64,000 nucleotides of DNA, from assembly GCF_003018255.1 (NCBI RefSeq), contig NZ_CP027440.1; one strand, 5' to 3'. The notes below the pieces were generated by a model. The model did not search any database, was not told the DNA's origin, and saw only the letters and a list, made by a program, of their open reading frames with translations. Origin of the DNA: Escherichia coli. Its GTDB lineage: Bacteria > Pseudomonadota > Gammaproteobacteria > Enterobacterales > Enterobacteriaceae. Below are positions 1 through 64,000 of the stretch, in pieces. Every line of letters starts with the position of its first letter. Positions within the stretch are counted from its first letter, which is position 1. The position numbers and the translations under genes were made by a program.

Positions 1-312
1 CCTGAACAACTGGCACCTGCTGCGTCACCGGAGAACCCGATGGCGCAACATATAAAATCCCACAATTCTGAAGTCGATCCGGCCATTAAGCGGGGGCGGC
101 GTTCGCACGTATTTAAAACTGACTGGTACCAGCATCCCCCATGCACTGAAGAACAGGCCGAATGGCTGATCCAGTGTTACCGCAGGCGCGGATATGAGTT
201 TGAGAAAGCCCTCAGCCTCGATTATCGTCACTGGATAATCTCCGTCAGGCTCCCTTATTCCGAACGCCCACCGCGTCCGTCCCGCACATTCCAGCAGCGC
301 ATCTGGAGGTAA
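1..312 (+). CDS. hypothetical nin-region protein (either 5'-truncated by the window edge or starting at ATG 40)
   Basis: Frame 1 is open from base 1 to TAA 310-312 and abuts the next gene. No family recognised. Confidence 0.35.
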   Translation, partial: PEQLAPAASPENPMAQHIKSHNSEVDPAIKRGRRSHVFKTDWYQHPPCTEEQAEWLIQCYRRRGYEFEKALSLDYRHWIISVRLPYSERPPRPSRTFQQRIWR

Positions 313-313
313 C

Positions 314-1363
314 GTGCGGGTATTACTTCGACCTGTTCTGGTACCGGAACTCGGTCTGGTTATCGTTAAGCCAGGCCGTGAATCAATGTCAGCATTCCAT
401 AACGGCAGAATATTGGTGGAGGCGGAACCGAAAAACATGCGCGATCTGCCGTCCGGAGTCGTTCCTGCCGTTCGCCAGCCGCTGGCAGAGGATAAAACAT
501 TACTGCCATTTTTCAGCGATGAGCGGGTTATTCGTGCAGCAGGTGGTGCAGGTGCACTGTCTGACTGGTTATTACGTCACGTGAAATCCTGCCAGTGGCC
601 ACACGGCGATTATCATCACAGCGAAACAGCCATTCACCGTTATGGTACCGGCGCGATGGTGTTGTGCTGGCACTGTGACAACCAGCTGCGCGACCAGACA
701 TCAGAATCACTCGATCAACTTGCTCAGCAGAATCTGGTTGCCTGGATGATTGATGTCATCCGTCACGCAATAAGCGGTACGCAGGAGAGGGAGTTATCGC
801 TGGCCGAATTATCCTGGTGGGCGGCCTGCAATCAGGTGGTGGATGCACTACCTGAGGCAGTAGCGCGTCGTTCGCTGGGATTACCAGCGGAAAAAATCCG
901 CTCCGTATACCGTGAGAGTGACATCGTACCGGGAGAACAGACAGCCATCAGCATACTGAAGCAGCGCACAAAAAATATTGCGCTGCCACTTCACGTCCAC
1001 CAGCAACAAAATCCACCACAGAAAAAAACGGTTGTCAGTATCGCCGTTGATCCGGAGTCTCCTGAATCGTTCATGAGGCGGCCTAAACGTCGCCGTTGGG
1101 TTAATGAGAAATACACGCGCTGGGTAAAGACACAGCCGTGTGCGTGTTGTGGTAAGCCAGCTGACGATCCGCATCACCTGATTGGTCATGGTCAGGGGGG
1201 AGTGGGAACAAAGGCCCACGATATTTTCACGCTACCGTTGTGCCGGGAGCACCACAACGAACTTCATGCAGACCCGCTGAAGTTTGAGAAAAAGTACGGC
1301 TCTCAGATTGAGTTAATTTTTCGTTTTCTTGATCACGCCTTTGCGACTGGCGTGCTCGGGTAA
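314..1363 (+). CDS. DUF968 / YdfU-like prophage protein with a C-terminal Cys/His HNH-like motif
   Basis: 349 aa, GTG start. Near-colinear with my recollection of Qin prophage YdfU (MRVLLRPVLVPELGL...CACCG...DPHHLIGHG...CREHHNELH). Confidence 0.8.
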   Translation: MRVLLRPVLVPELGLVIVKPGRESMSAFHNGRILVEAEPKNMRDLPSGVVPAVRQPLAEDKTLLPFFSDERVIRAAGGAGALSDWLLRHVKSCQWPHGDYHHSETAIHRYGTGAMVLCWHCDNQLRDQTSESLDQLAQQNLVAWMIDVIRHAISGTQERELSLAELSWWAACNQVVDALPEAVARRSLGLPAEKIRSVYRESDIVPGEQTAISILKQRTKNIALPLHVHQQQNPPQKKTVVSIAVDPESPESFMRRPKRRRWVNEKYTRWVKTQPCACCGKPADDPHHLIGHGQGGVGTKAHDIFTLPLCREHHNELHADPLKFEKKYGSQIELIFRFLDHAFATGVLG

Positions 1364-1375
1364 AAGAGGTGACTG

Positions 1376-1738
1376 ATGCTCATAGATTTGGTTTTACCTT
1401 ACCCGCCGACGGTGAACACTTACTGGCGACGCCGTGGCAGCACATATTTTGTATCAAAAGCCGGGGAGCGTTATCGCCGGGCAGTGGCGCTTATTGTTCG
1501 CCAGCAGCGACTGAAATTAAGCCTGTCCGGACGGCTGGCAATAAAAATTATTGCAGAGCCACCGGATAAGCGCCGCCGTGACCTGGACAATATTCTGAAA
1601 GCACCGCTGGATGCGCTGACGCACGCGGGGTTGTTAATGGACGATGAGCAGTTTGATGAAATCAATATTGTACGTGGCAAGCCAGTATCTGGTGGACGGC
1701 TGGAGATAAGAATTACAGAGGTGGGTGTGCATGAATAA
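1376..1738 (+). CDS. rusA: RusA Holliday-junction resolvase
   Basis: 120 aa with RusA hallmarks (PPxxNxYxR..., DRRRRDLDNxxKAxxDALTxAG, GGRLEIxITE). It sits just before Q, as in lambdoid phages. Confidence 0.9.
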   Translation: MLIDLVLPYPPTVNTYWRRRGSTYFVSKAGERYRRAVALIVRQQRLKLSLSGRLAIKIIAEPPDKRRRDLDNILKAPLDALTHAGLLMDDEQFDEINIVRGKPVSGGRLEIRITEVGVHE

Positions 1739-2396
1739 CCAGTATTTACAGTTTGTTCGTGAGCAACTCATGATTGCCACTGCGGATCTTAGTGGGTCGA
1801 CAAAAGGCCAGCTGGAAGTCTGGCAGGAAAATGCCCTGTTCGATACAGGGCGTTACAGACGCAAAAAAATTCGTTACCGCGATGAGGTAACCGGAAAAAT
1901 GATCACGCGGGATAATCCCCCGATCCCGGGCAAACAATCACTGGCGAAAGGCTCATCAATTGCCCTGGTCAGTCCGGTTGAGTTTTCGACATCATCATGG
2001 CGACGCGCCGTTCTGTCTCTTGAAGAACATCATAAAGCCTGGCTGCTGTGGTGTTACAGCGGTAGCATTTGCTGGGAGCGTCAGATCGCGATAACGCAGT
2101 GGGCGTGGACTGAATTTAATGCTCAATCCGGTACCAGAAAAATTGCAGGAAAAACTCTGGTGCGCCTGAAGACGTTGATCTGGTTGGCGGCGCAGGCGGT
2201 AAAAGCTGAGTTTTTTGGTGGGGAAGGCTACGAATACCAGGAACTGGCGTTACTGGTGGGAGTAACAACCAAAAACTGGTCCAAGACATTTACTGGTCAC
2301 TGGGTTGCAATGAAACACATTTTTCATCGGCTGGATAGTGAAGCTTTATTGTTGGTGGAGGGAACACGTTCAAAACAAAAGGCGGCATTTTCATAG
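1731..2396 (+). CDS. late-gene antiterminator Q
   Basis: 221 aa from ATG 1731, SD GAGGTGGGTG upstream, 4-8 nt overlap with the rusA stop. Position is rusA-Q-pR'-tR'. The family call rests on synteny plus a remembered MNNQYLQFVREQL-type Q of EHEC prophages. Confidence 0.7.
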   Translation: MNNQYLQFVREQLMIATADLSGSTKGQLEVWQENALFDTGRYRRKKIRYRDEVTGKMITRDNPPIPGKQSLAKGSSIALVSPVEFSTSSWRRAVLSLEEHHKAWLLWCYSGSICWERQIAITQWAWTEFNAQSGTRKIAGKTLVRLKTLIWLAAQAVKAEFFGGEGYEYQELALLVGVTTKNWSKTFTGHWVAMKHIFHRLDSEALLLVEGTRSKQKAAFS

Positions 2397-2403
2397 CAAA
2401 GTA

Positions 2404-2432
2404 TTGCAAAAGTAGATAAAAAGGCATATATT
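2404..2432 (+). promoter_or_regulatory. pR'-like late promoter
   Basis: TTGCAA (2404-2409), 17-bp spacer, TATATT (2427-2432), 8 bp after the Q stop codon. Confidence 0.6.
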
Positions 2433-2484
2433 TCGTGTAAATCTGATATTTTGCCGTTATTATACGTGATGGCAAAGCCACTAA

Positions 2485-2508
2485 AACCCGTGACCGAGCG
2501 GGTTTTTT
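2485..2508 (+). terminator. tR'-like intrinsic terminator (would give a ~65-70 nt pR' short transcript)
   Basis: AACCCG-TGACCGAG-CGGGTT hairpin followed by T6. Confidence 0.7.
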
Positions 2509-2581
2509 ACCCCCCAAAAAATGGCATAGACATTAAACGTGATGACGATTGTGCCAATACTTTCTCCATCAATGACGCCCC

Positions 2582-2611
2582 TTGACTGCATGGAATCCAA
2601 TTTGTTATGTA
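2582..2611 (+). promoter_or_regulatory. candidate moron promoter for the membrane-protein gene
   Basis: TTGACT (2582-2587), 18-bp spacer, extended -10 TGtTATGTA (2603-2611). Confidence 0.35.
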
Positions 2612-2649
2612 ATGTGTGTTGATATTTTTGAGTTGTTAATGGTGTTACT

Positions 2650-3363
2650 ATGGATGACAGTGCTCTGCTCAGAAACTCTTCACTTTTTGTTGCTTATATG
2701 GGCTGTCTCGGATGGGGGAGCGCTTATTTCTATGGATGGGGTACTTCATTTTACTATGGCTTTCCATGGTGGGTTGTCGGGGCTGGTGTCGATGATGTAG
2801 CACGAAGTTTGTTTTATGCTGTGACAGTTATTGTTATATTCCTTATTGGATGGGGAGTTGGTATTGTTTTCTTTTTGGGCATAAAACAAAAGCGCAATAT
2901 ACAAAATTTGAGTTTTATCCGGCTTTTTCTCGCGATATTGCTGCTTTTTATTCCACCTGTTCTGGAGTTTTCTGTAATTCATCAGCATGTTGAGCCAGAT
3001 GTACTGATTTTCTGCGTTCTTGCTGCCTTTGCAATCACGCTTTTTGTCAGGTCTGGAAGAAGACTTGTTTCAGTCAAATGTTTTTCGGAAATGTCTGTTA
3101 TTCGCCATCACCGAATTGAGTTCATGATGGCTGGGTTTATGATTTATTTCTGGGCATTCTCTCTTATTGCCGGTTGGTACAAACCACAGTTTAAGAGGGA
3201 ATATCAGGCGGTCCACTATGAGAATGTATGGTATTACATTATTGCGCGCTATGATGATCGTCTGGTGTTATCGAAATCATACAGGAGTGGGGGTAAGAAA
3301 TTCGTTATATTTAATAGCGGAAATATTAATGATTTTGAAATTAATACTGTCAGAGTACGTTAA
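2650..3363 (+). CDS. multi-pass inner-membrane protein, unknown function (moron)
   Basis: 237 aa with about five hydrophobic Trp/Phe/Gly-rich segments followed by a ~60-aa soluble tail. AT-rich relative to neighbours. No family recognised. Confidence 0.6.
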   Translation: MDDSALLRNSSLFVAYMGCLGWGSAYFYGWGTSFYYGFPWWVVGAGVDDVARSLFYAVTVIVIFLIGWGVGIVFFLGIKQKRNIQNLSFIRLFLAILLLFIPPVLEFSVIHQHVEPDVLIFCVLAAFAITLFVRSGRRLVSVKCFSEMSVIRHHRIEFMMAGFMIYFWAFSLIAGWYKPQFKREYQAVHYENVWYYIIARYDDRLVLSKSYRSGGKKFVIFNSGNINDFEINTVRVR

Positions 3364-3536
3364 AATTTCCTGAGTAATAAAGATTTTACTGCCCGGCATT
3401 GAGCGGCTTTTTTATGCCAGAAAAATGGTGCAGTACATAAAATGTGCAGGTGGTTATTAATACCGGTCTTTCAGCTTGCTGGCTTTTTTGACAAGAGTTA
3501 TTGGTGTGTCACGTTAACCGGAAAAGGGAAAAAGAC

Positions 3537-3734
3537 ATGCTGAAACAGCAGGATATGACAGAAACCGCCAGAGCAGTTTTTAATGAATTAAGTGCCACCG
3601 AACCGGCGACAGTCGGGGAGATTGCACAGAATACGTACCTTTCACGCGAACGCTGCCAGCTAATACTGACCCAGCTTGTTATGGCGGGTCTGGCAGACTA
3701 TCAGTTCGGTTGTTACAGACGCCTTCAGTCCTGA
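3537..3734 (+). CDS. small winged-helix-like protein, unknown function
   Basis: 65 aa from ATG 3537 (the ORF-track start 3501 lacks an RBS). The segment ATVGEIAQNTYLSRERCQLILTQLVMAGL resembles an HTH. The stop codon lies inside the terminator hairpin. Confidence 0.5.
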   Translation: MLKQQDMTETARAVFNELSATEPATVGEIAQNTYLSRERCQLILTQLVMAGLADYQFGCYRRLQS

Positions 3735-3744
3735 AGGCTTTTTT
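3721..3744 (+). terminator. intrinsic terminator
   Basis: GCCTTCAG-TC-CTGAAGGC hairpin followed by T6. Confidence 0.7.
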
Positions 3745-3884
3745 ATTTGTGGTAAATGGGCGGCTGGTGGGGGTTAGGGGCACTCACCAGCCATCTGCTC
3801 ATGCGTCCGGATCACAAGCAAACCTCAGGCCCACTGCTTTGCGCAAAAGCAGAATGAGCCTATCAGAGACAGGCTTAATGATCC

Positions 3885-4943
3885 ATGTTTAATACTGTAA
3901 AAATATCCAGTTGTGAGTTAATCAACGCTGACTGCCTGGAATTTATCCGGTCGTTACCCGAAAATTCTGTTGACCTGATAGTCACGGACCCGCCGTACTT
4001 TAAAGTGAAGCCTGAGGGCTGGGATAACCAGTGGAAGGGCGACGATGACTACCTGAAGTGGCTGGACCTGTGTCTGGCGCAGTTCTGGCGGGTGCTGAAA
4101 CCTGCCGGAAGTCTTTACCTGTTCTGTGGCCATCGCCTGGCATCTGACATTGAAATCATGATGCGTGAACGCTTCAGTGTGCTGAACCATATTATCTGGG
4201 CAAAGCCGTCCGGACGCTGGAACGGGTGCAACAAGGAAAGCCTGCGGGCGTATTTCCCCGCCACAGAGCGCATTCTGTTCGCGGAACATTATCAGGGGCC
4301 GTATCGCCCGAAAGATGCCGGGTATGAGGCGAAGGGCAGGGCACTGAAACAGCATGTGATGGCCCCGCTGATTTCTTACTTTCGTGATGCGCGTGCTGCC
4401 CTGGGGATAACGGCAAAACAGATAGTGGATGCCACAGGAAAGAAAAACATGGTGTCGCACTGGTTCAGTGCCAGTCAGTGGCAGCTACCGAACGAAAGCG
4501 ATTATCTGAAATTACAGGCGCTGTTTGCCCGGGTGGCAGAAGAGAAGCATCAGCGGGGGGAACTGGAGAAGCCCCACCACCAGCTGCTGGAGACGTATAC
4601 TTCACTGAACCGGCAGTATGCGGAACTGCAGAGTGAATATAAGCATCTGCGGCGGTATTTTGGCGTGACGGCGCAGGTGCCGTACACGGATGTGTGGACG
4701 CATAAACCGGTGCAGTACTATCCCGGGAAACATCCGTGCGAAAAACCGGCAGAAATGCTGCAGCAGATAATCAGCGCGAGCAGTCGTCCGGGTGACCTGG
4801 TTGCAGATTTTTTCATGGGGTCGGGTTCGACAGTCAAAGCCGCGATGGCGCTGGGGCGTCGTGCAACTGGCGTTGAGCTGGAGACTGAACGTTTTGAGCA
4901 GACGGTCAGGGAAGTTCAGGATTTAGTCAGTCAGAACGGATGA
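3885..4943 (+). CDS. orphan DNA N6-adenine/N4-cytosine methyltransferase (beta-class, N6_N4_Mtase type)
   Basis: 352 aa. DPPY catalytic motif near the N-terminus (VTDPPYF) and the AdoMet motif FMGSGST near the C-terminus. No adjacent restriction gene. Confidence 0.9.
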   Translation: MFNTVKISSCELINADCLEFIRSLPENSVDLIVTDPPYFKVKPEGWDNQWKGDDDYLKWLDLCLAQFWRVLKPAGSLYLFCGHRLASDIEIMMRERFSVLNHIIWAKPSGRWNGCNKESLRAYFPATERILFAEHYQGPYRPKDAGYEAKGRALKQHVMAPLISYFRDARAALGITAKQIVDATGKKNMVSHWFSASQWQLPNESDYLKLQALFARVAEEKHQRGELEKPHHQLLETYTSLNRQYAELQSEYKHLRRYFGVTAQVPYTDVWTHKPVQYYPGKHPCEKPAEMLQQIISASSRPGDLVADFFMGSGSTVKAAMALGRRATGVELETERFEQTVREVQDLVSQNG

Positions 4944-4945
4944 TA

Positions 4946-4974
4946 TTGCAGGATTAGTTACGTACCGTTATTAT
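4946..4974 (+). promoter_or_regulatory. promoter of the phage tRNA genes
   Basis: TTGCAG, 17-bp spacer, TATTAT; ends 9 bp before the first tRNA. Confidence 0.6.
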
Positions 4975-4983
4975 CCTGCGACC

Positions 4984-5059
4984 GGCCCTTTAGCTCAGTG
5001 GTGAGAGCGAGCGACTCATAATCGCCAGGTCGCTGGTTCAAATCCAGCAAGGGCCACCA
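4984..5059 (+). tRNA. tRNA with CAU anticodon, ileX/ileZ-like (Ile2 lysidine type; Met cannot be excluded)
   Basis: Hand-folded cloverleaf: acceptor GGCCCTT/AAGGGCC, D arm GCTC..GAGC, anticodon loop CTCATAA, T arm GCTGG-TTCAAAT-CCAGC, encoded CCA. Closely resembles my recollection of E. coli ileX. Confidence 0.85.
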
Positions 5060-5068
5060 TATCACATA

Positions 5069-5145
5069 CCGCCATTAGCTCATCGGGATAGAGCGCCAGC
5101 CTTCGAAGCTGGCTGCGCGGGGTTCGAGTCCTCGATGGCGGTCCA
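5069..5145 (+). tRNA. tRNA-Arg (UCG anticodon)
   Basis: Hand-folded cloverleaf: acceptor CCGCCAT/ATGGCGG, D arm GCTC..GAGC, anticodon stem CCAGC/GCTGG with loop CTTCGAA, T loop GGTTCGAGTCC, encoded CCA. Confidence 0.8.
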
Positions 5146-5423
5146 TTATCTGCATTATGCGTTGTTGGTTCTGATGAGTGAATCATTGTCTTTTGAGCAA
5201 CAGGCTATCATATAAGATAGCCTCAGACTTCCTTGTTTATTCTCGCCGGATGCTTCGTAGATATTTGCAGGCATCTGTATGCAGGGGTATTATTGCGGCA
5301 TATATCATCCGGAAAAATAAAAACTACATGCTGATCCGGAGATGATAGTTACAAGTCCTCCCGGATCCCGCATATTTACTATATTTTATAGATAATTGTT
5401 CTTGTTAATATGGAGATGGATAA

Positions 5424-5852
5424 ATGTATTGCCGTGCTGTACCTGTTCTTGTTTTGATATTAGCCAGTCTGACAACTGGCTGCACAAAAGATGTATCGAC
5501 AAATAATCATGATGCTTCTCTGTATCACTCAGATAAATTAATAACGTCGCAAAAATTGAGCTCATCGGAACGTACCCCTGATGCCAGTGAAGAAATCCGG
5601 CAGTATGCCATTCAGGTCAGGAAAGCCATAGAAGAACAGTTAAAGGATGCGAGTAAGTATTCAGGAAAAGAGTGTTCACTGAGAATGTATATGGCCCCGA
5701 ATGGTCTTCTGCTACGGGTTAAAAGAGAAAGCGGTGATCCCGATTTATGTCGTGAAGCGATGAATGCAGTAAAGAATGCTGATATACCATCACCACCGTC
5801 TTCAGGAGTATATAAAGCATTTAGAAATGGCGTGCTGGATTTTAAACTCTGA
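5424..5852 (+). CDS. lipoprotein carrying a TolA C-terminal (domain III)-like domain
   Basis: 142 aa. Signal peptide plus lipobox LTTG|C. The C-terminal ~85 aa align with the remembered E. coli TolA C-terminus (YSGKECSLRMYMAPNGLLLRV..GDPDLCREAMNAV...PSPPSSGVYKAFRNGVLDFKL vs YAGKTCTLRIKLAPDGMLLDI..GDPALCQAALAAA...PKPPSQAVYEVFKNAPLDFKP). Confidence 0.8.
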   Translation: MYCRAVPVLVLILASLTTGCTKDVSTNNHDASLYHSDKLITSQKLSSSERTPDASEEIRQYAIQVRKAIEEQLKDASKYSGKECSLRMYMAPNGLLLRVKRESGDPDLCREAMNAVKNADIPSPPSSGVYKAFRNGVLDFKL

Positions 5853-5906
5853 CAGGGGGAGAAGATTTTCTCCTGTCCTGATGATTTTGGGGCGCTGGAA
5901 AGATAT

Positions 5907-6164
5907 TGTGCTGTGAAGTGTTAAATCCCTCACAATTCAGTAAGTTGACAGTTGCCTGTCAGACTGAGCATTTGTTAAAAAAATTTCGCATGGTGAATCC
6001 CCCTGTGCGGAGGGGCGACTGGTGAACGGTATGATCTCTTTGATGATCGTAAGCGAGAATACGCGGGTTTGGTGTCACCGGGCTGAACTCACCGGGAGGC
6101 ACCCGGCACCATGCTCATGGTGATACAGAAATGCGGCTTCAGCCCCTCTCCGGAGGGGCTTTCT
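5907..6164 (+). ncRNA. solitary copy (unit A) of the ~250-bp structured-RNA unit
   Basis: Same four conserved boxes as the 7885-8904 array. Closing stem 5988-5995 GCATGGTG / 6107-6114 CACCATGC. Terminator GCCCCTC-TCCG-GAGGGGC at 6141-6157. Confidence 0.5.
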
Positions 6165-6170
6165 TATGGA

Positions 6171-6239
6171 CAAAAAAAGCCCGCGCTGGGAGACGCGGGC
6201 GGCAAGGAATAAACAATAAAACGTGAAGTAATACTTCAA
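6171..6239 (-). ncRNA. candidate small RNA, copy 1 (promoter to intrinsic terminator)
   Basis: Minus strand: TTGCGC (6275-6270), 18-bp spacer, TATTAT (6251-6246), then ~69 nt ending in GCCCGCG-TCTCCCAG-CGCGGGC plus U7. Paralogue at 8911-8989. Confidence 0.5.
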
Positions 6240-6320
6240 CTGGCGAATAATACCCGACAGTAATCACTCTGCGCAATAGCGTGGCCTTTTTCGAATTGCG
6301 GGCTGTAGTCTCCCTTCTGC

Positions 6321-6484
6321 CGGGTGTCCTGGTTGCAGATTTCTTCATGGGGTAGGGTTCGGCAGTTAAAGCAGCGATGGTGCTGGGGCGTCGTGCAACT
6401 GGCGTTGAGCTGGATACCGGGCGTTTTGAACAGACTGCGCAGGAAATCAGGGATGTATTTAGCGGGAGCGGTTTGCAGAAGTAA
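6321..6484 (+). pseudogene. 3'-terminal remnant of a second DNA methyltransferase gene
   Basis: Nucleotide-level similarity to 4789-4943 (CCTGGTTGCAGATTT..TTCATGGGGT.GGGTTCG...GGGGCGTCGTGCAACTGGCGTTGAGCTGGA). Has an in-frame TAG (ATG GGG TAG) and lacks the 5' ~900 bp. Confidence 0.8.
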
Positions 6485-6547
6485 TCTCCCAAAATGCCAT
6501 TTTTGGAATATACTGGTATTAAGTCTTTTTGCTCAGGTTAATTCAAA

Positions 6548-7273
6548 ATGGATGTTGCCTGCTCTGTGGTCCTGATTCGCTATCCGATAGATATTTTTCT
6601 TGAAAAAGAAAAAGTTTCACTCGATGCCGGAAGTGTTATGCTTGTTGCCAGAAATATAAGAGGGCTTTTCTGTGCTTATGCCGACAGAGTGAAAATGGCA
6701 GATATAAGTAACAGCGTCGTCAATCAGTATCTGGAAAGGGAGTGTGAACTGACGGAGTATACACCGACAAAAATGCCTCTTTATTTGATGTCTGATATTT
6801 ACAATACGGAACTGGCGGAGGCTTTAATAACCCAGCATAGTGAATCCAGTGATACTTTGAAGGATTTCTCTGTTATAACCGCATTTTCATGTATCTCCTT
6901 ATTTGCAACAGACAGACGTCTGCCATTATTTTTGTCCGGTGCTGTAAATAATATCAGCTGTAAAGTAAGGGCTATAATTCAGACCGACATATCGGCAGGC
7001 TGGATGCTTGGTGTGATTGCATTACAATTGCATATGAGCGAAAGCTTGTTGAAGCGAAAACTTAAGGATGAAGGTTATAGCTTTAGTCGGTTGTTGCTGG
7101 AGGAGCGAATGCGTGTTGCTGTTAATCTTGTATGTTTCCAGCGAGAGTGTGGACAAGCGATAGCGGAAAAATGTGGTTACTCAAGTAAGTCCTACTTCAT
7201 TTCTGTATTTCACCAGTATTATGGTGCACCACCTGAGAGCTATGCATATTTGCAGAAAGCAGACGTTATCTGA
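6548..7273 (+). CDS. AraC/XylS-family transcriptional regulator (prophage Psr/PatE-like)
   Basis: 241 aa. The C-terminal double HTH is typical of AraC (LLKRKLKDEGYSFSRLLLEERMRVAVNLV...IAEKCGYSSKSYFISVFHQYYGAPP). AT-rich moron. Confidence 0.8.
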   Translation: MDVACSVVLIRYPIDIFLEKEKVSLDAGSVMLVARNIRGLFCAYADRVKMADISNSVVNQYLERECELTEYTPTKMPLYLMSDIYNTELAEALITQHSESSDTLKDFSVITAFSCISLFATDRRLPLFLSGAVNNISCKVRAIIQTDISAGWMLGVIALQLHMSESLLKRKLKDEGYSFSRLLLEERMRVAVNLVCFQRECGQAIAEKCGYSSKSYFISVFHQYYGAPPESYAYLQKADVI

Positions 7274-7362
7274 TGTTTTTTCATCAGGCATATATTGATT
7301 GACTGTATTAGATATAGTCTGAATGTGTTCAGCATAAAAAGTTATAATCATTTGGTGTTTGC

Positions 7363-7641
7363 GTGAATATTGATGAGAAAATCAGATGTAGCCAACTGTT
7401 ACAGCGTATTGAAGCCGTCAATGTGGAACGAACAAAGGTCTTCAGTCGTCTGACAGTTTTATTTTGTACCCCTGATCGACGTTCAGGTCAGGAGATGGTT
7501 CTTCTGGATGTAGATGCACTTCGGAACGTCTGTGAGGAGTTCACCGCGGCTAATTCGGAGTTACTGAGTCTTGTTCAGGAGTACAACAGAATTGCAGGTA
7601 GTAACGGTTTTGATGAAATCAAAATTATATCCCGTGGATAA
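7363..7641 (+). CDS. hypothetical protein
   Basis: 92 aa, GTG start. Followed by the CCTGTAT...ATACAGG hairpin plus T-run (7651-7680). No family recognised. Confidence 0.4.
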   Translation: MNIDEKIRCSQLLQRIEAVNVERTKVFSRLTVLFCTPDRRSGQEMVLLDVDALRNVCEEFTAANSELLSLVQEYNRIAGSNGFDEIKIISRG

Positions 7642-7884
7642 AACATATCCTGTATATTTATGTTGTTACATACAGGCGCTTTTAGTATCTGCCGCACGGC
7701 AGTTGTACTTCAGAATAAGATGCTTTTGTGACTGGTGGTGTTGTATCTGGGGTTAGCCAGTAGGCAGGTTCAGAGAGTCCGGTGGTAATTATGTGTATGC
7801 AGTGGTTGTTGCTGTACCGTGGGCAAGTTCTGGAACTGGCTTCGTCCATTGTAGATGATTGTTAGCTGGATATCAGTTACCTCA

Positions 7885-8904
7885 TGGAAATGTTAAATGA
7901 CTCACAATTCGGTTGATGGGCTATTGTCTGATCGATGGAAGTCTTGTAAAAACGAGCCAGCATAGTGAATCCCCCTGTGCGGAGGGGCGTCTGACATGGT
8001 CTCCATAGCGATGGTCACAATACGCAGATTCAGTAGTCAGGCTGAATCTACCGGGAGGCACCCGGCACTATGCTGCTTATGGTGTATACATAGCGATCGG
8101 CCCCTCTCCGGAGGGGCTTTTTTTGTGCGGGAAAAGGCTGTGTTGTTAAGTGTTAAATTCCTCACAGTTCGGATGGTTGATGCTTGCCTGTCTGAGGGGG
8201 AGTTGTTAAAAAAGTTCTGCATGGTGAATCCCCCTGTGCGGAGGGGCGACTGGTGTGATTTGCATCTTTTCTGTTGTAGGCAATGCAAACGCGGGTTCAG
8301 GGACGCCAGACTGGACTCACCGGGAGGCACCCGGCACCATGTTCATGATGATACAGATACGCAGTGTCAGCCCCTCTCCTGAGGGGCTTTTTTATGCAGG
8401 AAAAACGCTGTGTTGTGAAATGTTAAATTCCTCACAGTTCAGATGGTTGATGCTTGCCTGTCTGAGGGGGAGTTGTTAAAAAAGTTCTGCATGGTGAATC
8501 CCCCTGAGCGGAGGGGCATATCAGCGCAGGTGTTTCTACTCTATCCTTTCTGTGCGGGTTCAGGTGCTGATACTGAACTCACCGGGAGGCACCCGGCATC
8601 ATGCATATGGTTAACAGACACGTAGCGAAGCCCCTCTCCGGAGGGGCTTTTTTATGCAGGGAAAAGGCTGTGTTGTGAAATGTTAAATTCCTCACAATTC
8701 ATGAGGTTGATGATTGTCTGATTGATGAGGAGTTTGTTAAAAAAAACGGGCATGGTGAATCCCCCTGTGCGGAGGGGTGATATCGTATCATTTCCTGTGT
8801 GGCCGACTGATATCACGGACATTTGTTCACCGGGAGGCACCCGGCACCATGCAGTATACAGAGATTAGGCATACATCCAGGCTCCTCATCGCAGGAGCCT
8901 TTTT
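7885..8904 (+). repeat. tandem array of four ~240-270-bp structured-RNA units (B 7885-8124, C 8125-8393, D 8394-8653, E 8654-8904)
   Basis: Each unit has box 1 TGTTAAAT.CCTCACA(A/G)TTC, box 2 TTGTTAAAAAA..GCATGGTGAATCCCCCTGTGCGGAGGGGC, box 3 CACCGGGAGGCACCCGGCACCATG, and an intrinsic terminator with a T-run. The ORFs crossing the units differ in frame and length. Confidence 0.85.
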
Positions 8905-8910
8905 ACATGT

Positions 8911-8989
8911 AAAAAAAAACCGCTCCTGGGAAGAGCGGTTGGCAAGGAAGCAAGGAATAAATAACAAAACGTGAAGTAATTTATTCAGC
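8911..8989 (-). ncRNA. candidate small RNA, copy 2 (promoter to intrinsic terminator)
   Basis: Minus strand: TTGCGC (9025-9020), 18-bp spacer, TATTAT (9001-8996), then ~79 nt ending in AACCGCTC-TTCCCAG-GAGCGGTT plus U9. Shares the core TTACTTCACGTTTT.TT.TTTATTCCTTGC with copy 1. Confidence 0.55.
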
Positions 8990-9137
8990 ACCCTAATAAT
9001 ACCTTAGAGTAATCACCTTGCGCAACTGTAAGGGCGTATTTCTTTTTTGCGGGCTGTTTTTCTGTGTGACTTTTGTGTTTCCGGTGGTCAGCCCGTGCCT
9101 TCTCTGACTCAGAACATTATCCCGGCCGGGAGGATTC

Positions 9138-11102
9138 ATGGCATTTAAACACTACGATGTGGTCAGGGCGGCATCGCCGTCAGACCTTGCTGAACGACTG
9201 ACACAAAAACTGAAGGAGGGCTGGCAGCCATTTGGCAGTCCGGTGGCCATCACGCCTTATACCCTGATGCAGGCCATTGCGGCGGAAGGTGATGTCACCA
9301 CACCAGTGGCGGTGACCGGTAATGAGGGTAAGGTGGTGGCTGTCAGTGCCACCAGCGACCCGGAGTATTACTTTGTTGTGGTTCTGGCAGGGCAGTCAAA
9401 TGGCATGTCGTATGGTGAAGGTCTTCCGCTGCCGGAGACATATGACCGTCCGGACCCGCGCATTAAGCAGCTGGCGCGCCGCAGTACGGTGACACCGGGC
9501 GGTGTTGCCTGTAAATATAACGACATCATTCCGGCGGACCATTGTCTGCATGATGTGCAGGACATGAGCCGTCTTAACCATCCGAAAGCGGACCTGTCAA
9601 AGGGGCAGTACGGTACCGTGGGGCAGGGGCTGCATATCGCCAAAAAATTGCTGCCGTTTATACCGGCGAATGCGGGCATTCTGCTGGTTCCGTGCTGTCG
9701 TGGTGGTTCAGCGTTCACCACCGGAGCTGATGGCACATACAGTGACGCGAGTGGTGCCTCGGAGAATTCAACCCGCTGGGGTGTGGACAAGCCGCTGTAT
9801 AAGGACCTTATCGGTCGAACAAAAGCAGCACTGAAGAAGAACCCGAAAAATGTGCTGTTTGCCGTGGTGTGGATGCAGGGGGAATTTGATTTTGGCGGTA
9901 CGCCGGTAAATCACGCAGCACAGTTTGGTGCGCTGGTTGATAAATTCCGTGCAGACCTGGCGGATATGGCAGGCCAGTGCGTCAGTGGCTCTGCTGGCAG
10001 TGTTCCCTGGATATGCGGGGACACGACGTATTTCTGGAAGCAGAAGAACGAATCCACGTACCAGACGGTGTACGGCAGCTATAAAAACAAAACGGAAAAG
10101 AATATCCATTTCGTACCGTTCATGACGGATGAGAACGGGGTGAATGTGCCGACGAACAAACCGGAAGAAGACCCGGACATTCCGGGTATCGGGTATTACG
10201 GTTCGAAATGGCGTGACAGCTCAGCCACCTGGACGTCACAGGACAGGGCGAGCCATTTCAGCACCTGGGCACGCCGGGGGATTATTTCCGACCGTCTGGC
10301 AACGGCGATTCTGGTGCACGCCGGGAGAACCGCTGAATTCATTACCGGAAAACAGCCTGATATGGTGAAGCCCACCGTACCTTCCGGTGAAGGTCCGGAG
10401 AGAGAGGCGGAAGCCCCGGTCAGTAACCGAACCCTGATGAGTCTGCTGGCATCCGGCGAAGACCTGGCATCACAGGGCTGGCGCTATTATCACAAACCGG
10501 CGGGCGGAGACAGTGTTAACAAAAACATTGCTGAAGCGGTGGTCAGTGATGCGGGGGCTACGGGAGGTAAGGCCCTGCAACTGAACAAACCGGAAAACCA
10601 CATCTGGTTTCTGGAGCATGATGCAGCCGGACAGGGTGCGGAGTTACTGAAGAAGGGCGGACGTGTGAGCGTACGGTTTAAGTTGCCGGGTTCACTGGTG
10701 CCGAATCAGTTTGCCCTGGGCATTTACTGGCAGTTGTCGTCCCTGCCGGAGGGGGTGACGCTGTCAGGAGAAGGTAACGATATGCTGATGTCTTTCTTCC
10801 TGCAGACGGATACGACGAACCTGAACGCGATGCATCACAGGAAGCCGAATGCGAAGCTGGATACATTCGGGGTCTTTGATAACGGATGGCACACGCTGGC
10901 TTTTGAGTTTGCCGGAAACAACAGCATTCAGGTGACACCAGTACTGGATGAGAAACGGGGAGCGGCGTTCACACTGGTGAAGTCACCGGCATCGGGGGCG
11001 GCGGACAAACTGCAACTGACCGATATATCAAAATCGGCGACGTATACGCTGCTGATTGACAGCATTGCGGTGGAAGTGAACAGCACAGACACTGCGGCAT
11101 GA
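9138..11102 (+). CDS. NanS-p-type prophage sialate O-acetylesterase (DUF1737 + SASA esterase + C-terminal lectin-like domain)
   Basis: 654 aa. The N-terminus MAFKHYDVV...GWQPFGSP is DUF1737-like. The block VVLAGQSNGMSYG is a GDSL/SASA-type catalytic motif. It sits upstream of the lysis genes, as for nanS-p genes of EHEC lambdoid prophages. Confidence 0.8.
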   Translation: MAFKHYDVVRAASPSDLAERLTQKLKEGWQPFGSPVAITPYTLMQAIAAEGDVTTPVAVTGNEGKVVAVSATSDPEYYFVVVLAGQSNGMSYGEGLPLPETYDRPDPRIKQLARRSTVTPGGVACKYNDIIPADHCLHDVQDMSRLNHPKADLSKGQYGTVGQGLHIAKKLLPFIPANAGILLVPCCRGGSAFTTGADGTYSDASGASENSTRWGVDKPLYKDLIGRTKAALKKNPKNVLFAVVWMQGEFDFGGTPVNHAAQFGALVDKFRADLADMAGQCVSGSAGSVPWICGDTTYFWKQKNESTYQTVYGSYKNKTEKNIHFVPFMTDENGVNVPTNKPEEDPDIPGIGYYGSKWRDSSATWTSQDRASHFSTWARRGIISDRLATAILVHAGRTAEFITGKQPDMVKPTVPSGEGPEREAEAPVSNRTLMSLLASGEDLASQGWRYYHKPAGGDSVNKNIAEAVVSDAGATGGKALQLNKPENHIWFLEHDAAGQGAELLKKGGRVSVRFKLPGSLVPNQFALGIYWQLSSLPEGVTLSGEGNDMLMSFFLQTDTTNLNAMHHRKPNAKLDTFGVFDNGWHTLAFEFAGNNSIQVTPVLDEKRGAAFTLVKSPASGAADKLQLTDISKSATYTLLIDSIAVEVNSTDTAA

Positions 11103-11236
11103 TAAAAAAAGCCGCCAGTTACCGGAATGGACTGGCGGTGGTAATACCCATGGAGAAATATAAAGGAACGATACTTTCGTGCTCTGTTTTTTTAAATGAA
11201 AACAGTTCTTATTGTCAACAATAACGGTAAGAAATT

Positions 11237-11416
11237 ATGACTTTTATTCATCAGGTGATGCTGTACTTCTGTACGGCAGTCTGTGTGCTGTATCTCCTTT
11301 CGGGTGGATACCGGGCCATGCGTGACTTCTGGCGCAGACAGATTGACAAAAGGGCCGCTGAGAAAATCAGCGCCAGTCAGTCAGCCGGAAGCAAACCCGA
11401 AGAGCCGCTCATTTAG
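11237..11416 (+). CDS. small single-pass membrane protein (59 aa, below the ORF-track cutoff)
   Basis: Read by hand: MTFIHQVMLYFCTAVCVLYLLSGGYRAMRDFWRRQIDKRAAEKISASQSAGSKPEEPLI. N-terminal TM helix followed by a basic tail. Confidence 0.45.
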   Translation: MTFIHQVMLYFCTAVCVLYLLSGGYRAMRDFWRRQIDKRAAEKISASQSAGSKPEEPLI

Positions 11417-11456
11417 CGGCAACTTTCTTAATCACACCTTTCGACGAGAAAATCCC

Positions 11457-11702
11457 ATGTCAGAAATTACATCCCTGGTCACTGCTGAAGCAGTGAAGGA
11501 CGTCCTGCGCTCTGAAGAAGTCCTGAGCGCACTGAAACAGAAACTGCGCCATAAGCTGGAAGCGCGTCTTGATGCAGAAGTGGATGCCATTCTGGATGAA
11601 CTGCTGGGCGCACCGGCAGCTCCGGAGCCGGAAGGCATCGCGGGTGAGGGGAGTGCTTCAGATAGCGGTGACCCCACACCTGACAGCGACATGATGATGT
11701 AA
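11457..11702 (+). CDS. DUF826-like small acidic protein
   Basis: 81 aa from ATG 11457 (internal to ORF 11283..11702): [51 protein letters not shown]... Sits immediately upstream of the holin, as in Stx-type phages. Confidence 0.6.
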
Positions 11703-11779
11703 GCATGCGTCAGGGACCATCGGTGTGTGCCGGTGGTCTTTTTTATTGTTGTGAGCTTCCGGATTGCGGGAGACGGGGT

Positions 11780-11995
11780 ATGTACCAGATGGAAAAAATC
11801 ACAACAGGTGTGTCATACACCACGTCAGCGGTGGGAACGGGCTACTGGTTCCTGCAGTTGCTGGACAGGGTTTCCCCGTCTCAGTGGGCGGCAATAGGCG
11901 TGCTGGGGAGTCTGCTGTTTGGGCTGCTGACATATCTGACGAACCTGTATTTCAAAATTAAAGAAGACCGGCGTAAGGCGGCGCGGGGAGAGTAG
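11780..11995 (+). CDS. class II holin, phage-21 S21 pinholin type, with dual-start motif
   Basis: 71 aa: [71 protein letters not shown]. Very close to the remembered S21 sequence. Met1/Met4 form the dual start. Confidence 0.9.
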
Positions 11996-11998
11996 ACG

Positions 11999-12790
11999 AT
12001 GAATAAACAATACGAACTGGTTGTTAAAGGGATAAATATTTACCCGGATAAGATTACTGTTACTGTGGCGCTGGAAACGGGTGGGTATACGTCACTGTTG
12101 TTGCCAAATGTGGTGATTGATCTTGATCGTGTTGAAGGTGCCCCGCTGGAGTTTTACGAAGCTGAGGCGAAAAAGAAGGCGAAGCAGTTTTTCATGGATA
12201 TTGCTGCCGGGTTATGTGAAGGGAACGAACCGTTGCCGGAAAAGCGCCTCTGTTCAGAAGAGCGGTATACCATACAAATTAACAATGCATATAACACGAT
12301 ACAGTCAGAAAAAGATGATATCGAATCACGCATTGAAAAACTGGAGAACAGCGTCGTTGAACTGAATAAAAAACTGTCGGTGCAGATCCCTTCCGAAGGT
12401 GAAAAAAAACGCCGTGATGAGCAGTTCGCGGCGTTTTACGATTATTGCCGGAAAGTGATGAGCAGAAATCTCGCAGAGTGTTTCCGTATTCAAAAAAACA
12501 GAGAGCGCTCTGCAAATAGTGAGATTCTGGATAATTTTTTAAAGGGGACGCATCTCGCCAGTGATTGTTTCATTGCTCATTCTTTTGGTGGCTTTCATGA
12601 GGCCATCAAACATGATGTTGAGAGAAGTCCAGGTATCCTCTGTTCCATTCCCGTAAGCATCGAAATAGACACAAATACGATAACCGGTGAACTCGTTACC
12701 GCCGGAGTCGGTATATTCCGTCATGAGGGGAACGATGCCAAAGGTTCCTTTACAAAAATCGGGCCGTTCTTTCTGAAGGTAGAGCGATAG
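11999..12790 (+). CDS. hypothetical protein with central coiled coil (cassette gene A between holin and endolysin)
   Basis: 263 aa. SD GGGAGAG; ATG lies 3 nt after the holin stop. The last 84 codons are codon-aligned antisense to gene B, so the true 3' end and function are uncertain. Confidence 0.5.
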   Translation: MNKQYELVVKGINIYPDKITVTVALETGGYTSLLLPNVVIDLDRVEGAPLEFYEAEAKKKAKQFFMDIAAGLCEGNEPLPEKRLCSEERYTIQINNAYNTIQSEKDDIESRIEKLENSVVELNKKLSVQIPSEGEKKRRDEQFAAFYDYCRKVMSRNLAECFRIQKNRERSANSEILDNFLKGTHLASDCFIAHSFGGFHEAIKHDVERSPGILCSIPVSIEIDTNTITGELVTAGVGIFRHEGNDAKGSFTKIGPFFLKVER

Positions 12791-13171
12791 TTTGTTAAGT
12801 ACCCATCCGACAGCTCGCTCATTTTGGTTTATTTTCGTATCGCGAAACAAAAATTCGAAGCGGCCAGATGACGCATGGGTGCAACCAAATACCGGGGCGT
12901 ATTCATCAACCTTTGGTGTTCCTGAAAACATGCAGTCCGTGCTCTCGAATGCAGATGAATTGCTGTTGATCCACTTAACAAAAGAAAAAAAGGTCTGAAT
13001 CGCTTGTCTGTCTGAATATTCAACAAAATCCTCAAGGTGTGTCTCGATCAGTTCCGGGTGTTTACGAAAGTCATAATATTGACCGGGACGATATTTATGA
13101 GTGGTTGTTTTATCCCATGGTTGTGCTCTGCGTCCCTGTAAACGGAGGTCTGCCGCTGGATAGATAAGCAT
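12539..13171 (-). CDS. hypothetical protein (cassette gene B, convergent with gene A)
   Basis: 210 aa from ATG 13171, with SD AGGAG 7 nt upstream (the ORF-track start 13240 lacks an RBS). No family recognised. AT-rich. Confidence 0.6.
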   Translation of the reverse strand: MLIYPAADLRLQGRRAQPWDKTTTHKYRPGQYYDFRKHPELIETHLEDFVEYSDRQAIQTFFSFVKWINSNSSAFESTDCMFSGTPKVDEYAPVFGCTHASSGRFEFLFRDTKINQNERAVGWVLNKLSLYLQKERPDFCKGTFGIVPLMTEYTDSGGNEFTGYRICVYFDAYGNGTEDTWTSLNIMFDGLMKATKRMSNETITGEMRPL

Positions 13172-13301
13172 AAGTAATCTCCTGGTGGAATGTAATCCAC
13201 GATCATCCGGGGAAATTAAGAACCCGCCAGTGCCCACCACTGGTGGGGTGAAGGCTTAACATATCCAGGGATTCGGAACCGATAAATCCTGATAAATATC
13301 C

Positions 13302-13835
13302 ATGAACACCAAAATCAAATACGGCCTGTCGGCTGCCGTTCTGGCGCTGATTGCCGCAGGGGCGCCTGCGCCTGATATTCTCGACCAGTTTCTGGATGAA
13401 AAAGAAGGTAACCACACCACGGCATACCGTGATGGTGCGGGTATCTGGACCATTTGTCGTGGTGCCACCAGGGTGGATGGCAAACCTGTCGTCCCGGGCA
13501 TGAAGTTGTCGAAGAAAAAATGCGACCAGGTTAACGCCATTGAGCGTGATAAGGCGCTGGCATGGGTGGAGAAAAACATCAAAGTGCCACTGACTGAACC
13601 CCAGAAAGCGGGTATTGCGTCATTCTGTCCTTACAACATTGGCCCCGGTAAGTGTTTCAGCTCAACGTTTTACCGGAAACTGAACGCCGGAGACCGTAAA
13701 GGCGCATGTGCTGAAATTCGTCGCTGGATATATGACGGTGGTCAGGACTGCCGTATTCGTTCAAACAACTGTTACGGTCAGGTATCCCGTCGTGACCAGG
13801 AGAGCGCGCTGGCGTGCTGGGGAATCGACAGATAA
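13302..13835 (+). CDS. SAR endolysin (GH24 T4-lysozyme family, phage-21 R type)
   Basis: 177 aa. N-terminal signal-anchor-release segment GLSAAVLALIAAGAPA. Catalytic E-x8-D-x5-T in EGNHTTAYRDGAGIWT. Matches a pinholin partner. Confidence 0.9.
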   Translation: MNTKIKYGLSAAVLALIAAGAPAPDILDQFLDEKEGNHTTAYRDGAGIWTICRGATRVDGKPVVPGMKLSKKKCDQVNAIERDKALAWVEKNIKVPLTEPQKAGIASFCPYNIGPGKCFSSTFYRKLNAGDRKGACAEIRRWIYDGGQDCRIRSNNCYGQVSRRDQESALACWGIDR

Positions 13836-14108
13836 GCAGAATATTTTGCTGAAAAATGATGTTGGCCAACGCGGGTGGATAACACGAAATCCTGCGAACT
13901 GGCAAAACCTAAGTGAATAAAGTCAGGAACATTGTTTCACGCAGAGGCACCGTAATGGTGCCTTTGTCATTTCTGCGCTTCGCACAAGCGTAAATAAACC
14001 AAAGAACCTTTCAGGATGAGCCCTGGTGGATAACCGGCAGTGGTCTGGTTAACCCTCTTTGGGCTGGTTATTCCTGTGCGCAGGGTTCATTACTAAAAGG
14101 AATCAACC

Positions 14109-14804
14109 ATGAAAGAGATGATTTCTGTCGATCATGAAATATCCATGAGTAGTCTGGATTTTCTGAATAACATTATTAATCCAGCCCGGGCAGAAGCCGG
14201 AGAAGTCCCTCATGAACCGCGTAAGTTTCTTGCAAAAATTGAGGATGAACTTGAGCTTGATGGAACCGGAAAAAAATTCCGGTTAAACAATAACCAGACA
14301 AGAACGGCATACTATGATCTGGATTTTGACCAGATGATGCTCGTTGGCATGAGGGAGTCAAAGGCCGTTCGTCGTTCTGTGCTGGCAAGACTCAAAGCGA
14401 TGCATGGTATTCAGATCCCCCGGACTTTACCTGAGGCGTTGCGATTTGCGGCAAAACTGGCAGAACAGAAAGCAGTGCTGGAAAATCAACTGGCAATAGC
14501 AGCGCCGAAGGCTGAATTTGTTGATAACTATGTTGAAGCATCTGGTCTGATGGGATTCCGGGAAGTTGCTAAGTTACTCGGTATCAAAGAAACCGATTTC
14601 CGGCTGTTTTTGTTGGAGAACGGAATAATGTATCGCCTCGCTGGAAAAATGACGCCTTACTCGCATCACCTGGATGCGGGGCGGTTTAGCGTGAAAACGG
14701 GCGAGGCGGGCAATGGTCATGCTTTTACGCAGGTTAAATTCACCCCAAAAGGTGTTCAGTGGATTGCTGGTCTGCTTGCTGCATGGAGAGCTACCGCAGC
14801 ATGA
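14109..14804 (+). CDS. antirepressor-like protein (KilAC/Ant C-terminal domain) inserted between R and Rz
   Basis: 231 aa. The C-terminal half (AAPKAEFVDNYVEASGLMGFREVAKLLGIKETDFRLFLLENGIMYR) is KilAC-like. Stx-type phages carry an Ant-like gene at this position. Confidence 0.7.
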   Translation: MKEMISVDHEISMSSLDFLNNIINPARAEAGEVPHEPRKFLAKIEDELELDGTGKKFRLNNNQTRTAYYDLDFDQMMLVGMRESKAVRRSVLARLKAMHGIQIPRTLPEALRFAAKLAEQKAVLENQLAIAAPKAEFVDNYVEASGLMGFREVAKLLGIKETDFRLFLLENGIMYRLAGKMTPYSHHLDAGRFSVKTGEAGNGHAFTQVKFTPKGVQWIAGLLAAWRATAA

Positions 14805-14896
14805 AGATGATAAAAATGGACTGGAAATTTTTGCTGGTCTGGCTGATTCCGTTTTTATGGGTGGTTGCCCGGTTAATTACTGCTATTAAGGGGTAA
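14801..14896 (+). CDS. 31-aa hydrophobic micro-ORF
   Basis: Read by hand: [35 protein letters not shown] overlap with the ant stop. Confidence 0.3.
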
Positions 14897-14898
14897 AG

Positions 14899-15030
14899 AT
14901 GTCAGACAAACTCATAACGCTGGCGAAGGGCCTTTGTGTAATCGTCGGTATTTCATTTTCACTAATGCTGGTTGTTCTTTTTCTTTCCATAACCTGGATG
15001 GCGTTGACTTCGGCAGGGCTGGTGGGGTGA
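14899..15030 (+). CDS. 43-aa hydrophobic micro-ORF
   Basis: Read by hand: [43 protein letters not shown]. Its stop overlaps the Rz GTG start (GTGA). Confidence 0.3.
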
Positions 15031-15500
15031 GCATAAACCGAATGCTTTCCGCGTTTACCGTTATTCTGCTGGTGGTCTGTGGTGCGCTTAGTCTGGGGCT
15101 GAATCATTACCGCGATAACGCCATCACCTACAAAGCGCAGCGCGATAAAAAAGCCAGAGAGCTGGAGCTGGCAAACGCAACCATTACTGATATGCAGGTG
15201 CGCCAGCGCGATGTTGCTGCGCTCGATGCAAAATACTCGAGGGAATTAGCCGATGCGAGAGCTGAAAATGAAACTCTGCGCGCTGATGTTGCCGCTGGTC
15301 GTAAGCGCCTGCGGATCAACGCCACCTGCTCCGGTACCGTGCGTGAAGCCACCGGCACCTCCGGCGTGGGCAATGATGCCGCCGTCGAACTCTCTCCGGT
15401 TGCTGGACGAAACGTTCTCGGTATCAGAGACGGAATCATCAGCGACCAGGCTGCATTGAGAATGCTTCAGGAATATATTCGCACTCAGTGTATTAACTAG
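15027..15500 (+). CDS. Rz i-spanin
   Basis: GTG start chosen by alignment to remembered lambda Rz (…[42 protein letters not shown]). N-terminal TM helix. Confidence 0.85.
15253..15459 (+). CDS. Rz1 o-spanin lipoprotein, embedded in the +1 frame of Rz
   Basis: [20 protein letters not shown]... with lipobox VSA|C and the proline-rich [10 protein letters not shown], as in lambda Rz1. Confidence 0.85.
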
Positions 15501-15523
15501 TATTTTTGTTATCCGGAGAATGC

Positions 15524-15748
15524 ATGAAGAAATTACTGGTAACCGTAAAGCCTTTTCAGGGAACAATTCCGTTCCGTATTTTGCAGCGTGGTCGTGTTCT
15601 TGTTGAAGGTTCGTTCAGTGGTAAATGTACGCAATTACGCTCCCGGACCTTTCAGGTGAATGCCACGAATGAAGAGCTAACCGTTGAGTGTACGATGAAT
15701 GCCGCTAAATGCCGTATGGTATCGGCTGCATTACAGCCAGTGTGTTGA
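15524..15748 (+). CDS. hypothetical 74-aa protein
   Basis: ATG 15524 with SD GGAG 7 nt upstream. No family recognised. Confidence 0.4.
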   Translation: MKKLLVTVKPFQGTIPFRILQRGRVLVEGSFSGKCTQLRSRTFQVNATNEELTVECTMNAAKCRMVSAALQPVC

Positions 15749-16086
15749 GCGACCTTATTATCCATGCGCGGTATTGTCGCCGTATTCCCGTATTAACAGA
15801 GACCGCAGCCCGACAGGGAGACTCCTCTGCGCGAGTGTGCGGGGATAATCAAAAACGATACACACCGGGGTTTACCGCGTTAACGGAGCGCGGCGTTGTC
15901 CCCTCATGGTCGCTGGTCCGGTGCGATGGTGGAAGAAACCGGACGATGTGTTACCTCGCAAGACCTGTTATGTCATGTGTCTGATTTGTGATTTAAGTCG
16001 GATAATTGTCGTTGCCATTAAGCAGAGGATTGATGGCCGACAGGGTGGCATTGTTAGAATAAGACTTATTCTTATCTGTGCCGGGA

Positions 16087-16419
16087 ATGAAAATGAAAAG
16101 AAATCTTCCGTTAATTATTTTGTTGTCTTCTCTGGTTATGGGCTGTACGCAACATAAAACAGATATGCCCCGACAGTTGGTTAAGGCATTACCACAATAT
16201 CCGGCCTATGCAGCGGCAAATTATATAAAGGGACGGGTTGATGTGAAGTTTGATATTGGTGCTGATGGTACTGTCACCCGAATTGAGTTTATCCGTTCAG
16301 AGCCGCACCATCTGTTTGATGAGCAGGTTGTAAAGGCGATGGCAAAATGGCGATTTGAGAAGGACAGGCCGCGTAAAGGCGTGAAGAAAACGTTTATCTT
16401 TAGTCCTTCTGCACCCTGA
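16087..16419 (+). CDS. lipoprotein carrying a TonB C-terminal-like domain
   Basis: Signal peptide plus lipobox LVMG|C. LPQYPAYAAANYIKGRVDVKFDIGADGTVTRIEFIRSEPHHLFDEQVVKAMAKWRFE matches the remembered TonB C-terminal pattern [56 protein letters not shown]. Confidence 0.8.
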   Translation: MKMKRNLPLIILLSSLVMGCTQHKTDMPRQLVKALPQYPAYAAANYIKGRVDVKFDIGADGTVTRIEFIRSEPHHLFDEQVVKAMAKWRFEKDRPRKGVKKTFIFSPSAP

Positions 16420-16550
16420 TTATTTCATCAGAAATTAATTATCACTCTGTTGTTATTCTGTACATCCCGGCTGGGTAAGTCTTGTTCCGCCGGGTATGAA
16501 GATGAAATATTGTTGGAGGACAGTGGGTACCTGCTCCTGTAACCGAACGT

Positions 16551-16751
16551 TCATTTCTCGTTATTTGTCATGCTGGCCGGACGCAGATGCGTTGCATCTG
16601 TTGCCAGCCTTCTCCTGCAGGCTTCAATAACCCACGCTGAAAAGTTACCGGACCCTTTATGCTCAAGGGCGATGTTGATCTGTTCAATCATGTGATTGGG
16701 GAAACGGATATTGCGGGTTGTGGTTCTGCGGGTCCGGTTTTTCGATGACAT
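16551..16751 (-). CDS. YlcI/YnfO-family (DUF3950) small protein
   Basis: 66 aa from the internal ATG: MSSKNRTRRTTTRNIRFPNHMIEQINIALEHKGSGNFSAWVIEACRRRL. Near-identical N-terminal 50 aa to the remembered DLP12 YlcI. Confidence 0.8.
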   Translation of the reverse strand: MSSKNRTRRTTTRNIRFPNHMIEQINIALEHKGSGNFSAWVIEACRRRLATDATHLRPASMTNNEK

Positions 16752-16792
16752 ATTTATTTCCTTTACTGATTGCCATATGACGGGGATTTTAC

Positions 16793-17158
16793 ATGGCTCA
16801 GCTTCGTACACTCCAGAGCAGAATCAAAACACTGAATACCCGACGGGTGAATATTCTGAAGGGTGAACAGCGTCGTGTCAGTGGCAGTGCACGTGTTTCC
16901 CTCAAGCGTCATATCTGGCTCAGGGACGCCGGGCAGTGCTGTCTCTGTGGTCGTGTGGTTGACCTCTGTGACAGTGAACTCGATCACCGAATTGCACTTC
17001 AGTTCGGTGGTGGTAATGAGGAGACGAATCTCTGGACGCTCTGTACCGAATGCCATCGACAAAAGTCTGCTCGTGAAGCGGCGGGTGGTATGCCGGACCC
17101 GACGCTGCCGGAGGTGTCCGGAGGTAGTGACAGAGCGGACGACATCATCGGACTGTAA
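16793..17158 (+). CDS. HNH endonuclease (terminase-associated)
   Basis: CCLCG...LDHRIAL..GG.N...NLWTLCTECHRQK is an HNH motif. It lies directly upstream of terS/terL, as in HK97-like packaging modules. Confidence 0.85.
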   Translation: MAQLRTLQSRIKTLNTRRVNILKGEQRRVSGSARVSLKRHIWLRDAGQCCLCGRVVDLCDSELDHRIALQFGGGNEETNLWTLCTECHRQKSAREAAGGMPDPTLPEVSGGSDRADDIIGL

Positions 17159-17251
17159 CCCGACCCGGGGGGGTATCATCCGGCGTAAAAAACGATCGCT
17201 TTGGACACCGCGCCCCCTCTCACGCAGAGAAAAAATTCCCGTTTCAGGGCA

Positions 17252-17373
17252 GTTAACATGTTAACTGGCTGTCCGGGCATTTTTGCGGTTTTTATCTTTA
17301 TTATTCAGTTTGTTGCGTGGAAAAAATGTTAACAGGCTTTTTCAGCAAATGTTAACCAGGCAGCAGTTAACAT
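17252..17373. promoter_or_regulatory. cluster of five ATGTTAAC octamers (candidate terminase small-subunit / cosB-like binding sites)
   Basis: GTTAACAT 17252-17259, ATGTTAAC 17258-17265, 17326-17333 and 17349-17356, GTTAACAT 17366-17373. Located between the HNH gene and terS. Confidence 0.45.
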
Positions 17374-17446
17374 TTGCGGCATGAGACGCCGGGAAAAATG
17401 GCTGAACCATACCCGGCTGAGTGCGTTCTGGACCCGGGAGGAGGCT

Positions 17447-18010
17447 GTGCTGACAACGCAAAAACGAAAATTTGCGCTGGCGCTCATGTCCGGGAAAAAC
17501 AAAACAGCGTCAGCCATTGCCGCCGGTTATTCGGCGAAGACAGCCAGGGTTAAAGGCTCGCAGCTGGCAAAAGATCCGGAGGTGCTTGCGTTTATAGCCC
17601 GTAAACAGTGCGAGACGGTGGAGGTGGATGAGGTTCCTGTTTACCGGCAGAAAAAATCAGAGCAGGAGGATAAACCCCGTCGCCGTGAGGCGGCTGCAAT
17701 ACCACAGCCGGACGAAACAAATCCGGAGATGCCACCGCCCGTGGTGATATCTCCTGGTATTGAGTATATGGAGGACGGTCTTCCCGATCCGGTGAAAGCG
17801 ATGGGGCGTCTTCTGGTGGAGAACATTAATACCGACCCCAGGCTGGCGCTGGATGCGGCTTATAAGCTGGCGCAGTTCACGCACCACAAAAAAGGGGATG
17901 CCGGTAAAAAATCGGCAAAAGGTGACGCGGCGAAAAAAGCGGCTAACCGTTTTGCGGTGCCACCACCACCCCGACTGGTGGTGAATAATGATAATGAGGG
18001 CAACGGATGA
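17447..18010 (+). CDS. terminase small subunit (P27 / Terminase_2 type)
   Basis: GTG 17447 with SD GGAGGAGG upstream. LTTQKRKFALALMSGKNKTASAIAAGYSAKTARVKGSQLAKDPEV is typical of TerS N-termini. The ORF-track ATG 17381 is an alternative start. Confidence 0.75.
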   Translation: MLTTQKRKFALALMSGKNKTASAIAAGYSAKTARVKGSQLAKDPEVLAFIARKQCETVEVDEVPVYRQKKSEQEDKPRRREAAAIPQPDETNPEMPPPVVISPGIEYMEDGLPDPVKAMGRLLVENINTDPRLALDAAYKLAQFTHHKKGDAGKKSAKGDAAKKAANRFAVPPPPRLVVNNDNEGNG

Positions 18011-19668
18011 TACCTGTGTGGAGCACGGCCTGCCCGGACTGGGCAGAGCGCCTGAAAAAGGGGCTGTCGATTATTCCGGCCCCGATTTATTCGGATCAGG
18101 CTGCACATGCACTGGCGATTTTTAAACAACTGCGGATTGTGGATGCACCGGGCAGCCCGACGTTCGGGGAGTCCTGCGCACAGTGGGTGTTTGACCTGGT
18201 GGCGGCCCTGTTTGGCTCCTACGATGCGCAGACCGGTGTACGCCATATCAAGGAAGTTTTTATCCTTATCCCCAAGAAAAACAGCAAGTCCACGCTGGCT
18301 GCCGGGATCATGATGACGGCGCTGTTACTGAACTGGCGGCAGGCGGCGGGCTACACCATTCTGGCCCCGACCGTGGAGGTGGCGGCTAACGCCTTTAATC
18401 CTGCGCGGGATATGGTACGACGGGACGATGATCTGGATGACCTCTGCCAGGTGCAGACACATATCCGGACCATCACCCACAGGGTGACGGACACCACCCT
18501 TAAGGTGGTGGCTGCCGACCCGAATACGGTATCCGGTATCAAGTCCGTGGGGACGCTGATTGATGAACTGTGGTTATTTGGCAAGCAGTACAAAGCGGAG
18601 GACATGTTACGTGAAGCCATAGGCGGCCTTGCCTCCCGCCCGGAAGGGTTTGTGGTGTATACGACCACCCAGTCGAATGAGCCGCCAGCCGGGGTGTTCA
18701 GACAGAAACTGCAGTACGCCCGGGATGTCCGTGACGGCAAAATTCATGATCCGCACTTTCTGCCGGTGATATTTGAGCATCCGCCGGAGATGGTGGAGCG
18801 CGGTGAGCACCTGCTGATGGAAAACCTCGCCATGGTCAATCCGAATCTCGGTTATTCGGTGGATGAGGCTTTTCTGTACCGGGAGTACCGTAAAGCCCGG
18901 GAGGCTGGTGAGGAAGCATTTCGTGGCTTCATGTCAAAACATGCCAATGTGGAAATTGGTCTTGCCCTGCGTTCTGACCGCTGGACGGGTGCGGATTTCT
19001 GGGAGCAGCAGGGCAGGCGCGTCAGCCTGGACGATATCCTGCAGCGCGCTGATGTGGTGACGGTGGGGATTGACGGCGGGGGCCTGGATGATCTGCTGGG
19101 AATGTACGTGATTGGCCGTGACAGGGAAACCCGCGAATGGCTGGGCTGGGGCCATGCCTGGGCGCATGAAACCGCGGTGGTCAGACGGAAGAGTGAGGCA
19201 TCCCGGTTTCAGGATTTTGTGGCCTGTGGAGATATGACGATTGTCCGTCGGGTCGGGGATGACACGGCGGAAGTGGCGGAGTATGTGCGTCGTATTCATG
19301 AGGCTGAGTTACTGGAGCATATCGGTATTGACCCGTCAGGTGTGGGGCAGATTCTGGATTCACTGGCGGAAGCCGGGATCCCCGACGGAATTGTTGTGGG
19401 GATAAGCCAGGGCTGGAAGCTGGGCGGGGCCATAAAAACCACCGAGCGCAAACTGGCTGAGGGAGTGCTGGTGCATGGTGGTCAGCCACTGATGGCCTGG
19501 TGCGTTGGCAATGCCCGGGTGGAGCCGAAAGGTAACGCCATCCTTATTACCAAACAGGCCAGCGGACGGGGGAAAATTGACCCGCTGATGGCGCTCTTCA
19601 ATGCGGTATCCCTGATGTCCCTGAATCCGGAGCCGAAAAAGAAAGAATATGCGGTTTTTTTCATATAA
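18007..19668 (+). CDS. terminase large subunit (Terminase_1 / HK97 type)
   Basis: 553 aa. 4-nt overlap with terS. Walker-A-like PKKNSKST. Typical size and position. Confidence 0.85.
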   Translation: MIPVWSTACPDWAERLKKGLSIIPAPIYSDQAAHALAIFKQLRIVDAPGSPTFGESCAQWVFDLVAALFGSYDAQTGVRHIKEVFILIPKKNSKSTLAAGIMMTALLLNWRQAAGYTILAPTVEVAANAFNPARDMVRRDDDLDDLCQVQTHIRTITHRVTDTTLKVVAADPNTVSGIKSVGTLIDELWLFGKQYKAEDMLREAIGGLASRPEGFVVYTTTQSNEPPAGVFRQKLQYARDVRDGKIHDPHFLPVIFEHPPEMVERGEHLLMENLAMVNPNLGYSVDEAFLYREYRKAREAGEEAFRGFMSKHANVEIGLALRSDRWTGADFWEQQGRRVSLDDILQRADVVTVGIDGGGLDDLLGMYVIGRDRETREWLGWGHAWAHETAVVRRKSEASRFQDFVACGDMTIVRRVGDDTAEVAEYVRRIHEAELLEHIGIDPSGVGQILDSLAEAGIPDGIVVGISQGWKLGGAIKTTERKLAEGVLVHGGQPLMAWCVGNARVEPKGNAILITKQASGRGKIDPLMALFNAVSLMSLNPEPKKKEYAVFFI

Positions 19669-19731
19669 CCCTGTTCACCCTGTAACCATCATGGACCGCT
19701 GCGGCGGTTTTTTTATTTTCAGGAGGCTGAT

Positions 19732-21669
19732 GTGACTCTTAAACGGGCCTGCTCCCTGCTGACGGTGAAATCCTTCAGTGAGGATGAGAGGGTGATCACC
19801 GGGATTGCGTCAACGCCTTCTCCGGATCGGGATGGTGACATCCTGGAGCCGGAGGGCGCGGAGTTTGGCAGTGCGATCCCGTTTCTCTGGCAGCATGACC
19901 ATTCCCGCCCGGTGGGGCAGTGTACGGTGCGCCGGGTCAGCGAAGGGCTGGAAATCACGGCAACACTGGCGAAGCCCGTGCCGGATATGCCATCGCAACT
20001 GGCTGCCAGGCTGGATGAGGCCTGGGCGGCCATTAAGACCGGGCTGGTCAGGGGGCTGTCCGTGGGCTTCCGTCCTCATGAATACACCTTTCTGGACGGA
20101 GGCGGACTGCATTTTCTGCGCTGGGAGCTGATGGAGGTGTCTGCCGTCACCGTGCCCGCGAATGCGGAATGCACCATCCGGACCATTAAATCTTACGACC
20201 GCCAGTTTTCTGCCGCGTCCGGCAACCGGAAACCGGTGGTGAAAATCGCATCTTCTGCCGGCGCTGCGGCACAGTCAACAACCGTTTTTCATAAGGAAAA
20301 GACCATAATGAATATTGGCGAACAGATTAAAAGTTTTGAAAACAAGCGTGCAGCACTGGCAGCCTCCCTTGAGGAGGTCATGACCAAAGCCGCAGAGGAA
20401 GGGCGCACGCTGGATGTGGAGGAGGAAGAGCATTACGACAACACCGCAGCGGAAATACGTCAGGTGGATGCGCACCTGAAGCGCCTGCGTGAACTGGAAG
20501 CCGGTAAGGCCGCCACGGCGCAGCCGGTGAAACAGGCCGGTAACGGGAATGTGGCCGCGGTGGCTTCTGCGCCTGTGATCCGTGTGGAGCAGAAACTGGA
20601 TAAGGGGATTGGTTTCGCACGTTTTGCCAAATCGCTGGCTGCGGCTAAAGGTGTCCGCTCTGAAGCCCTGGAAGTGGCCCGTCGTCAGTATCCGGATGAC
20701 AGTCGTCTGCATCATGTCCTGAAATCGGCAGTGGGCGCGGGGACCACCACGGATCCGCAGTGGGCAGGCAGCCTGTCTGAATATCAGGAATACGCACAGG
20801 ACTTTATTGATTACCTGCGTCCTCAGACCATTATCGGGCGATTTGGTCAGGGCGGGATCCCTGCACTTCGTCAGGTGCCGTTCAATATCCGTGTGCACGC
20901 CCAGGTGTCGGGCGGTGCTGCCGGCTGGGTGGGGGAGGGTAAGGCAAAACCCCTGACGAAGTTTGATTTTGAATCCATCACCTTCAGTCATGCGAAGGTG
21001 TCGGCCATTGCGGTACTGACGGAAGAATTGATCCGTTTTTCCAGTCCGGCTGCTGATGCACTGGTCCGTAATGCGCTGGCGGAAGCGGTGGTGGCGCGTC
21101 TGGATACAGACTTTGTGGACCCGAAAAAAGCGGCGGTGGCAGATGTCTCCCCGGCGTCCATCACCCATGATGTGAAGGGCACGGCCTCAAGCGGTAACCC
21201 GGATGCGGATGCAGAGGCGGCGTTTGGACAGTTTGTTGCAGCAAACCTGCAGCCCACCGGTGCGGTCTGGCTGATGTCCAGCACCAATGCTCTGGCGCTG
21301 TCCATGCGTAAAAATGCGCTGGGTCAGAAAGAATACCCGGACATGACCCTGCTGGGTGGCTCCTTCCAGGGGCTGCCGGTGATTGTCTCCCAGTACGTGG
21401 GTGACCAGCTGGTGCTGGTGAATGCCCCGGATATTTATCTGGCGGATGACGGCGGCGTGGCAGTGGATATGTCCCGCGAGGCATCACTGGAAATGCAGTC
21501 TGAGCCGACCGGCGACAGTACCACGCCGTCGCCGGTGGAGCTGGTTTCCATGTTCCAGACAGGCAGCGTGGCCATCCGTGCGGAGCGCTGGATCAACTGG
21601 CGTCGTCGCCGTACCGCGGCGGTGGCGGTGATCACCGGAGTGAACTATGGCAGTGCGTCCGGCGGCTGA
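19732..21669 (+). CDS. fused prohead protease (S78/U35) - scaffold-like delta domain - HK97-fold major capsid protein
   Basis: 645 aa. The N-terminal ~170 aa are protease-like (ITGIASTPSPDRDGDILEPEGAEF). A coiled-coil segment follows (MNIGEQIKSFENKRAALAASLEEV...), then the capsid domain. Confidence 0.75.
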   Translation: MTLKRACSLLTVKSFSEDERVITGIASTPSPDRDGDILEPEGAEFGSAIPFLWQHDHSRPVGQCTVRRVSEGLEITATLAKPVPDMPSQLAARLDEAWAAIKTGLVRGLSVGFRPHEYTFLDGGGLHFLRWELMEVSAVTVPANAECTIRTIKSYDRQFSAASGNRKPVVKIASSAGAAAQSTTVFHKEKTIMNIGEQIKSFENKRAALAASLEEVMTKAAEEGRTLDVEEEEHYDNTAAEIRQVDAHLKRLRELEAGKAATAQPVKQAGNGNVAAVASAPVIRVEQKLDKGIGFARFAKSLAAAKGVRSEALEVARRQYPDDSRLHHVLKSAVGAGTTTDPQWAGSLSEYQEYAQDFIDYLRPQTIIGRFGQGGIPALRQVPFNIRVHAQVSGGAAGWVGEGKAKPLTKFDFESITFSHAKVSAIAVLTEELIRFSSPAADALVRNALAEAVVARLDTDFVDPKKAAVADVSPASITHDVKGTASSGNPDADAEAAFGQFVAANLQPTGAVWLMSSTNALALSMRKNALGQKEYPDMTLLGGSFQGLPVIVSQYVGDQLVLVNAPDIYLADDGGVAVDMSREASLEMQSEPTGDSTTPSPVELVSMFQTGSVAIRAERWINWRRRRTAAVAVITGVNYGSASGG

Positions 21670-21713
21670 GTCTGATAAGGAGGACGGGAGGCGTGCGCCT
21701 CCCGTAACAGGTT

Positions 21714-21935
21714 ATGGCAAAGATCCGATATCTGCAGGGCACGCATGATGCCCGGGCCGGGGATATCCGTGATGTGGCACAGCCGTGTGCGGAGGTGCTG
21801 GTTCGCCTGGGAAAGGCGGAGTACATCACGGTGCGACGTCCGGCAGGTCAGAAAAAGAAACGTGATGCGGAGCATGGCGAATGTGGAACCTTTTACGGCG
21901 AACCCGAAAAAACCAGAAATCAGGACGTGACGTAA
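21714..21935 (+). CDS. hypothetical small head-module protein
   Basis: 73 aa; overlaps the portal start by 55 nt. No family recognised. Confidence 0.3.
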   Translation: MAKIRYLQGTHDARAGDIRDVAQPCAEVLVRLGKAEYITVRRPAGQKKKRDAEHGECGTFYGEPEKTRNQDVT

Positions 21936-24466
21936 GAGAGGAGGGCTGGACCAGCCTGTTTCAGGCGGTGGCTGAGCCCTTTTCCGGCGCCTGGCAGCAG
22001 GGCGTGAAAGCCGATCCTGAAGCCGTCCTCTCCTTTCATGCGGTGTTTGCATGTATTTCGCTGATATCCCAGGATATCGCCAAAATGCGGCTGCGTCTTA
22101 TGCAGACGGATGCGCATGGGATACGCAGGGAAACGCGCCGGGGGGATATTGCCCGCCTCTGTCGTCGCCCCAATGCGCAGCAGAACCGCATTCAGTTTTT
22201 TGAACTGTGGCTGAACGCCAAACTGCGTCACGGCAATACGGTGGTGCTGAAAATCCGTAATGCCCGGGGGCAGATCAAAGAACTGCGTATTCTGGACTGG
22301 AACCGGGTTGAACCTCTGGTGGCGGATGACGGCGAGGTGTTCTACCGCATCACGCCGGACCGGAACTGCGGGATCACTGAGGCGGTGACGGTGCCTGCCC
22401 GGGAAGTGATCCATGATCGGTTTAACTGTTTTTTTCATCCGCTTATAGGGTTGCCGCCGGTGTATGCCGCCGGGCTGGCGGCCACGCAGGGGCATCATAT
22501 TCAGGAAAATTCGACGTCTTTTTTCAGAAATGGCGGCAGGCCGTCCGGGGTGATTGAGATCCCCGGCAGTATTACGGAAGAAAATGCGAAAAAACTGAAG
22601 AGCAACTGGGACAGCGGGTATACAGGCGAAAATGCGGGGAAAACGGCCATTCTGAGCAACGGGGCAAAATACAACCCCACGACGTTTTCACCGGTGGATG
22701 CGCAGACGGTGGAACAACTGAAGATGACCGCTGAAATTGTCTGTTCGGTGTTCCGTGTTCCGGCCTACAAGATTGGCGTGGGACAACCGCCTTCCAGTGA
22801 CAATGTGGAGGCGCTGGAGCAGCAGTATTATTCCCAGTGCCTGCAGACGCTGATTGAGTCCATTGAACTGTTACTGGATGAGGCGCTGGAAACGGGGGAA
22901 AACGAGAGTACGGAATTTGATGTCACCACGCTGCTGAGAATGGACAGTGAGCGGCGCATGAAAACGCTGGGGGATGCGGTGAAAAATACGCTTCTCACGC
23001 CCAATGAGGCCCGTAAACGGGAGAACCTGCCGCCCCTGGCCGGCGGAGATGCACTGTATCTTCAGCAGCAGAACTACAGTCTGGAGGCGCTGTCCCGTCG
23101 TGATGCCCGTGAGGATCCGTTCGCGTCGACCGGGAAAACGGCCTTAGCGCAACCGCCTGACGGCGCATCTGACGGTAATAAGGCAATCACTGAAACAGAG
23201 CATGATGCGGTGAAGGCGATGTTCAGGGGGGATACTGCGAAAATGACGGAACGGGAACTGTCCATTATCCGTGCGCTGGGTGAAGAATTTTCCGCAGTGC
23301 TGGCGGATTTACAGCGCACATTTGAGGGGAAAATAGCCGCGCAGGCACAAACGTTTGAAGAAAAACTGGCGTCCCTGTCTGTGGTATTACAGAAGTGCGT
23401 GACGGGCGATGATGTGCGTCCGATGCTTGAGCAGATGGTGAAGGAGGCGGTAAGCCATATCCCTGTTCCGCGTGATGGTCGTGATTACGATCCGGAAGTA
23501 CTGCAGAAGGCGGTGAATGATGCGGTCGCAAATATTCCGCAGCCGGCGGACGGTAAAAGTCTCACCCCGGATGATGTGCGTCCGATGCTTGAACAGATGG
23601 TGACAGAGGCAGTGAGCCATATTCCTGTTCCGCGTGATGGTCGTGACTACGATCCGGATGTTCTGCAGAAGGCGGTGAATGATGCGGTCGCAAATATTCC
23701 GCAGCCGGCGGACGGTAAAAGTCTCACCCCGGATGATGTGCGTCCGATGCTTGAACAGATGGTGAAGGAGGCGGTAAGCCATATCCCTGTTCCGCGTGAT
23801 GGTCGTGACTACGATCCGGATGTTCTGCAGAAGGCGGTGAATGATGCGGTCGCAAATATTCCGCAGCCGGCAGACGGTAAAAGTATCACCCCGGATGATG
23901 TGCGTCCGATGCTTGAACAGATGGTGAAGGAGGCGGTAAGCCATATTCCTGTTCCGCGTGATGGTCGTGACTATGATCCCGATGTTCTGCAGAAGGCTGT
24001 TCTGGATGCGGTGAGTGCCCTGCCGGCTCCGCAGGATGGGCGTGATGCCACTGCACTGGAAATACTCCCTGCCATTGACGATCAAAAATCCTTTCCCCGG
24101 GGCACGTATGCCACACACCAGGGCGGACTCTGGCGGGCGTATGAAAAAACGCACGGGATGCGGGGATGGGAATGCCTGGTTGACGGGGTGGCGGATATTG
24201 ACGTCAGCATTACGGGGGAACGGTCGTTCTCTGTGGTGATCCGGCAGAGCAGTGGTCAGTGTACGGAAAAAACATTTTCCCTGCCGGTGATGCTCTACCG
24301 CGGTGTGTTCAGAGCCGGTGAAACCTACCACCCCGGCGATACGGTAACGTGGGGCGGCTCGTTGTGGCACTGCAACAGTATGACCGGTGATAAACCCGGA
24401 GAAGCTCATTCATCAGGCTGGACCCTGGCTGCAAAACGTGGGCGGGATGCAGGAGGTGGAAAGTGA
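21881..24466 (+). CDS. portal protein (HK97 family) with a ~440-aa C-terminal extension (coiled coil, 54-aa repeats, beta-rich terminal domain)
   Basis: 861 aa. The N-terminal ~420 aa are portal-like (size, position, FHPLIGLPPVYAAGLAA..., ENAGKTAILSNGAKY). The remainder is atypical for portals. Confidence 0.7.
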   Translation: MWNLLRRTRKNQKSGRDVREEGWTSLFQAVAEPFSGAWQQGVKADPEAVLSFHAVFACISLISQDIAKMRLRLMQTDAHGIRRETRRGDIARLCRRPNAQQNRIQFFELWLNAKLRHGNTVVLKIRNARGQIKELRILDWNRVEPLVADDGEVFYRITPDRNCGITEAVTVPAREVIHDRFNCFFHPLIGLPPVYAAGLAATQGHHIQENSTSFFRNGGRPSGVIEIPGSITEENAKKLKSNWDSGYTGENAGKTAILSNGAKYNPTTFSPVDAQTVEQLKMTAEIVCSVFRVPAYKIGVGQPPSSDNVEALEQQYYSQCLQTLIESIELLLDEALETGENESTEFDVTTLLRMDSERRMKTLGDAVKNTLLTPNEARKRENLPPLAGGDALYLQQQNYSLEALSRRDAREDPFASTGKTALAQPPDGASDGNKAITETEHDAVKAMFRGDTAKMTERELSIIRALGEEFSAVLADLQRTFEGKIAAQAQTFEEKLASLSVVLQKCVTGDDVRPMLEQMVKEAVSHIPVPRDGRDYDPEVLQKAVNDAVANIPQPADGKSLTPDDVRPMLEQMVTEAVSHIPVPRDGRDYDPDVLQKAVNDAVANIPQPADGKSLTPDDVRPMLEQMVKEAVSHIPVPRDGRDYDPDVLQKAVNDAVANIPQPADGKSITPDDVRPMLEQMVKEAVSHIPVPRDGRDYDPDVLQKAVLDAVSALPAPQDGRDATALEILPAIDDQKSFPRGTYATHQGGLWRAYEKTHGMRGWECLVDGVADIDVSITGERSFSVVIRQSSGQCTEKTFSLPVMLYRGVFRAGETYHPGDTVTWGGSLWHCNSMTGDKPGEAHSSGWTLAAKRGRDAGGGK
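23408..23995 (+). repeat. in-frame 162-bp tandem repeats inside the portal gene (3 full copies plus ~100 bp of a fourth)
   Basis: Units start at 23408, 23570, 23732 and 23894, each beginning GATGATGTGCGTCCGATGCTTGA. Each encodes DDVRPMLEQMVKEAVSHIPVPRDGRDYDP(E/D)VLQKAVNDAVANIPQPADGKS(L/I)TP. Confidence 0.95.
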
Positions 24467-24789
24467 CGGCATTACTGACACTGGAAGAGATCAAGGCACA
24501 TCTGCGTGTTGACCATGACGAGGACGATGAGATGCTGATGGACAAGGTTCGTCAGGCTACCGCCGTGCTGCTGGCCTACATTCAGGGCAGCCGGGATAAG
24601 GTGATTCGTGAGGACGGTGAACTGATCCCGGGTGAGGCATTAATCCGGATGAAGGGGGCTGCCATGCGACTGACCGGGATGCTGTACCGGAATCCGGATC
24701 TTGCAGAGCGGGAAGAACTGATTCAGGGGGAGCTGCCGTTTTCTGTGTCCGTGCTGATTTACGATTTGCGTTGTCCGACGGTGTTATGA
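24463..24789 (+). CDS. head-tail connector (gp6-like DNA-packaging/adaptor protein)
   Basis: 108 aa. GTGA overlap with the portal stop; SD AGGAGGTGG. LTLEEIKAHLRVDHDEDDEMLMDKVRQA is typical of Phage_connect_1. Confidence 0.7.
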   Translation: MTALLTLEEIKAHLRVDHDEDDEMLMDKVRQATAVLLAYIQGSRDKVIREDGELIPGEALIRMKGAAMRLTGMLYRNPDLAEREELIQGELPFSVSVLIYDLRCPTVL

Positions 24790-24799
24790 GGAGGGGGGA

Positions 24800-25150
24800 A
24801 TGGCAATATCTGCAGGTCGTCTGACACAGATGATAAGTGTTCTGAACCCGGTGTTAACCCGTAATGCTGCCGGAGAAATGACGGAAGAATGGGTGTCATG
24901 CGGGAAAATTCATGCGGATATCCGTGGCAGGAGCAGCCGGGAGCGGATGCAGTCCGGTGCGGAAATGGCGCAGGCGGAAATCCGCATCTGGGTGCGCGGT
25001 CAGTCTGGTCGTGAAATCACGGCGGCGTCACGACTTCATGTGCTGAGTGGTCCCTGGCGTGACCATGTCCTGAATGTCGTCGGCGTCCCGGTGCCGGATA
25101 CGACCGGCGGGCGTCTGGAAATTCTCTGTCGGCTGGGAGGGGAAAAATGA
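24800..25150 (+). CDS. head closure / head-tail adaptor protein
   Basis: 116 aa; position and size fit the HK97-type connector set. Confidence 0.6.
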   Translation: MAISAGRLTQMISVLNPVLTRNAAGEMTEEWVSCGKIHADIRGRSSRERMQSGAEMAQAEIRIWVRGQSGREITAASRLHVLSGPWRDHVLNVVGVPVPDTTGGRLEILCRLGGEK

Positions 25151-25593
25151 TCGAAACCCTGCTGGATTTTTCGGGGCTGGAGGACATCAGCCGCGATTTG
25201 CAGCTTCTGAGTGGTGCGGAAAACAACCGGGTGCTGCGTGAGGCAACCCGGGAGGGGGCGAATGTACTGAAGGAGGAAGTTGTGTCACGGGCACCGGTGC
25301 GCAGGGGAAAACTGCGCCGTAATGTGGTGGTCCTTTCCCGGCGTTCCCGCGACGGAGGGATGGAATCCGGCGTACATATCCGCGGTGTCAATCCGGACAC
25401 CGGCAACAGCGATAACACCATGAAGGCGGATAACCCCCGCAATGCGTTTTACTGGCGGTTTGTGGAAATGGGAACCGTGAATATGCCACCGCACCCGTTT
25501 GTGCGCCCGGCGTTTGATGTGCGCAGTGAACAGGCAGCGCAGGAGGCGATTGCGCGGATGAACCGGGCCATTGATGAGGTACTGAGACGATGA
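25147..25593 (+). CDS. HK97 gp10-family tail-to-head joining protein
   Basis: 148 aa. 4-nt overlaps on both sides. C-terminal PPHPFVRPAFD motif. Confidence 0.65.
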   Translation: MIETLLDFSGLEDISRDLQLLSGAENNRVLREATREGANVLKEEVVSRAPVRRGKLRRNVVVLSRRSRDGGMESGVHIRGVNPDTGNSDNTMKADNPRNAFYWRFVEMGTVNMPPHPFVRPAFDVRSEQAAQEAIARMNRAIDEVLRR

Positions 25594-25934
25594 CGGAGGC
25601 GGATTTGTATCCTCATCTGGCGCATCTTGCCGGCGGGCAGGTGTACCCGTATGTGGTCCCCCTGCTGGATGGCAGGCCGTCGGTGGCGCTTCCGTGGGTG
25701 GTTTTCAGCCTGATTTCATCGGTGTCTGCGGACGTGATGGGCGGGCAGGCGGAGTCCTCAGTGTCGGTGCAGATAGACGTTTATGCCGGGACTGTGACGC
25801 AGGCGCGTCAGATACGTCAGGACGCCCGTGAAGCCATAATGCTGCTGGCCCCGGGAGCCGTCAGTGAAATGCAGGACTATATTCCGGAAAACCGCTGTTA
25901 CCGTGCAACCCTGGAGTTTCAGGTCACGGTGTGA
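25590..25934 (+). CDS. tail completion protein (DUF3168-like)
   Basis: 114 aa; position immediately before the major tail protein. Confidence 0.55.
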   Translation: MTEADLYPHLAHLAGGQVYPYVVPLLDGRPSVALPWVVFSLISSVSADVMGGQAESSVSVQIDVYAGTVTQARQIRQDAREAIMLLAPGAVSEMQDYIPENRCYRATLEFQVTV

Positions 25935-26000
25935 CTTTTTCTTTTTTCCCACAAAACCCATACCCCGCCGCGTGCGGGTTTTTTATTATCAGGAGGCAGA

Positions 26001-26717
26001 ATGTCTGCTTTGTATGAACGCTCACAGCTGACGCAGGTGATGATTTCATCTGCCCCGGCGACTGCTGAAATTATGGATAAGGCGGAATATCTGCGCCTGG
26101 ACTGCACCATCAAGGAAGTCCAGTTCACCGCCGGTCAGAAACAGGATATTGATGTGACCACGCTCTGCTCCACAGAGCAGGAGAACATCAACGGTCTGGG
26201 GGCGTCGTCCGAGATTTCCATGTCGGGTAATTTTTATCTGAATCAGGCCCAGAACGCCCTGCGTGATGCTTATGACAATGACGCGTTGTATGCGTTTAAG
26301 GTGCAGTTTCCGTCCGGTAAGGGCTTTAAATTCCTGGCGGAAGTGCGTCAGCACACCTGGTCATCCGGTACCAACGGCGTGGTGGCTGCAACGTTCTCAC
26401 TGCGTCTGAAAGGCAAACCGGTGTCCTTTGTGGTACCGCTGGCGTTTGTGAAAAATCTGGATAAGACACTTACCGTGAATACCGGTGCGCTGCTGACAAT
26501 GTCAGTCAGTGCCAACGGGGGAATGCCGCCGTATAAATACGCCTGGAAGAAGGATGGTCAGCCGGTTGACGGGCAGACGACAGACACCTTCAGTAAGCCC
26601 GGTGCGCAGTCCGCTGATGCGGGGAAATATACCTGCGTGGTGACCGATTCGGCAGAGAAAGCACAGAGTGTGACGTCTGTTGAATGCACCGTGACAGTGA
26701 GCGCAGCCGCCGGATAA
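26001..26717 (+). CDS. major tail protein with C-terminal Ig-like domain
   Basis: 238 aa. The C-terminal PPYKYAWKKDGQPVDGQTTDTFSKPGAQSADAGKYTCVVTDS is an I-set Ig signature. Confidence 0.75.
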   Translation: MSALYERSQLTQVMISSAPATAEIMDKAEYLRLDCTIKEVQFTAGQKQDIDVTTLCSTEQENINGLGASSEISMSGNFYLNQAQNALRDAYDNDALYAFKVQFPSGKGFKFLAEVRQHTWSSGTNGVVAATFSLRLKGKPVSFVVPLAFVKNLDKTLTVNTGALLTMSVSANGGMPPYKYAWKKDGQPVDGQTTDTFSKPGAQSADAGKYTCVVTDSAEKAQSVTSVECTVTVSAAAG

Positions 26718-26731
26718 GGGGATGGGGCATC

Positions 26732-27106
26732 ATGAAAAAGGATCTGAAAACGCTGGCGCTGGCCAGACTGTCAGGGTTTCGTCATAAAACGGTGAAGGTG
26801 CCGGAATGGGGTAATGTCAGCGTGGTGCTGCGGGAGCCTTCGGCAGAGGCCTGGTATCTGTGGCAGGACGTGCTCAATGGTGATGGAGAGGATGACGATA
26901 CCCTGTCGGTGGTGGCGAAAACCCGCCGTAACCTGGAAGCGGATGTGACGCTGTTCTGCGATGTCCTGTGTGATACGGACCTGCAGCGGGTGTTCACTCC
27001 GGACGACCGTGAGCAGGTGCTGGCCGTCTATGGTCCGGTACATGCCCGGTTGCTGCGTCAGGCACTGGAACTGATCGCTGATGCAGGGTCGGCCAGAAAA
27101 AAGTAG
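26732..27106 (+). CDS. tail assembly chaperone (G-like)
   Basis: 124 aa from ATG 26732; ends at TAG directly after the slippery A AAA AAG. Confidence 0.7.
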   Translation: MKKDLKTLALARLSGFRHKTVKVPEWGNVSVVLREPSAEAWYLWQDVLNGDGEDDDTLSVVAKTRRNLEADVTLFCDVLCDTDLQRVFTPDDREQVLAVYGPVHARLLRQALELIADAGSARKK

Positions 27107-27411
27107 CCCGCCCGGAAATTCGCTTTCTGATGCGACTTGCGCTCCGTCTGGGGCGCACCTTATCCGAACTGCGCCACAGCCTGAGTGCGAGCGAGGCGAT
27201 GATGTGGATGGAGTTCGACAGGATATCCCCGCTGGGTGATGAGCGCGGGGATATCCGTAATGCACAGATCGTGAAAGCGGTTTTCGGGGCACAGGGGATG
27301 AATGTTGCACTGAAGGACGCCATGCTCTGCTGGGGCGAGGATGAGGATAAACCGGAGGTGGATCCGTTTGCGGCGCTGGAAGACGCGCTGAGCTTTGCAG
27401 CACAGTCATGA
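26732..27411 (+). CDS. tail assembly chaperone G-T-like fusion made by programmed -1 frameshift
   Basis: The -1 frame is open from 27103 through the ORF 27130..27411, with no intervening stop. Placement before the tape-measure gene is conserved. Confidence 0.65.
27097..27103 (+). promoter_or_regulatory. -1 ribosomal frameshift slippery heptamer A AAA AAG
   Basis: Zero-frame codons are AGA AAA AAG TAG. The heptamer fits the X XXY YYZ rule. Confidence 0.65.
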
Positions 27412-27459
27412 ATGATGAGAACCGCTGAGGCGGTTTTTTTTACGCCCGGAGAAAGGTGA

Positions 27460-30400
27460 ATGGCGACGTTACGTGAACTGATTATCAAAATTTCGGCAAA
27501 TTCACAGTCATTCCAGTCGGAGATCCAGCGGGCGTCCCGTATGGGCAGTGAATATTACCGGACCCTGCAGAATGGCGGACGTCAGGCTGCTGCGGCAGCC
27601 AGGGAGCAGCGCCGGGCTCTGGCTGAGCTGAACAGCCAGTTGACGGAAATCCGCGCTTCGGCTGTCGGAATGACCGGTGCGTTTGCCGGTGCCTTTGCCA
27701 CCGGACACCTGATTTCGCTGGCGGATGAATGGAGCTCCGTGAATGCCCGTCTGAAACAGGCGTCGCAGTCATCGGATGAATTTTCGTCATCACAGAAAGT
27801 GCTGATGGATATCAGCCAGCGGACAGGCACCGCATTTTCGGATAATGCGGCCCTGTTTGCTCGTTCTGCCGCCTCAATGCGTGAATATGGTTACAGTGCT
27901 GATGATGTGCTGAAGGTGACGGAGGCCATTTCGACAGGGCTGAAAATTTCCGGTGCCAGTGCGGCAGAGGCGGGTTCGGTGATCACCCAGTTCAGCCAGG
28001 CGCTGGCACAGGGGGTATTGCGCGGCGAGGAATTTAATTCGGTCAATGAAAGTGGGGACCGGATCATTCGCGCACTGGCTGCAGGCATGGGTGTGGCCCG
28101 TAAGGATCTGAAGGCGATGGCGGACGATGGTCAACTGACGGCGGATAAAGTCGTTCCCGCGTTAATCAGCCAGCTGGGGATATTGCGTGATGAATATGCA
28201 GCCATGCCGGAAACGGTGTCTGACGGGATCACGAAGGTGGAAAACGCCTTTATGGCCTGGGTGGGCGGCGCGAATGAGGCCAGCGGAGCGACGAAAACGC
28301 TCTCCGGCGCGCTGAACGGTGTGGCCGGAAATATTGATACCGTGGCAACAGCTGCGGGTGTGCTGGTTGCTGTCGGGGTGGCCCGGTACTTTGGTAATCT
28401 GGCTTCCGGAGCGATGTCTGCCACGGCAGGACTTGTGACCGCTGCACGTAATGAAGTGGCACTGGCTGAGGCCCAGTTAAGGGGAACGCAGATTGCTACG
28501 GCGCGGGCAAGGGCAGCCGTGTACCGGGCTCAGCAGGCTGTGGCGGCAGCCCGCGGGACTGAGATGCAGATTGCGGCAGAGGCCCGTCTGGCGGTCACAC
28601 AGGAACGCCTGAACAGAAATATTGCTGCCAGAACCGCCGCCCAGAATGCGCTGAACAGTACAACGGCAGTGGGTTCTCGTCTGATGAGCGGTGCGCTGGG
28701 ACTGGTTGGAGGCGTACCCGGACTGGTGATGCTGGGAGCTGCCGCATGGTACACGCTGTACCAGAGTCAGGAACAGGCCAGGGAGTCTGCGCGCCAGTAT
28801 GCACTGACGATTGATGAAATCGCGCATAAAACGCCATCAATGTCTCTGCCTGAAGCTTCAGATAATGAAGGGCGAACACGGGAGGCGCTGACAGAGCAGA
28901 ACCGGCTGATTGATGAGCAGGCCAGCCGGGTGAAATCCCTGCAGGAAAAAATCGCCGGGTATCAGTATGTGCTGGCTAATCCGGGCTGGACGACCGGTAA
29001 CGGCTTCATGATAAACCATCTGACATCGGTGAAAACTGTAACGGAAGAGCTTGCTCAGGCAACAGAGCAGTTTGCTGTTGAGCAGTCCCGCCTGGCACAG
29101 ATGCAGGAAAAAGCGCAGTCCATTCAGGATGTGCTTGCCGGACTGGAAGAGCGCCGTGTTGTGTTAATTCGTCAGCAGGCAGCAGAGCAGAATAAAGCGT
29201 ATCAGTCACTGCTGGTCATGAACGGTCAGCATACGGAATTCAACCGCCTGCTGGGGCTGGGTAATGAACTGCTGCAACAGCGTCAGGGACTGGCGAGTGT
29301 ACCGCTGCGACTGTCACAGGCCACTCTGGATGATAAACAGCAGAGCGCCCTGAATAACACAGAGCGTCAACTGGCCCTCTCCCGGCTGAAAGGGGAAGAA
29401 AAAGAGCGTGCCCGGCTGGGGTATGCGGCGGATGACCTTGGTCTGGTGGGGGATATGTATCAGGAGGCGAGGCAGCGTTACATCCGTAATTCGATGGAAG
29501 CCTGGCGCAATAATGAGGCGAATAAACCCAAATCCCGGGGCGAAAAATCTGAGACGGAAAAAGCGGAAGACAGTTTTTCCCGTCTGCTGAAGCAGCAGAA
29601 GGAACAACTGGCACTGGCCGGGAAGAATACAGAACTGGCAAAACTGAAATACCAGACCTCGCAGGGCGAGCTGAAAACCCTGACGGAGATTCAGAAGCAG
29701 GAGCTGCTGCGCAATGCTGCCCTGATTGACCAGAAGAAAATCCGGGAGCAGTTACGGGCCCGGGAGGAGACCCTGAAAAATGATAATGCAGACGCAAGGG
29801 CATCAAATGACGCAGAGCTGCTGGGGTACGGGCAGGGTGAGCGGATCCGTGAACGGATGAGGGAGCTGCAGCAGATTCGTGACAGCTACCGCCAGAAAGA
29901 TGCGGACCTTCAGTCTCAGTATCAGGCAGGGGATATCAGTGAGGATTTTTACAGGCAGGCGCTGGCGCAGAATGCGCAGTATCTGAGTGAACGACTGAAA
30001 GAGCAGGAAGCTTTTTATGCCAGGTCGGATGAACAACGTGCGGACTGGCAGAAAGGACTGCAGGAGGGGGGCAGCAACTGGGTGGACAGCGCATCAGATT
30101 ACGCTTCACAGGCAGCACAGCTTGCGACAGACGGTATCTCAGGGATGGTAAATAACATCACGGAGATGCTGAACGGAAATAAAGTGGAATGGCGCAGCTG
30201 GGCAGCATCAATCCTGCAGGAAATATCAAAAGTTCTTATGAATGCGGCCATTGTCAACGGCATTAAGATGGCGGCAAACAGTATGTCCGGTGCAGGAGGA
30301 TTTTTCGGCAGTATAGGCAACTGGCTGGGTGGCGCGGTGGCAAATGCAAAAGGCGGCGTTTATACCTCGGCAAACCTGAGTGCATACAGTAACAGTATTG

Positions 30401-30702
30401 TGGACACGCCCACGTACTTTGCCTTTGCAAAAGGGGCAGGGCTGATGGGGGAGGCCGGACCTGAAGCCATAATGCCCCTGACCCGGGCAGCGGATGGTTC
30501 ACTCGGCGTGCGTGCGGTGGGCCGCATGAACGGCAGTGCGGGTCTGGTGTATTCTCCGGTGTACCACATCGCCATTCAGAATGACGGCGCTAACGGGCAG
30601 ATAGGGCCGGAAGCGGCGGGCACCCTTGTGCAACTGATTGACCAGCGGGTACAGGCGGTGATGTTATCCATGCGTCGTGACGGAGGAATGCTGAGTGGAT
30701 GA
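27460..30702 (+). CDS. tape measure protein (H-like)
   Basis: 1080 aa. Ala/Gln-rich helical protein downstream of the G/GT pair. Confidence 0.9.
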   Translation: MATLRELIIKISANSQSFQSEIQRASRMGSEYYRTLQNGGRQAAAAAREQRRALAELNSQLTEIRASAVGMTGAFAGAFATGHLISLADEWSSVNARLKQASQSSDEFSSSQKVLMDISQRTGTAFSDNAALFARSAASMREYGYSADDVLKVTEAISTGLKISGASAAEAGSVITQFSQALAQGVLRGEEFNSVNESGDRIIRALAAGMGVARKDLKAMADDGQLTADKVVPALISQLGILRDEYAAMPETVSDGITKVENAFMAWVGGANEASGATKTLSGALNGVAGNIDTVATAAGVLVAVGVARYFGNLASGAMSATAGLVTAARNEVALAEAQLRGTQIATARARAAVYRAQQAVAAARGTEMQIAAEARLAVTQERLNRNIAARTAAQNALNSTTAVGSRLMSGALGLVGGVPGLVMLGAAAWYTLYQSQEQARESARQYALTIDEIAHKTPSMSLPEASDNEGRTREALTEQNRLIDEQASRVKSLQEKIAGYQYVLANPGWTTGNGFMINHLTSVKTVTEELAQATEQFAVEQSRLAQMQEKAQSIQDVLAGLEERRVVLIRQQAAEQNKAYQSLLVMNGQHTEFNRLLGLGNELLQQRQGLASVPLRLSQATLDDKQQSALNNTERQLALSRLKGEEKERARLGYAADDLGLVGDMYQEARQRYIRNSMEAWRNNEANKPKSRGEKSETEKAEDSFSRLLKQQKEQLALAGKNTELAKLKYQTSQGELKTLTEIQKQELLRNAALIDQKKIREQLRAREETLKNDNADARASNDAELLGYGQGERIRERMRELQQIRDSYRQKDADLQSQYQAGDISEDFYRQALAQNAQYLSERLKEQEAFYARSDEQRADWQKGLQEGGSNWVDSASDYASQAAQLATDGISGMVNNITEMLNGNKVEWRSWAASILQEISKVLMNAAIVNGIKMAANSMSGAGGFFGSIGNWLGGAVANAKGGVYTSANLSAYSNSIVDTPTYFAFAKGAGLMGEAGPEAIMPLTRAADGSLGVRAVGRMNGSAGLVYSPVYHIAIQNDGANGQIGPEAAGTLVQLIDQRVQAVMLSMRRDGGMLSG

Positions 30703-31036
30703 GATTAAGACCCTTCACTGGTGTCCCCGGGAAGGGATGCAGGTGACGGAGAAACCGTCGGTGATGACGGTGAAGTTTGGCGACGGTTATCAGCAGCGTC
30801 GTCCGGCAGGACTGAATGCGCAACTGAAGACCTTTCAGGTGGTTTTTCGGGTGACAACGGATGCTGAGCGGGAGGCACTGTCCGCGTTTCTGTCATGGCA
30901 TGGTGGTTACCGGGCTTTTTTGTGGAAGCCCCCGAAACATAACCGGACGGTCAGGGTGGTGTGCCGGGAGTGGAGTATTACGGATAACGCCCGGTACAGT
31001 GATTTCAGTTGCACGATAGAGCAGGTAGTTAGATGA
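30695..31036 (+). CDS. minor tail protein M
   Basis: 113 aa, GTG start overlapping the H stop. VKFGDGYQQRRPAGLNAQLKTFQV and FLSWHGGYRAFLWKPP match remembered lambda gpM. Confidence 0.9.
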   Translation: MDEIKTLHWCPREGMQVTEKPSVMTVKFGDGYQQRRPAGLNAQLKTFQVVFRVTTDAEREALSAFLSWHGGYRAFLWKPPKHNRTVRVVCREWSITDNARYSDFSCTIEQVVR

Positions 31037-31116
31037 GAATTATCCTATAAATCATTCTTTAGTGTTTAGTTGTTAATTATTTTTAATCTGTCTTGTCAGA
31101 AAGTGCGAAATCGATC

Positions 31117-31146
31117 TTGCATTTACATTTTGTTACGTAATATAAA
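31117..31146 (+). promoter_or_regulatory. candidate promoter of the porin moron
   Basis: TTGCAT, 18-bp spacer, TATAAA, in a very AT-rich 200-bp leader. Confidence 0.4.
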
Positions 31147-31234
31147 TTGAACTAAGAATTTGTATTAAAATATTTTAATTTTTGTTCATGACATCTGAAT
31201 GCATGAATAGTTCAGTTTAAATAAGGATTAAATC

Positions 31235-32398
31235 ATGAAAAAAATGACAGTGGCACTTTCTGCTGTAGCAGTTGCAGTGATGTTTGCTGCGGGGGCGCAG
31301 GCAGCAGAAGTTTATAATAAAGATGGTAATAAACTGGATCTTTACGGGCGTGCAACCGCTCTGCATTACTTCTCGGATGATAAAGGTAATGACGGAGATC
31401 AGACTTATGCTCGTCTCGGCTTTAAAGGCGAAACGCAGATTAATGATCAACTGACCGGATTTGGTCAGTGGGAATACCAGTTCTCTGGTAACAAAACGGA
31501 ATCTGAAGGTTCCGCGGGAAATAAAACCCGTCTGGCATTTGCAGGTCTGAGATTTGCTGATGTTGGTAGCATTGATTACGGACGTAACTACGGTATTGCT
31601 TACGATGTCGGATCATATACTGACGTACTGCCAGAGTTTGGTGGTGATGGCTGGACTCAGACCGATAACTTTATGACTGCCCGAACTTCCGGAGTTCTGA
31701 CTTACCGTAATACAGATTTCTTTGGGCTGGTTGATGGTCTGAATTTTGCGGCGCAGTATCAGGGCAAAAATGAGCGCGATGACCTCCAGAAGGCCAATGG
31801 TGATGGGTATGGTTTCTCAGCCAGCTATGAGTTTGATGGTTTTGGTTTTGTGGCTGCGTATACCAAGTCAGATCGTACCAATAAGCAGGTTCAGGGACTG
31901 AATGGTAGCAAAACTATTGAAATCAAAGATCCTTTAACTGGGGATGTGACTGAAAAAGAAGTGGTCGTTGATTCCGGCAGCGTTGCAAAAGGTAAACATG
32001 CTGAATTCTGGGGAACTGGTCTTAAATATGATGCCAATAACCTGTATCTGGCAGCAGTGTATTCAGAAACCCAGAATATGACGACCTTTGGTGATCAAGG
32101 TGTTGCGGATAAAGCTCAGAATATCGAAGCCGTTGTTCAGTATCAGTTTGATTTTGGTCTGCGTCCGTCTCTGGCCTACCTTCAGTCCCGAGGACAGGAT
32201 GTTATGGTTGGTGGTGTGAACCATGGCGATCAGGATCTGGTTAAATATATTGATGTCGGTGCGACTTATTACTTTAACAAGAATATGTCCACCCATGTTG
32301 ATTATAAAATTAACCTGATTGAGGAAAGTGAATTTACCCGGAAAGCCGGTGTTGCGACAGATAATATCGTTGCTGTGGGTATGACTTATCAGTTCTGA
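31235..32398 (+). CDS. general-diffusion porin of the OmpC/OmpF/PhoE/NmpC family
   Basis: 387 aa. Signal peptide ...AQA|[15 protein letters not shown], then [21 protein letters not shown], and the C-terminal ...VAVGMTYQF typical of enterobacterial porins. Confidence 0.9.
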
Positions 32399-32572
32399 TT
32401 ATTGCTGATAAGTATAATAAATACGGGCCGTCAGCCCTTACTGGCGGCCTGTATCAATGAAAACACAGTTTTCATTGGTCACTGCGATCAGCAATTGCCA
32501 TCTGGCATGTGTTGATTTAACTTTCTGTTATTACCTTTATTGGTTTTATTTTAAATTGGACTTTTATTGTTC

Positions 32573-32596
32573 GGGGCGCGGTTGCGCCCCTTTTTT
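32573..32596 (+). terminator. strong intrinsic terminator 12 bp upstream of tail gene L
   Basis: GGGGCGC-GGTT-GCGCCCC hairpin followed by T6. Confidence 0.8.
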
Positions 32597-32608
32597 ATGG
32601 GCGGATAT

Positions 32609-33307
32609 ATGCAGGATATTCACGAAGAAAGCCTGAACGAGTCGGTTAAGTCAGAGCAGTCACCGCGGGTGGTGCTCTGGGAAATCGACCTGACGGTGCA
32701 GGGCGGTGAGCGGTATTTTTTCTGCAATGAGCTGAATGAAAAAGGGGAGCCGGTGACCTGGCAGGGGCGTGAATATCAGGCGTACCCGATTGAGGGGAGT
32801 GGCTTTGAGATGAACGGAAAGGGCAGCAGTGCCCGCCCGTCGCTGACAGTGTCCAATCTTTTCGGCCTTGTCACCGGGATGGCGGAGGATTTGCAGAGCC
32901 TGGTGGGGGCCACGGTGGTCCGTCGCCGGGTGTATGCGCGTTTTCTGGATGCGGTGAACTTTGTGGCAGGCAATCCTGAGGCAGACCCGGAGCAGGAGCT
33001 GACGGACCGCTGGGTGGTGGAGCAGATGTCAGCGCTGACGGCCATGACGGCCTCGTTTGTGCTGGCGACACCGACGGAGACGGACGGTGCGCTGTTTCCC
33101 GGTCGCATCATGCTGGCGAACACCTGTATGTGGGATTACCGGGGCGATGAATGCGGGTATAACGGTCCGGCAGTGGCGGATGAGTTCGACAACCCCACCA
33201 CGGATATCCGGAAGGACAGATGCAGTAAATGCATGCGCGGGTGTGAGATGCGCGGCATGGTGGCTAATTTCGGCGGTTTCCTTTCCATTAATAAACTTTC
33301 GCAGTAA
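32609..33307 (+). CDS. minor tail protein L
   Basis: 232 aa from ATG 32609 (MQDIHEESLNE...). Near-colinear with remembered lambda gpL, including the terminal FGGFLSINKLSQ. Confidence 0.92.
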   Translation: MQDIHEESLNESVKSEQSPRVVLWEIDLTVQGGERYFFCNELNEKGEPVTWQGREYQAYPIEGSGFEMNGKGSSARPSLTVSNLFGLVTGMAEDLQSLVGATVVRRRVYARFLDAVNFVAGNPEADPEQELTDRWVVEQMSALTAMTASFVLATPTETDGALFPGRIMLANTCMWDYRGDECGYNGPAVADEFDNPTTDIRKDRCSKCMRGCEMRGMVANFGGFLSINKLSQ

Positions 33308-33317
33308 ATCCCGTTTT

Positions 33318-34061
33318 ATGACACAGACTGAATCAGCGATTCTGGCGCATGCCCGGCGGTGTGCGCCAGCGGAGTCGTGCGGCTTCGTGATAAGCACCCC
33401 GGAGGGGGAGCGGTACCAGCCCTGCGTGAATATCTCCGCAGAGCCGGAGGCGTATTTTCGTATTGCACCGGAAGACTGGCTGCAGGCACAGATGCAGGGG
33501 GAGATTGTGGCGCTGGTCCACAGTCATCCCGGTGGTCTGCCCTGGCTGAGCGAGGCGGACCGGCGGCTGCAGATAAAGAGTGCCCTGCCCTGGTGGCTGG
33601 TCTGTCGGGGTGAAATTCACCGGTTCCGCTGTGTGCCGCACCTGACCGGACGGCGCTTTGAACACGGTGTGACGGACTGTTACACCCTGTTCCGGGATGC
33701 ATACCATCTGGCGGGGATAACGCTGCCGGATTTTCATCGCGAGGATGACTGGTGGCGCAACGGCCAGAACCTGTACCTGGACAATATGGAGGCCACTGGC
33801 TTTTGCCGGGTGTCCCTGTCCTCTGCACAGGCAGGCGATATCCTGCTGTGCTGCTTTGGCGCATCGGTGCCGAATCATGCCGCCATTTACTGTGGCAACG
33901 GTGAGCTGCTTCACCATATACCTGAACAACTGAGTAAACGGGAGAGGTATTCTGAAAAATGGCAACGACGAACGCATTCTGTCTGGCGTCACCGCCACTG
34001 GTCCGCATCTGCCTTCACGGGGATTTACAACGATTTGGTCGCCGCATCAGTCTGTATGTGA
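33318..34061 (+). CDS. tail tip assembly protein K (MPN/JAB + NlpC/P60)
   Basis: 247 aa from ATG 33318 (MTQTESAILAHARRCAPAESCGFV...). Matches remembered lambda gpK. Confidence 0.92.
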   Translation: MTQTESAILAHARRCAPAESCGFVISTPEGERYQPCVNISAEPEAYFRIAPEDWLQAQMQGEIVALVHSHPGGLPWLSEADRRLQIKSALPWWLVCRGEIHRFRCVPHLTGRRFEHGVTDCYTLFRDAYHLAGITLPDFHREDDWWRNGQNLYLDNMEATGFCRVSLSSAQAGDILLCCFGASVPNHAAIYCGNGELLHHIPEQLSKRERYSEKWQRRTHSVWRHRHWSASAFTGIYNDLVAASVCM

Positions 34062-34603
34062 ACACGGCAGCGGAGGCCATCCGTGCCCTGTCGCAGCAGG
34101 TGCCGGGATTCCGCTGTCAGATGAACGAAGGCTGGTACCAGATACGTATTGCCGGTGAGGATACCGCGCCGGACCAGATATCGCCCCGACTGCATGAGCC
34201 ACTGAACCCGGGGGATGTCATTCATCTGGTTCCCCGGGCAGAAGGTGCCAAAAGTGGCGGAGTGTTTCAGGCCGTGCTTGGCGTTGCGCTGGTTGCGGCA
34301 GCTATCTGGATGCCGGGTATCGGTATTGCAGCCAGCAACATCATGTTTTCCATGGGCTCTGCAATGGCACTGGGTGGTGTGGCCCAGATGCTGGCCCCGA
34401 AGGCAAAGACGCCGGAGTACAAAAGCACGGATAACGGCAGACAGAACACGTATTTTTCGTCACTGGACAACATGATTGCTCAGGGGAATCCGGTGCCGGT
34501 GCCTTACGGTGAAATGCTGGTTGGTTCACGACGGATATCCCAGGACATCAGCACCCGTGATGAGGGCGGTGACGGGAAAGTGGTGGTTATCGGGCGGGGA
34601 TGA
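33959..34603 (+). CDS. tail tip assembly protein I
   Basis: 214 aa. ICLHGDLQRFGRRISL...GAKSGGVFQ...DNGRQNTYFSSLDNMIAQGNPVPVPYGEM matches remembered lambda gpI. Overlaps K, as in lambda. Confidence 0.9.
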   Translation: MATTNAFCLASPPLVRICLHGDLQRFGRRISLYVNTAAEAIRALSQQVPGFRCQMNEGWYQIRIAGEDTAPDQISPRLHEPLNPGDVIHLVPRAEGAKSGGVFQAVLGVALVAAAIWMPGIGIAASNIMFSMGSAMALGGVAQMLAPKAKTPEYKSTDNGRQNTYFSSLDNMIAQGNPVPVPYGEMLVGSRRISQDISTRDEGGDGKVVVIGRG

Positions 34604-35440
34604 AAAAAAATCCCGCAGTGTTCGGCGCCTGCGGGAAGAGATACGAAGATTAACTTTAAGGAATTTTTCATTATTCTGGCAGATGAACTGTAACGCAGCG
34701 TGATTATGAGCACTACAGTCAGTGTGCGGAAATGTGAATAAACTCAGAATTTTTATTCACCGGAAGAGGATTGCCGGATATCGGTGGCAGAGGACAGAAG
34801 GCATCATGCCGGGTTCAGGGGATAAAAAAATCCCGCAGAACTCCGTGCTGCGGGAAGAGAACGATGTTGACTAACCTGTTGGCGTTTTATTTTTATTGAC
34901 CCGCAGAAACTGTAACCTGCCGGAATGCACTCTGCCACGGAGAATGACGGAAAATGTGAAGAAAATCAGAGTTTTTATTTATCCCGTGCATTCGTCTCTG
35001 GCGACAGAGTGGCGTCAGTAATGTCCGTGATACTGAGGGGGGAATTAAAAAATCTCCCGTAATACACCTGGATATTGACGGGAGAAACGAATAGTCACCT
35101 TAAGGAGTAGTTTTGATTATTGCCTGTAATCAGCGGGCGAATTGTAACGTATGGTGATTATGAGTGCCACAGGTAATTTGCAGAAATGTGAATAAATTCA
35201 GAATTTTTATTCACAGGAAGGGGCTGCGGGATATTGGTGGCAGAGGACAGAAAATATCAGGCCGGGTTTAAGGGATAAAAAAATCCCGCAGAGTTAGCGG
35301 AGCTGCGGGAAATAAACGATGAAGATTAACGTTATGGAGTTATTTTTCAGGCATCAAAAAAGTAACGCAGCGTCATTATTGCGGCTACAGGCAATTTGCA
35401 GAAATGTGAAGAATTTCAGAAATTTTATTCCGTCATGACA
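34604..35440 (-). repeat. four tandem ~190-230-bp non-coding repeat units between I and J, each ending in a minus-strand intrinsic terminator
   Basis: Units at ~34604-34823, 34824-35045, 35046-35273 and 35274-35440. Terminator hairpins at 34611-34636, 34831-34856, 35053-35085 and 35284-35310, each with 6-8 A on the plus strand just upstream (a U-run on the minus strand). The shared core on the minus strand is TTCACATTT..GCA....CATAAT..CG.TGCGTTAC. Confidence 0.8.
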
Positions 35441-35470
35441 CAGGCACCCTCCGGGGTGCCTGTTGTTTTT
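35441..35470 (+). terminator. plus-strand intrinsic terminator 44 bp upstream of J
   Basis: CAGGCACCC-TCCG-GGGTGCCTG hairpin followed by TTGTTTTT. Confidence 0.7.
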
Positions 35471-35513
35471 GGGCATAAACAGATTCAGACATCAGACAGG
35501 AGAGGGGGACAGA

Positions 35514-38500
35514 GTGGGTAAAGGGGGCGGCAAGGGGCACACACCGCGTGAGGCGAAGGACAATCTCAAATCCACGCAGATGATGAGCGTGATTGATGCC
35601 ATCGGTGAGGGACCGGTGGAAGGCCCGGTGAAGGGACTGCAGAGTATTCTGGTGAACAAAACCCCGCTGACGGACACGGACGGTAATCCCGTGATACACG
35701 GTGTGACCGCCGTCTGGCGTGCCGGGGAGCAGGAGCAGACACCGCCGGAAGGCTTTGAGTCCTCCGGGGCGGAAACCGCACTGGGTGTGGAGGTGACGAA
35801 GGCAAAGCCGGTGACGCGCACCATCACGTCAGCGAACATTGACCGTCTGCGGGTCACCTTCGGGGTGCAGTCACTGGTGGAGACCAGCTCAAAGGGTGAC
35901 CGTAATCCCTCTTCTGTCCGGCTGCTGATTCAGCTTGAGCGTAACGGTAACTGGGGGACGGAGAAGGATGTCACCATTAACGGCAAGACCACCTCGCAGT
36001 ACCTGACGTCGGTGATTCTGAATAATCTCCCTGAGCGCCCCTTTAACATCCGGATGGTCAGGGTGACGGCGGACAGTACCACGGACCAGCTGCAGAACAG
36101 AACGCTGTGGTCGTCATACACCGAAATCATCGATGTGAAACAGTGCTACCCGAACACGGCCATTGTGGGGCTGCAGGTGGATGCGGAGCAGTTCGGTGGC
36201 CAGCAGATGGTGGTGAACTACCATATCCGCGGCCGCATCATTCAGGTGCCGTCAAACTATGACCCGGAAAAACGCACCTACAGCGGTATCTGGGACGGGA
36301 GTCTGAAACCGGCATACAGCAATAACCCGGCCTGGTGCCTGTGGGACATGCTGACCCACCCGCGCTACGGCATGGGAAAACGCCTGGGGGCGGCGGATGT
36401 GGACAAGTGGGCACTGTATGCCATCGGGCAGTACTGTGACCAGACGGTCCCGGATGGTTTCGGGGGCACAGAGCCGCGGATGACTTTCAATGCGTACCTG
36501 TCACAGCAGCGTAAGGTCTGGGATGTCCTGGGGGATTTCTGCTCGGCGATGCGCTGTATGCCGGTATGGAACGGCCAGACGCTGACGTTCGTTCAGGACC
36601 GTCCGTCGGATGTGGTGTGGCCGTACACCAACAGCGATGTGGTGGTGGATGATAACGGCGTGGGGTTCCGCTACAGCTTCAGTGCCCTGAAGGACCGGCA
36701 CACGGCGGTGGAGGTGAATTACACCGACCCGCAGAACGGCTGGCAGACTTCCACGGAACTGGTGGAAGACCCGGACGCCATCCTGCGCTACGGGCGCAAC
36801 CTGCTGAAGATGGACGCGTTCGGCTGTACCAGCCGCGGTCAGGCTCACCGTGCCGGACTGTGGGTGATAAAGACCGAACTGCTGGAAACGCAGACGGTGG
36901 ATTTCACGCTCGGGTCTCAGGGGCTGCGGCACACGCCCGGTGACATCATTGAAATCTGTGATAACGACTATGCCGGGACCCTGACCGGCGGACGCATCCT
37001 GTCCATTGATGCCGCCAGCCGCACACTGACGCTGGACCGTGAGGTGACACTGCCTGAGACAGGTACATCGACGGTGAACCTGATTAACGGCAGCGGTAAG
37101 CCGGTGCGCGTGGACATCACTGCACACCCCGCCCCTGACCGGATACAGGTCAGCGTCCTGCCTGATGGCGTGGCGACATACGGTGTGTGGGGACTCTCCC
37201 TGCCGTCACTGCGTCGTCGCCTGTTCCGCTGTGTTTCCATCCGGGAAAACACGGACGGCACCTTTGCCATCACGGCGGTGCAGCACGTACCGGAAAAAGA
37301 AGCCATTGTGGATAACGGGGCCCGCTTTGAGCCTATGTCCGGTTCACTGAACAGCGTCATCCCGCCGGCGGTGCAGCACCTCACGCTGGAGGTGAGCGCC
37401 TCAGACGGCCAGTATCTGGCGCTGGCGAAATGGGACACGCCGCGGGTGGTGAAGGGCGTGCGCTTCAGTCTGCGCCTGACCAGCGGAAACGGTGAAAACA
37501 GCCGCCTGGTGACCAGCGCCATCACGGCGGACACGGAGTACCGTTTCAGTGGCCTGCCGCTCGGGGAATACACCCTGACGGTCAGGGCGATAAACAGCTA
37601 CGGCCAGCAGGGCGAACCTGCCACCACCACATTCCGGATTAATGCACCGGCGGCACCGGCCAGCATTGAACTGACGCCGGGGTATTTTCAGATAACGGTG
37701 GTCCCGCATCCTGCGGTGTATGACCCGACGGTACAGTCTGAATTCTGGTTCTCAGAAAAACGCATCACGGACACGGCACAGGTGGAAACCTCTGCCCGTT
37801 ATCTGGGGACAGGCAGTCAGTGGAGTGTCTCCGGCCCGCACATTAAGCCCGGGAAGGATTTCTGGTTTTATGTGCGCAGCGTCAACCTGGTGGGGAAATC
37901 TGCGTTTGTGGAGGCCAGCGGGCAGGCCAGCAATGATGGTGAAGGGTATCTGGAAATTTTCCGTGGGCTGATAGATGAGGCGCAGCTGGGGAAGGCACTG
38001 AAAGAGCGTATTGATGCGTCAGCCCTGCGTACTGATGTCACGCAACTGGAAGAAGATATCCGCCAGCGACTGGAGACGGATGTTGCGGAAGTGACCCGAA
38101 AAATCGGGGAGGCGGAAAACAGCCTCACGCAGCTGGTTGCGAAAAAGAATGAGGACCAGACGCTGGCCATCGCGCAGGTGAGTCAGCAGGTGGACCGGGT
38201 GAGCAGTGAAATCACACAGACAGTCAGCCAGAGCACGGAGGAAAACGCCAGGCAGATAGCGCAGGTCCGCCAGTACGTGGATGACAAAGGGAGTGAAATC
38301 ACCTCGACCACGGATAAAAAGCTGGAAGACCAGAGCGCGACCATACAGCAGATACAGCAGGTCCAGTCAGACACGAATGATGAGCTGGCTGCGCTGTACA
38401 TGCTGAAGGTGCAGAAAACGAAAAACGGCATTCCGTATGTTGCCGGTATTGGTGCGGGGATTGAGGATGCTGATGGCCAGACGCTGAGCAATATTCTGCT

Positions 38501-39200
38501 GCAGGCGGACCGTATCGCAATGATTACCCCGGAGAACGGCAACACCACGCCGCTGTTTGTGGCACAGGGGAATCAGCTGTTCATGAACGACGTGTTCCTG
38601 AAGCGACTGTTTGCGGTGAGTATCACGTCATCCGGCAATCCCCCGACGTTTTCCCTGACGCCGGACGGCAGGCTGACGGCCCGCAATGCGGATATCAGCG
38701 GACATATCAGTGCGAACTCGGGCACGCTCAATAATGTCGTGATAGCGGAGAACTGTACGATAAATGGCACGCTGAAAGCGGAGAACATTATTGGTGATCT
38801 GGTGAAATGTGCAGGGGTGGCTTTTCCGGTGGATGGTAGTTACCTTGCGAACGGTACACGGACGCTGACGGTGTATGACGATCACAGCTTTGACCGGCAG
38901 ATTATAATCCCGCCGATAATCTATGTCGGGTCAAAACAGGAATCCCGCACCAGTAATGACATCTGGACAGAGTGCTTCCTGCATGTTGATCAGAACGGAC
39001 GCCGGATTTATTCAGGCAGGTCAGTGGCAGAGCCGGGAATTTTCAGCGGGATCATCGATATGCCAGCTGGCGGTGGTCATATCACCCTGAGTTTTACCGT
39101 GAGCTCACGGCGTCAGAATAACAGTTGGGGCAGTTCACGAATCAGTAACCTTCAGGCGATAGTGGTGAAGAAAAACAGCGCGGGGATCAGCATCCGCTGA
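35514..39200 (+). CDS. tail tip / host-specificity protein J
   Basis: 1228 aa from GTG 35514 ([22 protein letters not shown]..., SD GGAGAGGGGGA). Colinear with remembered lambda gpJ for ~1000 aa. The C-terminal receptor-binding part is divergent. Confidence 0.92.
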
Positions 39201-39299
39201 ACATCGCGCCCCGGGATTGCCGGAAGGAGACAAAAACCGTACAGTATGCGCGGGTGCCTTTGGCTGATGGCCGGAGGGAACACCTGAAGGCCGGATGTG

Positions 39300-39358
39300 A
39301 AAAGGCCCCGGACAAAACATTCATGTTTAACCCGAGGCCTGACCATTCATCCTAAGCA
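39300..39358 (-). ncRNA. Sok-like antisense RNA candidate
   Basis: Minus strand: TTGCTC (39393-39388), 17-bp spacer, TAACCT (39370-39365), then a ~59-nt RNA ending in the GGCCTCGG...CCGGGGCC hairpin (39339-39304) plus U4. Antisense to the hok leader. Confidence 0.35.
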
Positions 39359-39398
39359 AGTGAAAGGTTAGCGCCTCTCCGTAAAAGGAGCAAGCGTT

Positions 39399-39539
39399 AT
39401 GTCGCAAAAACCGTTAAAAACCACCGTGATTTGTATCACGGTAGTGCTCATTATCTGGATCACCCACACTTCACTGTGCGAGTTCCGGTTCCGGATAGCG
39501 GGCGCGGAGATTGCGGCGTTCTTACAGTGTAAGCGGTAA
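39399..39539 (+). CDS. Hok/Gef-family type I toxin (46 aa, below the ORF-track cutoff)
   Basis: Read by hand: MSQKPLKTTVICITVVLIIWITHTSLCEFRFRIAGAEIAAFLQCKR. TM helix plus the family motif SLCE(I/F)R(Y/F)R..G..E(V/I)AAF. SD GGAG 8 nt upstream. Confidence 0.8.
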   Translation: MSQKPLKTTVICITVVLIIWITHTSLCEFRFRIAGAEIAAFLQCKR

Positions 39540-39635
39540 GAAACCGTGGCGGGGGAGTGTACCTTCCCCGCCGACCGGTTGCTGAGGGTGATCAGCCGGA
39601 TGGCACCTTTTTAACATCAATAAATCACAAATTTT

Positions 39636-39670
39636 ACCGCAGGCCGGGAAACCGGTCCTGCGGTTTTTTT
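39636..39670 (+). terminator. intrinsic terminator (hok mRNA 3' end) 14 bp upstream of the tail-fibre gene
   Basis: ACCGCAGGCCGG-GAAA-CCGGTCCTGCGGT hairpin followed by T7. Confidence 0.75.
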
Positions 39671-39683
39671 ATGGAGGAAATCC

Positions 39684-40952
39684 ATGGCAGTCAGAATATC
39701 GGGTGTGCTGAAGGACGGGGCCGGTAAGCCGGTACCGGGATGCACGATAGAGCTGAAAGCGCGACGCACAACGGAGACGGTGATTGTCACCACGGTGGCG
39801 TATGGTCAGCCGGGGGAAACCGGCAGTTACAGTATGGATGTTGAGCCGGGTCTGTACCGGGTGACGCTGAACACGGAAGGGTACGCGCCGTCATATGTGG
39901 GTGACATTCTGGTGAAGGCGGACTCTGCACCGGGAACGCTGAATAAATTTCTGATGGACCTGGAGGACGCACAGTATTACCCGAAAGCCCTTGCAGAGCT
40001 GGAAGCGGTGGCCGCGGAAATCCTGAAACGTGCGGAAGCGTCAGCGGCGAGTGCAGAGGAAGCGAAGAAACGGGCAGAGAATGCGCGGGGACCGAAGGGG
40101 GATAAGGGAGACACCGGGCCACAGGGTATTCCCGGGCCAAAAGGCGATACCGGCGAGCGTGGGCCAAAGGGTGAGCGTGGTGAGGCAGGCCCACAGGGGG
40201 TACAGGGGCCACGGGGTGAAACCGGACCCGTGGGACCGCAAGGAGAGGCGGGTATTCAGGGGCCTGCTGGTCCTGCGGGCCCGCGAGGTGAAACCGGAGC
40301 CAGAGGCGAAAAAGGAGAGCCGGGAGATCCCGGAGGACCTCCGGGACCAAAAGGTGACACTGGCCCCAGAGGGGAGCCGGGGCCTCAGGGCCCGGCAGGT
40401 CCGAGGGGACCTGCCGGAGAGAGAGGGCCGCAAGGATTGCAGGGTGTGGCAGGGGAGAGAGGCGATACAGGTCCGGCTGGCCCACAGGGTATACCTGGAC
40501 CTCCGGGGCCAACAGGTAGCGTCGGTCCTAAGGGGGAAAAAGGCGAGCCTGGTGATCGAGGTCCACAGGGTGCTACCGGCCCCAGAGGACCACAAGGGGA
40601 AAAAGGGGATAAAGGTGACCCCGGCCCGGCAGGCCCTGCCGGTGAGCGGGGGCCGAAAGGTGATACCGGGCCGACGGGCCCCGCAGGGAAGGATGGCGCA
40701 GATTCACAGGCGAACAGAGTGCGTATCAGCGAGAAAACAGAAGTCACCTCCAGCACAGTCGTTTTCCCCTCTTTTTATGGCGGTGCGCAGGGGGAAAATG
40801 CAGCCCCTGAGGGCGCTGTGATTCTGAATATCAGGACGGCTCCGGTATCACTGACGAACGGCAATTTAGGGGCAGCCTGTGTCACCGCTGTCACTTACGG
40901 CTTCCTTCAGGTTCATGATGGCAGCCAGTGGGTTACGGTGGAACATGAATAA
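39684..40952 (+). CDS. side tail fibre with lambda Stf-like N-terminus and a ~200-aa collagen-like Gly-X-Y region
   Basis: 422 aa. The N-terminus [26 protein letters not shown] is of the prophage tail-fibre N-terminal type. About 67 G-X-Y triplets (nt ~40089-40697) with one single-residue interruption. Confidence 0.85.
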
Positions 40953-41020
40953 CATGATTTTTCCGGGTGCGGAAAGCTTAAACGGGTACCCCGTCCTGAA
41001 TATTCGTATGAGGAGAAGAA

Positions 41021-41692
41021 ATGAATCTTAAAAATCTGCAACGTTATACTCCTGAGAAGTCGGATGTTCCGGGGGCAATGTACCTGAAGGCAGAGGATGG
41101 CCGTGACTGGTATGAAAGCCAGTCGTCATTTAAGGCGGATACGCTGAAGCTGGTTTATGACAGCGAAGGCATAATCACGAGTATCAGTAAGGATGTGTCG
41201 ATGCTGTGGCCAGTGGGACAGAGTGTGGTGGAGGTTGAGGATACAGAAGAAAACCGCAAAGCTGATATCTCCGGGCGCTGGAAGTTTGACGGGGAAAAAG
41301 TCGTTGATACTCTGACCGCGGAGAAAGCGCGCGGGATGAAGGGCGATGAAATAAACGCGTGGCGTAATGCGATGGAGGCGGCGAACTACACGTTTGAGCA
41401 CAATGGCCGGAAATGGGACTACGGAAAGTCAACGCAGACGCGTCTTGAGCCATCGGTGGCGGCAGCGAAAGCGGGGAAACTGCCGGAGGCGTTTTTCTGG
41501 ACGGATGCGGAAAACAATGATGTACAGGTGACAGCAGAAGAGCTTATTGCGCTGAGTGAAGCGGCAGAGCAGGCGATGTTCAGCAAAGGGATGGAAATCC
41601 ACATTCGCCAGCGCACCATGAAGAAGGACCTGGAATCGCTGAGCAGTGCGGATGAGATCCTGGTATACAGGGTTGGCTGGGCACAGGAATAA
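41021..41692 (+). CDS. tail fibre assembly / DUF4376-like protein
   Basis: 223 aa immediately downstream of the fibre gene. The call rests on position and loose resemblance only. Confidence 0.5.
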   Translation: MNLKNLQRYTPEKSDVPGAMYLKAEDGRDWYESQSSFKADTLKLVYDSEGIITSISKDVSMLWPVGQSVVEVEDTEENRKADISGRWKFDGEKVVDTLTAEKARGMKGDEINAWRNAMEAANYTFEHNGRKWDYGKSTQTRLEPSVAAAKAGKLPEAFFWTDAENNDVQVTAEELIALSEAAEQAMFSKGMEIHIRQRTMKKDLESLSSADEILVYRVGWAQE

Positions 41693-41739
41693 CAGACAAA
41701 AAGATGGGGGACCATCACCTCCCCCATGAACTGCGTTGA

Positions 41740-42003
41740 TTATGTCATTATTGTGAAGATATACACTATGCCGGGTAAATAGTGCCACGGAAAAGTTAAT
41801 TCCGGAAGTGACGGAACTCTCATTTTTCGTGCATCCTGTTGATATGGATGATTTTTCAGATTTTCGGAAGTCCGTATTTTTTCCCAGACATTTTGAAGCG
41901 TTTGCTTAATGAACGTATGTGCAGGCTCTTTATCTACGGCTCTTAAAATTGAGAGTCTATCATTGCTGGAGCCTGTGACAATTACGTCCAGGAAGAACTG
42001 CAT
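41740..42003 (-). CDS. hypothetical 87-aa protein (possibly a gene remnant)
   Basis: AT-rich, weak RBS. Lies downstream of, and could be co-transcribed with, the ORF6N gene. Confidence 0.25.
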   Translation of the reverse strand: MQFFLDVIVTGSSNDRLSILRAVDKEPAHTFIKQTLQNVWEKIRTSENLKNHPYQQDARKMRVPSLPELTFPWHYLPGIVYIFTIMT

Positions 42004-42099
42004 AACCTGGATGATTTACGCTCAATCAGAGAGAGGGCGATTAGCGGCAATCACGCTTGATAAAATTAACCCCAGTGATCATCCGGGGTTTTGCAATCA

Positions 42100-42660
42100 T
42101 TAAAACCGCATCAACCGTTCTACCAGTTGTTCTTTACGGGCAACGATCCAGCCGTGTTGCTCCAGATAAAATTTAAACCGCTCCAGAGTGCATACCATCG
42201 CATCGGCGGGGACTTTTTCTGTGAACTCTACCTGACCGTGTTTATCAAAGTGGATCAGTAATGCGCATCCATCATTTGGGGTGGGGGAGTTTTGTGTTGC
42301 TGGTGGTTGTTTATGGCTGAAATAACAGTCTTCCAGTTTTTCGAACACTTCCCACGCCTGATCGGTTTCGAGCATTTTTGCATGGCGGGCAGCGCCACGT
42401 TCTGTCCAGAGGATAAGGGAGCGGGCATTTTTACCAACTAACCCGATTGTTTCGGGTCTGTTCTTAAACTCGCGTAATTCGTTTTTTTCAATTTTAAAGT
42501 AATGCTTTCCTACCACGAATCGCGTCGTGTTGTTCAGAAAGTTATCAGAAATGTTTTTGATTTTTGTTCCGTATAACTGCGCCAGAAGTTCAGTTGTAAT
42601 AACGGGGATCTGGTTGTGGGTGATTGCAGGAAGAGTGTCGACAGAAATTTGAGTGGTCAT
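42100..42660 (-). CDS. ORF6N / KilA-N(Bro-N)-superfamily antirepressor-like protein
   Basis: 186 aa from ATG 42660 (SD GGAG 8 nt upstream). NQIPVITTELLAQLYGTKIKNISDNFLNNTTRFVVGKHYFKIEKNELREFKN is typical of the ORF6N DNA-binding domain. Confidence 0.7.
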   Translation of the reverse strand: MTTQISVDTLPAITHNQIPVITTELLAQLYGTKIKNISDNFLNNTTRFVVGKHYFKIEKNELREFKNRPETIGLVGKNARSLILWTERGAARHAKMLETDQAWEVFEKLEDCYFSHKQPPATQNSPTPNDGCALLIHFDKHGQVEFTEKVPADAMVCTLERFKFYLEQHGWIVARKEQLVERLMRF

Positions 42661-42714
42661 AACGATAACTCCGTACATTTGAAAATTATCGCCACCTTCA
42701 GGTTCCAATCATCA

Positions 42715-42791
42715 TGGTGGCGAACTGTGCGGGGTTGGAACTACCGGGTACGGAAACCGGCGAGCCTTTCGGCTCCCCCACACAGCCCGCC
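42715..42791 (-). ncRNA. C4-type antisense RNA (P1/P7 immI-like), 77 nt
   Basis: 16-bp closing stem GGCGGGCUGUGUGGGG/CCCCGCACAGUUCGCC followed by ACCA. Inner hairpins are GAGCC-GAAA-GGCUC and CCGG-UUUCCGUAC-CCGG. Single-stranded AGUUCCAA and the loop are complementary to sites flanking the element on both sides. Confidence 0.65.
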
Positions 42792-42824
42792 ATAAATCGC
42801 GAATGTGACTGTGCAAACGATATG

Positions 42825-42901
42825 AAAAAAGACGCGGGCGCGTCTCATATCGCTCCGTAAACATCCGGGGTTCCAATCCCGACGCCAGATTTTGCTGACG
42901 C
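42825..42901 (-). ncRNA. short terminated leader RNA carrying the a1/b1 decoy sites
   Basis: From the predicted TSS (~42901) to the terminator GACGC-GCCC-GCGUC plus U6 (42846-42825). Contains GAUUGGAACC (42878-42869) and UUACGGAG (42860-42853). Confidence 0.5.
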
Positions 42902-42907
42902 GTTGGA

Positions 42908-42937
42908 AATATAGCCCCGGAGGATAAAAACTGTCAA
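42908..42937 (-). promoter_or_regulatory. strong sigma70 promoter of the immI-like operon
   Basis: Minus strand: TTGACA (42937-42932), 18-bp spacer, TATATT (42913-42908). Confidence 0.65.
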
Positions 42938-43130
42938 CGGGTAAAAAAATTTCCGTTATCAGGAATGTATAAAATTAAAGCAATCGAGCAAAAAAACTCT
43001 CTGCAAAACTAAAAAAGATCTCAATAAAATCAGGCAGTTAAAAACACGGAAAAACGGTATAAAAAAGCATCTCAAAATCCTGTTTTTTCTTTCAGATACA
43101 ATATGTTATTGCATTTTTTAAAACCTGCCA

Positions 43131-43247
43131 GTCTGGTACATGGATATTGATACCACTGCCAATTATAAACTGGGCGGTGCACAGCAACACGATAGCGTAC
43201 GCCTCGATCCGTGGGTGTTTATGTTCTCAGCAGGATATCGTTTTTAA
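43131..43247 (+). pseudogene. ompW: 3' fragment of ompW (last 38 codons), separated from the rest of the gene by the prophage
   Basis: Translates to VWYMDIDTTANYKLGGAQQHDSVRLDPWVFMFSAGYRF*, the remembered K-12 OmpW C-terminus. The upstream in-frame sequence hits TAA at 43119-43121. Confidence 0.85.
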
Positions 43248-43261
43248 TTCCGCACAAAAAT

Positions 43262-43281
43262 GACCCCGTAATTACGGGGTC
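43262..43281. terminator. bidirectional terminator between ompW and yciE
   Basis: Perfect palindrome GACCCCGTAATTACGGGGTC. Confidence 0.7.
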
Positions 43282-43305
43282 AATAAGGACATGGTATAAA
43301 GGGTA

Positions 43306-43812
43306 TTATTTCTTCGCTTCTACGCCATCAGTTTCAGAGCGAATTAAGAATTTCTCAGTTGTTTGCGGAATATGCTGAATTAGCCAGTCGGCCATGTGCT
43401 TTTCATCATTTAAAATCGCTTCGATAATCGGAATTGAGGCTGTATCACCGGCATTTTTTGCTGCTGCTAAGAGTGAGGTATAACAGGCGATTTCAAATTG
43501 CTCGAAGACATATCCGCTAATAGAGCCTTTGACTATTTCATCAGAAGGGAATATACCACCGATTGACTGCCCAAGTGCAGCCATTTTACTCATGGAATCT
43601 TTAATGACTGAACGTGAAATGTCATTACGATCAAGAATAGTTTCCAGTTGAACAATCTGGTTTTTGGTTTCACTAAGATGTTGTTCAATACGAGCGCGTA
43701 GTTCAGGATAATTATCTATACGACTGGCCATGGATTCAAGCATTGATTCGGCTTGCTTTTCCATTGCGTGGGCGTCACGTAACCAGTCATGATAATGTTC
43801 AATACGATTCAT
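43306..43812 (-). CDS. yciE: YciE (ferritin-like, DUF892)
   Basis: 168 aa; matches remembered K-12 YciE and the ompW-yciE-yciF-yciG-trpA synteny. Confidence 0.9.
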   Translation of the reverse strand: MNRIEHYHDWLRDAHAMEKQAESMLESMASRIDNYPELRARIEQHLSETKNQIVQLETILDRNDISRSVIKDSMSKMAALGQSIGGIFPSDEIVKGSISGYVFEQFEIACYTSLLAAAKNAGDTASIPIIEAILNDEKHMADWLIQHIPQTTEKFLIRSETDGVEAKK

Positions 43813-43857
43813 GAAAATGTCCTCTTTATAAAATGACTAAAAGTTAAAGTTCATATT

Positions 43858-44358
43858 TCAGGCTTTATTTTCGGCTTTCTTATTTACGTTATTAAGGGCC
43901 AGATCAGTCAATTTGATGTCGGTGGCCTTTTCTTCTTCCAGGGGCTCTTTCAGAAGCTTCGCTGCTTTACGATAACCTAATTGTTCAGCCAGCGTCGCTA
44001 ATGTCCCGTAACTGGCAATCTCATAATGCTCGACTTTCTGTGCTGCGGCAATCAGTGCGGCATCACGCACTTCGTTTTTCTCGGTACTTTCGATGACCTC
44101 ATTAGCTTCTTCAATAAGACCTTCCATTGCCACACATTTCATGCGCTTAATTTTCAGATTCGATTCTGATTCCACAACTTGATCAATACGTTCAATCTGT
44201 CCATATGTTTCCTCGAGGTGCGCATGAAAAGCCTGACTTAATTTTTCGTTTGATGTTGCTCTTGCGAGTTTTGCCAGTGCCCGGGTTAATTGTTTTTCTG
44301 CGCTGTAGGTATCTGAAAGCAGGTGAATAAATACATCTTCAATGGTCTTCATATTCAT
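43858..44358 (-). CDS. yciF: YciF (ferritin-like, DUF892)
   Basis: 166 aa from the internal ATG (MNMKTIEDVFIHLLSDTYSAEKQL...), as in K-12. Confidence 0.9.
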   Translation of the reverse strand: MNMKTIEDVFIHLLSDTYSAEKQLTRALAKLARATSNEKLSQAFHAHLEETYGQIERIDQVVESESNLKIKRMKCVAMEGLIEEANEVIESTEKNEVRDAALIAAAQKVEHYEIASYGTLATLAEQLGYRKAAKLLKEPLEEEKATDIKLTDLALNNVNKKAENKA

Positions 44359-44443
44359 ATTTTTCTCCAGTGAAATCACTGCGAGCCATACGGCCCGCAG
44401 ATGCAATTATCTTTATCAGCTGATATTAATAATTAACGGTGAA

Positions 44444-44623
44444 TCAGGATTTGCCTGATTTATTACCACCGCTTTGTTGACCGCCTTTTTTACCCGCTTC
44501 AGATGCGCGTTGCGGATCATTTTTAAAATTACCGCCGCTATGCTGACCGCCTTTACGGCCAGCGTCGGATGCCTTTTCACGGTCTTCGGCGAAATTTCCT
44601 GAACCACCACGATGTTCGGCCAT
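44444..44623 (-). CDS. yciG: YciG (KGG-repeat stress protein)
   Basis: 59 aa from the internal ATG (MAEHRGGSGNFAEDREKASDAGRKGGQHSGGN...), as in K-12. Confidence 0.9.
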   Translation of the reverse strand: MAEHRGGSGNFAEDREKASDAGRKGGQHSGGNFKNDPQRASEAGKKGGQQSGGNKSGKS

Positions 44624-45003
44624 GTTATTTCTCCCGTTGCGTTGCATTGTTTCATTAATATGAGTGTTGTGTGTCGACACTCATTAAAATTAGTCGCTAA
44701 TGAAAATTAGTCAAATTAAGCGCAACGAGAAAAAAGAGGGAAAATATATTATGAGGAACATTCTGGATATATTAACAATTGCCTGAGGAATAAGTGACTT
44801 AGAGAAAATTATTGATTTTACTGGTGTTATGTTGCGGGATTAATTTGTTTGATTATATTACTGTTGGGCGGAAAAAAGACGTAAGTTGACGTTCGACAGG
44901 GGCAAGCGAAACGGTAAAAAGATAAATAATAAATGAATTTAGGATTTTTCCAGCTTCGTTAAAGAAAGTTAAAATGCCGCCAGCGGAACTGGCGGCTGTG
45001 GGA

Positions 45004-45810
45004 TTAACTGCGCGTCGCCGCTTTCATCGGTTGTACAAAAGCTTTCAGTGCCGCCAGCATTTTCTCTGGCTCATTAATATGTTGCTCGATGATTTTAACA
45101 ATGGCTGAACCTGAAATCGCGCCTGCAGCTCCTGCATCAATCGCTGCTTTGACCTGATCCGGGGCGGAAATACCAAATCCCTGCAATGGAGGTGCAGCGT
45201 TGTACTCTTTCAGCTTCGCAACCAGATGATCGAGGGGTAACGCGGCGCGGTTTTCTGCGCCGGTCACGCCCGCACGTGACAATAAATAGGTGTATCCACG
45301 ACCGTAGGAGGCTATCTGGCGCAGCAAATCATCGTCGGCATTCGGCGGGCAAATAAAGATAGGTGCGACATTATGACGCAACGCGGCCTGGCGGAAGGGA
45401 GCGGACTCTTCCACTGGCACATCGGCAACCAGCACCGAATCGACGCCGACTTTCTCGCACTGGGCATAAAACTCATCAATGCCTTTGTTAAACACCAGGT
45501 TGGCATACATCAAAAGGCCGATGGGAATGGTCGGGTGCTTCTGGCGAATCAGTGCCAGCATCTCAAAGCACTGTGCCGGGGTCACACCTGCCGCAAAGGC
45601 ACGCAGTGTGGCGTTTTGAATCGTCGGGCCATCCGCCAGTGGGTCGGAGAAGGGGATACCTAACTCCAGCGCGTCAGCACCGGCTTCAATTAGCGTGTCG
45701 ATAATTTTCAGCGACTGCTCAATGCCCGGATCACCGAGCGTGACGAAAGGAACGAATGCGCCTTCTTTGCGCTCCTTCAACTGGGCAAACAGAGATTCGT
45801 AGCGTTCCAT
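45004..45810 (-). CDS. trpA: tryptophan synthase alpha chain
   Basis: 268 aa, [28 protein letters not shown]... Confidence 0.98.
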
Positions 45811-47003
45811 CAGATTTCCCCTCGTGCTTTCAAAATATCGTGAACGGTGAAGATGTCTTTATCGCCGCGACCGGAAAGGTTAACCACCAGTAGCTGCTCT
45901 TTTTCCGGGTTTTCGCGCATCATTTTCAGCGCATGGGCCAGGGCGTGGGAGGACTCCAGCGCCGGGATAATCCCTTCGTGCAGGCAGAGCGTTTTGAAGG
46001 CTTCCAGTGCTTCATCATCGGTAATTGACACGTAATCAGCGCGTCCAGTGCTGTTAAGATACGCGTGTTGTGGGCCGACAGACGGGAAATCCAGTCCGGC
46101 GGAGATGGAGTAAGATTCTTCAATCTGTCCGTCTTCGGTTTGCATCATCGGCGCTTTCATACCGAAATAGATGCCCACGCGACCGTGTTTTAACGGTGCG
46201 CCGTGCTCGCCAGTTTCGATACCGTGACCGCCTGGTTCGACACCAATCAGGCCGACGTTGGTTTCATTGATGAAATCAGCAAACATGCCGATGGCATTCG
46301 AACCGCCGCCAACACAGGCGATAACCGCATCCGGCAGGCGACCTTCTCTTTCCAGAATCTGCGCTTTCGTTTCTTCGCCAATCATTCGCTGAAACTCACG
46401 CACAATGGTCGGGTAAGGATGCGGGCCAGCCGCGGTGCCCAGCATATAGTGCGCGGTTTCATAACTGCCGGACCAGTCGCGTAGCGCCTCATTACAGGCA
46501 TCTTTCAGCGTCGCGGAACCGCTATGCACCGGGATCACTTCCGCACCCATTAAGCGCATACGAAAAACGTTAGGCGACTGGCGCTCGACGTCTTTGGCAC
46601 CCATATAAATGCGACATTTCAGGCCGAGCAGGGCGCTGGCAAGGGCCGACGCCACGCCATGCTGACCGGCTCCGGTTTCGGCGATGATTTCCGTTTTTCC
46701 CATCCGCTTCGCCAGCAACGCCTGGCCGAGCACCTGGTTGGTTTTATGCGCGCCGCCGTGCAGCAAATCTTCGCGCTTCAGATACAGCGTGGTGTTCGTG
46801 CCAGCCGTAATGTTCTGGCATTTGGTCAGTGCGGTTGGACGCCCGGCATAGTTTTTCAGCAGGTCGTTGAACTGGGCCTGAAATTCAGGATCTTTTTGCG
46901 CGCTGACAAAAGCTTCTTCCAGCTGGCGCAGAGCAGGCATCAGGATTTGTGGCACGTACATGCCGCCAAACTCACCAAAATACGGGTTAAGTAATGTTGT
47001 CAT
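45810..47003 (-). CDS. trpB: tryptophan synthase beta chain
   Basis: 397 aa, [25 protein letters not shown]...; 1-nt overlap with trpA. Confidence 0.98.
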
Positions 47004-47014
47004 TGTTCCTTTCC

Positions 47015-48376
47015 TTAATATGCGCGCAGCGTCTGGAAAACCGAGGCCAAAAGACGTGCGTCTTTGATGCCCGGTTGCGACTCTACAGCAGAATTAAAAT
47101 CAAGTCCGGCGCAGCCGGTTTGTGCCGCTTCCACGCAGTTATCTGCGCCTAAGCCCCCCGCCAGCAGAACGTTGCCAAGCGATTGACCGTTTAACAGTGA
47201 CCAGTCGAAACGTTGCCCGCTTCCACCCTGGCCGTTGTCGAAAACATATTTATCAACGTGCTGAAGCTCGCGGGCGGGCAGGGTTTCACCGACGCTTAAT
47301 GCTTTCCAGATGGCAACGTTTTCAGGCAGCGCACCACGCAGCGTATCGATATACAGCTGATCTTCATTACCATGCAGTTGCACTGCTGCCAGCGATAACA
47401 CCTTAGCTTTGTCCACCACATCGGCAATATCGTGATTGCGGAACACGCCAACATACTGCAACGGTGCCGCAGCCATCACTTCCTGCGCCTGTTCAACGTT
47501 GACGCAACGCGGTGATGTCGCAACAAAAATCAACCCACCGTAAATCGCGCCCGCGTCATAAGCTGCTTTAGCATCTTGCCCACGCGTCAGGCCACATACT
47601 TTATTCTCACCCAGCAACACCCGGCGCACGGCGGCGTTCAAATCGTCATGGGCCATCAACGCCGAACCAATCAGAAAACCGTTAGCGAAGTGGCTTAACT
47701 CGCGCACCTGAGCGTAAGTATTGATGCCGGATTCGCTGATTACCGTCACGTTGTGCCCCAGTTTCGGCGCAAGCTCGCGGGTACGGTTGAGATCAATCGA
47801 CAAATCACGCAGATCGCGGTTGTTGATGCCAACGACCTTTGCCCCCAATGCAATGGCACGCTCCAGTTCCTCTTCATTACTGACTTCGGTCAGCACACCC
47901 ATCTCCAGACTGTGGGCGACGGCAGCAAGCTGGCGATATTGTTCGTCATCCAGTACTGAAAGCATTAATAAGCAGGCATCGGCCTGGTAATAGCGCGCCA
48001 GATAGATCTGGTAAGGATCGATAATGAAGTCTTTACATAAAATCGGCTGCGGGGCGATTTGGCTGACGATGGGGAGGAAATCAAAGCTCCCCTGAAAATA
48101 TTTCTCATCAGTCAGCACCGAAATTGCCGAAGCGTAATGTTTATAAATGGCGGCAATGCGTGCCGGATCGAAATCATCACGGATCACGCCTTTTGACGGC
48201 GACGCTTTTTTACACTCCAGAATAAACGCCGTGCGTGCGCCCTGAAGTGCATCATAAAAATGTCGCGTGCTCGGCTGAACCTCATTCTGAAAACTGGCCA
48301 GCGGTTGCTGCTGTTTGCGGGTTTCTACCCAAATCGCCTTGTCTGCGACGATTTTCGCTAAAACGGTTTGCATCAT
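47015..48376 (-). CDS. trpC: bifunctional indole-3-glycerol-phosphate synthase / PRA isomerase
   Basis: 453 aa, [18 protein letters not shown]... Confidence 0.98.
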
Positions 48377-49972
48377 TTACCCTCGTGCCGCCAGTGCGGT
48401 GACTCTGTCGTAAGCGGAACCACTGCGCAGTACCTCAAGAACGGTTTGCGCATTGGCTTGCAGATCTTCATGGCCATGCAGGCGCATTAACATGGCGACA
48501 TTCGCCGCGACGGCTGCTTCGTGAGCGGCGTCGCCTTTACCTTGTAACAAGCGTGTTAAAATGTCACGGTTTTCTTCCGGTGTTCCGCCTGCCAGTTGCT
48601 CCTGGTGGTAGGGTGTCAGGCCAAAATCTTCAGCGGTCAATTGATAGCTCTTAATTTCACCGTCATGCAGTTCGGCAACGATTGTCGGCGCGTGTAATGA
48701 AACTTCATCCATCCCGCCACTGTGCACTACCGCAGCGCGTTGATACCCCAGCACGCGCAAGGTTTCGGCAATCGGTAGCACCAGTTCCGGACTATAAACA
48801 CCAATTAACGCCAGCGGCGGATGCGCCGGGTTAATCAATGGCCCCAGCACATTGAACAGGGTGCGGGTTTTCAGTTGCTGGCGAACCGGCATCGCGTGGC
48901 GGAATCCGGTGTGATATTTCGGCGCAAAGAGGAAACAGACGCCTAACTCATCCAGCGCCTGGCGCGATTTATCGGCGTTCATATCAAGATTAATACCGAA
49001 TGCCGCCAGCAGATCCGACGAACCGGATTTACTGGAGACGCTACGGTTGCCGTGTTTCGCCACTTTCAGCCCACAGGCCGCGGCGACAAACGCACTGGCG
49101 GTAGAAATATTGATACTGTTACTGCCGTCACCACCGGTACCGACGATATCGGCAAACAGATAATCAGGGCGCGGGAACGGCGCAGCATTTTCCAGAAGGG
49201 CAGTTGCTGCCCCGGCGATTTCGTTCGGGTGCTCGCCACGAATTTTCATGCTTACCAGAGCCGCCGCGAGCTGTTCTGGCTTCAGCTCGCCACGCACCAC
49301 CGCTGAAAACAGCTGGTGGCTTTCTTGCTGGCTAAGCGTCTGCGCCTGATACAGTTTTTCCAGAATCGGTTGCAGCGTGTTAGTCGGTTCCAGTTTCTGC
49401 TGCGCCCAGGCCAATGTTTGTTCCAGCAGGCGAGCGCCCTGGGTAGTAAGAATGGATTCCGGATGGAACTGGAATCCACAAACGCGATCTGCATCGTGAC
49501 GCACCGCCATCACCATGCCATTAAAATGGGCGTTGATGGTTAAACCGGCCGGAATGTTACTGCCAACCAGCGAGTGATAACGCGCCACTGGCAGCGGGTT
49601 TGTTAATCCGGCAAACATCGCCTGACCGTCATGTTCAATGCTGGAGGCTTTACCGTGAAGAATTTCGCCCGCCTGACCGACATAGCCCCCGTAAGCTTCG
49701 ACAATTGCCTGATGTCCGAGGCAAATGCCAATAATTGGCAGCTTGCCACGCAAGCGGGTGAGGAGTTCCGGCATACAACCGGCTTCGCTCGGCACACCGG
49801 GGCCAGGAGAAAGCATCAGCACCGGATTGCTCATCGTCGCCAGGCGTTCAATTAAGGTCTGCGCCGGAACATGGTTGCGGTAAATCACCACGTTATGACC
49901 ATTGCTGCGCAACTGATCTGCCAGGTTGTACGTAAAAGAGTCGATATTATCGAGCAGCAGAATGTCAGCCAT
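48377..49972 (-). CDS. trpD: anthranilate synthase component II / anthranilate phosphoribosyltransferase
   Basis: 531 aa, [22 protein letters not shown]... Confidence 0.98.
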
Positions 49973-51534
49973 CAGAACGTCTCCTGTGCATGATGCGCGG
50001 TGGCAATAGCGCGCAGTACAGCGCGGGCTTTATTACGGGTTTCGTCGGCTTCCGACTGCGGAACAGAATCAAGGACTACGCCAGCACCGGCTTGCACGGT
50101 GGCGATACCGTTTTCCACCAGCGCCGAGCGGATCACAATGCAGGTGTCGAGATCGCCATGCGCGGTAAAATAACCTACCGCGCCGCCGTAGCTGCCGCGT
50201 CGACGACCTTCTGCTTCGGCAATTAACTGCATAGCGCGCACTTTCGGCGCACCGCTTAATGTCCCCATATTCATACAGGCGCGGTAAGCGTGCAGGGCGT
50301 CGAGATCGTGGCGCAGCTCACCGACCACGCGGGAGACGAGGTGCATCACATAAGAATAACGGTCAACTTTGGTGAGATCGGCGACGTAGCGACTACCGGG
50401 AGTGCAAATACGCGCCAGGTCATTACGGGCGAGATCCACTAGCATCAGATGTTCAGAAAGCTCTTTATGATCGGTACGCATTTCCAGTTCGATGCGGCTG
50501 TCGAGGTCTCTGTCCAGTGAACCATCGGCACGACGACCGCGTGGACGTGTTCCGGCAATCGGGTAGATCTCAATCTGGCGGCTGGTGGCGTCATACTTGA
50601 GCGAACTTTCCGGCGACGCGCCAAACAGGGTGAAATCATTATCCTGCATAAAAAACATGTACGGGCTGGGATTACTCTTTTTCAGCACGTAATAGGCCGC
50701 CAGCGGTGACGGGCAGGGCAGAGAGAAACGGCGAGATGGCACCACCTGGAAAATTTCTCCGGCGCGAATCGCTTTTTGCAGCGAACGCACTACGCCACCG
50801 AACTCTTCATCACTCTGGTTACATTCACAACGCATATGCGGCACGGAAACCACCGGCAGCGGCGGCGCGGCTTCGGTCAGTTGCTGACGTAGTTCGTTCA
50901 GGCGAGCAGTGAGACGTTGTTTTTCTTCTTCATTCGGAGCAAACAGGCTGGCCTGAATACGGGTGCTTTTTTTCTGATGGTCAATCACCATCAGCGTTTC
51001 AGCGAGATAAAAACAGAAATCAGGACAGTTATTTTCCGCTGCCAGTTGTGGTAAATCTTCAAATCCCGCCACAAGGTCATAAGAGAACAGACCGCCGAAG
51101 AACATTGCTTCTCGTTCTTCATTCGGTACATTCAACAGACTCTGCAATAAGCGGAAAGCGTCAAAAACCGAAAGGGAGCATAAGCGAGCGTCTTCATCCA
51201 GCAGTGGACTGACAGGGGGGAAGCGCAGCACACGGCAGTTTGGTGATTGTTCATTTTCCACACCCGCAGGCAGGGCGTTATCCAGTAGTGCCAGCAGGGC
51301 TTCGCCATTGCCGGAAAGTGCCTGGATTGTGACAGTGTCACCTAAAGCTGTAATGCGCAGCGCACTGTCTACCAGCAGCAGGCTTTTTAAATCATCTTTG
51401 CTGTCGATATCTGCGGATTCCAGTAGCAGCGTTGCTGGACGATCCTCACACAACTGGTGAAAAAGCGCGGTGGGATTGTCGCGATAAGCGCCTTCGCAGG
51501 TTAGCAGTTCGAGAGTCGGTTTTTGTGTTTGCAT
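49972..51534 (-). CDS. trpE: anthranilate synthase component I
   Basis: 520 aa, [29 protein letters not shown]... Confidence 0.98.
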
Positions 51535-51555
51535 TGTTATTCTCTAATTTTGTTC

Positions 51556-51583
51556 AAAAAAAAGCCCGCTCATTAGGCGGGCT
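51556..51583 (-). terminator. trp attenuator (3:4 terminator hairpin)
   Basis: Minus strand: AGCCCGCCTAATGAGCGGGCT followed by U8. Confidence 0.95.
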
Positions 51584-51625
51584 GGGTATCTGATTGCTTT
51601 ACGCATGGTGAATACACTGCCCGTT

Positions 51626-51670
51626 TCAGGAAGTGCGCCACCAACCTTTCAGTACGAAAATTGCTTTCAT
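51626..51670 (-). CDS. trpL: trp operon leader peptide
   Basis: Minus strand ATGAAAGCAATTTTCGTACTGAAAGGTTGGTGGCGCACTTCCTGA = [14 protein letters not shown], with the tandem Trp codons. Confidence 0.97.
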
Positions 51671-51694
51671 TGTCGATACCCTTTTTACGTGAAC

Positions 51695-51735
51695 TTGCGT
51701 ACTAGTTAACTAGTTCGATGATTAATTGTCAACAG
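51695..51735 (-). promoter_or_regulatory. trp promoter and TrpR operator
   Basis: Minus strand TTGACAATTAATCATCGAACTAGTTAACTAGTACGCAAG: -35 TTGACA at 51732-51727 and the palindromic operator around GTACTAGTTAACTAGTTC. Confidence 0.95.
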
Positions 51736-51807
51736 CTCATTTCAGAATATTTGCCAGAACCGTTATGATGTCGGCGCAAAAAACATTATCCAGAACGGGA
51801 GTGCGCC

Positions 51808-52689
51808 TTGAGCGACACGAATTACGCAGTGATTTACGACCTGCACAGCCATACCACAGCTTCCGATGGCTGCCTGACGCCAGAAGCATTGGTGCACCGT
51901 GCAGTCGAGATGCGCGTCGGCACCCTGGCGATCACCGACCATGACACCACAGCTGCAATCGCGCCAGCAAGAGAGGAAATTTCACGTTCGGGACTGGCGC
52001 TGAATCTTATACCCGGCGTGGAAATTTCCACGGTCTGGGAAAATCATGAAATTCATATTGTCGGGCTGAATATTGATATTACTCATCCGCTAATGTGTGA
52101 GTTCCTCGCGCAGCAGACAGAACGGCGCAATCAGCGGGCGCAGGTGATTGCCGAAAGACTTGAAAAAGCGCAAATACCTGGGGCGCTGGAAGGCGCACAA
52201 CGACTGGCGCAGGGCGGCGCAGTGACGCGCGGTCATTTTGCGCGTTTCCTTGTTGAGTGCGGCAAAGCCAGTTCAATGGCGGATGTCTTTAAAAAGTATC
52301 TGGCGCGCGGGAAAACCGGATACGTTCCGCCACAGTGGTGTACAATAGAACAAGCTATTGATGTCATTCATCATTCTGGCGGTAAGGCGGTGCTAGCTCA
52401 TCCTGGGCGGTACAATCTTAGTGCTAAATGGCTGAAAAGATTGGTTGCGCATTTTGCCGAACACCACGGCGACGCGATGGAAGTCGCGCAGTGCCAGCAA
52501 TCGCCCAATGAACGCACCCAGCTGGCGACACTTGCGCGTCAGCATCATTTATGGGCATCACAAGGATCTGATTTTCATCAGCCATGCCCGTGGATCGAAC
52601 TGGGTCGTAAACTCTGGCTGCCCGCAGGCGTTGAAGGCGTCTGGCAGCTATGGGAACAGCCGCAGAACACCACAGAGAGGGAATTATGA
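51808..52689 (+). CDS. yciV: PHP-domain 5'-3' exoribonuclease YciV (TrpH / RNase AM)
   Basis: 293 aa, TTG start, MSDTNYAVIYDLHSHTTASDG... Confidence 0.95.
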   Translation: MSDTNYAVIYDLHSHTTASDGCLTPEALVHRAVEMRVGTLAITDHDTTAAIAPAREEISRSGLALNLIPGVEISTVWENHEIHIVGLNIDITHPLMCEFLAQQTERRNQRAQVIAERLEKAQIPGALEGAQRLAQGGAVTRGHFARFLVECGKASSMADVFKKYLARGKTGYVPPQWCTIEQAIDVIHHSGGKAVLAHPGRYNLSAKWLKRLVAHFAEHHGDAMEVAQCQQSPNERTQLATLARQHHLWASQGSDFHQPCPWIELGRKLWLPAGVEGVWQLWEQPQNTTEREL

Positions 52690-53306
52690 GCCAGTTTTTT
52701 TATATTCATCCTGATAATCCGCAGCAACGTCTGATCAACCAAGCGGTGGAGATCGTGCGTAAAGGCGGGGTGATTGTTTATCCAACCGATTCCGGCTATG
52801 CGCTCGGCTGTAAAATTGAAGATAAAAACGCCATGGAGCGTATTTGTCGAATTCGCCAGCTGCCGGACGGTCACAACTTTACCCTGATGTGTCGCGATCT
52901 TTCTGAGCTCTCGACCTATTCATTCGTGGATAACGTTGCGTTTCGTTTGATGAAAAACAACACGCCGGGCAACTACACCTTCATCCTGAAAGGGACGAAG
53001 GAGGTGCCACGCCGTCTGTTGCAGGAAAAACGCAAAACCATCGGTATGCGTGTGCCTTCTAACCCGATTGCGCAGGCGTTGCTTGAAGCACTGGGCGAAC
53101 CGATGCTTTCCACTTCGCTAATGCTGCCAGGCAGCGAATTTACCGAATCCGATCCGGAAGAAATTAAAGACCGTCTGGAAAAACAGGTGGACTTGATTAT
53201 TCACGGCGGCTATCTCGGGCAGAAACCAACAACGGTTATTGATCTTACTGATGATACGCCGGTCGTGGTGCGTGAAGGCGTAGGTGATGTGAAGCCTTTC
53301 TTATAA
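52686..53306 (+). CDS. yciO: YciO (Sua5/YrdC/YciO family)
   Basis: 206 aa from the internal ATG (MSQFFYIHPDNPQQRLINQAVEIVRKGG...), as in K-12. Confidence 0.95.
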   Translation: MSQFFYIHPDNPQQRLINQAVEIVRKGGVIVYPTDSGYALGCKIEDKNAMERICRIRQLPDGHNFTLMCRDLSELSTYSFVDNVAFRLMKNNTPGNYTFILKGTKEVPRRLLQEKRKTIGMRVPSNPIAQALLEALGEPMLSTSLMLPGSEFTESDPEEIKDRLEKQVDLIIHGGYLGQKPTTVIDLTDDTPVVVREGVGDVKPFL

Positions 53307-53333
53307 CAAATTGCGTTCCACGGATGGAAGACT

Positions 53334-55229
53334 ATGGCAGGGATATATCGCTGCATTTTGCTGTTGATAGTTGGGCTTTTTTTCTCTTCGTTGAGTTATC
53401 CGAAAAACACGGAGATCCCTTTTTATGAAGAAGGGATCTCGCTCTTTGATGTTGAAGCCACTCTGCAACTGGATGGGGTGCTCGACATCAAAGAAAATAT
53501 TCATTTTCAGGCGCGAAATCAGCAGATTAAGCATGGATTTTATCGTGATTTACCACGACTCTGGATGCAGCCTGATGGGGACGCTGCACTGCTGAACTAT
53601 CATATTGTTGGCGTCACCCGTGATGGTGTTCCTGAACCCTGGCATCTTGACTGGCATATCGGTTTAATGAGTATCGTCGTGGGCGATAAACAACGTTTCT
53701 TGCCTCAAGGTGACTATCATTATCAAATTCATTATCAGGTTAAAAATGCTTTCCTGCGTGAGGGAGATTCTGATCTGTTAATCTGGAACGTGACCGGTAA
53801 CAAGTGGCCGTTTGAAATCTATAAGACCCGATTTTCTCTCCAGTTGCCTGATATTGCGGGTAATCCATTTAGCGAAATTGATCTCTTTACTGGAGAAGAG
53901 GGCGACACATATCGAAATGGCCGCATCCTTGAGGACGGAAGAATTGAATCCCGCGATCCGTTTTATCGTGAAGACTTCACGGTCCTCTATCGCTGGCCTC
54001 ACGCTTTACTTGGTAATGCCCCGGCACCACAAACGACGAATATTTTCAGCCATCTTCTTTTACCCTCCACGTCATCGTTGTTAATTTGGTTTCCGTGTCT
54101 ATTCCTGGTTTGTGGATGGTTATATCTCTGGAAGCGCAGGCCGCAATTTACGCCGGTAGATGTGATTGAAACCGATGTCATTCCGCCAGATTACACGCCC
54201 GGCATGTTACGTCTCGATGCGAAGCTGGTTTACGACGATAAAGGTTTTTGTGCCGATATCGTAAATCTGATTGTGAAAGGAAAAGTTCATCTGGAAGATC
54301 AGTATGACAAGAACCAGCAAATCCTGATTCGTGTTAATGAAGGCGCGACCAGAAATAATGCGGTATTACTGCCCGCAGAGCAGTTATTACTGGAAGCGTT
54401 ATTTCGTAAAGGCGATAAGGTCGTTCTTACGGGGAGACGCAACAGAGTCTTACGCAGTGCATTTTTACGGATGCAGAAATTTTATCTGCCGCGTAAAAAG
54501 TCTTCGTTTTACCGACCTGATACGTTTTTGCAATGGGGCGGAATGGCAATATTGGCGGTCATTCTCTACGGTAACCTGAGTCCCGTAGGCTGGGCAGGAA
54601 TGAGTCTGGTGGGCGATATGTTTATTATGATCTGCTGGCTTCTTCCTTTTTTATTTTGTTCCCTTGAGCTTTTGTTTGCCCGCGATGATGACAAGCCTTG
54701 CGTTAATCGTGTAATCATCACTTTGTTTTTACCACTGATTTGTTCAGGTGTGGCCTTCTATTCTCTCTATATCAATGTCGGAGATGTATTCTTTTACTGG
54801 TATATGCCAGCGGGTTATTTTAGCGCTGTTTTCCTGACCGGTTATCTCACTGGCATAGGGTATATTTTTCTGCCAAAGTTTACCCAAACTGGGCAGCAAC
54901 GTTATGCCCACGGTGAAGCTATCGTTAACTATCTTGCGCGTAAAGAGGCGGCAACACACAGTGGGCGGCGGCGGAAAGGGGAAACACGGAAACTGGATTA
55001 CGCGTTGTTAGGTTGGGCGGTCTCGGCAAACCTTGGCAGAGAATGGGCAGCACGTATCACCCCATCACTCACAGCGGCTGTTAGCGACCCGGAAATTGCC
55101 CGTAGTGGCGTTTTATTCTCATTGCAGACGCACCTGAGTTGCGGGGCCTATACCAGTTTGTTGGGGCGGAGCTATTCCGGTGGTGGTGCTGGTGGCGGTG
55201 CAGGTGGCGGAGGCGGCGGTGGCTGGTAA
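53334..55229 (+). CDS. yciQ: YciQ (DUF2207 membrane protein)
   Basis: 631 aa with a Gly-rich C-terminus; synteny with yciO/rluB. Confidence 0.9.
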   Translation: MAGIYRCILLLIVGLFFSSLSYPKNTEIPFYEEGISLFDVEATLQLDGVLDIKENIHFQARNQQIKHGFYRDLPRLWMQPDGDAALLNYHIVGVTRDGVPEPWHLDWHIGLMSIVVGDKQRFLPQGDYHYQIHYQVKNAFLREGDSDLLIWNVTGNKWPFEIYKTRFSLQLPDIAGNPFSEIDLFTGEEGDTYRNGRILEDGRIESRDPFYREDFTVLYRWPHALLGNAPAPQTTNIFSHLLLPSTSSLLIWFPCLFLVCGWLYLWKRRPQFTPVDVIETDVIPPDYTPGMLRLDAKLVYDDKGFCADIVNLIVKGKVHLEDQYDKNQQILIRVNEGATRNNAVLLPAEQLLLEALFRKGDKVVLTGRRNRVLRSAFLRMQKFYLPRKKSSFYRPDTFLQWGGMAILAVILYGNLSPVGWAGMSLVGDMFIMICWLLPFLFCSLELLFARDDDKPCVNRVIITLFLPLICSGVAFYSLYINVGDVFFYWYMPAGYFSAVFLTGYLTGIGYIFLPKFTQTGQQRYAHGEAIVNYLARKEAATHSGRRRKGETRKLDYALLGWAVSANLGREWAARITPSLTAAVSDPEIARSGVLFSLQTHLSCGAYTSLLGRSYSGGGAGGGAGGGGGGGW

Positions 55230-55439
55230 TCAAGCTGATGTTAATCGAAACAAGCTTTAACCATAAAGATAGTGTAGTATGTTGCGCCTCAAAGCCAGGC
55301 CGATAAACGTCGAGTCGTTTACTTAAGGCCTGAAGAGTTCAAACAGACTTTACTATCAGTGAGTCAGATGTAGGTTCTGACTCACTGTTGCACAAAAGCA
55401 TATCAGACGCCTGGGAAGGCGACACCAAAAGGAAGCTCT

Positions 55440-56315
55440 ATGAGCGAAAAGCTACAGAAAGTGCTGGCGCGTGCCGGCCACGGTTCTCGCCGTGAAATCG
55501 AATCTATTATTGAAGCCGGTCGTGTGAGTGTTGATGGCAAAATTGCTAAACTCGGCGATCGTGTTGAAATTACCCCTGGATTGAAAATCCGTATCGATGG
55601 TCACCTGATTTCGGTACGTGAGTCCGCTGAACAAATTTGTCGCGTTCTGGCCTATTACAAACCGGAAGGTGAGTTGTGTACCCGTAACGATCCGGAAGGG
55701 CGTCCAACGGTGTTTGACCGTCTGCCAAAGCTGCGTGGCGCACGCTGGATTGCCGTAGGTCGTCTGGACGTTAACACCTGTGGTCTGCTGCTGTTCACCA
55801 CCGACGGTGAACTGGCAAACCGTTTAATGCATCCAAGCCGTGAAGTTGAACGTGAATATGCCGTGCGTGTATTTGGTCAGGTTGACGACGCGAAACTGCG
55901 TGATTTGAGTCGTGGCGTGCAGCTGGAAGATGGTCCGGCAGCCTTTAAAACCATCAAGTTCAGCGGCGGCGAAGGGATCAACCAGTGGTACAACGTAACT
56001 CTGACCGAAGGCCGTAACCGTGAAGTTCGTCGTCTTTGGGAAGCGGTTGGTGTGCAGGTAAGCCGCCTGATCCGTGTTCGTTACGGTGATATCCCACTGC
56101 CGAAAGGTCTGCCACGCGGTGGCTGGACGGAGCTGGATCTCGCCCAGACTAACTATCTGCGCGAACTGGTGGAGCTACCGCCAGAAACCAGCTCTAAAGT
56201 CGCTGTAGAAAAAGACCGTCGTCGTATGAAGGCGAATCAGATTCGTCGAGCGGTTAAGCGTCACAGTCAGGTGAGCGGCGGTCGTCGTTCTGGCGGACGT
56301 AATAATAACGGTTAA
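55440..56315 (+). CDS. rluB: 23S rRNA pseudouridine-2605 synthase
   Basis: 291 aa, [33 protein letters not shown]... Confidence 0.97.
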
Positions 56316-56337
56316 TTTAAGATAAGTATAAAATAAA

Positions 56338-56356
56338 GGCCCTGCGGGGCCTTTTC
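56338..56356 (+). terminator. rluB terminator
   Basis: GGCCC-TGCG-GGGCC hairpin followed by TTTT. Confidence 0.7.
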
Positions 56357-56484
56357 TTCATTTGAAGCATGATAAATAGTCGCAGTATTTTAATTTAATT
56401 TCATACTTGCTTATGAATAATACCCGGAAATAGCCACATTACTATTTAATTATCTGAGATAAACTCAACGTCAAGAGGTGGGTT

Positions 56485-57486
56485 ATGATTAGATATAGTG
56501 GAATATTTCTATCGCTGTTAATGCTTTCAGGTTGTGCAACCGAAGCATTGAAAAACGAACAAGCTGAAACTGTTATTACTGCGGGTAACAAAGCAGTAGC
56601 GGCGAATGCAAGTTTCTTTAAACAATACTATGCTTCTCGTGAAAACTTCCTTGTTAATTTCTACGCGACTAATCCGGATTGTGCCCTGCGACCTGATTAT
56701 ACCATTGATATAGGCGGTGATGGGAATGGCGGAAAATTATGCCAGCGTTCAGGGCCAAATACAAAACAAGTACAATTAGTCCCTTTCGAGAAAGAAAAAT
56801 TACTGGCTTCAATGGAAGTCATTAATAGCATGAGCGCTTATGTGGAACTTCTGACAAAGGATATGGCAACTACGGAAAGTCAGCAAGTGGCATTACTTAA
56901 ACAGGCTCTGGATCACGCAAACAACGCACAAACACTACTTGGTGTTTCACATAGCAAAGATTTAGCTCAATCTGCAGCAGCGGTTAAAGATTTGGTAAAT
57001 TATTTCAATGAGTTATATATAATTAAAGTCAATTCTGGAAAAATAGGCAAAACGGTAGATGAAAACTGGGTAAGACTTATAAAAAACATGACTGTTTTGC
57101 GTAATGATATTTATACAAAAGGCGATAAGATTGAAAATTATACCTTTGCGAATGTACATAATAATATGATTTATTATAATGCGGTATCTAAAAACTCTAA
57201 GAATACAGAGTTTAACACTCTGAAAAACAGGAAGGAGTTTCTAAGTTCAGTAATCAATGTGAATGAAACCAGACTACAGGCATCGGCACCTGCCATGCCT
57301 GCGATTGAGGCTTTGAATGCCTTTATAGATAAGGGTGATTATCTGAAAAGCTTATACGTTAATAAAACACGCACGGCAGCTGAACAAAAAAGATTAAATG
57401 AAATATTACGCGCACAGGTCATTAGTGGGTTAAAGGCGTCTGAGGGGCTGGCAAAATTACTTATTGCCAGCGGAATAATGTTATAG
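56485..57486 (+). CDS. hypothetical lipoprotein (islet gene 1)
   Basis: 333 aa. Lipobox LLMLSG|C. Asn/Lys-rich and strongly AT-rich. No family recognised. As far as I recall, absent from K-12 between rluB and btuR. Confidence 0.65.
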   Translation: MIRYSGIFLSLLMLSGCATEALKNEQAETVITAGNKAVAANASFFKQYYASRENFLVNFYATNPDCALRPDYTIDIGGDGNGGKLCQRSGPNTKQVQLVPFEKEKLLASMEVINSMSAYVELLTKDMATTESQQVALLKQALDHANNAQTLLGVSHSKDLAQSAAAVKDLVNYFNELYIIKVNSGKIGKTVDENWVRLIKNMTVLRNDIYTKGDKIENYTFANVHNNMIYYNAVSKNSKNTEFNTLKNRKEFLSSVINVNETRLQASAPAMPAIEALNAFIDKGDYLKSLYVNKTRTAAEQKRLNEILRAQVISGLKASEGLAKLLIASGIML

Positions 57487-57496
57487 GAGGCTTTTT

Positions 57497-57805
57497 ATGA
57501 ACGATGTGCAAAACCGTAGAATACTGGCATTACTTGATATGCTGTATAATACTTTGGGTAATAAAACCACATGTAATGTTTGTCATAAATATTTTATCCT
57601 TATCCTCACGGTGATGAACAATCTGACGATTAACTACGGTACTGAAACTTCGCCAGAGTTAAGCGGAATCAGTTATGAAGATGCCAATGCGTTAATTACT
57701 GAACTGATATTATTTATTGAAGATGTTGACGCTGAGAATCATGAAGCATATCAGGGACATTTGAATGAGATTACACGTATTCTGAATTTCGCTATTGCCG
57801 CTTGA
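57497..57805 (+). CDS. hypothetical 102-aa protein (islet gene 2)
   Basis: SD AGGAGG; starts 10 nt after gene 1. No family recognised. Confidence 0.55.
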   Translation: MNDVQNRRILALLDMLYNTLGNKTTCNVCHKYFILILTVMNNLTINYGTETSPELSGISYEDANALITELILFIEDVDAENHEAYQGHLNEITRILNFAIAA

Positions 57806-57819
57806 ATATAATCATGATT

Positions 57820-57853
57820 AAAGCACCTCAAGAGGCTTCTTTTGAGGTGCTTT
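57820..57853. terminator. bidirectional terminator between the islet and btuR
   Basis: AAGCACCTCAA-gaggcttctt-TTGAGGTGCTT hairpin, flanked by A/T runs. Confidence 0.7.
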
Positions 57854-57856
57854 CAC

Positions 57857-58447
57857 TTAGTAGTCAATCCCTATCTGCGCTTTTACACCGGCATCAAACG
57901 CATGTTTCACGGGGCGTAATTCACTCACCGTATCCGCCAGTTCAAGAATATCCCGATGACAGCCTCGACCCGTGATAATCACCGTCTGTTGATGTGGACG
58001 TTCATTTAACGCCTGCACCACTTCTTCCAGTGGCAAATAGTCATACGCCACCATATACGTCAGTTCATCGAGCAAAACCATATCCAGTGAAGGATCGGCC
58101 AGCATTCGTTTGGCATGTTGCCAGACTTCACGGCAGGCCGCGGTATCAGATTCGCGATTTTGTGTATCCCAGGTAAAGCCCGTTGCCATCACCTGAAACT
58201 CAACGCCATGTGGCTCCAGTAGATTGCGCTCGCCATTAGGCCAGGTGCCTTTAATAAACTGCACGATACCCACTTTTTTGCCATGGCCTACTGCACGAGT
58301 TGCCGTACCAAATGCCGCGGTGGTTTTGCCTTTTCCATTGCCGGTAAAGACGATGATAATACCGCGCTCATCCTGGGCCTGGGCCACACGAGCATCGACT
58401 TTTTCTTTCACTCGCTGCTGACGCTGTTGGTAGCGTTCATCACTCAT
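57857..58447 (-). CDS. btuR: cob(I)yrinic acid a,c-diamide adenosyltransferase
   Basis: 196 aa, MSDERYQQRQQRVKEKVDARVAQAQDERGIIIVFTGNGKGKTTAAFG... Confidence 0.95.
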   Translation of the reverse strand: MSDERYQQRQQRVKEKVDARVAQAQDERGIIIVFTGNGKGKTTAAFGTATRAVGHGKKVGIVQFIKGTWPNGERNLLEPHGVEFQVMATGFTWDTQNRESDTAACREVWQHAKRMLADPSLDMVLLDELTYMVAYDYLPLEEVVQALNERPHQQTVIITGRGCHRDILELADTVSELRPVKHAFDAGVKAQIGIDY

Positions 58448-59202
58448 TGGGAAATTCCTGGTTTACGGCCCGGTTGGGCGTCAAAGGTCATGCCGGTTTT
58501 ACGGCGGCTGTCATCGCCCATCAGCCAGAGGTAGAGCGGCATGATATCAGCGGGTGTTTTAAGTTTCTGTGGATCTTCGGTCGGGAAGGCGCTGGCACGC
58601 ATTGCGGTGCGCGTACCGCCTGGGTTAATGCAGTTGACGCGCAGGCGCTGCTGATATTCATCGGCCAGTACCTGCATCATCCCTTCGGTGGCAAATTTCG
58701 ACGCTGCATATGCGCCCCAGTTGGCTCGTCCCTGACGTCCAACGCTTGATGAAGTAAAGACCAGTGAACCGGCGTCCGATTTGAGTAATAAAGGAAGCAG
58801 TGCCTGGGTGAGCATAAAGGTGGCATTAACGTTGACCTGCATGACGTCCTGCCAGACCTGCGGATTTTGTTCGCTCATAGGGCAAACATCGCCGAGCAAT
58901 CCGGCATTATGCAAAACACCATCCAGACGCGGATAATTAACGGCAATGCGCTGTGCCAGTTGTTGGCAATCTTCGGACGTGCAGGTCAGCAAATCGAGAA
59001 TAAACCACTGTGGCTGACGTCCAGTTTCTTCGTTTATGTGGCTGGCTACCTGACGTAATTTTTCTTCATTACGGCCCAACAGAATCACTGTCGCACCATA
59101 GCGTGCATACGTCATCGCGGCTTCACGGCCAATACCATCGCTGGCTCCCGTCACCAGGATAATGCGATCATTGAGTAAATCTTGTTTTGGCTGGTAATGC
59201 AT
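58444..59202 (-). CDS. yciK: short-chain dehydrogenase/reductase YciK
   Basis: 252 aa. SDR motifs TGASDGIG and YAASK. 4-nt overlap with btuR. Confidence 0.95.
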   Translation of the reverse strand: MHYQPKQDLLNDRIILVTGASDGIGREAAMTYARYGATVILLGRNEEKLRQVASHINEETGRQPQWFILDLLTCTSEDCQQLAQRIAVNYPRLDGVLHNAGLLGDVCPMSEQNPQVWQDVMQVNVNATFMLTQALLPLLLKSDAGSLVFTSSSVGRQGRANWGAYAASKFATEGMMQVLADEYQQRLRVNCINPGGTRTAMRASAFPTEDPQKLKTPADIMPLYLWLMGDDSRRKTGMTFDAQPGRKPGISQ

Positions 59203-59421
59203 GGCTACTCCTCAACGACGTTGTCTGTCGCGCTGCCAGTGTACTTTATGACTTTGGGGCTTTATGCCTGAAACAGAAGGGCATTTCAATCAGCCTGGGG
59301 CGATAACACCGCAAAATGGATACTTTGTCATACTTTCGCTGCAATAACATCTCTGCGAGACGGCTTAACATGCCTGTTGTAAACTGTGAGCCAAAGCGTT
59401 GTTTAACCAAGGTGGGGACTC

Positions 59422-60471
59422 GTGGAATTGTTGTCTGAATATGGTTTGTTTTTGGCGAAAATCGTTACCGTTGTGCTAGCGATTGCGGCGATTGCCGCCA
59501 TTATTGTCAATGTTGCTCAACGTAATAAACGCCAGCGTGGCGAGTTACGGGTCAACAATCTCAGCGAACAGTATAAGGAGATGAAAGAAGAACTGGCCGC
59601 GGCGCTGATGGACACTCATCAGCAAAAACAGTGGCATAAAGCGCAGAAGAAAAAGCACAAGCAAGAAGCGAAAGCAGCAAAAGCGAAAGCCAAACTGGGC
59701 GAGGTGGCAACTGACAGTAAACCCCGCGTCTGGGTGCTGGATTTTAAAGGCAGCATGGACGCCCATGAAGTGAACTCGCTACGTGAAGAGATAACGGCGG
59801 TACTCGCAGCATTCAAACCGCAGGATCAGGTTGTGCTACGTCTGGAAAGCCCTGGTGGCATGGTGCATGGTTACGGGTTGGCGGCTTCGCAGTTGCAGCG
59901 TCTGCGTGATAAAAACATTCCTTTAACTGTTACGGTAGACAAAGTCGCTGCCAGCGGCGGTTACATGATGGCCTGTGTGGCGGACAAAATTGTTTCCGCA
60001 CCGTTTGCTATTGTGGGTTCCATTGGCGTGGTGGCGCAAATGCCCAACTTTAACCGCTTCCTGAAAAGCAAAGATATTGATATCGAACTGCACACCGCTG
60101 GGCAGTATAAGCGCACGCTGACCTTGCTGGGTGAAAACACCGAAGAAGGGCGGGAGAAATTCCGCGAAGAGCTGAACGAAACGCATCAGTTATTTAAAGA
60201 TTTTGTGAAGCGTATGCGTCCGTCTCTGAATATTGATCAGGTGGCAACGGGTGAACACTGGTACGGACAACAGGCGGTAGAGAAAGGCTTGGTTGATGAA
60301 ATCAACACCAGTGATGAAGTTATTCTTAGCCTGATGGAAGGCCGTGAAGTGGTCAATGTACGCTATATGCAGCGTAAACGACTCATTGACCGATTCACCG
60401 GCAGCGCGGCAGAGAGCGCCGATCGATTGTTGTTACGCTGGTGGCAGCGGGGGCAAAAGCCATTGATGTAA
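59422..60471 (+). CDS. sohB: S49-family periplasmic protease SohB
   Basis: 349 aa, GTG start, (M)ELLSEYGLFLAKIVTVVLAIAA... Confidence 0.95.
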   Translation: MELLSEYGLFLAKIVTVVLAIAAIAAIIVNVAQRNKRQRGELRVNNLSEQYKEMKEELAAALMDTHQQKQWHKAQKKKHKQEAKAAKAKAKLGEVATDSKPRVWVLDFKGSMDAHEVNSLREEITAVLAAFKPQDQVVLRLESPGGMVHGYGLAASQLQRLRDKNIPLTVTVDKVAASGGYMMACVADKIVSAPFAIVGSIGVVAQMPNFNRFLKSKDIDIELHTAGQYKRTLTLLGENTEEGREKFREELNETHQLFKDFVKRMRPSLNIDQVATGEHWYGQQAVEKGLVDEINTSDEVILSLMEGREVVNVRYMQRKRLIDRFTGSAAESADRLLLRWWQRGQKPLM

Positions 60472-60506
60472 AAGACAAACGCGAGGGTAAGACCTCGCGT
60501 TTTGCT

Positions 60507-60758
60507 TTAATCAACCAGGTGATATTTTTCTGAAAGCACATGGGCCAGGTGTTTGAACATATTAAACACCGCGGTGCTTTTGGCTGTTGGCAATCCTTGT
60601 TCATCTAAAAAGTAGTCGCCGGTAAATACCAGCACGCCATTACGCTGCGTGACGCCGGTGGCTTCAATCCCTGCGAGCGTATCCTCATGCTCACGAATGA
60701 TTTTGTTGGCCTCTTTCAACAGCGTCTCGCGGTCGATGGGTTGTGTCTCTTTGTTCAT
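60507..60758 (-). CDS. yciN: YciN (DUF2498)
   Basis: 83 aa, [32 protein letters not shown]... Confidence 0.95.
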
Positions 60759-61137
60759 TATTTACTCCTTAAACAAGGACATTAGTCTACGCCAGGCATG
60801 GCTTGCAGACAAATATACCACGCTGGTGGCAAGAGCGCCTTACTGGCAACTTTGGATTTTGCATGCTAATAAAGTTGCGTATCGGATTTTATCAGGTACA
60901 GTGTGACGCTTTCGTCAATCTGGCAATAGATTTGCTTGACATTCGACCAAAATTCCGTCGTGCTATAGCGCCTGTAGGCCAAGACCTGTTAACTCAGTCA
61001 CCTGAATTTTCGTGAACAGAGTCACGACAAGGGGTTGATATCCGCAGAGAGCGAGTCCATATCGGTAACTCGTTGCCAGTGGAAGGTTTATCAACGTGCG
61101 ACGCATTCCTGGAAGAATCAAATTAGGTAAGGTGAAT

Positions 61138-63735
61138 ATGGGTAAAGCTCTTGTCATCGTTGAGTCCCCGGCAAAAGCCAAAACGATCAACAAGTATCTG
61201 GGTAGTGACTACGTGGTGAAATCCAGCGTCGGTCACATCCGCGATTTGCCGACCAGTGGCTCAGCTGCCAAAAAGAGTGCCGACTCTACCTCCACCAAGA
61301 CGGCTAAAAAGCCTAAAAAGGATGAACGTGGCGCTCTCGTCAACCGTATGGGGGTTGACCCGTGGCACAATTGGGAGGCGCACTATGAAGTGTTGCCTGG
61401 TAAAGAGAAGGTCGTCTCTGAACTGAAACAACTGGCTGAAAAAGCCGACCACATCTATCTCGCAACCGACCTTGACCGCGAAGGGGAAGCCATTGCATGG
61501 CACCTGCGGGAAGTGATTGGTGGTGATGATGCGCGCTATAGCCGAGTGGTGTTTAACGAAATTACTAAAAACGCGATCCGCCAGGCATTTAACAAACCGG
61601 GTGAGCTGAATATTGATCGTGTTAATGCCCAGCAGGCGCGTCGCTTTATGGACCGCGTGGTGGGGTATATGGTTTCGCCGCTTCTATGGAAAAAGATCGC
61701 TCGTGGTCTGTCTGCCGGTCGTGTGCAGTCGGTGGCGGTCCGCCTGGTGGTCGAGCGTGAGCGTGAAATTAAAGCGTTCGTACCGGAAGAGTTCTGGGAA
61801 GTCGATGCCAGCACGACCACGCCATCTGGTGAAGCGTTGGCGTTGCAGGTGACTCATCAGAACGACAAACCGTTCCGTCCGGTCAACAAAGAACAAACTC
61901 AGGCTGCGGTAAGTCTGCTGGAAAAAGCGCGCTACAGCGTGCTGGAACGTGAAGACAAACCGACAACCAGTAAACCTGGCGCTCCTTTTATTACCTCTAC
62001 GCTGCAACAAGCTGCCAGCACCCGTCTTGGTTTTGGCGTGAAAAAAACCATGATGATGGCGCAGCGTTTGTATGAAGCAGGCTATATCACTTACATGCGT
62101 ACCGACTCCACCAACCTGAGTCAGGACGCGGTAAATATGGTTCGCGGTTATATCAGCGATAATTTTGGTAAGAAATATCTGCCGGAAAGTCCGAATCAGT
62201 ACGCCAGCAAAGAAAACTCACAGGAAGCGCACGAAGCGATTCGTCCTTCTGACGTCAATGTGATGGCGGAATCGTTGAAGGATATGGAAGCAGATGCGCA
62301 GAAACTGTACCAGTTAATCTGGCGTCAGTTCGTAGCCTGCCAGATGACCCCAGCGAAATATGACTCCACGACGCTGACCGTTGGTGCGGGCGATTTCCGC
62401 CTGAAAGCACGCGGTCGTATTTTGCGCTTTGATGGCTGGACGAAAGTGATGCCTGCACTGCGTAAAGGCGATGAAGATCGTATCTTACCGGCAGTCGATA
62501 AAGGCGATGCTCTGACGCTCGTTGAACTGACACCAGCTCAGCACTTTACTAAGCCGCCAGCCCGTTTCAGTGAAGCATCGCTGGTTAAAGAACTGGAAAA
62601 ACGTGGTATCGGTCGTCCGTCTACCTATGCGTCGATCATTTCGACCATTCAGGATCGTGGCTATGTGCGAGTAGAAAATCGTCGTTTCTATGCGGAAAAA
62701 ATGGGCGAAATCGTCACCGATCGCCTTGAAGAAAATTTCCGTGAGTTAATGAACTACGACTTCACCGCGCAGATGGAAAACAGCCTCGACCAGGTGGCAA
62801 ATCACGAAGCAGAGTGGAAAACTGTACTGGATCACTTCTTCTCGGATTTCACCCAGCAGTTAGATAAAGCTGAAAAAGATCCGGAAGAGGGTGGTATGCG
62901 CCCGAACCAGATGGTTCTGACCAGCATTGACTGCCCGACTTGTGGTCGCAAAATGGGGATTCGCACAGCGAGCACCGGGGTATTCCTTGGCTGTTCTGGC
63001 TATGCGCTGCCGCCGAAAGAGCGTTGCAAAACCACCATTAACCTGGTGCCGGAAAACGAAGTGCTGAACGTGCTGGAAGGCGAAGACGCTGAAACCAATG
63101 CGCTGCGCGCAAAACGTCGTTGCCCGAAATGCGGCACGGCGATGGACAGCTATCTCATCGATCCGAAACGTAAGTTGCATGTCTGTGGTAATAACCCAAC
63201 CTGCGACGGTTACGAGATCGAAGAGGGCGAATTCCGCATTAAAGGTTATGACGGCCCGATCGTTGAGTGTGAAAAATGTGGCTCTGAAATGCACCTGAAA
63301 ATGGGGCGTTTCGGTAAATACATGGCCTGCACTAACGAAGAGTGTAAAAACACACGTAAGATTTTACGTAACGGCGAAGTGGCACCACCGAAGGAAGATC
63401 CGGTGCCATTACCGGAGCTGCCGTGCGAAAAATCAGATGCCTATTTCGTGCTGCGTGACGGTGCTGCCGGTGTGTTCCTGGCGGCCAATACCTTCCCGAA
63501 ATCGCGTGAAACACGTGCGCCATTGGTGGAAGAACTTTATCGCTTCCGCGACCGTCTGCCGGAAAAACTGCGTTATCTGGCCGATGCGCCACAGCAGGAT
63601 CCGGAAGGTAATAAGACCATGGTTCGCTTTAGCCGTAAAACCAAACAGCAATATGTCTCTTCGGAAAAAGACGGAAAGGCGACTGGCTGGTCAGCATTTT
63701 ATGTTGATGGCAAATGGGTTGAAGGGAAAAAATAA
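61138..63735 (+). CDS. topA: DNA topoisomerase I
   Basis: 865 aa from the internal ATG ([22 protein letters not shown]...). C-terminal zinc-ribbon repeats. Confidence 0.98.
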
Positions 63736-63944
63736 CCTTTAATTCTGTCAGGTTTTTATAAACAAAGGGTCGCGAAAGCGGCCCTTTTTTATTGCATATT
63801 ATTTTTTCTTCACACCTATACACTAAGGCTATAAATGATATAGTGGTTATAGTTAGCACCTTTTTTATTATTAAATCGTATTAGTCACCCGCCAGGTGTG
63901 ACGAAAAAACGATGTTCTGATGGCGTCTAAGTGGATGGTTTAAC

Positions 63945-64000
63945 ATGAAATTACAACAACTTCGCTATATTGTTGAGGTGGTCAATCATAACCTGAATGT
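63945..64000 (+). CDS. cysB: LysR-family regulator CysB (5' end only)
   Basis: MKLQQLRYIVEVVNHNLNV...; runs off the window. Confidence 0.9.
   Translation, partial: MKLQQLRYIVEVVNHNLN

What the first reader, a model, noticed from the sequence alone, without database searches (positions are those of the whole stretch)
11999..13240. AT-rich two-gene convergent cassette splitting the pinholin from its SAR endolysin, with a 252-bp codon-aligned antisense overlap
S21-type pinholin (11780-11995) and SAR endolysin (13302-13835) genes are normally adjacent. Here 1.3 kb intervenes. Gene A (11999-12790, +) starts 3 nt after the holin stop with its own SD, so it is translationally coupled to the lysis gene. 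Gene B (13171-12539, -) has a good AGGAG RBS and faces it. The two reading frames overlap by 252 bp in the register where codon position 1 of one pairs with position 3 of the other. The TAA stop of B is the antisense of a TTA Leu codon in A. Either the C-terminal 84 aa of A is a shadow extension, or this is a genuine antisense-overlapping pair. In both cases, transcription of B collides with late transcription heading into the endolysin. Neither protein matches a family I recognise. A has a coiled-coil centre (QSEKDDIESRIEKLENSVVELNKKL) and B is a mixed alpha/beta globular protein. The location and composition fit an accessory (defence, exclusion or lysis-timing) module. That interpretation is inference only.
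Basis: partly seen in the sequence, partly recalled or inferred. Interest (0 to 1): 0.6.

Follow-up and report, generated by a model that had tools for sequence, protein, structure and literature searches.

The report
Phage cargo cassette with antisense-overlapping genes
A small mobile cargo cassette has landed inside a resident gene of a prophage's lysis operon, and it appears to encode two proteins on opposite strands of the same DNA, which would give a rare, testable case of a genuine antisense-overlapping gene pair.

Summary
The ORFs, the 252-bp codon-aligned overlap, the ribosome-binding sites and the low G+C are all real. The insert is not a single two-gene cassette.

- **Gene A, residues 1 to about 165:** a resident YdfR/DUF1327 gene. 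This family commonly sits between an S21-type holin and the endolysin in E. coli prophages, including K-12 Qin.
- **The insert:** an AT-rich cassette of about 0.73 kb (about 12496/12524 to 13225) replaced that gene's native C-terminal domain.
- **Gene B (13171 to 12539, 210 aa):** a real protein. It has 52-65% homologues in Salmonella and Yersinia and belongs to a family of 252 clusters. AlphaFold pLDDT is 93. It has no Pfam, PHROG or PADLOC hit and no informative fold match.
- **The overlap:** A's tail corresponds to a roughly 90-codon ORF, "C", antisense to B codons 129-210.
  - In cassette relatives in prophage tail operons, C has its own SD and ATG and the same stop codon.
  - It has no internal stops (P 0.001-0.03 per lineage).
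  - It coincides with suppressed synonymous change in B.
  - All of these signals are absent in Salmonella, where C is decayed.
- **In this window:** C has lost its own start and is fused in frame to the truncated YdfR.

Function is unknown. My inference is that B is lysogen-phase cargo and C is made only from the late transcript.

The parts
11780..11995 (+). S21-type class II holin (71 aa, starts MYQMEK, which allows a dual start)
   Evidence: Pfam PF04971 Phage_holin_2_1, E 7.2e-33, 112.8 bits against a cut-off of 26.
11999..12495 (+). Resident part of gene A: a YdfR-family gene. The DUF1327 domain is residues 1-96 (11999-12286). Long helices span residues 87-168.
   Evidence: Pfam PF07041, E 7.5e-34. 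phrog_2091 is matched over positions 1-182 of 183 by residues 1-168. DNA homology to ydfR genes of other phages runs to 12448 (PhiR12_1) or 12495 (Stx2_95) and then breaks. AlphaFold pLDDT is 71-92 for residues 1-73 and about 70-80 for the first helix.
12496..12523 (.). Junction between ydfR-derived DNA and the cassette. It matches neither source.
   Evidence: It lies between the last base homologous to a type-ii ydfR (12495) and the first base homologous to other B/C cassettes (12527-12530).
12488..12513 (-). Terminator-like hairpin (12513-12498) plus T-run (12497-12488), 26 nt downstream of B's stop
   Evidence: Consensus scan. This is a pattern match only.
12515..12790 (+). Tail of gene A (residues 173-263). 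It is the counterpart of ORF C, the conserved antisense ORF of the cassette. Here it has no start of its own and is fused in frame to YdfR.
   Evidence: It aligns at 41-75% identity with separate 89-104-aa ORFs in L012, L007/L045, L043, L044, L046 and L049-55. Most of these have their own SD and ATG, and all end at the same stop. Stop avoidance and synonymous constraint are shown. AlphaFold pLDDT is only 23-47, but the alignment had no depth for this region.
12539..13171 (-). Gene B: a 210-aa protein of an uncharacterised family
   Evidence: Homologues of 52-65% identity and 210-220 aa occur in Salmonella and Yersinia. A profile search found 252 clusters with E <= 1e-3, nearly all about 200-220 aa. 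AlphaFold gave pLDDT 93.1 and pTM 0.90. Substitutions fall in the order pos3 > pos1 > pos2. No Pfam, PHROG, PADLOC, NCBIfam or PDB relative was found.
13172..13225 (-). Cassette-specific leader of B, including the AGGAG ribosome-binding site at 13183-13179
   Evidence: Read from the sequence. Homology to other S-R slots resumes at 13225/13226. No sigma-70 consensus promoter was found, only 7-of-12 candidates.
13226..13301 (.). R-proximal segment shared with other S-R slot variants that also carry a minus-strand ORF. It contains the palindrome CCCACCA-C-TGGTGGG at 13233-13247.
   Evidence: Homologous to PhiR12_1 and Stx2 phage 86 from 13225/6 onward. It is absent from Stx2_95, which has no minus-strand gene and where homology resumes at 13296. 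The palindrome was read.
13302..13835 (+). Endolysin (177 aa) with a Gly/Ala-rich N-terminal hydrophobic stretch, consistent with a SAR signal
   Evidence: Pfam PF00959, E 5.5e-27. The SAR character is inferred from the sequence and was not tested.

Best explanation
The 1.3 kb between holin and endolysin has two layers.

**Layer 1, resident gene.** This is a lysis-operon gene of the YdfR/DUF1327 family, forming A residues 1 to about 165. It is translationally coupled to S.

**Layer 2, inserted cassette.** An AT-rich mobile cassette of about 0.73 kb (about 12496/12524 to 13225) was inserted into the 3' part of that gene. It replaced the native C-terminal domain of about 125 aa.
- On the minus strand the cassette carries gene B, followed by a hairpin terminator.
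- On the plus strand it carries a roughly 90-codon ORF, C, embedded in codon-aligned antisense within B's last 82 codons.

**The same cassette elsewhere.** In tail operons of Yersinia and other enterobacterial prophages, C is a separate gene. It has its own SD and ATG just past B's stop, and it always points the same way as the late operon.

**In this window.** C lost its own start and is fused in frame to the truncated YdfR. That fusion is the 263-aa "gene A", and it produces the 252-bp overlap.

**How it probably works (inferred, not shown).** B is transcribed against the late operon from a promoter of its own and acts as lysogen-phase cargo. C can be made only from the Q-antiterminated late transcript. 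Because the two genes share DNA, late transcription runs antisense through B while it produces C, so the two products are expressed in alternation.
For: **A is YdfR family, and its tail is foreign**
- Pfam and PHROG matches.
- The family alignment shows three unrelated C-terminal types that diverge after the motif AECF.
- hhalign of the tail against the native C-domain gives probability 0.1%.
- PGAP flags A as a C-terminally incomplete DUF1327 pseudogene.
- ydfR lies between S and R in K-12 Qin and in Stx phages.

**B is real and mobile**
- Homologues and family size. AlphaFold pLDDT 93.
- B occupies five different slots and is always opposite to the late genes:
  - between S-ydfR and R (this window);
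  - between a ydfR-like gene and a different holin (L012);
  - between tail genes I and J;
  - after the tape-measure gene;
  - in a Salmonella prophage remnant beside sodC.

**C is a conserved ORF**
- The frame is open over B codons 129-210 in six lineages. Each of these has 5-13 antisense stops in codons 1-128. Permutation P values in the five lineages other than the window are 0.003, 0.001, 0.017, 0.029 and 0.0185.
- The stop is identical in all of them: the antisense of B Leu128.
- In the non-E. coli lineages an ATG lies 3-7 codons beyond B's stop; in L012 it lies 21 codons beyond. Each is preceded by AGGAGG, CAGGAG, AGAGG, GGAG or CGGAGAG.
- Among identical B residues, the same codon is used at 1.65 times expectation in the overlap and 1.13 times outside it. 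The rise begins at codons 121-130.
- Three independent lineage pairs give a combined P of 0.0035.
- The effect is much weaker, and not significant, in comparisons with Salmonella (obs/exp 1.21 against 1.03). There C carries a 1-nt deletion and three stops.
- Distant B homologues (27-34% identity) do have antisense stops in this region.
- No conserved RNA structure explains the constraint. The RNAalifold covariation term is +0.45.
Against: - There are no expression data.
- No convincing promoter for B was found.
- AlphaFold gives A's tail pLDDT 23-47, although the alignment had no depth there.
- C has no Pfam or PHROG family.
- Even in the overlap, substitutions are dominated by B's third positions, so B is the dominant frame.
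- E. coli copies are nearly identical and give no within-species test.
- In 3 of 27 E. coli copies A is truncated before or within the tail, and in 4 of 27 B is frameshifted. Both genes are therefore dispensable.
- Only about six lineages were available, and they are not fully independent.
- The alternating-expression model is inference throughout.
Confidence: 0.6

Rival explanations
1. Pure shadow ORF. A is a truncated YdfR gene that reads on by accident into the antisense of B. In that codon-aligned frame, stops can only arise from TTA, CTA or TCA codons. The tail would have no function and the pattern across lineages would be coincidence or an unrecognised codon bias.
For: - In the window alone, P(open) is only 0.053.
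- The tail has AlphaFold pLDDT 23-47.
- B-frame third positions dominate the substitutions.
- The tail is lost in some E. coli copies and in Salmonella.
- PGAP treats A as a pseudogene.
Against: - Five further lineages keep the same 82 codons open, each with P between 0.001 and 0.03.
- The stop codon is conserved, and each lineage has its own SD and ATG.
- Synonymous-site conservation rises exactly where C lies. It is seen only among lineages with an intact C.
Confidence: 0.2
2. Translation without a functional product. The open frame, SD and ATG are kept only so that ribosomes cover the late mRNA as it crosses an antisense-oriented insert. This would limit Rho-dependent polarity or RNA decay ahead of J or R. 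The peptide itself would be irrelevant.
For: - C always follows the upstream late gene closely and points the same way.
- Its amino-acid conservation is modest, 41-53% between the window and the tail-slot lineages.
Against: - The stop position is conserved. About 380 nt of B antisense plus the leader would still be untranslated before J or R.
- Synonymous constraint in B peaks over C's C-terminal 25 residues rather than being flat.
- Q-type antitermination is generally held to make late transcription resistant to terminators. This rests on established knowledge of lambdoid Q proteins and was not tested here.
Confidence: 0.12
3. A and B together form a two-gene accessory module for defence, exclusion or lysis timing, inserted between S and R.
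For: - The insert has low G+C.
- B is stand-alone cargo found in several prophage slots.
- One distant B relative lies near a CAP12-PCTIR TIR gene.
Against: - A's N-terminal two-thirds is a resident lysis-operon gene that is widespread without B.
- B travels without any ydfR gene.
- PADLOC gave no match for A or B, and only three single-member matches at E ~0.008 among 64 relatives of B.
- B has no consistent neighbour across contexts.
Confidence: 0.08

Closest known systems
Morons of lambdoid phages, such as lambda bor and lom: independent cargo genes inserted into late operons
   Same: - B is inserted between genes that are adjacent in relatives. R abuts ydfR in Stx2_95 and K-12 Qin, and tail genes I and J are neighbours in lambda-type tail operons.
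- G+C is lower than in the flanks.
- A terminator-like hairpin follows the gene.
- B is oriented against late transcription, as bor is.
- B is retained in a decayed Salmonella prophage beside sodC.
   Different: - The cassette appears to carry a second ORF on the opposite strand, embedded in the first.
- No promoter was identified.
- In this window the insertion destroyed and re-fused a resident gene instead of landing between genes.
YdfR / DUF1327 (Pfam PF07041), the gene between essQ and rrrQ of the K-12 Qin prophage
   Same: - The N-terminal domain matches well above the family threshold.
- The gene holds the same position, directly after an S21-type holin and before the lysozyme.
- K-12 YdfR is reported to bind the catalytic half of RNase E through residues 1-72 and to co-purify with RNA (PMC13232886).
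   Different: A lacks both native C-terminal forms of the family. These are a short tail (169-183 aa proteins) and a domain of about 125 aa (287-329 aa proteins). A carries about 100 foreign residues instead.
Antisense overlapping genes reported in E. coli O157:H7 (laoB, asa, ano, pop/ompA and others; PMC5810103, PMC6294744, PMC5960689, PMC7103648, PMC9927249)
   Same: An ORF is embedded antisense in an older protein-coding gene and is restricted to one clade of that gene's family. This is the pattern expected for origin by overprinting (and the titles).
   Different: - Those cases rest mainly on RNA-seq, Ribo-seq and phenotypes, judging from the abstracts. This case rests only on comparative sequence signals.
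- This pair sits on a mobile prophage cassette.
- The embedded ORF is positioned to be read from the phage late operon.
Rz/Rz1 spanin genes of the same lysis cassettes
   Same: They are a precedent for two proteins encoded by one stretch of DNA within a lambdoid lysis operon. An example is annotated in Stx2 phage 86.
   Different: Rz1 is embedded on the same strand in another frame. Both spanin products act together in lysis. Here the partners lie on opposite strands and their functions are unknown.

Membership tests
YdfR / DUF1327 (PF07041) | The protein matches the Pfam model above its gathering score | tested here: met
   116.3 bits against a cut-off of 25, E 7.5e-34, residues 1-96.
YdfR / DUF1327 (PF07041) | Position between an S21-type holin and the endolysin | tested here: met
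   Same order as essQ-ydfR-rrrQ in K-12 and as in Stx phages.
YdfR / DUF1327 (PF07041) | One of the native C-terminal forms of the family: short tail or ~125-aa domain | tested here: not met
   The sequence diverges after AECF. hhalign of the tail against the native domain gives probability 0.1%. A is therefore a truncated, chimeric member.
Moron (independent cargo unit in a late operon) | Inserted between genes that are adjacent in related phages | tested here: met
   Stx2_95 and K-12 have R directly after ydfR. Relatives of the cassette sit between tail I and J homologues.
Moron (independent cargo unit in a late operon) | Base composition differs from the flanks | tested here: met
   G+C 0.42-0.47 against 0.54-0.56.
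Moron (independent cargo unit in a late operon) | Own promoter and terminator | tested here: inconclusive
   A terminator-like hairpin lies 26 nt after B's stop. No sigma-70 consensus promoter was found, only 7-of-12 candidates.
Moron (independent cargo unit in a late operon) | Expressed from the repressed prophage | not testable with these tools
   Needs RNA-seq or a reporter in a lysogen.
Known anti-phage defence systems (PADLOC-DB v2) | A protein matches a model of a known or candidate defence system | tested here: not met
   No match for A or B at E <= 1. Among 64 B-family members there were only three single-member matches, at E about 0.008.
Functional antisense overlapping gene pair | The embedded ORF stays open in diverged homologues more often than codon usage predicts | tested here: met
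   Permutation P between 0.001 and 0.03 in five lineages beyond the window. The stop codon is conserved.
Functional antisense overlapping gene pair | The embedded ORF has its own start codon with a ribosome-binding site | tested here: met
   Met in L007/L045, L043, L044, L046, L049-55 and L012. Not met in this window, where C is fused to YdfR.
Functional antisense overlapping gene pair | Reduced synonymous change in the host gene across the overlap | tested here: met
   Observed over expected same-codon use is 1.65 in the overlap and 1.13 outside it. Three independent pairs give combined P 0.0035. No significant effect is seen against Salmonella, where obs/exp is 1.21 against 1.03. The test is pairwise, not tree-aware.
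Functional antisense overlapping gene pair | Evidence of translation and a phenotype | not testable with these tools
   Needs Ribo-seq, mass spectrometry and strand-specific mutants.
S21-type pinholin with SAR endolysin | The holin matches the P21 S family and the lysozyme carries an N-terminal signal-anchor-release segment | tested here: inconclusive
   The holin match is clear. The endolysin is a Phage_lysozyme with a Gly/Ala-rich N-terminal hydrophobic stretch. SAR behaviour was not tested.

The most novel reading that the evidence does not exclude
B and C form a self-switching module written on both strands of one DNA segment. B would be a lysogen-phase effector, either an enzyme that benefits the host or one that excludes other phages. 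C would be an overprinted antagonist or successor, made only in the late phase. When the prophage's own late transcription crosses the cassette, it would silence B by collision and RNA pairing and would produce C at the same time. The natural variants fit this picture. C decays where late transcription is gone (the Salmonella remnant). B is deleted but C is kept in L012. In this window C is fused to a lysis-operon protein.
Probability: 0.18. Interest if true: 0.8.

Novelty: new variant of a known kind. Interest (0 to 1): 0.6.

Why it matters
Whether bacteria and their phages carry functional genes embedded antisense in other genes is still disputed. Annotation pipelines discard such ORFs by design.

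This locus offers a compact and favourable test case:
- The overlap shows four concordant comparative signals: an open frame, a conserved stop, its own SD and ATG, and suppressed synonymous change.
- The host gene B has an older, wider family that lacks the embedded ORF. This dates the overprint.
- Natural variants already exist in each state: B only, C only, and C fused.

The case also exposes an annotation gap. In the one RefSeq record examined, B is not annotated and A is marked as a pseudogene. B is a confidently folded protein with 252 related clusters and no Pfam family.

Finally, the work corrects the picture of S21-type lysis cassettes. The S-R junction normally holds a ydfR gene, and it is a hotspot where cargo genes on the opposite strand are exchanged.

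Tried and rejected
**Tests for alternative identities or explanations**
- Defence-system membership: PADLOC gave nothing for A, B or 64 B relatives beyond three single-member matches at E ~0.008.
- Family assignment of B: no Pfam, PHROG or NCBIfam hit, and no PDB sequence hit.
- Fold assignment of B:
  - Foldseek against the PDB found nothing at E <= 1e-3.
  - The best BFVD hit has TM 0.35, to uncharacterised jumbo-phage proteins. I treat none of these as informative.
- A's tail as a diverged copy of the native YdfR C-domain. Both end in -YLKV--, but hhalign gives probability 0.1%, so I rejected this.
- A conserved RNA structure as the cause of the synonymous constraint. RNAalifold gives -16 kcal/mol over 316 nt with a covariation term of +0.45, so I rejected this.
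- Known RNA families: Rfam found nothing in 11600-13400.
- A sigma-70 promoter for B: no consensus site, only 7-of-12 matches.

- AFDB50 fold search: the library was not available.
- Species-representative genome scans: nothing found, or the alignment was too diverse to search with.
- Guilt by association for distant B relatives: no recurrent neighbour.
Full report
**1. The observation**

The ORF list gives A at 11999-12790 (+, 263 aa). It also gives a minus-strand ORF at 12539-13240 whose ATG at 13171 yields 210 aa. All homologues begin at that ATG.

- The overlap is 252 bp.
- The frames are codon-aligned. A position 1 pairs with B position 3, and position 2 pairs with position 2.
- B's TAA is the antisense of a TTA codon in A. 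A's TAG is the antisense of B's Leu128 CTA.
- AGGAG lies 7 nt before B's ATG. A's ATG lies 3 nt after the holin stop, behind GGGGAGAG.
- G+C falls to 0.42-0.47 across 12000-13200, against 0.54-0.56 on either side.
- The flanking genes are a P21-type holin and a Phage_lysozyme.

The description is therefore accurate.

**2. Gene A is mostly a resident gene**

A residues 1-96 match Pfam DUF1327 (E 7.5e-34). Residues 1-168 cover phrog_2091 from end to end.

This family's normal place is between the holin and the endolysin.
- K-12 Qin has essQ-ydfR-rrrQ.
- PhiR12_1, Stx2 phage 86 and Stx2_95 have the same order.
- Sequence similar to 11999-13240 occurs in 1353 of 5426 complete E. coli genomes.

The premise that S and R are normally adjacent therefore does not hold for this phage group.

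An alignment of family members shows a shared core that ends at the motif AECF. After it come three unrelated endings:
- a short tail, giving proteins of 169-183 aa;
- a conserved domain of about 125 aa, giving proteins of 287-329 aa;
- the tail seen here, giving proteins of 263 or 305 aa.

DNA homology to other ydfR genes ends at 12448 or 12495 and resumes at 13225/6 or 13296. PGAP marks A as a DUF1327 pseudogene that lacks its C-terminus. The tail is not a diverged native domain, because hhalign gives probability 0.1%.

The only functional report I found concerns K-12 YdfR. It binds the catalytic half of RNase E through residues 1-72 and co-purifies with RNA (PMC13232886).

**3. Gene B is real, mobile and uncharacterised**

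B has no hit in Pfam, PHROGs, PADLOC or NCBIfam. It is not annotated in the RefSeq record examined.

Evidence that B is a genuine protein:
- It has full-length homologues of 52-65% identity in Salmonella enterica and Yersinia enterocolitica.
- A profile search of 1.84 billion representatives found 252 clusters at E <= 1e-3. Nearly all are 200-220 aa and match end to end. Named members come from Pseudomonas, Hafnia and Obesumbacterium, and all are labelled hypothetical.
- AlphaFold with 64 sequences gives pLDDT 93.1 and pTM 0.90 for an alpha/beta fold.
- Substitutions against the homologues fall in the order position 3 > 1 > 2.
- Nearly invariant polar residues are R15, W19, E47, D48, E76, D79, R104, R110 and N115. 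This suggests an active or binding site. That reading is my inference.

B always occurs as a single gene set against the late genes, in five different slots:
- here, between ydfR and R;
- in another E. coli prophage, between a ydfR-like gene and a different holin (L012);
- between tail genes I and J in Yersinia and in many metagenomic and viral contigs;
- after the tape-measure gene (L046);
- in a Salmonella prophage remnant next to sodC.

This is moron behaviour. A terminator-like hairpin with a T-run follows B's stop by 26 nt. No good promoter was found.

The cassette is present in 118 of 5426 complete E. coli genomes and in 8 of 50,697 phage records. The copies are nearly identical.

**4. 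The overlap**

I expected a shadow ORF. In the codon-aligned antisense frame, only TTA, CTA and TCA codons create stops. B has six of these, all at or before codon 128. For the window alone, the chance of an open tail is 0.053.

I then tested the same 82 codons in the diverged homologues. The region was fixed in advance by the window's overlap.

- **Open frame.** It is open in Yersinia (P = 0.003), L043 (0.001), L044 (0.017), L046 (0.029) and the L049-56 clade (0.010-0.019). Each of these has 5-13 antisense stops upstream of it.
- **Conserved stop.** In all of them the open frame ends at the antisense of Leu128.
- **Own start.** In the tail-operon lineages it begins at an ATG 3-7 codons beyond B's stop. 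The ATG follows AGGAGG, CAGGAG, AGAGG, GGAG or CGGAGAG and lies shortly after the stop of the upstream late gene.
- **Product.** The result is an ORF of 89-90 aa, which I call C. It ends in a conserved ...VVRYEGxDxEGAFxKxGPFYLKxxR.
- **Synonymous constraint.** Among identical B residues, lineages that carry C use the same codon at 1.65 times the composition expectation in the overlap. Outside it the figure is 1.13. In a sliding window the excess is about 1.0-1.2 over codons 31-120 and rises to 1.7-2.0 at codons 121-160. Three independent lineage pairs give a combined P of 0.0035.
- **Internal control.** The effect is much weaker, and not significant, in comparisons with Salmonella (obs/exp 1.21 against 1.03). 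There C has a 1-nt deletion near its start and three stops while B is intact.
- **Clade restriction.** Distant B relatives at 27-34% identity have antisense stops in this region. C is therefore specific to one clade, as expected for an overprinted ORF.
- **No RNA structure.** RNAalifold finds none with covariation.

**5. What this means for the window**

A's tail, residues 173-263, aligns with C at 41-75% identity. It has no start codon of its own.

In L012 the ydfR-like gene ends with the family's short tail. C then follows as a separate ORF of 104 aa with its own SD and ATG.

Gene A in this window is therefore an in-frame fusion of a truncated YdfR to C. The mobile unit is B plus C, not A plus B.

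Among 27 E. coli copies examined:
- most keep both ORFs;
- B is frameshifted in 4;
- A is truncated before or within the tail in 3;
- 5 carry an in-frame 354-bp deletion that removes the DUF1327 domain. Tail retention is documented for one of them: the 161-aa ORF of Stx2_499 that ends at A's stop.

**6. Mechanism**

Shown by the evidence:
- the layered origin of the locus;
- the reality of B;
- the conserved ORF features of C;
- the fixed orientation of the cassette relative to late transcription.

Inferred only:
- B is transcribed from its own promoter in the lysogen.
- C, or here YdfR-C, is made only from the late transcript.
- Late transcription interferes with B.

The Salmonella remnant is consistent with B serving the host and C serving the lytic phage, because it kept B but let C decay where no late operon remains. 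This is not proof. The biochemical functions of B and C remain unknown.

**7. Weaknesses**

- There are no expression data.
- The tail has AlphaFold pLDDT 23-47, but the alignment had no depth there.
- About six lineages were available, and the statistics are pairwise.
- B's frame clearly dominates the substitution pattern.

I put the layered-origin account at about 0.85. I put C being a functional coding ORF at about 0.6. I put the B/C alternation or antagonism model at about 0.2.

**8. Verdict**

The finding is real and the coordinates are right. Its framing needs correction: A is a known family and a chimera.

I class it as a new variant of known kinds, namely a prophage moron and an antisense overprinted gene. 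Interest is 0.6.

Noticed in passing
window 13233-13247: A perfect palindrome, CCCACCA-C-TGGTGGG, lies just inside the R-proximal segment, 8 nt from the right-hand cassette boundary (13225/6). It could be an operator, a recombination site or chance.
   Followed up: no
L003 3215-3475 (-); L017 2585-2899 (-); window 13226-13300: Other S-R slots carry different small minus-strand ORFs next to R. PhiR12_1 has an 86-aa ORF annotated as DUF1823, and Stx2 phage 86 has gp06 of 104 aa. Neither matched Pfam here. Both share the ~75-bp R-proximal segment with this window, whereas Stx2_95 has no such gene and lacks the segment. The slot looks like an exchange point for cargo on the opposite strand.
   Followed up: partly
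L001 (NC_013361.1) 4001-5303: RefSeq/PGAP annotates only the first 83 codons of A, as a DUF1327 pseudogene, and annotates nothing for B. The Stx phage records (LC5678xx) annotate the full 263-aa A and also omit B.
   Followed up: yes
window 12004-12357; window 12402-12409: Some phages, such as Stx2_499, carry an in-frame 354-bp deletion that removes the DUF1327 domain. In Stx2_499 the remaining 161-aa ORF keeps the tail and ends at A's stop. An A8 run at 12402-12409 is the likely site of the frameshift that truncates A to 140 aa in L022.
   Followed up: partly
window 14109-14804: A 231-aa antirepressor-like gene (Pfam ANT/KilAC, E 2.7e-28) lies between the endolysin and the spanin region. This is a second accessory insertion in the same lysis cassette, also seen in Stx1_14040 and Stx2 phage 86.
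   Followed up: no
window 9138-11102: A 654-aa ORF lies upstream of the holin. It corresponds to the SASA-family esterase (9-O-acetyl-N-acetylneuraminic acid deacetylase) annotated at this position in related Stx prophages.
   Followed up: no
window 11104-11177 (-): A weak full-length match to the EHEC sRNA Esr41 (Rfam RF02676): 25 bits against a gathering score of 102, E 0.086. It is probably chance or a very diverged copy.
   Followed up: no
window 11712-11741 (+): A strong terminator-like hairpin (13 pairs followed by a T-run) lies about 40 nt upstream of the holin start.
   Followed up: no
L004 3713-6633: In Salmonella enterica the B homologue survives intact in a degraded prophage remnant beside a Cu/Zn superoxide dismutase gene (sodC-type). 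The antisense ORF C there is broken.
   Followed up: partly
L021 451-1473 and 7001-7639; L020 3692-5038 and 7001-7591: Distant B-family members lie in gene-poor islands. One is about 5.5 kb from a CAP12-PCTIR TIR-domain gene, and another lies after a ParB_N gene. No neighbour recurs across contexts.
   Followed up: no

Follow-up and report, generated by a model that had tools for sequence, protein, structure and literature searches.

Detached parts of TonB are documented inhibitors of the TonB system. Periplasmic fragments spanning TonB residues 33-239, 103-239, or 122-239 cause iron-deficient growth and leave no 55Fe-ferrichrome transport (bioRxiv 10.1101/2020.01.05.895219), which bears out the premise of the sequence-only reading of the locus described below. 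In these engineered proteins, the TonB C-terminal region is cut off from its energy source. They are soluble, artificial, overexpressed, and longer than a single C-terminal domain, and ExbD may be an additional target. Some phage proteins act on a TonB-dependent transporter. Llp of T5 and Cor of phi80, N15, and HK022 are small lipoproteins of the outer-membrane inner leaflet directed to the periplasmic face of FhuA, and both guard against their own phage's receptor class. Acylated Llp docks on this face of FhuA over a surface that overlaps that of TonB (bioRxiv 10.64898/2026.03.26.714494). Other small phage lipoproteins of the outer membrane are encoded beside Rz. These include the o-spanin Rz1, the u-spanins, and lambda Bor/Iss, a moron product whose gene lies 3′ of Rz/Rz1.

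The window analyzed here, a 64,000-nucleotide stretch of Escherichia coli DNA, contains a lambdoid (lambda-like) prophage inserted in ompW. One of its genes encodes a 108-residue lipoprotein with a TonB C-terminal (TonB_C) domain. Like the engineered fragments, which are the functional model proposed below, this protein is a TonB C-terminal region separated from its energy source. Unlike them, it is natural, consists of the domain only, and is predicted to be lipid-tethered to the outer membrane. Its gene shares the slot of bor and adjoins bor in phage 21, but Bor has an unrelated fold and sequence and is encoded on the opposite strand to the TonB_C gene. The protein resembles Rz1 and the u-spanins in size, predicted anchoring, and gene position. 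However, it has a globular domain, no C-terminal membrane helix, and no spanin features, and Rz1 is separately intact. A comparison with Cor and Llp gave no Pfam match beyond the TonB families, and Llp (8A60) was absent among the 50 PDB fold matches listed. A full-text literature search returned precedents only and no functional study or characterization of the TonB_C lipoprotein. The sequence-only reading likewise knew of no characterization of the TonB/TolA pairing taken up below. The gene is not new to annotation. It has been called TonB-like since EDL933 CP-933N, and the phage 21 record names it "TonB C-terminal domain protein".

A lipoprotein built on the TonB C-terminal domain

The TonB C-terminal domain first recognized from the sequence is confirmed as bona fide and complete, with a similarity far above chance. 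Pfam PF03544 (TonB_C) matches at 5.5e-15 (56 bits versus a 24.6-bit cutoff) and TIGR01352 at 2.6e-15 (56.5 bits versus 27.1), and the TonB C-terminal domain chains of E. coli and Salmonella in the PDB match by sequence at 3e-16. Full-length TonB (equivalog) models align only over their C-terminal ~85 positions (about 152-240) and score 50-73 bits against cutoffs of 265-448. Identity to residues 153-235 of E. coli TonB is about 38% (37-39%). In the AF2 model, the domain has a pLDDT >93 and forms a three-stranded sheet packed on two helices. Foldseek retrieves 2gsk_B, 1u07, and 2grx_C at target-normalised TM scores of 0.88-0.91 and an rmsd of 1.1 Å. Superposed on TonB taken from its complexes with BtuB and FhuA, the model likewise gives a TM score of 0.91 and an rmsd of 1.1 Å, so the structural check proposed with the original claim came out in its favor. 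The BFVD viral structure library contained nothing at an E of 1e-3 or better, which makes this a rare fold among catalogued viral proteins.

The C-terminal domain of E. coli TonB (residues about 153-235; PDB 1U07, 2GSK, and 2GRX) and the prophage protein share the same fold and a basic pI (10.4 and 9.8, respectively). In contrast to E. coli TonB, the prophage protein carries a lipid anchor predicted for the opposite membrane and has neither the transmembrane helix nor the rod of a functional energy transducer. A cleavable lipoprotein signal peptide accounts for its sole hydrophobic segment, leaving no N-terminal transmembrane helix for ExbB/ExbD docking. The proline-rich, periplasm-spanning rod is absent, with just 7 residues between Cys18 and the domain.

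The signal peptide MKRNLPLIILLSSLVMG and the lipobox Cys18 (codon 16144-16146) were read from the sequence at 16093..16146 on the + strand. The lipobox LVMG|C is present as originally described, with its cysteine at position 18 of the 108-residue form and Thr at +2. Because Thr occupies +2, the Asp inner-membrane retention signal is lacking, and the sequence predicts Lol sorting to the outer membrane. The combination of a lipobox Cys with a residue other than Asp at +2 is that of a bacterial outer-membrane lipoprotein. All full-length relatives have both the Cys, which never varies, and a lipobox (LAVGC, LSVGC, LISAC, LLSAC, and LLGC). Alignment to TonB and pLDDT delimit a 7-residue tether, TQHKTDM (16147..16167, + strand), that runs from the Cys to the first domain residue, Pro26, the equivalent of TonB Pro153. 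The pLDDT is <50 at residues 19-21, averages 79 over residues 21-30, and is at least 93 in the domain.

The TonB_C domain comprises residues 26-105 (16168..16407, + strand), arranged as strand-helix-β1-β2-helix-β3. It keeps the YP motif and the equivalents of G186, F180, F202, W213, Y215 (as Phe), and F230 of TonB. In the window protein, Q160 is replaced by Leu and R166 by Tyr, and the terminal strand of TonB (234-239) is missing. Across the family, the Q160 position holds Leu, Tyr, or Gln, and the R166 position is Tyr or otherwise non-basic in every aligned member. When the family is aligned with TonB, Y36 never varies. P37 is shared by at least 90% of sequences, P0035 being an exception with Leu, and G59, F75, W86, and F103 show little or no variation.

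Gene, start site, and prophage setting

The open reading frame is intact and its stop ends at 16419. Candidate starts are GTG at 16078, ATG at 16087, and ATG at 16093. A Shine-Dalgarno sequence, GGGA (16083..16086, + strand; read from the sequence), lies 6 nt 5′ of ATG 16093, and its spacing fits this start only. The ribosome-binding site in the phage 21 annotation has an equivalent relative position, and ATG 16093 is the start chosen by both RefSeq and the phage 21 annotation. The protein is thus most likely 108 residues long, rather than the 110 residues from 16087 assumed at first. The resulting coding sequence (16093..16419, + strand) gives a product identical to RefSeq WP_000828070.1, "TonB family protein".

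A strict sigma-70 consensus scan found no + strand promoter, and no consensus terminator was found. A putative extended −10 promoter element, TGTTAGAAT (16052..16060, + strand), is suggested by a block, ATTGTnAGAATAAGAC, that the window allele has in common with the phage 21 allele while the intergenic DNA around it has diverged. A 21-nt block, CGGTGCGATGGTGGAAGAAAC (15919..15939, + strand), is also identical upstream of the phage 21 allele. A perfect palindrome, GAATAAG-A-CTTATTC (16057..16071), overlaps the putative −10 element and transcription start site. Fur regulation through this palindrome was considered and set aside as a minor observation. The resemblance to a Fur box is weak (13/19, with 25 positions scoring at least 13 in the whole window on both strands), and the right half is missing from the phage 21 allele.

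Upstream of the gene lie the Rz i-spanin gene (15042..15500, + strand; 2.4e-39) and, embedded in it, the gene for the Rz1 o-spanin (15253-15459; 7e-21). The distance from Rz to the TonB_C gene is ~590 bp. Downstream, a YlcI/YnfO (DUF3950) gene (16551..16751, − strand) is convergent with the TonB_C gene and always linked to it in the module of the window allele. The packaging module then starts with an HNH endonuclease gene (16793..17158, + strand), followed by TerS, ending at 18010, and TerL (18007-19668). The placement between the lysis cassette and the packaging genes is therefore as first reported. The same slot, 3′ of Rz/Rz1 (and of bor where present) and 5′ of the terminase, is used in three diverged phage lineages. 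Related Stx2 phages have matching flanks and lack the TonB_C gene. The gene is a variably present insert between two modules, as expected of a moron, and this part of the earlier description of an AT-rich moron stands. The AT-richness is modest, with a local GC content of 42-46% versus 54-59% in the adjacent late genes. Strand and position imply transcription in the Q-dependent late operon.

Whereas Llp and Cor protect against the receptor class of their own phage, this prophage encodes a J protein whose C-terminal receptor-binding domain is of the lambda/434 (porin) type (44-51% identity). Records of phi80, N15, and HK022 were absent among the 40 J C-terminus matches listed, and the prophage has no cor gene. 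Self-exclusion by a phage that uses FhuA or another TonB-dependent receptor was therefore rejected as the primary rationale. Given the porin-type J domain, a block of TonB would not hinder the prophage's own phage.

Distribution, selection, and relatives

The window allele is found in 414 of 5426 complete E. coli genomes (~8%), and the phage-21-type allele, which is 71% identical to it, in 1225 of the same 5426 (~23%). Identity to the respective query is at least 99% in 393 of the 414 window-allele genomes and 1203 of the 1225 phage-21-type genomes, and every full-length match listed falls under an intact "TonB family protein" coding sequence. Carriers include enterohemorrhagic E. coli O157:H7, O145, O111, and O55:H7 and the uropathogen UTI89. 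Comparison of the two alleles gives a dN/dS of 0.12 for the whole protein and 0.11 for its mature part (dS about 1.5), which indicates strong purifying selection.

Lipoprotein homologues with 45-51% identity occur in three Klebsiella/Raoultella species (L007, L010, and L011) at a conserved locus with the order lacZ-lacI-(secreted glycine-zipper protein)-TonB_C. No phage genes were present among the flanking ORFs scanned (those of L007 and part of those of L010). These chromosomal homologues imply that the design of fold plus anchor is not confined to phages. About 10 further clusters at 50% identity consist of lipobox-bearing TonB_C proteins of 107-133 residues. The neighbors of a Pseudescherichia homologue (L013) have only PHROG matches of unknown function.

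Candidate roles and the TolA-like companion

On the model of the engineered fragments, the favored explanation is that the lipoprotein is a dominant-negative mimic of TonB, anchored in the outer membrane, and makes the lysogen tolerant of phages and colicins that depend on TonB. This explanation is tentative and is given somewhat less than an even chance. The protein would sit in the inner leaflet of the outer membrane, with the TonB C-terminal domain as its only folded part. Without a transmembrane helix or a proline-rich rod, it could not couple to ExbB/ExbD. It would mimic TonB on the periplasmic side of the outer membrane, where its exposed β3 edge could capture a partner through β-strand addition. 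Candidate partners are the TonB boxes of TonB-dependent transporters (FhuA, BtuB, FepA, and Cir). Alternatively, it may bind host TonB at its β3 edge, or group B colicins at their TonB box as they enter. Whichever the partner, transport would be uncoupled from the proton-motive force. If expressed in the lysogen, possibly from the putative promoter element above, the protein could provide tolerance to heterologous T1/phi80-like TonB-dependent phages, to colicins B, D, Ia, and M, and to microcins.

Evidence for the TonB mimic comes from the conserved YP motif, the retention of all five aromatic residues important in TonB, the presence of the β3 strand, and the absence of Asp at +2 from every full-length relative. 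The close superposition on transporter-bound TonB, the strong purifying selection, the shared slot in three phage lineages, the prevalence of both alleles, and the porin-type J domain also count in its favor, as do the precedents of the engineered fragments and Llp. Several points weigh against it. In the alignment, the transporter-contact residues at Q160 and R166 differ from those of TonB. R166 of TonB is said to pair with FhuA E56, a contact reportedly described by Pawelek in 2006. With just 7 residues, the tether from the lipid anchor may be too short for the domain to dock beneath a 22-strand barrel in the canonical pose. The greater length of the published inhibitory fragments, and an effect that may run partly through ExbD, would also set those precedents apart. 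If made constitutively, a TonB blocker would come at the expense of iron and B12 uptake. That neither a consensus promoter nor a consensus terminator was found weakens the case for expression in the lysogen. PADLOC defense models had no match for the TonB_C lipoprotein or for the TolA-like lipoprotein described below.

The chromosomal Klebsiella/Raoultella homologues argue for some cellular envelope role, and from this comes an alternative in which the protein is an ordinary envelope lipoprotein that does not block TonB. Its TonB/TolA-like fold would bind peptidoglycan or another periplasmic partner and serve outer-membrane tethering or stress tolerance, and phages would have acquired the gene from an enterobacterial chromosome as a bor-like fitness moron. 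This alternative is possible but rather unlikely. It would accommodate the ~10 additional lipobox-bearing clusters, the proximity in phage 21 to bor, another outer-membrane lipoprotein moron, and the lack of conservation at Q160 and R166. However, the domain retains exactly the features of TonB that serve strand addition, and a copy on the chromosome might just as well serve to restrain TonB-dependent import in a regulated way.

An accessory role in lysis is improbable. Such a protein would be made from the late transcript only and would help to break down or alter the outer membrane during lysis, or prevent the loss of progeny on debris. The protein matches phrog_1267, labeled "Rz-like spanin", at 1.9e-42, and its gene lies directly 3′ of Rz/Rz1 on the strand of the late operon with no strict promoter found. 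Yet Rz and Rz1 are both intact, and the folded α/β domain is neither a short proline-rich o-spanin nor a u-spanin with a C-terminal membrane helix. The spanin label is considered a misnomer because separate Rz/Rz1 proteins supply the spanin function and the fold is globular. In addition, the gap from Rz is wide, with an oppositely oriented bor intervening in phage 21, and the chromosomal homologues have no lysis genes nearby. With a porin-type receptor-binding domain, a TonB mimic would not protect progeny. Least probable, to the point of being hard to credit, is the view, implied by the annotation "partial tonB-like membrane protein", that the gene is what remains of a captured tonB 3′ end, now decaying and without function. 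Old annotations do read "partial" or "TonB fragment", and some database variants have frameshifted C-termini (P0010 and P0012-P0021). The low dN/dS and the prevalence of intact, nearly identical copies contradict this view. Moreover, the protein has acquired a conserved lipoprotein signal peptide that has no counterpart in tonB, and with an identity to host TonB of only about 38% it is no recent fragment.

If the TonB mimic is real, as many as three in ten of the E. coli sequenced would carry a prophage modulator of all TonB-dependent traffic. This traffic would include siderophores, haem, B12, group B colicins, microcins, albomycin-type Trojan-horse antibiotics, and T1/phi80-like phages. Such a modulator would be relevant to colicin- or phage-based control of enterohemorrhagic E. 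coli, to siderophore-conjugate antibiotics, and to iron physiology in lysogens. It would also represent a new principle of superinfection exclusion, in which a domain of a host energy transducer is hijacked, as opposed to the evolution of binders specific to one receptor, as with Llp and Cor. The proposal is cheap to test because a homologue is present in the classical phage 21. Should it be wrong, the TonB_C family would still comprise abundant and conserved outer-membrane lipoproteins in need of an explanation.

The same prophage does carry a lipoprotein with TolA domain III, as the sequence-only reading stated. Its gene (5424..5852, + strand; lipobox LTTG|C; phrog_5772) occupies the stx slot, which lies 3′ of Q and tRNA-Ile/Arg. 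The product matches Pfam TolA at 1.1e-22 and E. coli TolA III at 2.8e-25 with 52% identity. The two proteins share a design, a lipobox followed by the domain of an envelope energy transducer that lies nearest the outer membrane. They differ in that the TolA-like gene is a moron in its own right, in the stx slot and independently distributed, and TolA-III lipoproteins are found in about 16% of complete E. coli genomes. The pairing that had seemed striking is not a conserved unit. Among phage records, none of 15 carriers of the TonB-like gene holds the TolA-like gene, and the one TolA-like carrier lacks the TonB-like gene. In none of five sampled carrier genomes does the prophage with the TonB_C gene contain the TolA-like gene, and the stx slot there holds TerB/DUF3927 or is empty. 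Pairs within one prophage occur in at least 30 genomes, all of a single prophage lineage. An obligate two-gene system was rejected on the basis of this rarity, the single lineage, and the independent distributions.

A broader and fairly doubtful proposal is that the lipid-anchored TonB_C and TolA-III lipoproteins form a widespread class of prophage import blockers. Each alone would cover Ton- or Tol-dependent colicins and phages, the rare double carriers would cover both, and the Klebsiella/Raoultella homologues would be regulated brakes on TonB-dependent uptake. In some genomes, the TolA-like and TonB-like genes sit in separate prophages.

Gene product and its TonB C-terminal domain

The open reading frame ends at 16419 (+) and has three candidate starts: GTG 16078, ATG 16087, and ATG 16093. 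Because the Shine-Dalgarno sequence GGGA (16083-16086) is correctly spaced for ATG 16093 only, and this start is used both in RefSeq ("TonB family protein", WP_000828070.1) and in the curated annotation of phage 21, the product is most likely 108 aa; the sequence-only reading had begun it at ATG 16087. The N-terminus is a lipoprotein signal peptide (MKRNLPLIILLSSLVMG, then Cys18) with Thr at +2. Between the lipidated Cys and the domain is a tether of only seven residues (TQHKTDM). The mature form has a basic pI of 9.8 (10.4 for the TonB C-terminal domain, CTD).

The protein is clearly a member of the TonB_C family as a domain. It matches Pfam TonB_C (56 bits, E 5.5e-15; threshold 24.6 bits) and TIGR01352 (56.5 bits; cutoff 27.1), and phmmer against the PDB retrieves the E. 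coli and Salmonella TonB CTDs at 3e-16, aligning TonB Pro153 to ~235. An AlphaFold2 model with seven family members as input has pLDDT >93 across residues 31-100 and the topology strand-helix-beta1-beta2-helix-beta3. In Foldseek, the model superposes on TonB as seen in its complexes with BtuB (2GSK) and FhuA (2GRX), at a target-normalised TM of 0.91 and an rmsd of 1.1 Å. The lipobox, profile matches, and model thus confirm the earlier reading of a lipoprotein carrying this domain, including the structural similarity it had proposed checking. A functional TonB transducer was tried and rejected: the full-length TonB equivalog models match over their last ~85 positions only and score far under their cutoffs. 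No significant match to the fold was found among catalogued viral structures, and the protein is absent from the PADLOC models.

In our own numbering of E. coli TonB, the retained residues are Y163-P164, G174, F180, D181, G186, P198, F202, W213, E216, P220, and F230, while Y215 is replaced by Phe. At the equivalent of Q160, the classical TonB-box suppressor site, the window allele has Leu, the phage 21 allele Tyr, and one Klebsiella homologue Gln. The R166 equivalent is Tyr or another non-basic residue in all family members aligned. Unlike TonB, the lipoprotein lacks the last strand (234-239).

Prophage context and upstream DNA

Over 15500-17200 and 5424-16419, the sequence matches, at 99.9% and 99.2% identity respectively, a lambdoid prophage that E. 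coli strain 4 (NZ_CP045209.1) carries in ompW, beside the trp operon. On the 5' side of the gene lie lysozyme and antirepressor genes, followed by an intact Rz (Pfam 2.4e-39) in which Rz1 (7e-21) is embedded. On the 3' side, a YlcI/YnfO gene in convergent orientation precedes an HNH endonuclease and the terminase and head genes, which are of HK97 type. The placement between lysis and packaging genes noted previously therefore stands. GC content is 42-46% over the gene vs. 54-59% in the flanking late genes. The phage copy is not a recent capture of host tonB, since identity is only about 38%; in the K-12 gene order, host tonB lies a few kb past the other prophage end. Beyond the right end come, in turn, a truncated piece of ompW, yciEFG, and the trp operon (~43122-43247, 43306-51534). 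Elsewhere in the prophage, a Hok/Gef family toxin gene (~39399-39539, +) sits between the tail-tip J and side tail-fibre genes. The holin-lysozyme interval looks like an insertion or rearrangement: a 263-aa DUF1327 ORF (11999-12790, +), which the near-identical RefSeq record annotates as a truncated pseudogene, is overlapped on the opposite strand by a 233-aa ORF with no Pfam match (12539-13240, -).

Given its strand and position, the gene must be carried on the late, Q-dependent transcript; it may plausibly be expressed in the lysogen as well. A strict scan for a sigma-70 promoter (+ strand) and a terminator found none. Alignment with the phage 21 allele reveals conserved islands within otherwise diverged upstream DNA. 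One, ATTGTnAGAATAAGAC, includes a candidate promoter element, the extended -10-like TGTTAGAAT (16052-16060). Another, the 21-nt block CGGTGCGATGGTGGAAGAAAC (15919-15939), is identical in phage 21 with diverged flanks; an ATG within it starts an ORF of 18 codons here, whereas the ORF it starts in phage 21 is annotated and has 45 codons. Overlapping the putative -10 is the perfect 7-1-7 palindrome GAATAAG-A-CTTATTC (16057-16071), which agrees with the Fur consensus in 13 of the 19 positions. It is kept only as a lead because its right half is missing in phage 21.

Distribution, pairing, and chromosomal relatives

By tblastn, the gene occurs in 15 deposited phage genomes, at 98-99% identity in four Stx1a phages, JLK-2012, and Lys8385Vzw, at 71% in classical phage 21, ev017, Perceval, and three PhiR phages, and at 40% in one Klebsiella phage. 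Its slot is constant in all cases examined, the Klebsiella phage included: after the lysis cassette (and bor, if present) and before the terminase. The window allele is carried by 414 of 5426 complete E. coli genomes (393 at >=99% identity), among them O157:H7 EDL933, O145:H28, O111:H8, and O55:H7. The nearly invariant phage-21-type allele (6001-6327 in the phage 21 locus) occurs in 1225 of the 5426, including UTI89, which places it among the commoner uncharacterised prophage cargo genes. The gene is under strong purifying selection: Nei-Gojobori dN/dS is 0.12 between the window and phage 21 alleles (0.11 for the mature part; dS ~1.5) and 0.13-0.22 among Klebsiella/Raoultella copies. Phage-21-type database variants P0010 and P0012-P0021 have frameshifted or extended C-termini and have lost beta3; sporadic pseudogenes or errors of assembly may account for them, so decay would be occasional.

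The companion TolA-domain lipoprotein described in the sequence-only reading is real. Its gene (5424-5852, +; phrog_5772) has the lipobox LTTG-C, a Pfam TolA match of 1.1e-22, and 52% identity to E. coli TolA domain III over 88 residues, and it lies downstream of tRNA-Ile and tRNA-Arg in the stx slot. The striking pairing claimed for the two genes did not hold up. TolA-like relatives occur in 894 of 5426 complete E. coli genomes, mostly as an 81%-identical allele, and only ~122 of these carry the window's allele at >=90% identity. No phage record has both genes: all 15 TonB-like records lack the TolA-like gene, and the sole TolA-like record, mEp460_ev081, lacks the TonB-like one. In five carriers drawn from a listing that samples TonB-like genomes at even spacing, the stx slot is either empty or occupied by TerB and DUF3927, with no TolA-like gene. 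A query with the 11-kb segment spanned both genes in one place in 26 of the best 60 matches, and by coordinates four further genomes have them within a few kb. Same-prophage pairing thus covers at least 30 genomes of one prophage lineage; elsewhere, as in OkiPb01692, N51, and LC-1302-2020, the two lie in different prophages. The two genes assort independently. The identical TonB-like protein is always accompanied by one and the same YnfO-HNH-terminase module; its pairing with the TolA-like gene thus arose by modular recombination and does not mark a conserved two-gene system.

Among species-representative genomes, homologues with 45-51% identity were recovered from two Klebsiella and three Raoultella species, and a more distant one (33% identity) from a Pseudescherichia MAG; all of them have lipoboxes. 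Klebsiella sp. I138, Klebsiella sp. R390, and Raoultella lignicola share a non-phage synteny: lacZ, lacI, a secreted glycine-zipper protein (Rick_17kDa_Anti), the TonB_C lipoprotein, then DUF1440 or a hydrolase. The glycine-zipper and lipoprotein genes (5419-6333, 5426-6333, and 5370-6276 in chromosomal loci L007, L010, and L011) may form a two-gene envelope operon. DUF1440 (YagU-like), a neighbour in some species, is also present in the TonB_C-carrying Klebsiella phage. An exhaustive profile search added ~10 more 50%-identity clusters (107-133 aa) with the same layout, distinct from thousands of ordinary TonBs. The lipoprotein/TonB_C design is therefore not phage-specific, and phages appear to have acquired, by recruitment or exchange, a small outer-membrane lipoprotein of enterobacteria.

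Candidate function

The observation of a TonB-like gene is not new, as it has long been annotated as such; a full-text literature search found no functional study. The earlier decoy idea is a reasonable hypothesis. In complex structures, the TonB sheet gains the TonB box as an extra strand along its beta3 edge (PMC9249621; PMC5413942). Membrane-disconnected periplasmic TonB fragments are dominant-negative (bioRxiv 10.1101/2020.01.05.895219), and the acylated, inner-leaflet T5 lipoprotein Llp docks on the periplasmic FhuA face, overlapping the TonB surface (bioRxiv 10.64898/2026.03.26.714494). The lipoprotein retains the transporter-contacting part of TonB without any energy-delivering part, and it is predicted to be fixed at the outer membrane, precisely where TonB boxes emerge. 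On these grounds, the most economical model, still a tentative one, is an outer-membrane-anchored dominant-negative TonB mimic. It would sequester transporter TonB boxes, those of incoming colicins, or host TonB, the last via its beta3 edge. This edge mediates TonB CTD dimers (1U07), and TonB is the scarcer partner.

However, contact residues Q160 and R166 are changed, the tether spans very few residues, the inhibitory fragments in the literature may work via ExbD, and blocking TonB constitutively would come at the expense of iron and B12 uptake. The chromosomal homologues also count against the mimic. An envelope role other than a decoy is somewhat less likely than the mimic. The lipoprotein belongs to phrog_1267 (1.9e-42), labelled "Rz-like spanin," a label regarded as an annotation artefact because the true Rz/Rz1 are present and the protein is globular; spanin identity was rejected, and an accessory lysis role for this neighbour of the lysis cassette is improbable. 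A functionless relic, for a gene so constrained, is more improbable still. Some of the probability is assigned to none of these readings.

If the mimic function is true, the protein would add a new variant to the exclusion lipoproteins that phages encode against transporters; as a system, it fell outside the Cor/Llp class on membership tests. The gene is conserved, very widespread, and simple to test. The prophage has no cor gene, and its J protein carries a receptor-binding domain of the porin-binding lambda/434 type, so any exclusion would be aimed at other phages and bacteriocins, not at its own phage. The tail module also contains a full-length OmpC-like porin gene (31235-32398, +; 387 aa, phrog_410, RefSeq "porin OmpC"), inserted between tape-measure/tail genes and minor tail protein L. 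A prophage porin replacing the receptor porin is exemplified by lc of phage PA-2, and since J is of the porin-binding type, the OmpC-like protein might act likewise.

What the first reader, a model, noticed from the sequence alone, without database searches (positions are those of the whole stretch)
23080..24466. Portal protein with a ~440-aa C-terminal extension containing 162-bp in-frame tandem repeats and a terminal beta-rich domain
HK97-family portals are ~400-450 aa. This ORF continues for another ~440 aa. The extension has a helical/coiled segment (…ELSIIRALGEEFSAVLADLQRTFEGKIAAQAQTFEEKLASL). Then come 3.6 copies of a 54-aa repeat, each built from two 27-aa half-repeats with the pattern V..x..V..AV..IP.P.DG(K/R), reminiscent of fibre or Ig-like linker repeats. 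A ~150-aa C-terminal domain follows, with an aromatic/Gly motif (YHPGDTVTWGGSLWHCNSMTGDKPG) that resembles carbohydrate-binding (CBM5/12-type) modules. The repeats are nearly identical at the DNA level (recent expansion, or copy-number-variable by slippage or recombination). A portal-fused extension could form an internal barrel or ejection component, or an exposed decoration. Alternatively, this is a fusion of the portal with a downstream gene.
Basis: partly seen in the sequence, partly recalled or inferred. Interest (0 to 1): 0.5.

Follow-up and report, generated by a model that had tools for sequence, protein, structure and literature searches.

The report
Portal fused to its downstream gene
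The 861-residue "long portal" of this E. coli prophage is two normally separate phage genes, the portal and a conserved sugar-binding accessory protein, joined into one reading frame by one extra G in a run of Gs; both the joined and the split form are common in E. coli, and databases wrongly flag the split form as broken.

Summary
ORF 21881-24466 encodes 861 aa, and it contains a 162-bp x 3.6 in-frame tandem repeat (23408-23997).

The "C-terminal extension" is not part of the portal. It is the gene that normally follows the portal.
- In 74 of 75 species-representative genomes carrying this head module, portal and "ORF2" are separate, tightly overlapping genes, typically with an ATGA junction.
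- Stand-alone homologues start at the residue that corresponds to M455.
- The family has about 5,600 clusters at 50% identity.

The window carries G6 at 23226-23231 where the split alleles carry G5. The extra G removes the conserved portal C-terminus (FRGILRK*) and reads through into ORF2.

The fused allele is not rare. At least 750 complete E. coli genomes hold a fused copy, and several hundred hold a split copy. Each form occurs in phages that have been isolated or shown to transfer.

The mechanism is ordinary (a homopolymer indel). The interest is moderate: an uncharacterised, widespread, mis-annotated family.

The parts
21881..23242 (+). HK97-type portal gene proper (residues 1-454). The portal fold covers about residues 45-388. 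Residues 389-454 form a low-complexity, probably flexible C-terminal tail.
   Evidence: Pfam PF04860 residues 54-382, E 6e-81. TIGR01537 residues 45-388, 350 bits. In split alleles the portal CDS is 1365 nt = 454 aa.
23226..23231 (+). Homopolymer G6. Split alleles have G5 here. The extra G shifts the portal frame so that it reads through into ORF2. The run AGGGGG(G) is also the Shine-Dalgarno-like element 11-12 nt upstream of the ORF2 ATG.
   Evidence: Alignment of the window with phages 1717, PPompW_699 and WGPS8; sequence. Relatives have AGAGGA/AGGGGG at the same place, encoding the conserved portal end ..RG(L/I/F)L.K*.
23243..23245 (+). ATG that is the native start codon of ORF2 (M455 of the fused ORF). 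The ancestral portal stop TGA is at 23244-23246, out of frame in this allele (ATGA overlap).
   Evidence: In G5 alleles the portal ends TTC AGG GGG ATA CTG CGA AAA TGA and ORF2 starts at this ATG. Stand-alone homologues start MN(E/D)RE(L/I)S.I(K/R)A.GEE, matching MTERELSIIRALGEE. An ATGA junction occurs in 31 of 75 species loci.
23243..23407 (+). ORF2 N-terminal segment (ORF2 residues 1-55), predicted as one long alpha-helix. Inferred to be the portal-contacting or oligomerising part.
   Evidence: AF2 single-sequence secondary structure, H3-52 at pLDDT 70-76. dN/dS 0.15-0.30 against other alleles.
23408..23997 (+). Tandem repeat: 3.6 copies of 162 bp, i.e. 54 aa, i.e. two 27-aa helix-loop halves ending IPxPxDG(K/R). 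Copy number varies.
   Evidence: TRF. ORF2 lengths differ by multiples of 54 aa among E. coli prophages. Relatives have from 1 to more than 20 half-repeats. Predicted helix(13-17)-loop(12) pattern.
24035..24463 (+). Conserved C-terminal beta domain (ORF2 residues ~265-407). A seven-strand beta unit is followed by a three-strand CBM5/12-fold module (YHPGDTVTWGGSLWHC...KPG...W).
24463..24789 (+). gp6-like head-tail connector gene. It starts at a GTG that overlaps the ORF2 stop (GTGA). It is the conserved downstream neighbour.
   Evidence: Pfam Phage_connect_1. It follows ORF2 in the related loci.
19732..21669 (+). Prohead protease-major capsid fusion gene. It is the conserved upstream member of the module TerL / protease-MCP / portal / ORF2 / connector.
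   Evidence: Pfam Peptidase_S78 plus Phage_capsid. The module order is conserved in 70+ loci from Enterobacterales to Rhizobiales.

Best explanation
The 861-aa ORF is a read-through fusion of two ancestrally separate, translationally coupled genes.

Shown:
- Gene 1 is an HK97-type portal of 454 aa. In the ancestral state it ends ...FRGILRK-TGA.
- Gene 2 (ORF2, 407 aa here) starts at an ATG that overlaps that stop (ATGA).
- In this allele the run of five Gs, 12 nt upstream of that ATG, has become six Gs. The portal frame therefore misses its stop and continues in the ORF2 frame.
- ORF2 belongs to a very large stand-alone phage family. In this head module it always sits between the portal and the gp6-like connector.
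- ORF2 is modular: a long N-terminal helix, a variable number of 27-aa helix-loop half-repeats that expand and contract by 162-bp steps, and a strongly conserved beta domain ending in a CBM5/12 (chitin-binding type) fold.

Inferred:
- ORF2 is a portal-vertex accessory protein made in step with the portal.
- Its N-terminus contacts the portal C-terminal tail. This would explain why fusion to the portal C-terminus has arisen and persisted more than once.
- Its C-terminal module binds a conserved GlcNAc-type glycan.
- In the fused allele every portal subunit would carry ORF2 as a tethered extension. Free ORF2 can probably still be made from the retained SD-like run plus ATG.

Not known: whether ORF2 lies inside the head at the portal crown, which is what C-terminal fusion implies, or outside at the neck.
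For: Fusion origin:
- G6 against G5 is the only frame difference between the window and phages 1717, PPompW_699 and WGPS8, where the portal (454 aa) and ORF2 (407 aa) overlap by ATGA.
- The same split form is found in BP-4795 ORF58/ORF59 and in Sakai Sp10 ECs_1974/ECs_1975.
- Of 75 species-representative genomes with the module, 74 have separate ORFs. The junctions overlap by 4 nt (31 loci), 1 nt (11), 8 nt (8) or 14 nt (8).
- The G5-frame portal end FRGILRK* matches the relatives' M(L/I)RG(L/F)L(T)K*.
- Stand-alone homologues begin at the residue aligned with M455.

Family size: 5,597 clusters at E<=1e-3 and 651 at E<=1e-30. Most are 240-600 aa and the match reaches their C-terminus.

The split form works: Sp10 was scored morphogenetically intact, was packaged, and was transferred to K-12 (PMC2669165).

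ORF2 is under purifying selection in its own frame: dN/dS 0.12-0.23.

The fused form is common and persistent:
- Exact fused junctions occur in 752 + 44 complete-genome records. Exact split junctions occur in 366 + 170 + 94 records.
- In IMG/VR, 41 of 110 loci are fused.
- Within fused alleles the portal part shows 100 synonymous against 39 non-synonymous variant codons.
- An independent, seamless portal-ORF2 fusion of about 1,240 aa exists in Pantoea (L056 and P0218).

Fold:
- AF2 pLDDT is above 90 for the C-domain.
- Foldseek hits are chitin-binding domains and phage fibres.
- Pfam CBM_5_12 passes its cut-off in homologues.
Against: - No experimental data place ORF2 in the virion or show glycan binding.
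- In the window itself the CBM_5_12 hit is below Pfam's cut-off (18.7 against 26.2 bits).
- A carbohydrate-binding, fibre-like protein would be expected outside the capsid: some homologues have collagen-like stretches, and the viral structural neighbours are fibres. Portal C-termini lie inside the capsid (general knowledge of portal structures). The fused form therefore sits awkwardly with an external role.
- Viability of the fused allele rests on phage 2851 having been isolated, which I know only from paper titles seen in reference lists, and on phi330. The deposited phi330 sequence has G6 but also a 2-nt insertion upstream and other small indels.
- Allele counts are not phylogenetically independent.
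Confidence: 0.85

Rival explanations
1. A genuine long portal: the extension is an integral, co-evolved C-terminal part of the portal (an internal barrel or ejection device), and the split copies are frameshifted pseudogenes. This is how PGAP and several phage records annotate them.
For: RefSeq annotates the G5 form as 'phage portal protein, frameshifted'. WGPS8 is annotated 'portal protein (pseudogene)'. PHROG 2271 is an 859-aa fused profile. The fused allele is the commonest exact junction in complete E. coli genomes.
Against: 74 of 75 species-level relatives have two genes, each with its own start and with overlapping stop/start. The G5 frame restores a conserved portal C-terminus. ORF2 homologues are overwhelmingly stand-alone proteins that start at the M455 equivalent. 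Sakai Sp10, a split form, was scored morphogenetically intact, packaged and transferred to K-12. ORF2 remains intact and under purifying selection in split alleles.
Confidence: 0.04
2. A damaging frameshift: the extra G is a defect that spoils the portal (bulky tail, lost native C-terminus). Fused copies persist only because they sit in defective prophages or are complemented by other prophages in the same cell.
For: The allele is derived and destroys the conserved ..RGILRK* end. STEC genomes carry several copies of this module (median 2, up to 7 junction hits per genome), often of both types, so complementation is available. About 15-20% of loci show other disruptions, as expected for a decaying prophage pool. 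A homopolymer is a mutational hot spot.
Against: Fused alleles form diversified clades with an excess of synonymous changes in both the portal and ORF2 parts. All other late genes around the window's copy are intact. Isolated phages 2851 and phi330 carry G6. An independent fused lineage exists in Pantoea.
Confidence: 0.2
3. A programmed or phase-variable slippage site: the G run lets ribosomes (or polymerases) shift by one base, so either allele yields both a short portal and a portal-ORF2 fusion, giving mixed portal rings.
For: A +1 shift on AGG-GGG-G in G6, or a -1 shift on GGG in G5, regenerates exactly the other allele's product; this follows directly from the sequence. AGG and GGG are rare codons, and the run resembles a Shine-Dalgarno sequence (established stimulators of shifting; my knowledge). 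G5 and G6 both occur on the same junction haplotype, and one flank-identical group holds 7 G6 and 1 G5.
Against: No stable RNA structure lies downstream of the run (z = -0.07 against shuffles). The G run is not conserved outside the E. coli lineage; relatives have AGAGGA. ORF2 has its own start codon everywhere, and its frame relative to the portal varies between +1 and +2 among lineages. This fits termination-reinitiation coupling, not a conserved frameshift. Five or six Gs is short for transcriptional slippage.
Confidence: 0.07
4. A sequencing or assembly error in a homopolymer, so the long ORF does not exist in nature.
For: The length of a single-base homopolymer run is a classic error site. 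One flank-identical G5/G6 pair could be such an error.
Against: The gene is 100% identical in at least 8 complete genomes. G6 is linked to its own flanking SNPs in two clades. It is present in the independently deposited phage genomes 2851 and YYZ-2008 and in the Sanger-sequenced phi330, and in hundreds of complete genomes.
Confidence: 0.01

Closest known systems
SPP1 gp7 / Mu gpF ('MuF') minor head proteins
   Same: Both are encoded immediately downstream of the portal gene, are sometimes fused to the portal C-terminus, and have a variable C-terminal part. gp7 binds the portal inside the head (my knowledge of the literature). ORF2 has the same position and shows the same recurrent fusion.
   Different: There is no sequence relationship: Pfam Phage_Mu_F is not hit at E<=0.01. 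The architecture is different (helix-loop repeats plus a CBM5/12 beta domain). The location of ORF2 in the virion is unknown.
HK97-family portal proteins (TIGR01537 / PF04860)
   Same: Residues 1-454 are a standard member.
   Different: Residues 455-861 are not covered by any portal model, and they are a separate protein in nearly all relatives.
CBM5/12 chitin- and cellulose-binding modules (Serratia ChiB, S. griseus ChiC, Erwinia EGZ)
   Different: It is attached to a phage head-module protein, not to a glycoside hydrolase. The ligand is unknown. The window copy scores below Pfam's cut-off.
Phage fibre proteins with collagen-like repeats and CBM5/12 or ChiC_BD ends (BFVD neighbours; Agrobacterium phage 7-7-1 and Milano fibres)
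   Same: These are the nearest structural neighbours among viral proteins. Some ORF2 homologues carry short G-X-Y stretches. The stalk has variable length.
   Different: ORF2 is encoded in the head module next to the portal, not among the tail genes. Its stalk is helix-loop repeats rather than collagen or a beta-helix.
C-terminally extended structural proteins made by frame change (lambda gpG/gpGT; Listeria phage PSA capsid and tail proteins)
   Same: Two products share an N-terminal part and differ by a one-base frame change near the 3' end of the first gene.
   Different: Here the frame change is a heritable genomic polymorphism (G5 against G6). There is no evidence of a programmed signal.

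Membership tests
HK97-type phage portal (PF04860 / TIGR01537) | Match to the curated portal models above their cut-offs | tested here: met
   PF04860 272.5 bits (cut-off 39.1), residues 54-382. TIGR01537 350.5 bits (cut-off 112), residues 45-388.
HK97-type phage portal (applied to residues 455-861) | The extension is part of the portal protein in the family at large | tested here: not met
   No portal model covers it. It is a separate ORF in 74 of 75 species loci. There are about 5,600 mostly stand-alone homologue clusters.
CBM5/12 carbohydrate-binding module | Pfam PF02839 at or above the gathering score | tested here: inconclusive
   Window 18.7 bits, below 26.2. Homologue P0127 29.8 bits, above the cut-off. 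P0123 24.7 and P0218 22.6 bits. Many homologues carry a precomputed PF02839 hit.
CBM5/12 carbohydrate-binding module | Three-stranded CBM5/12 fold | tested here: met
CBM5/12 carbohydrate-binding module | Binds chitin, cellulose or a related glycan | not testable with these tools
   Needs a binding assay with the purified domain.
MuF / SPP1 gp7 minor head protein | Match to the Phage_Mu_F domain | tested here: not met
   No such hit at E<=0.01 for the window protein or for ten homologues. No NCBIfam hit.
MuF / SPP1 gp7 minor head protein | Gene directly downstream of the portal, occasionally fused to it | tested here: met
   Adjacent and overlapping in 74 loci. Fused in E. coli G6 alleles and in Pantoea.
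Programmed ribosomal frameshift site | Conserved slippery sequence with a downstream stimulatory structure and no independent start for the second frame | tested here: not met
   The G run is absent in relatives. Fold z-score is -0.07. ORF2 has its own ATG/GTG/TTG everywhere, and its frame offset varies.
Copy-number-variable in-frame tandem repeat | Near-identical units, with length differences among alleles in whole units | tested here: met
   95% matches. ORF2 lengths are 245 + 54n aa.
Collagen-like triple-helix protein | Run of G-X-Y triplets (PF01391) | tested here: not met
   None in the window protein. Only weak, sub-threshold hits at the ends of some homologues (P0124, P0155).

The most novel reading that the evidence does not exclude
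ORF2 defines a new class of portal-tethered head protein. It would be bound, or in fused alleles covalently linked, to the portal crown inside the capsid, and would be released or ejected at infection. Its highly conserved CBM5/12 domain would grip the peptidoglycan glycan strand to help DNA delivery. The G5/G6 run would act as a heritable, and perhaps translationally leaky, switch that sets how many portal subunits carry the tether. This would make the E. coli polymorphism a natural experiment on portal C-terminal fusions.
Probability: 0.1. Interest if true: 0.7.

Novelty: new variant of a known kind. Interest (0 to 1): 0.35.

Why it matters
1. Annotation. More than a thousand E. coli genomes, and many Stx-phage records, label the native two-gene form as a 'frameshifted' or 'pseudogene' portal. 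They label ORF2 'portal protein' or even 'gp6-like connector'. This distorts judgements of which STEC prophages are intact. Sakai Sp10, which was scored morphogenetically intact, packaged and transferred to K-12, has the split form.

2. An unstudied family. A family of several thousand clusters sits next to the portal in one widespread head module of Proteobacteria. It has no name, no NCBIfam model and no known function, yet its C-terminal domain is about as conserved as the core head proteins.

3. A testable hint about location. Recurrent, persistent fusion to the portal C-terminus suggests where this protein sits. It also offers a ready-made pair of natural alleles for testing how much extra mass a portal ring tolerates.

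None of this is a new principle. Gene fusion by a homopolymer indel is commonplace.

Tried and rejected
- A single-sequence AF2 model of ORF2 was too poor for fold search (pLDDT 45). I replaced it with an alignment-based model of the last 208 residues.
- The first homologue search returned only E. coli fragments. The representative search was needed to reach distant relatives.
- My first junction pattern was too narrow. It suggested that fused alleles were rare (4 of 27) and formed a single clade. A broader pattern and exact-junction BLASTs corrected this to 41 of 110 and to hundreds of genomes.
- I suspected ORF2-connector fusions because fragments are named 'gp6-like head-tail connector'. 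The sequences are just N-terminally truncated ORF2, so the name is an annotation error.
- I looked for virion proteomics of this phage type. The phi330 paper reports mass spectrometry, but the text and the one supplement file held say nothing about the portal or ORF2. The Strauch 2008 paper on phage 2851 is not held.
- phi330's own sequence is ambiguous, because it has extra small indels in several structural genes.
- The sub-threshold Pfam hits DUF4244 and TetR_C_35 on the repeat helices were dismissed as chance.
- The precomputed family PF28083.1 listed for these proteins is not in the Pfam copy available, so I could not identify it.
Full report
**1. What is in the sequence**

The window holds a lambdoid prophage of E. 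coli. Its late genes are collinear with a prophage of strain 2015C-3905 that ends beside a truncated ompW gene, the 'PPompW' site. It belongs to the long-tailed Stx-phage type (Pankowvirus-like).

ORF 21881..24466 (+) encodes 861 aa. RefSeq annotates it as one 'phage portal protein' in genomes that are 100% identical over the gene.

Portal models cover only the first part. Pfam Phage_portal matches residues 54-382 (E 6e-81). TIGR01537 portal_HK97 matches residues 45-388.

Tandem Repeats Finder reports a 162-bp unit, 3.6 copies, 95% matches and no indels, at 23408-23997. In protein terms this is a 54-aa unit made of two 27-aa halves that end in IPxPxDG(K/R).

**2. The extension is the next gene**

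In phages 1717 and PPompW_699 the same DNA is annotated as two genes: a portal of 454 aa and a second ORF of 407 aa that overlap by four bases. In WGPS8 it is annotated as a pseudogene.

Aligned with the window, the only frame difference is a run of Gs. The window has G6 at 23226-23231 and the others have G5.
- With G5 the portal reads TTC AGG GGG ATA CTG CGA AAA TGA (FRGILRK, stop), and the second gene starts at the ATG of that ATGA.
- With G6 the portal frame misses the stop and runs on as ...FRGDTAK-MTEREL..., so M455 is the native initiator of the second gene (window 23243).

The split form is also found in BP-4795, as ORF58 and ORF59, and in Sakai prophage Sp10, as ECs_1974 and ECs_1975.

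**3. Which state is ancestral**

A search of 1.84 billion cluster representatives with residues 455-861 ('ORF2') found 5,597 clusters at E<=1e-3 and 651 at E<=1e-30. Most are proteins of 240-600 aa in which the match reaches the C-terminus.

The closest stand-alone homologues begin MN(E/D)RE(L/I)S.I(K/R)A.GEE. This aligns with the window's M455-TERELSIIRALGEE.

I built an alignment of the conserved C-terminal domain and scanned one genome per bacterial species. This gave 80 loci, from Enterobacterales, Pseudomonas, Burkholderiales, Rhizobiales and Sphingomonadales, plus one Clostridia MAG. The module TerL / protease-capsid fusion / portal / ORF2 / gp6-like connector is conserved throughout.

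In 74 of the 75 loci that contain the portal's end, portal and ORF2 are separate ORFs joined by tight overlaps: ATGA in 31, TGATG in 11, and 8- or 14-nt overlaps in 8 each. The frame of ORF2 relative to the portal differs between lineages.

In Enterobacterales the portal ends ...M(L/I)RG(L/F)L(T)K-stop. That is the G5 reading (FRGILRK*), not the G6 reading. The codons AGA GGA or AGG GGG for the Arg-Gly form a Shine-Dalgarno-like element 10-12 nt before the ORF2 ATG.

The two-gene, translationally coupled arrangement is therefore ancestral, and the window's long ORF is a derived fusion.

**4. The fused allele is real and common**

The gene is identical in at least eight complete genomes. The number of complete E. 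coli genome records with at least one exact copy of each junction is:

| Junction type | Form | Records |
|---|---|---|
| Phage-2851 type | fused | 752 |
| Window type | fused | 44 |
| Phage-2851 type | split | 366 |
| Window type | split | 170 |
| BP-4795 type | split | 94 |

Many genomes hold several copies of the module, and some hold both forms.

In IMG/VR, 41 of 110 loci are fused. Fused alleles fall mostly into two clades. A few split alleles have identical or near-identical flanks, including one haplotype with 7 G6 and 1 G5. The run therefore changes length recurrently, or is moved about by recombination. These counts are not phylogenetically independent.

Evidence that each form works:
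- Split form: Sp10 was scored as having all morphogenetic genes conserved, was packaged, and was transferred to K-12 (PMC2669165).
- Fused form: it is carried by phage 2851 and YYZ-2008. It is also carried by the plaque-forming phi330, although that record has a 2-nt insertion upstream and other small indels, which makes it ambiguous.
- ORF2 shows dN/dS of 0.12-0.23 between fused and split alleles.
- Within fused alleles the portal part has 100 synonymous against 39 non-synonymous variant codons.
- An independent, seamless fusion of about 1,240 aa exists in Pantoea (L056 and P0218). It has no ribosome-binding signal before the internal Met.

I conclude that the fusion is tolerated and probably functional. 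I cannot exclude that some copies survive by complementation.

**5. Is it a programmed frameshift?**

A +1 shift on AGG-GGG-G in G6, or a -1 shift in G5, would produce exactly the other allele's protein. The codons are rare and the run is SD-like. Against this:
- there is no stable structure downstream (z = -0.07);
- the G run is absent from relatives;
- ORF2 has its own start everywhere, and its frame offset varies.

I rate this reading at about 7%.

**6. What ORF2 is**

It has no NCBIfam model. Sources label it variously 'portal protein', 'carbohydrate binding domain protein', 'hypothetical' or, wrongly, 'gp6-like head-tail connector'. PHROGs has both a fused profile (phrog_2271) and a stand-alone one that is mislabelled 'portal' (phrog_1289).

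Architecture:
- residues 1-52 form one long helix;
- then come helix(13-17)-loop(12) half-repeats, not Ig-like;
- E. coli alleles differ by whole 54-aa units, giving 245 to 569 aa, and relatives have from one to more than twenty half-repeats;
- the last ~145 residues are strongly conserved, with 59% mean column identity across 30 diverse homologues.

An AF2 model built on a 51-sequence alignment has pLDDT above 90 over the C-terminal domain.
- Foldseek gives the same domains, together with phage tail fibres.
- The nearest viral models are collagen-repeat, CBM5_12 and ChiC_BD phage proteins.
- A sequence-profile search of the PDB gives weak hits to chitin-binding domains.
- Pfam CBM_5_12 is below its cut-off in the window but above it in a homologue.

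**7. How it most likely works**

Shown: the origin by fusion, the modular structure, the fold of the end domain, the gene neighbourhood, and the coupling signals.

Inferred:
- ORF2 is a portal-vertex accessory protein made in step with the portal.
- Because fusion to the portal C-terminus has arisen and persisted at least twice, its N-terminus probably lies next to the flexible portal tail (residues 389-454).
- Portal C-termini face the capsid interior (general knowledge). This points to an internal, crown-bound position like SPP1 gp7 or Mu gpF, with which ORF2 shares position but not sequence.
- The fibre-like build and the sugar-binding fold would instead suit an external neck fibre. In that case the fused copy would be merely tolerated, and free ORF2 would come from the retained SD-like run and ATG.
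- Conservation of the end domain across very different hosts suggests a universal ligand, such as the peptidoglycan glycan strand, or a phage-internal partner, rather than a variable surface polysaccharide.

These alternatives need virion proteomics and cryo-EM.

**8. Verdict**

The feature is real. Its origin is ordinary (a one-base homopolymer expansion), and the long ORF is already in the databases. Three things are not widely appreciated:
- the split form is the native one;
- ORF2 is a large, unnamed family;
- E. coli carries both states at high frequency.

I rate the finding of moderate interest.

Noticed in passing
window 7931-8910 and 5959-6171: Four head-to-tail copies of the sRNA family STnc100 (RF02076, 120-141 bits each) fill the otherwise ORF-free stretch between the antiterminator Q region and the nanS-like esterase gene. 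This is the place where stx genes sit in the related Stx phage phi330. A fifth copy (172 bits) lies at 5959-6171. The repeat spacing is about 260-270 nt.
   Followed up: partly
window 31235-32398: A complete OmpC-like porin gene is inserted inside the tail operon, between the gpM-like and gpL-like genes. The related Pankowvirus phi330 uses OmpC as its receptor (PMC12502783). A phage-borne porin variant could therefore bear on superinfection or receptor masking.
   Followed up: no
E. coli RefSeq genomes, e.g. L112 1166-3264; Klebsiella, Salmonella and Enterobacter proteins P0272, P0278, P0339: Systematic mis-annotation. PGAP marks the native split form as a 'frameshifted' portal pseudogene. N-terminally truncated ORF2 fragments are named 'phage gp6-like head-tail connector protein'.
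   Followed up: yes
L056 2737-6468 (Candidatus Pantoea communis) and protein P0218: An independent, seamless portal-ORF2 fusion of about 1,240 aa. It has a Pro/Asp/Thr-rich linker and about 20 PEPLPDI-type half-repeats, and no ribosome-binding signal before the internal Met.
   Followed up: partly
window 21714-21935: A 73-aa ORF that overlaps the portal start by 55 nt. It is annotated as hypothetical in every related record examined. It has no Pfam or NCBIfam hit.
   Followed up: no
window 26001-26717: The last ~80 residues of the major tail protein look like an Ig-type domain (..YKYAWKKDG..GKYTCVV..). In phi330 this part is annotated separately as 'Hoc-like head decoration', and in 1717 and BP-4795 the gene is annotated with a longer, upstream-overlapping start. 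Not tested.
   Followed up: no
L203 (phi330, PV189401) 3875-8872: The deposited phi330 sequence splits several structural genes (portal tail, ORF2 C-domain, gp10-like gene, major tail) by 1-2-nt indels, although the phage plates at high titre. These are probably errors of manual Sanger assembly, so the record should be used with care.
   Followed up: partly
proteins P0001-P0053: The precomputed Pfam annotation lists a family, PF28083.1, on these fused proteins. It is absent from the Pfam copy I could search, so I do not know what it is or which region it covers.
   Followed up: no
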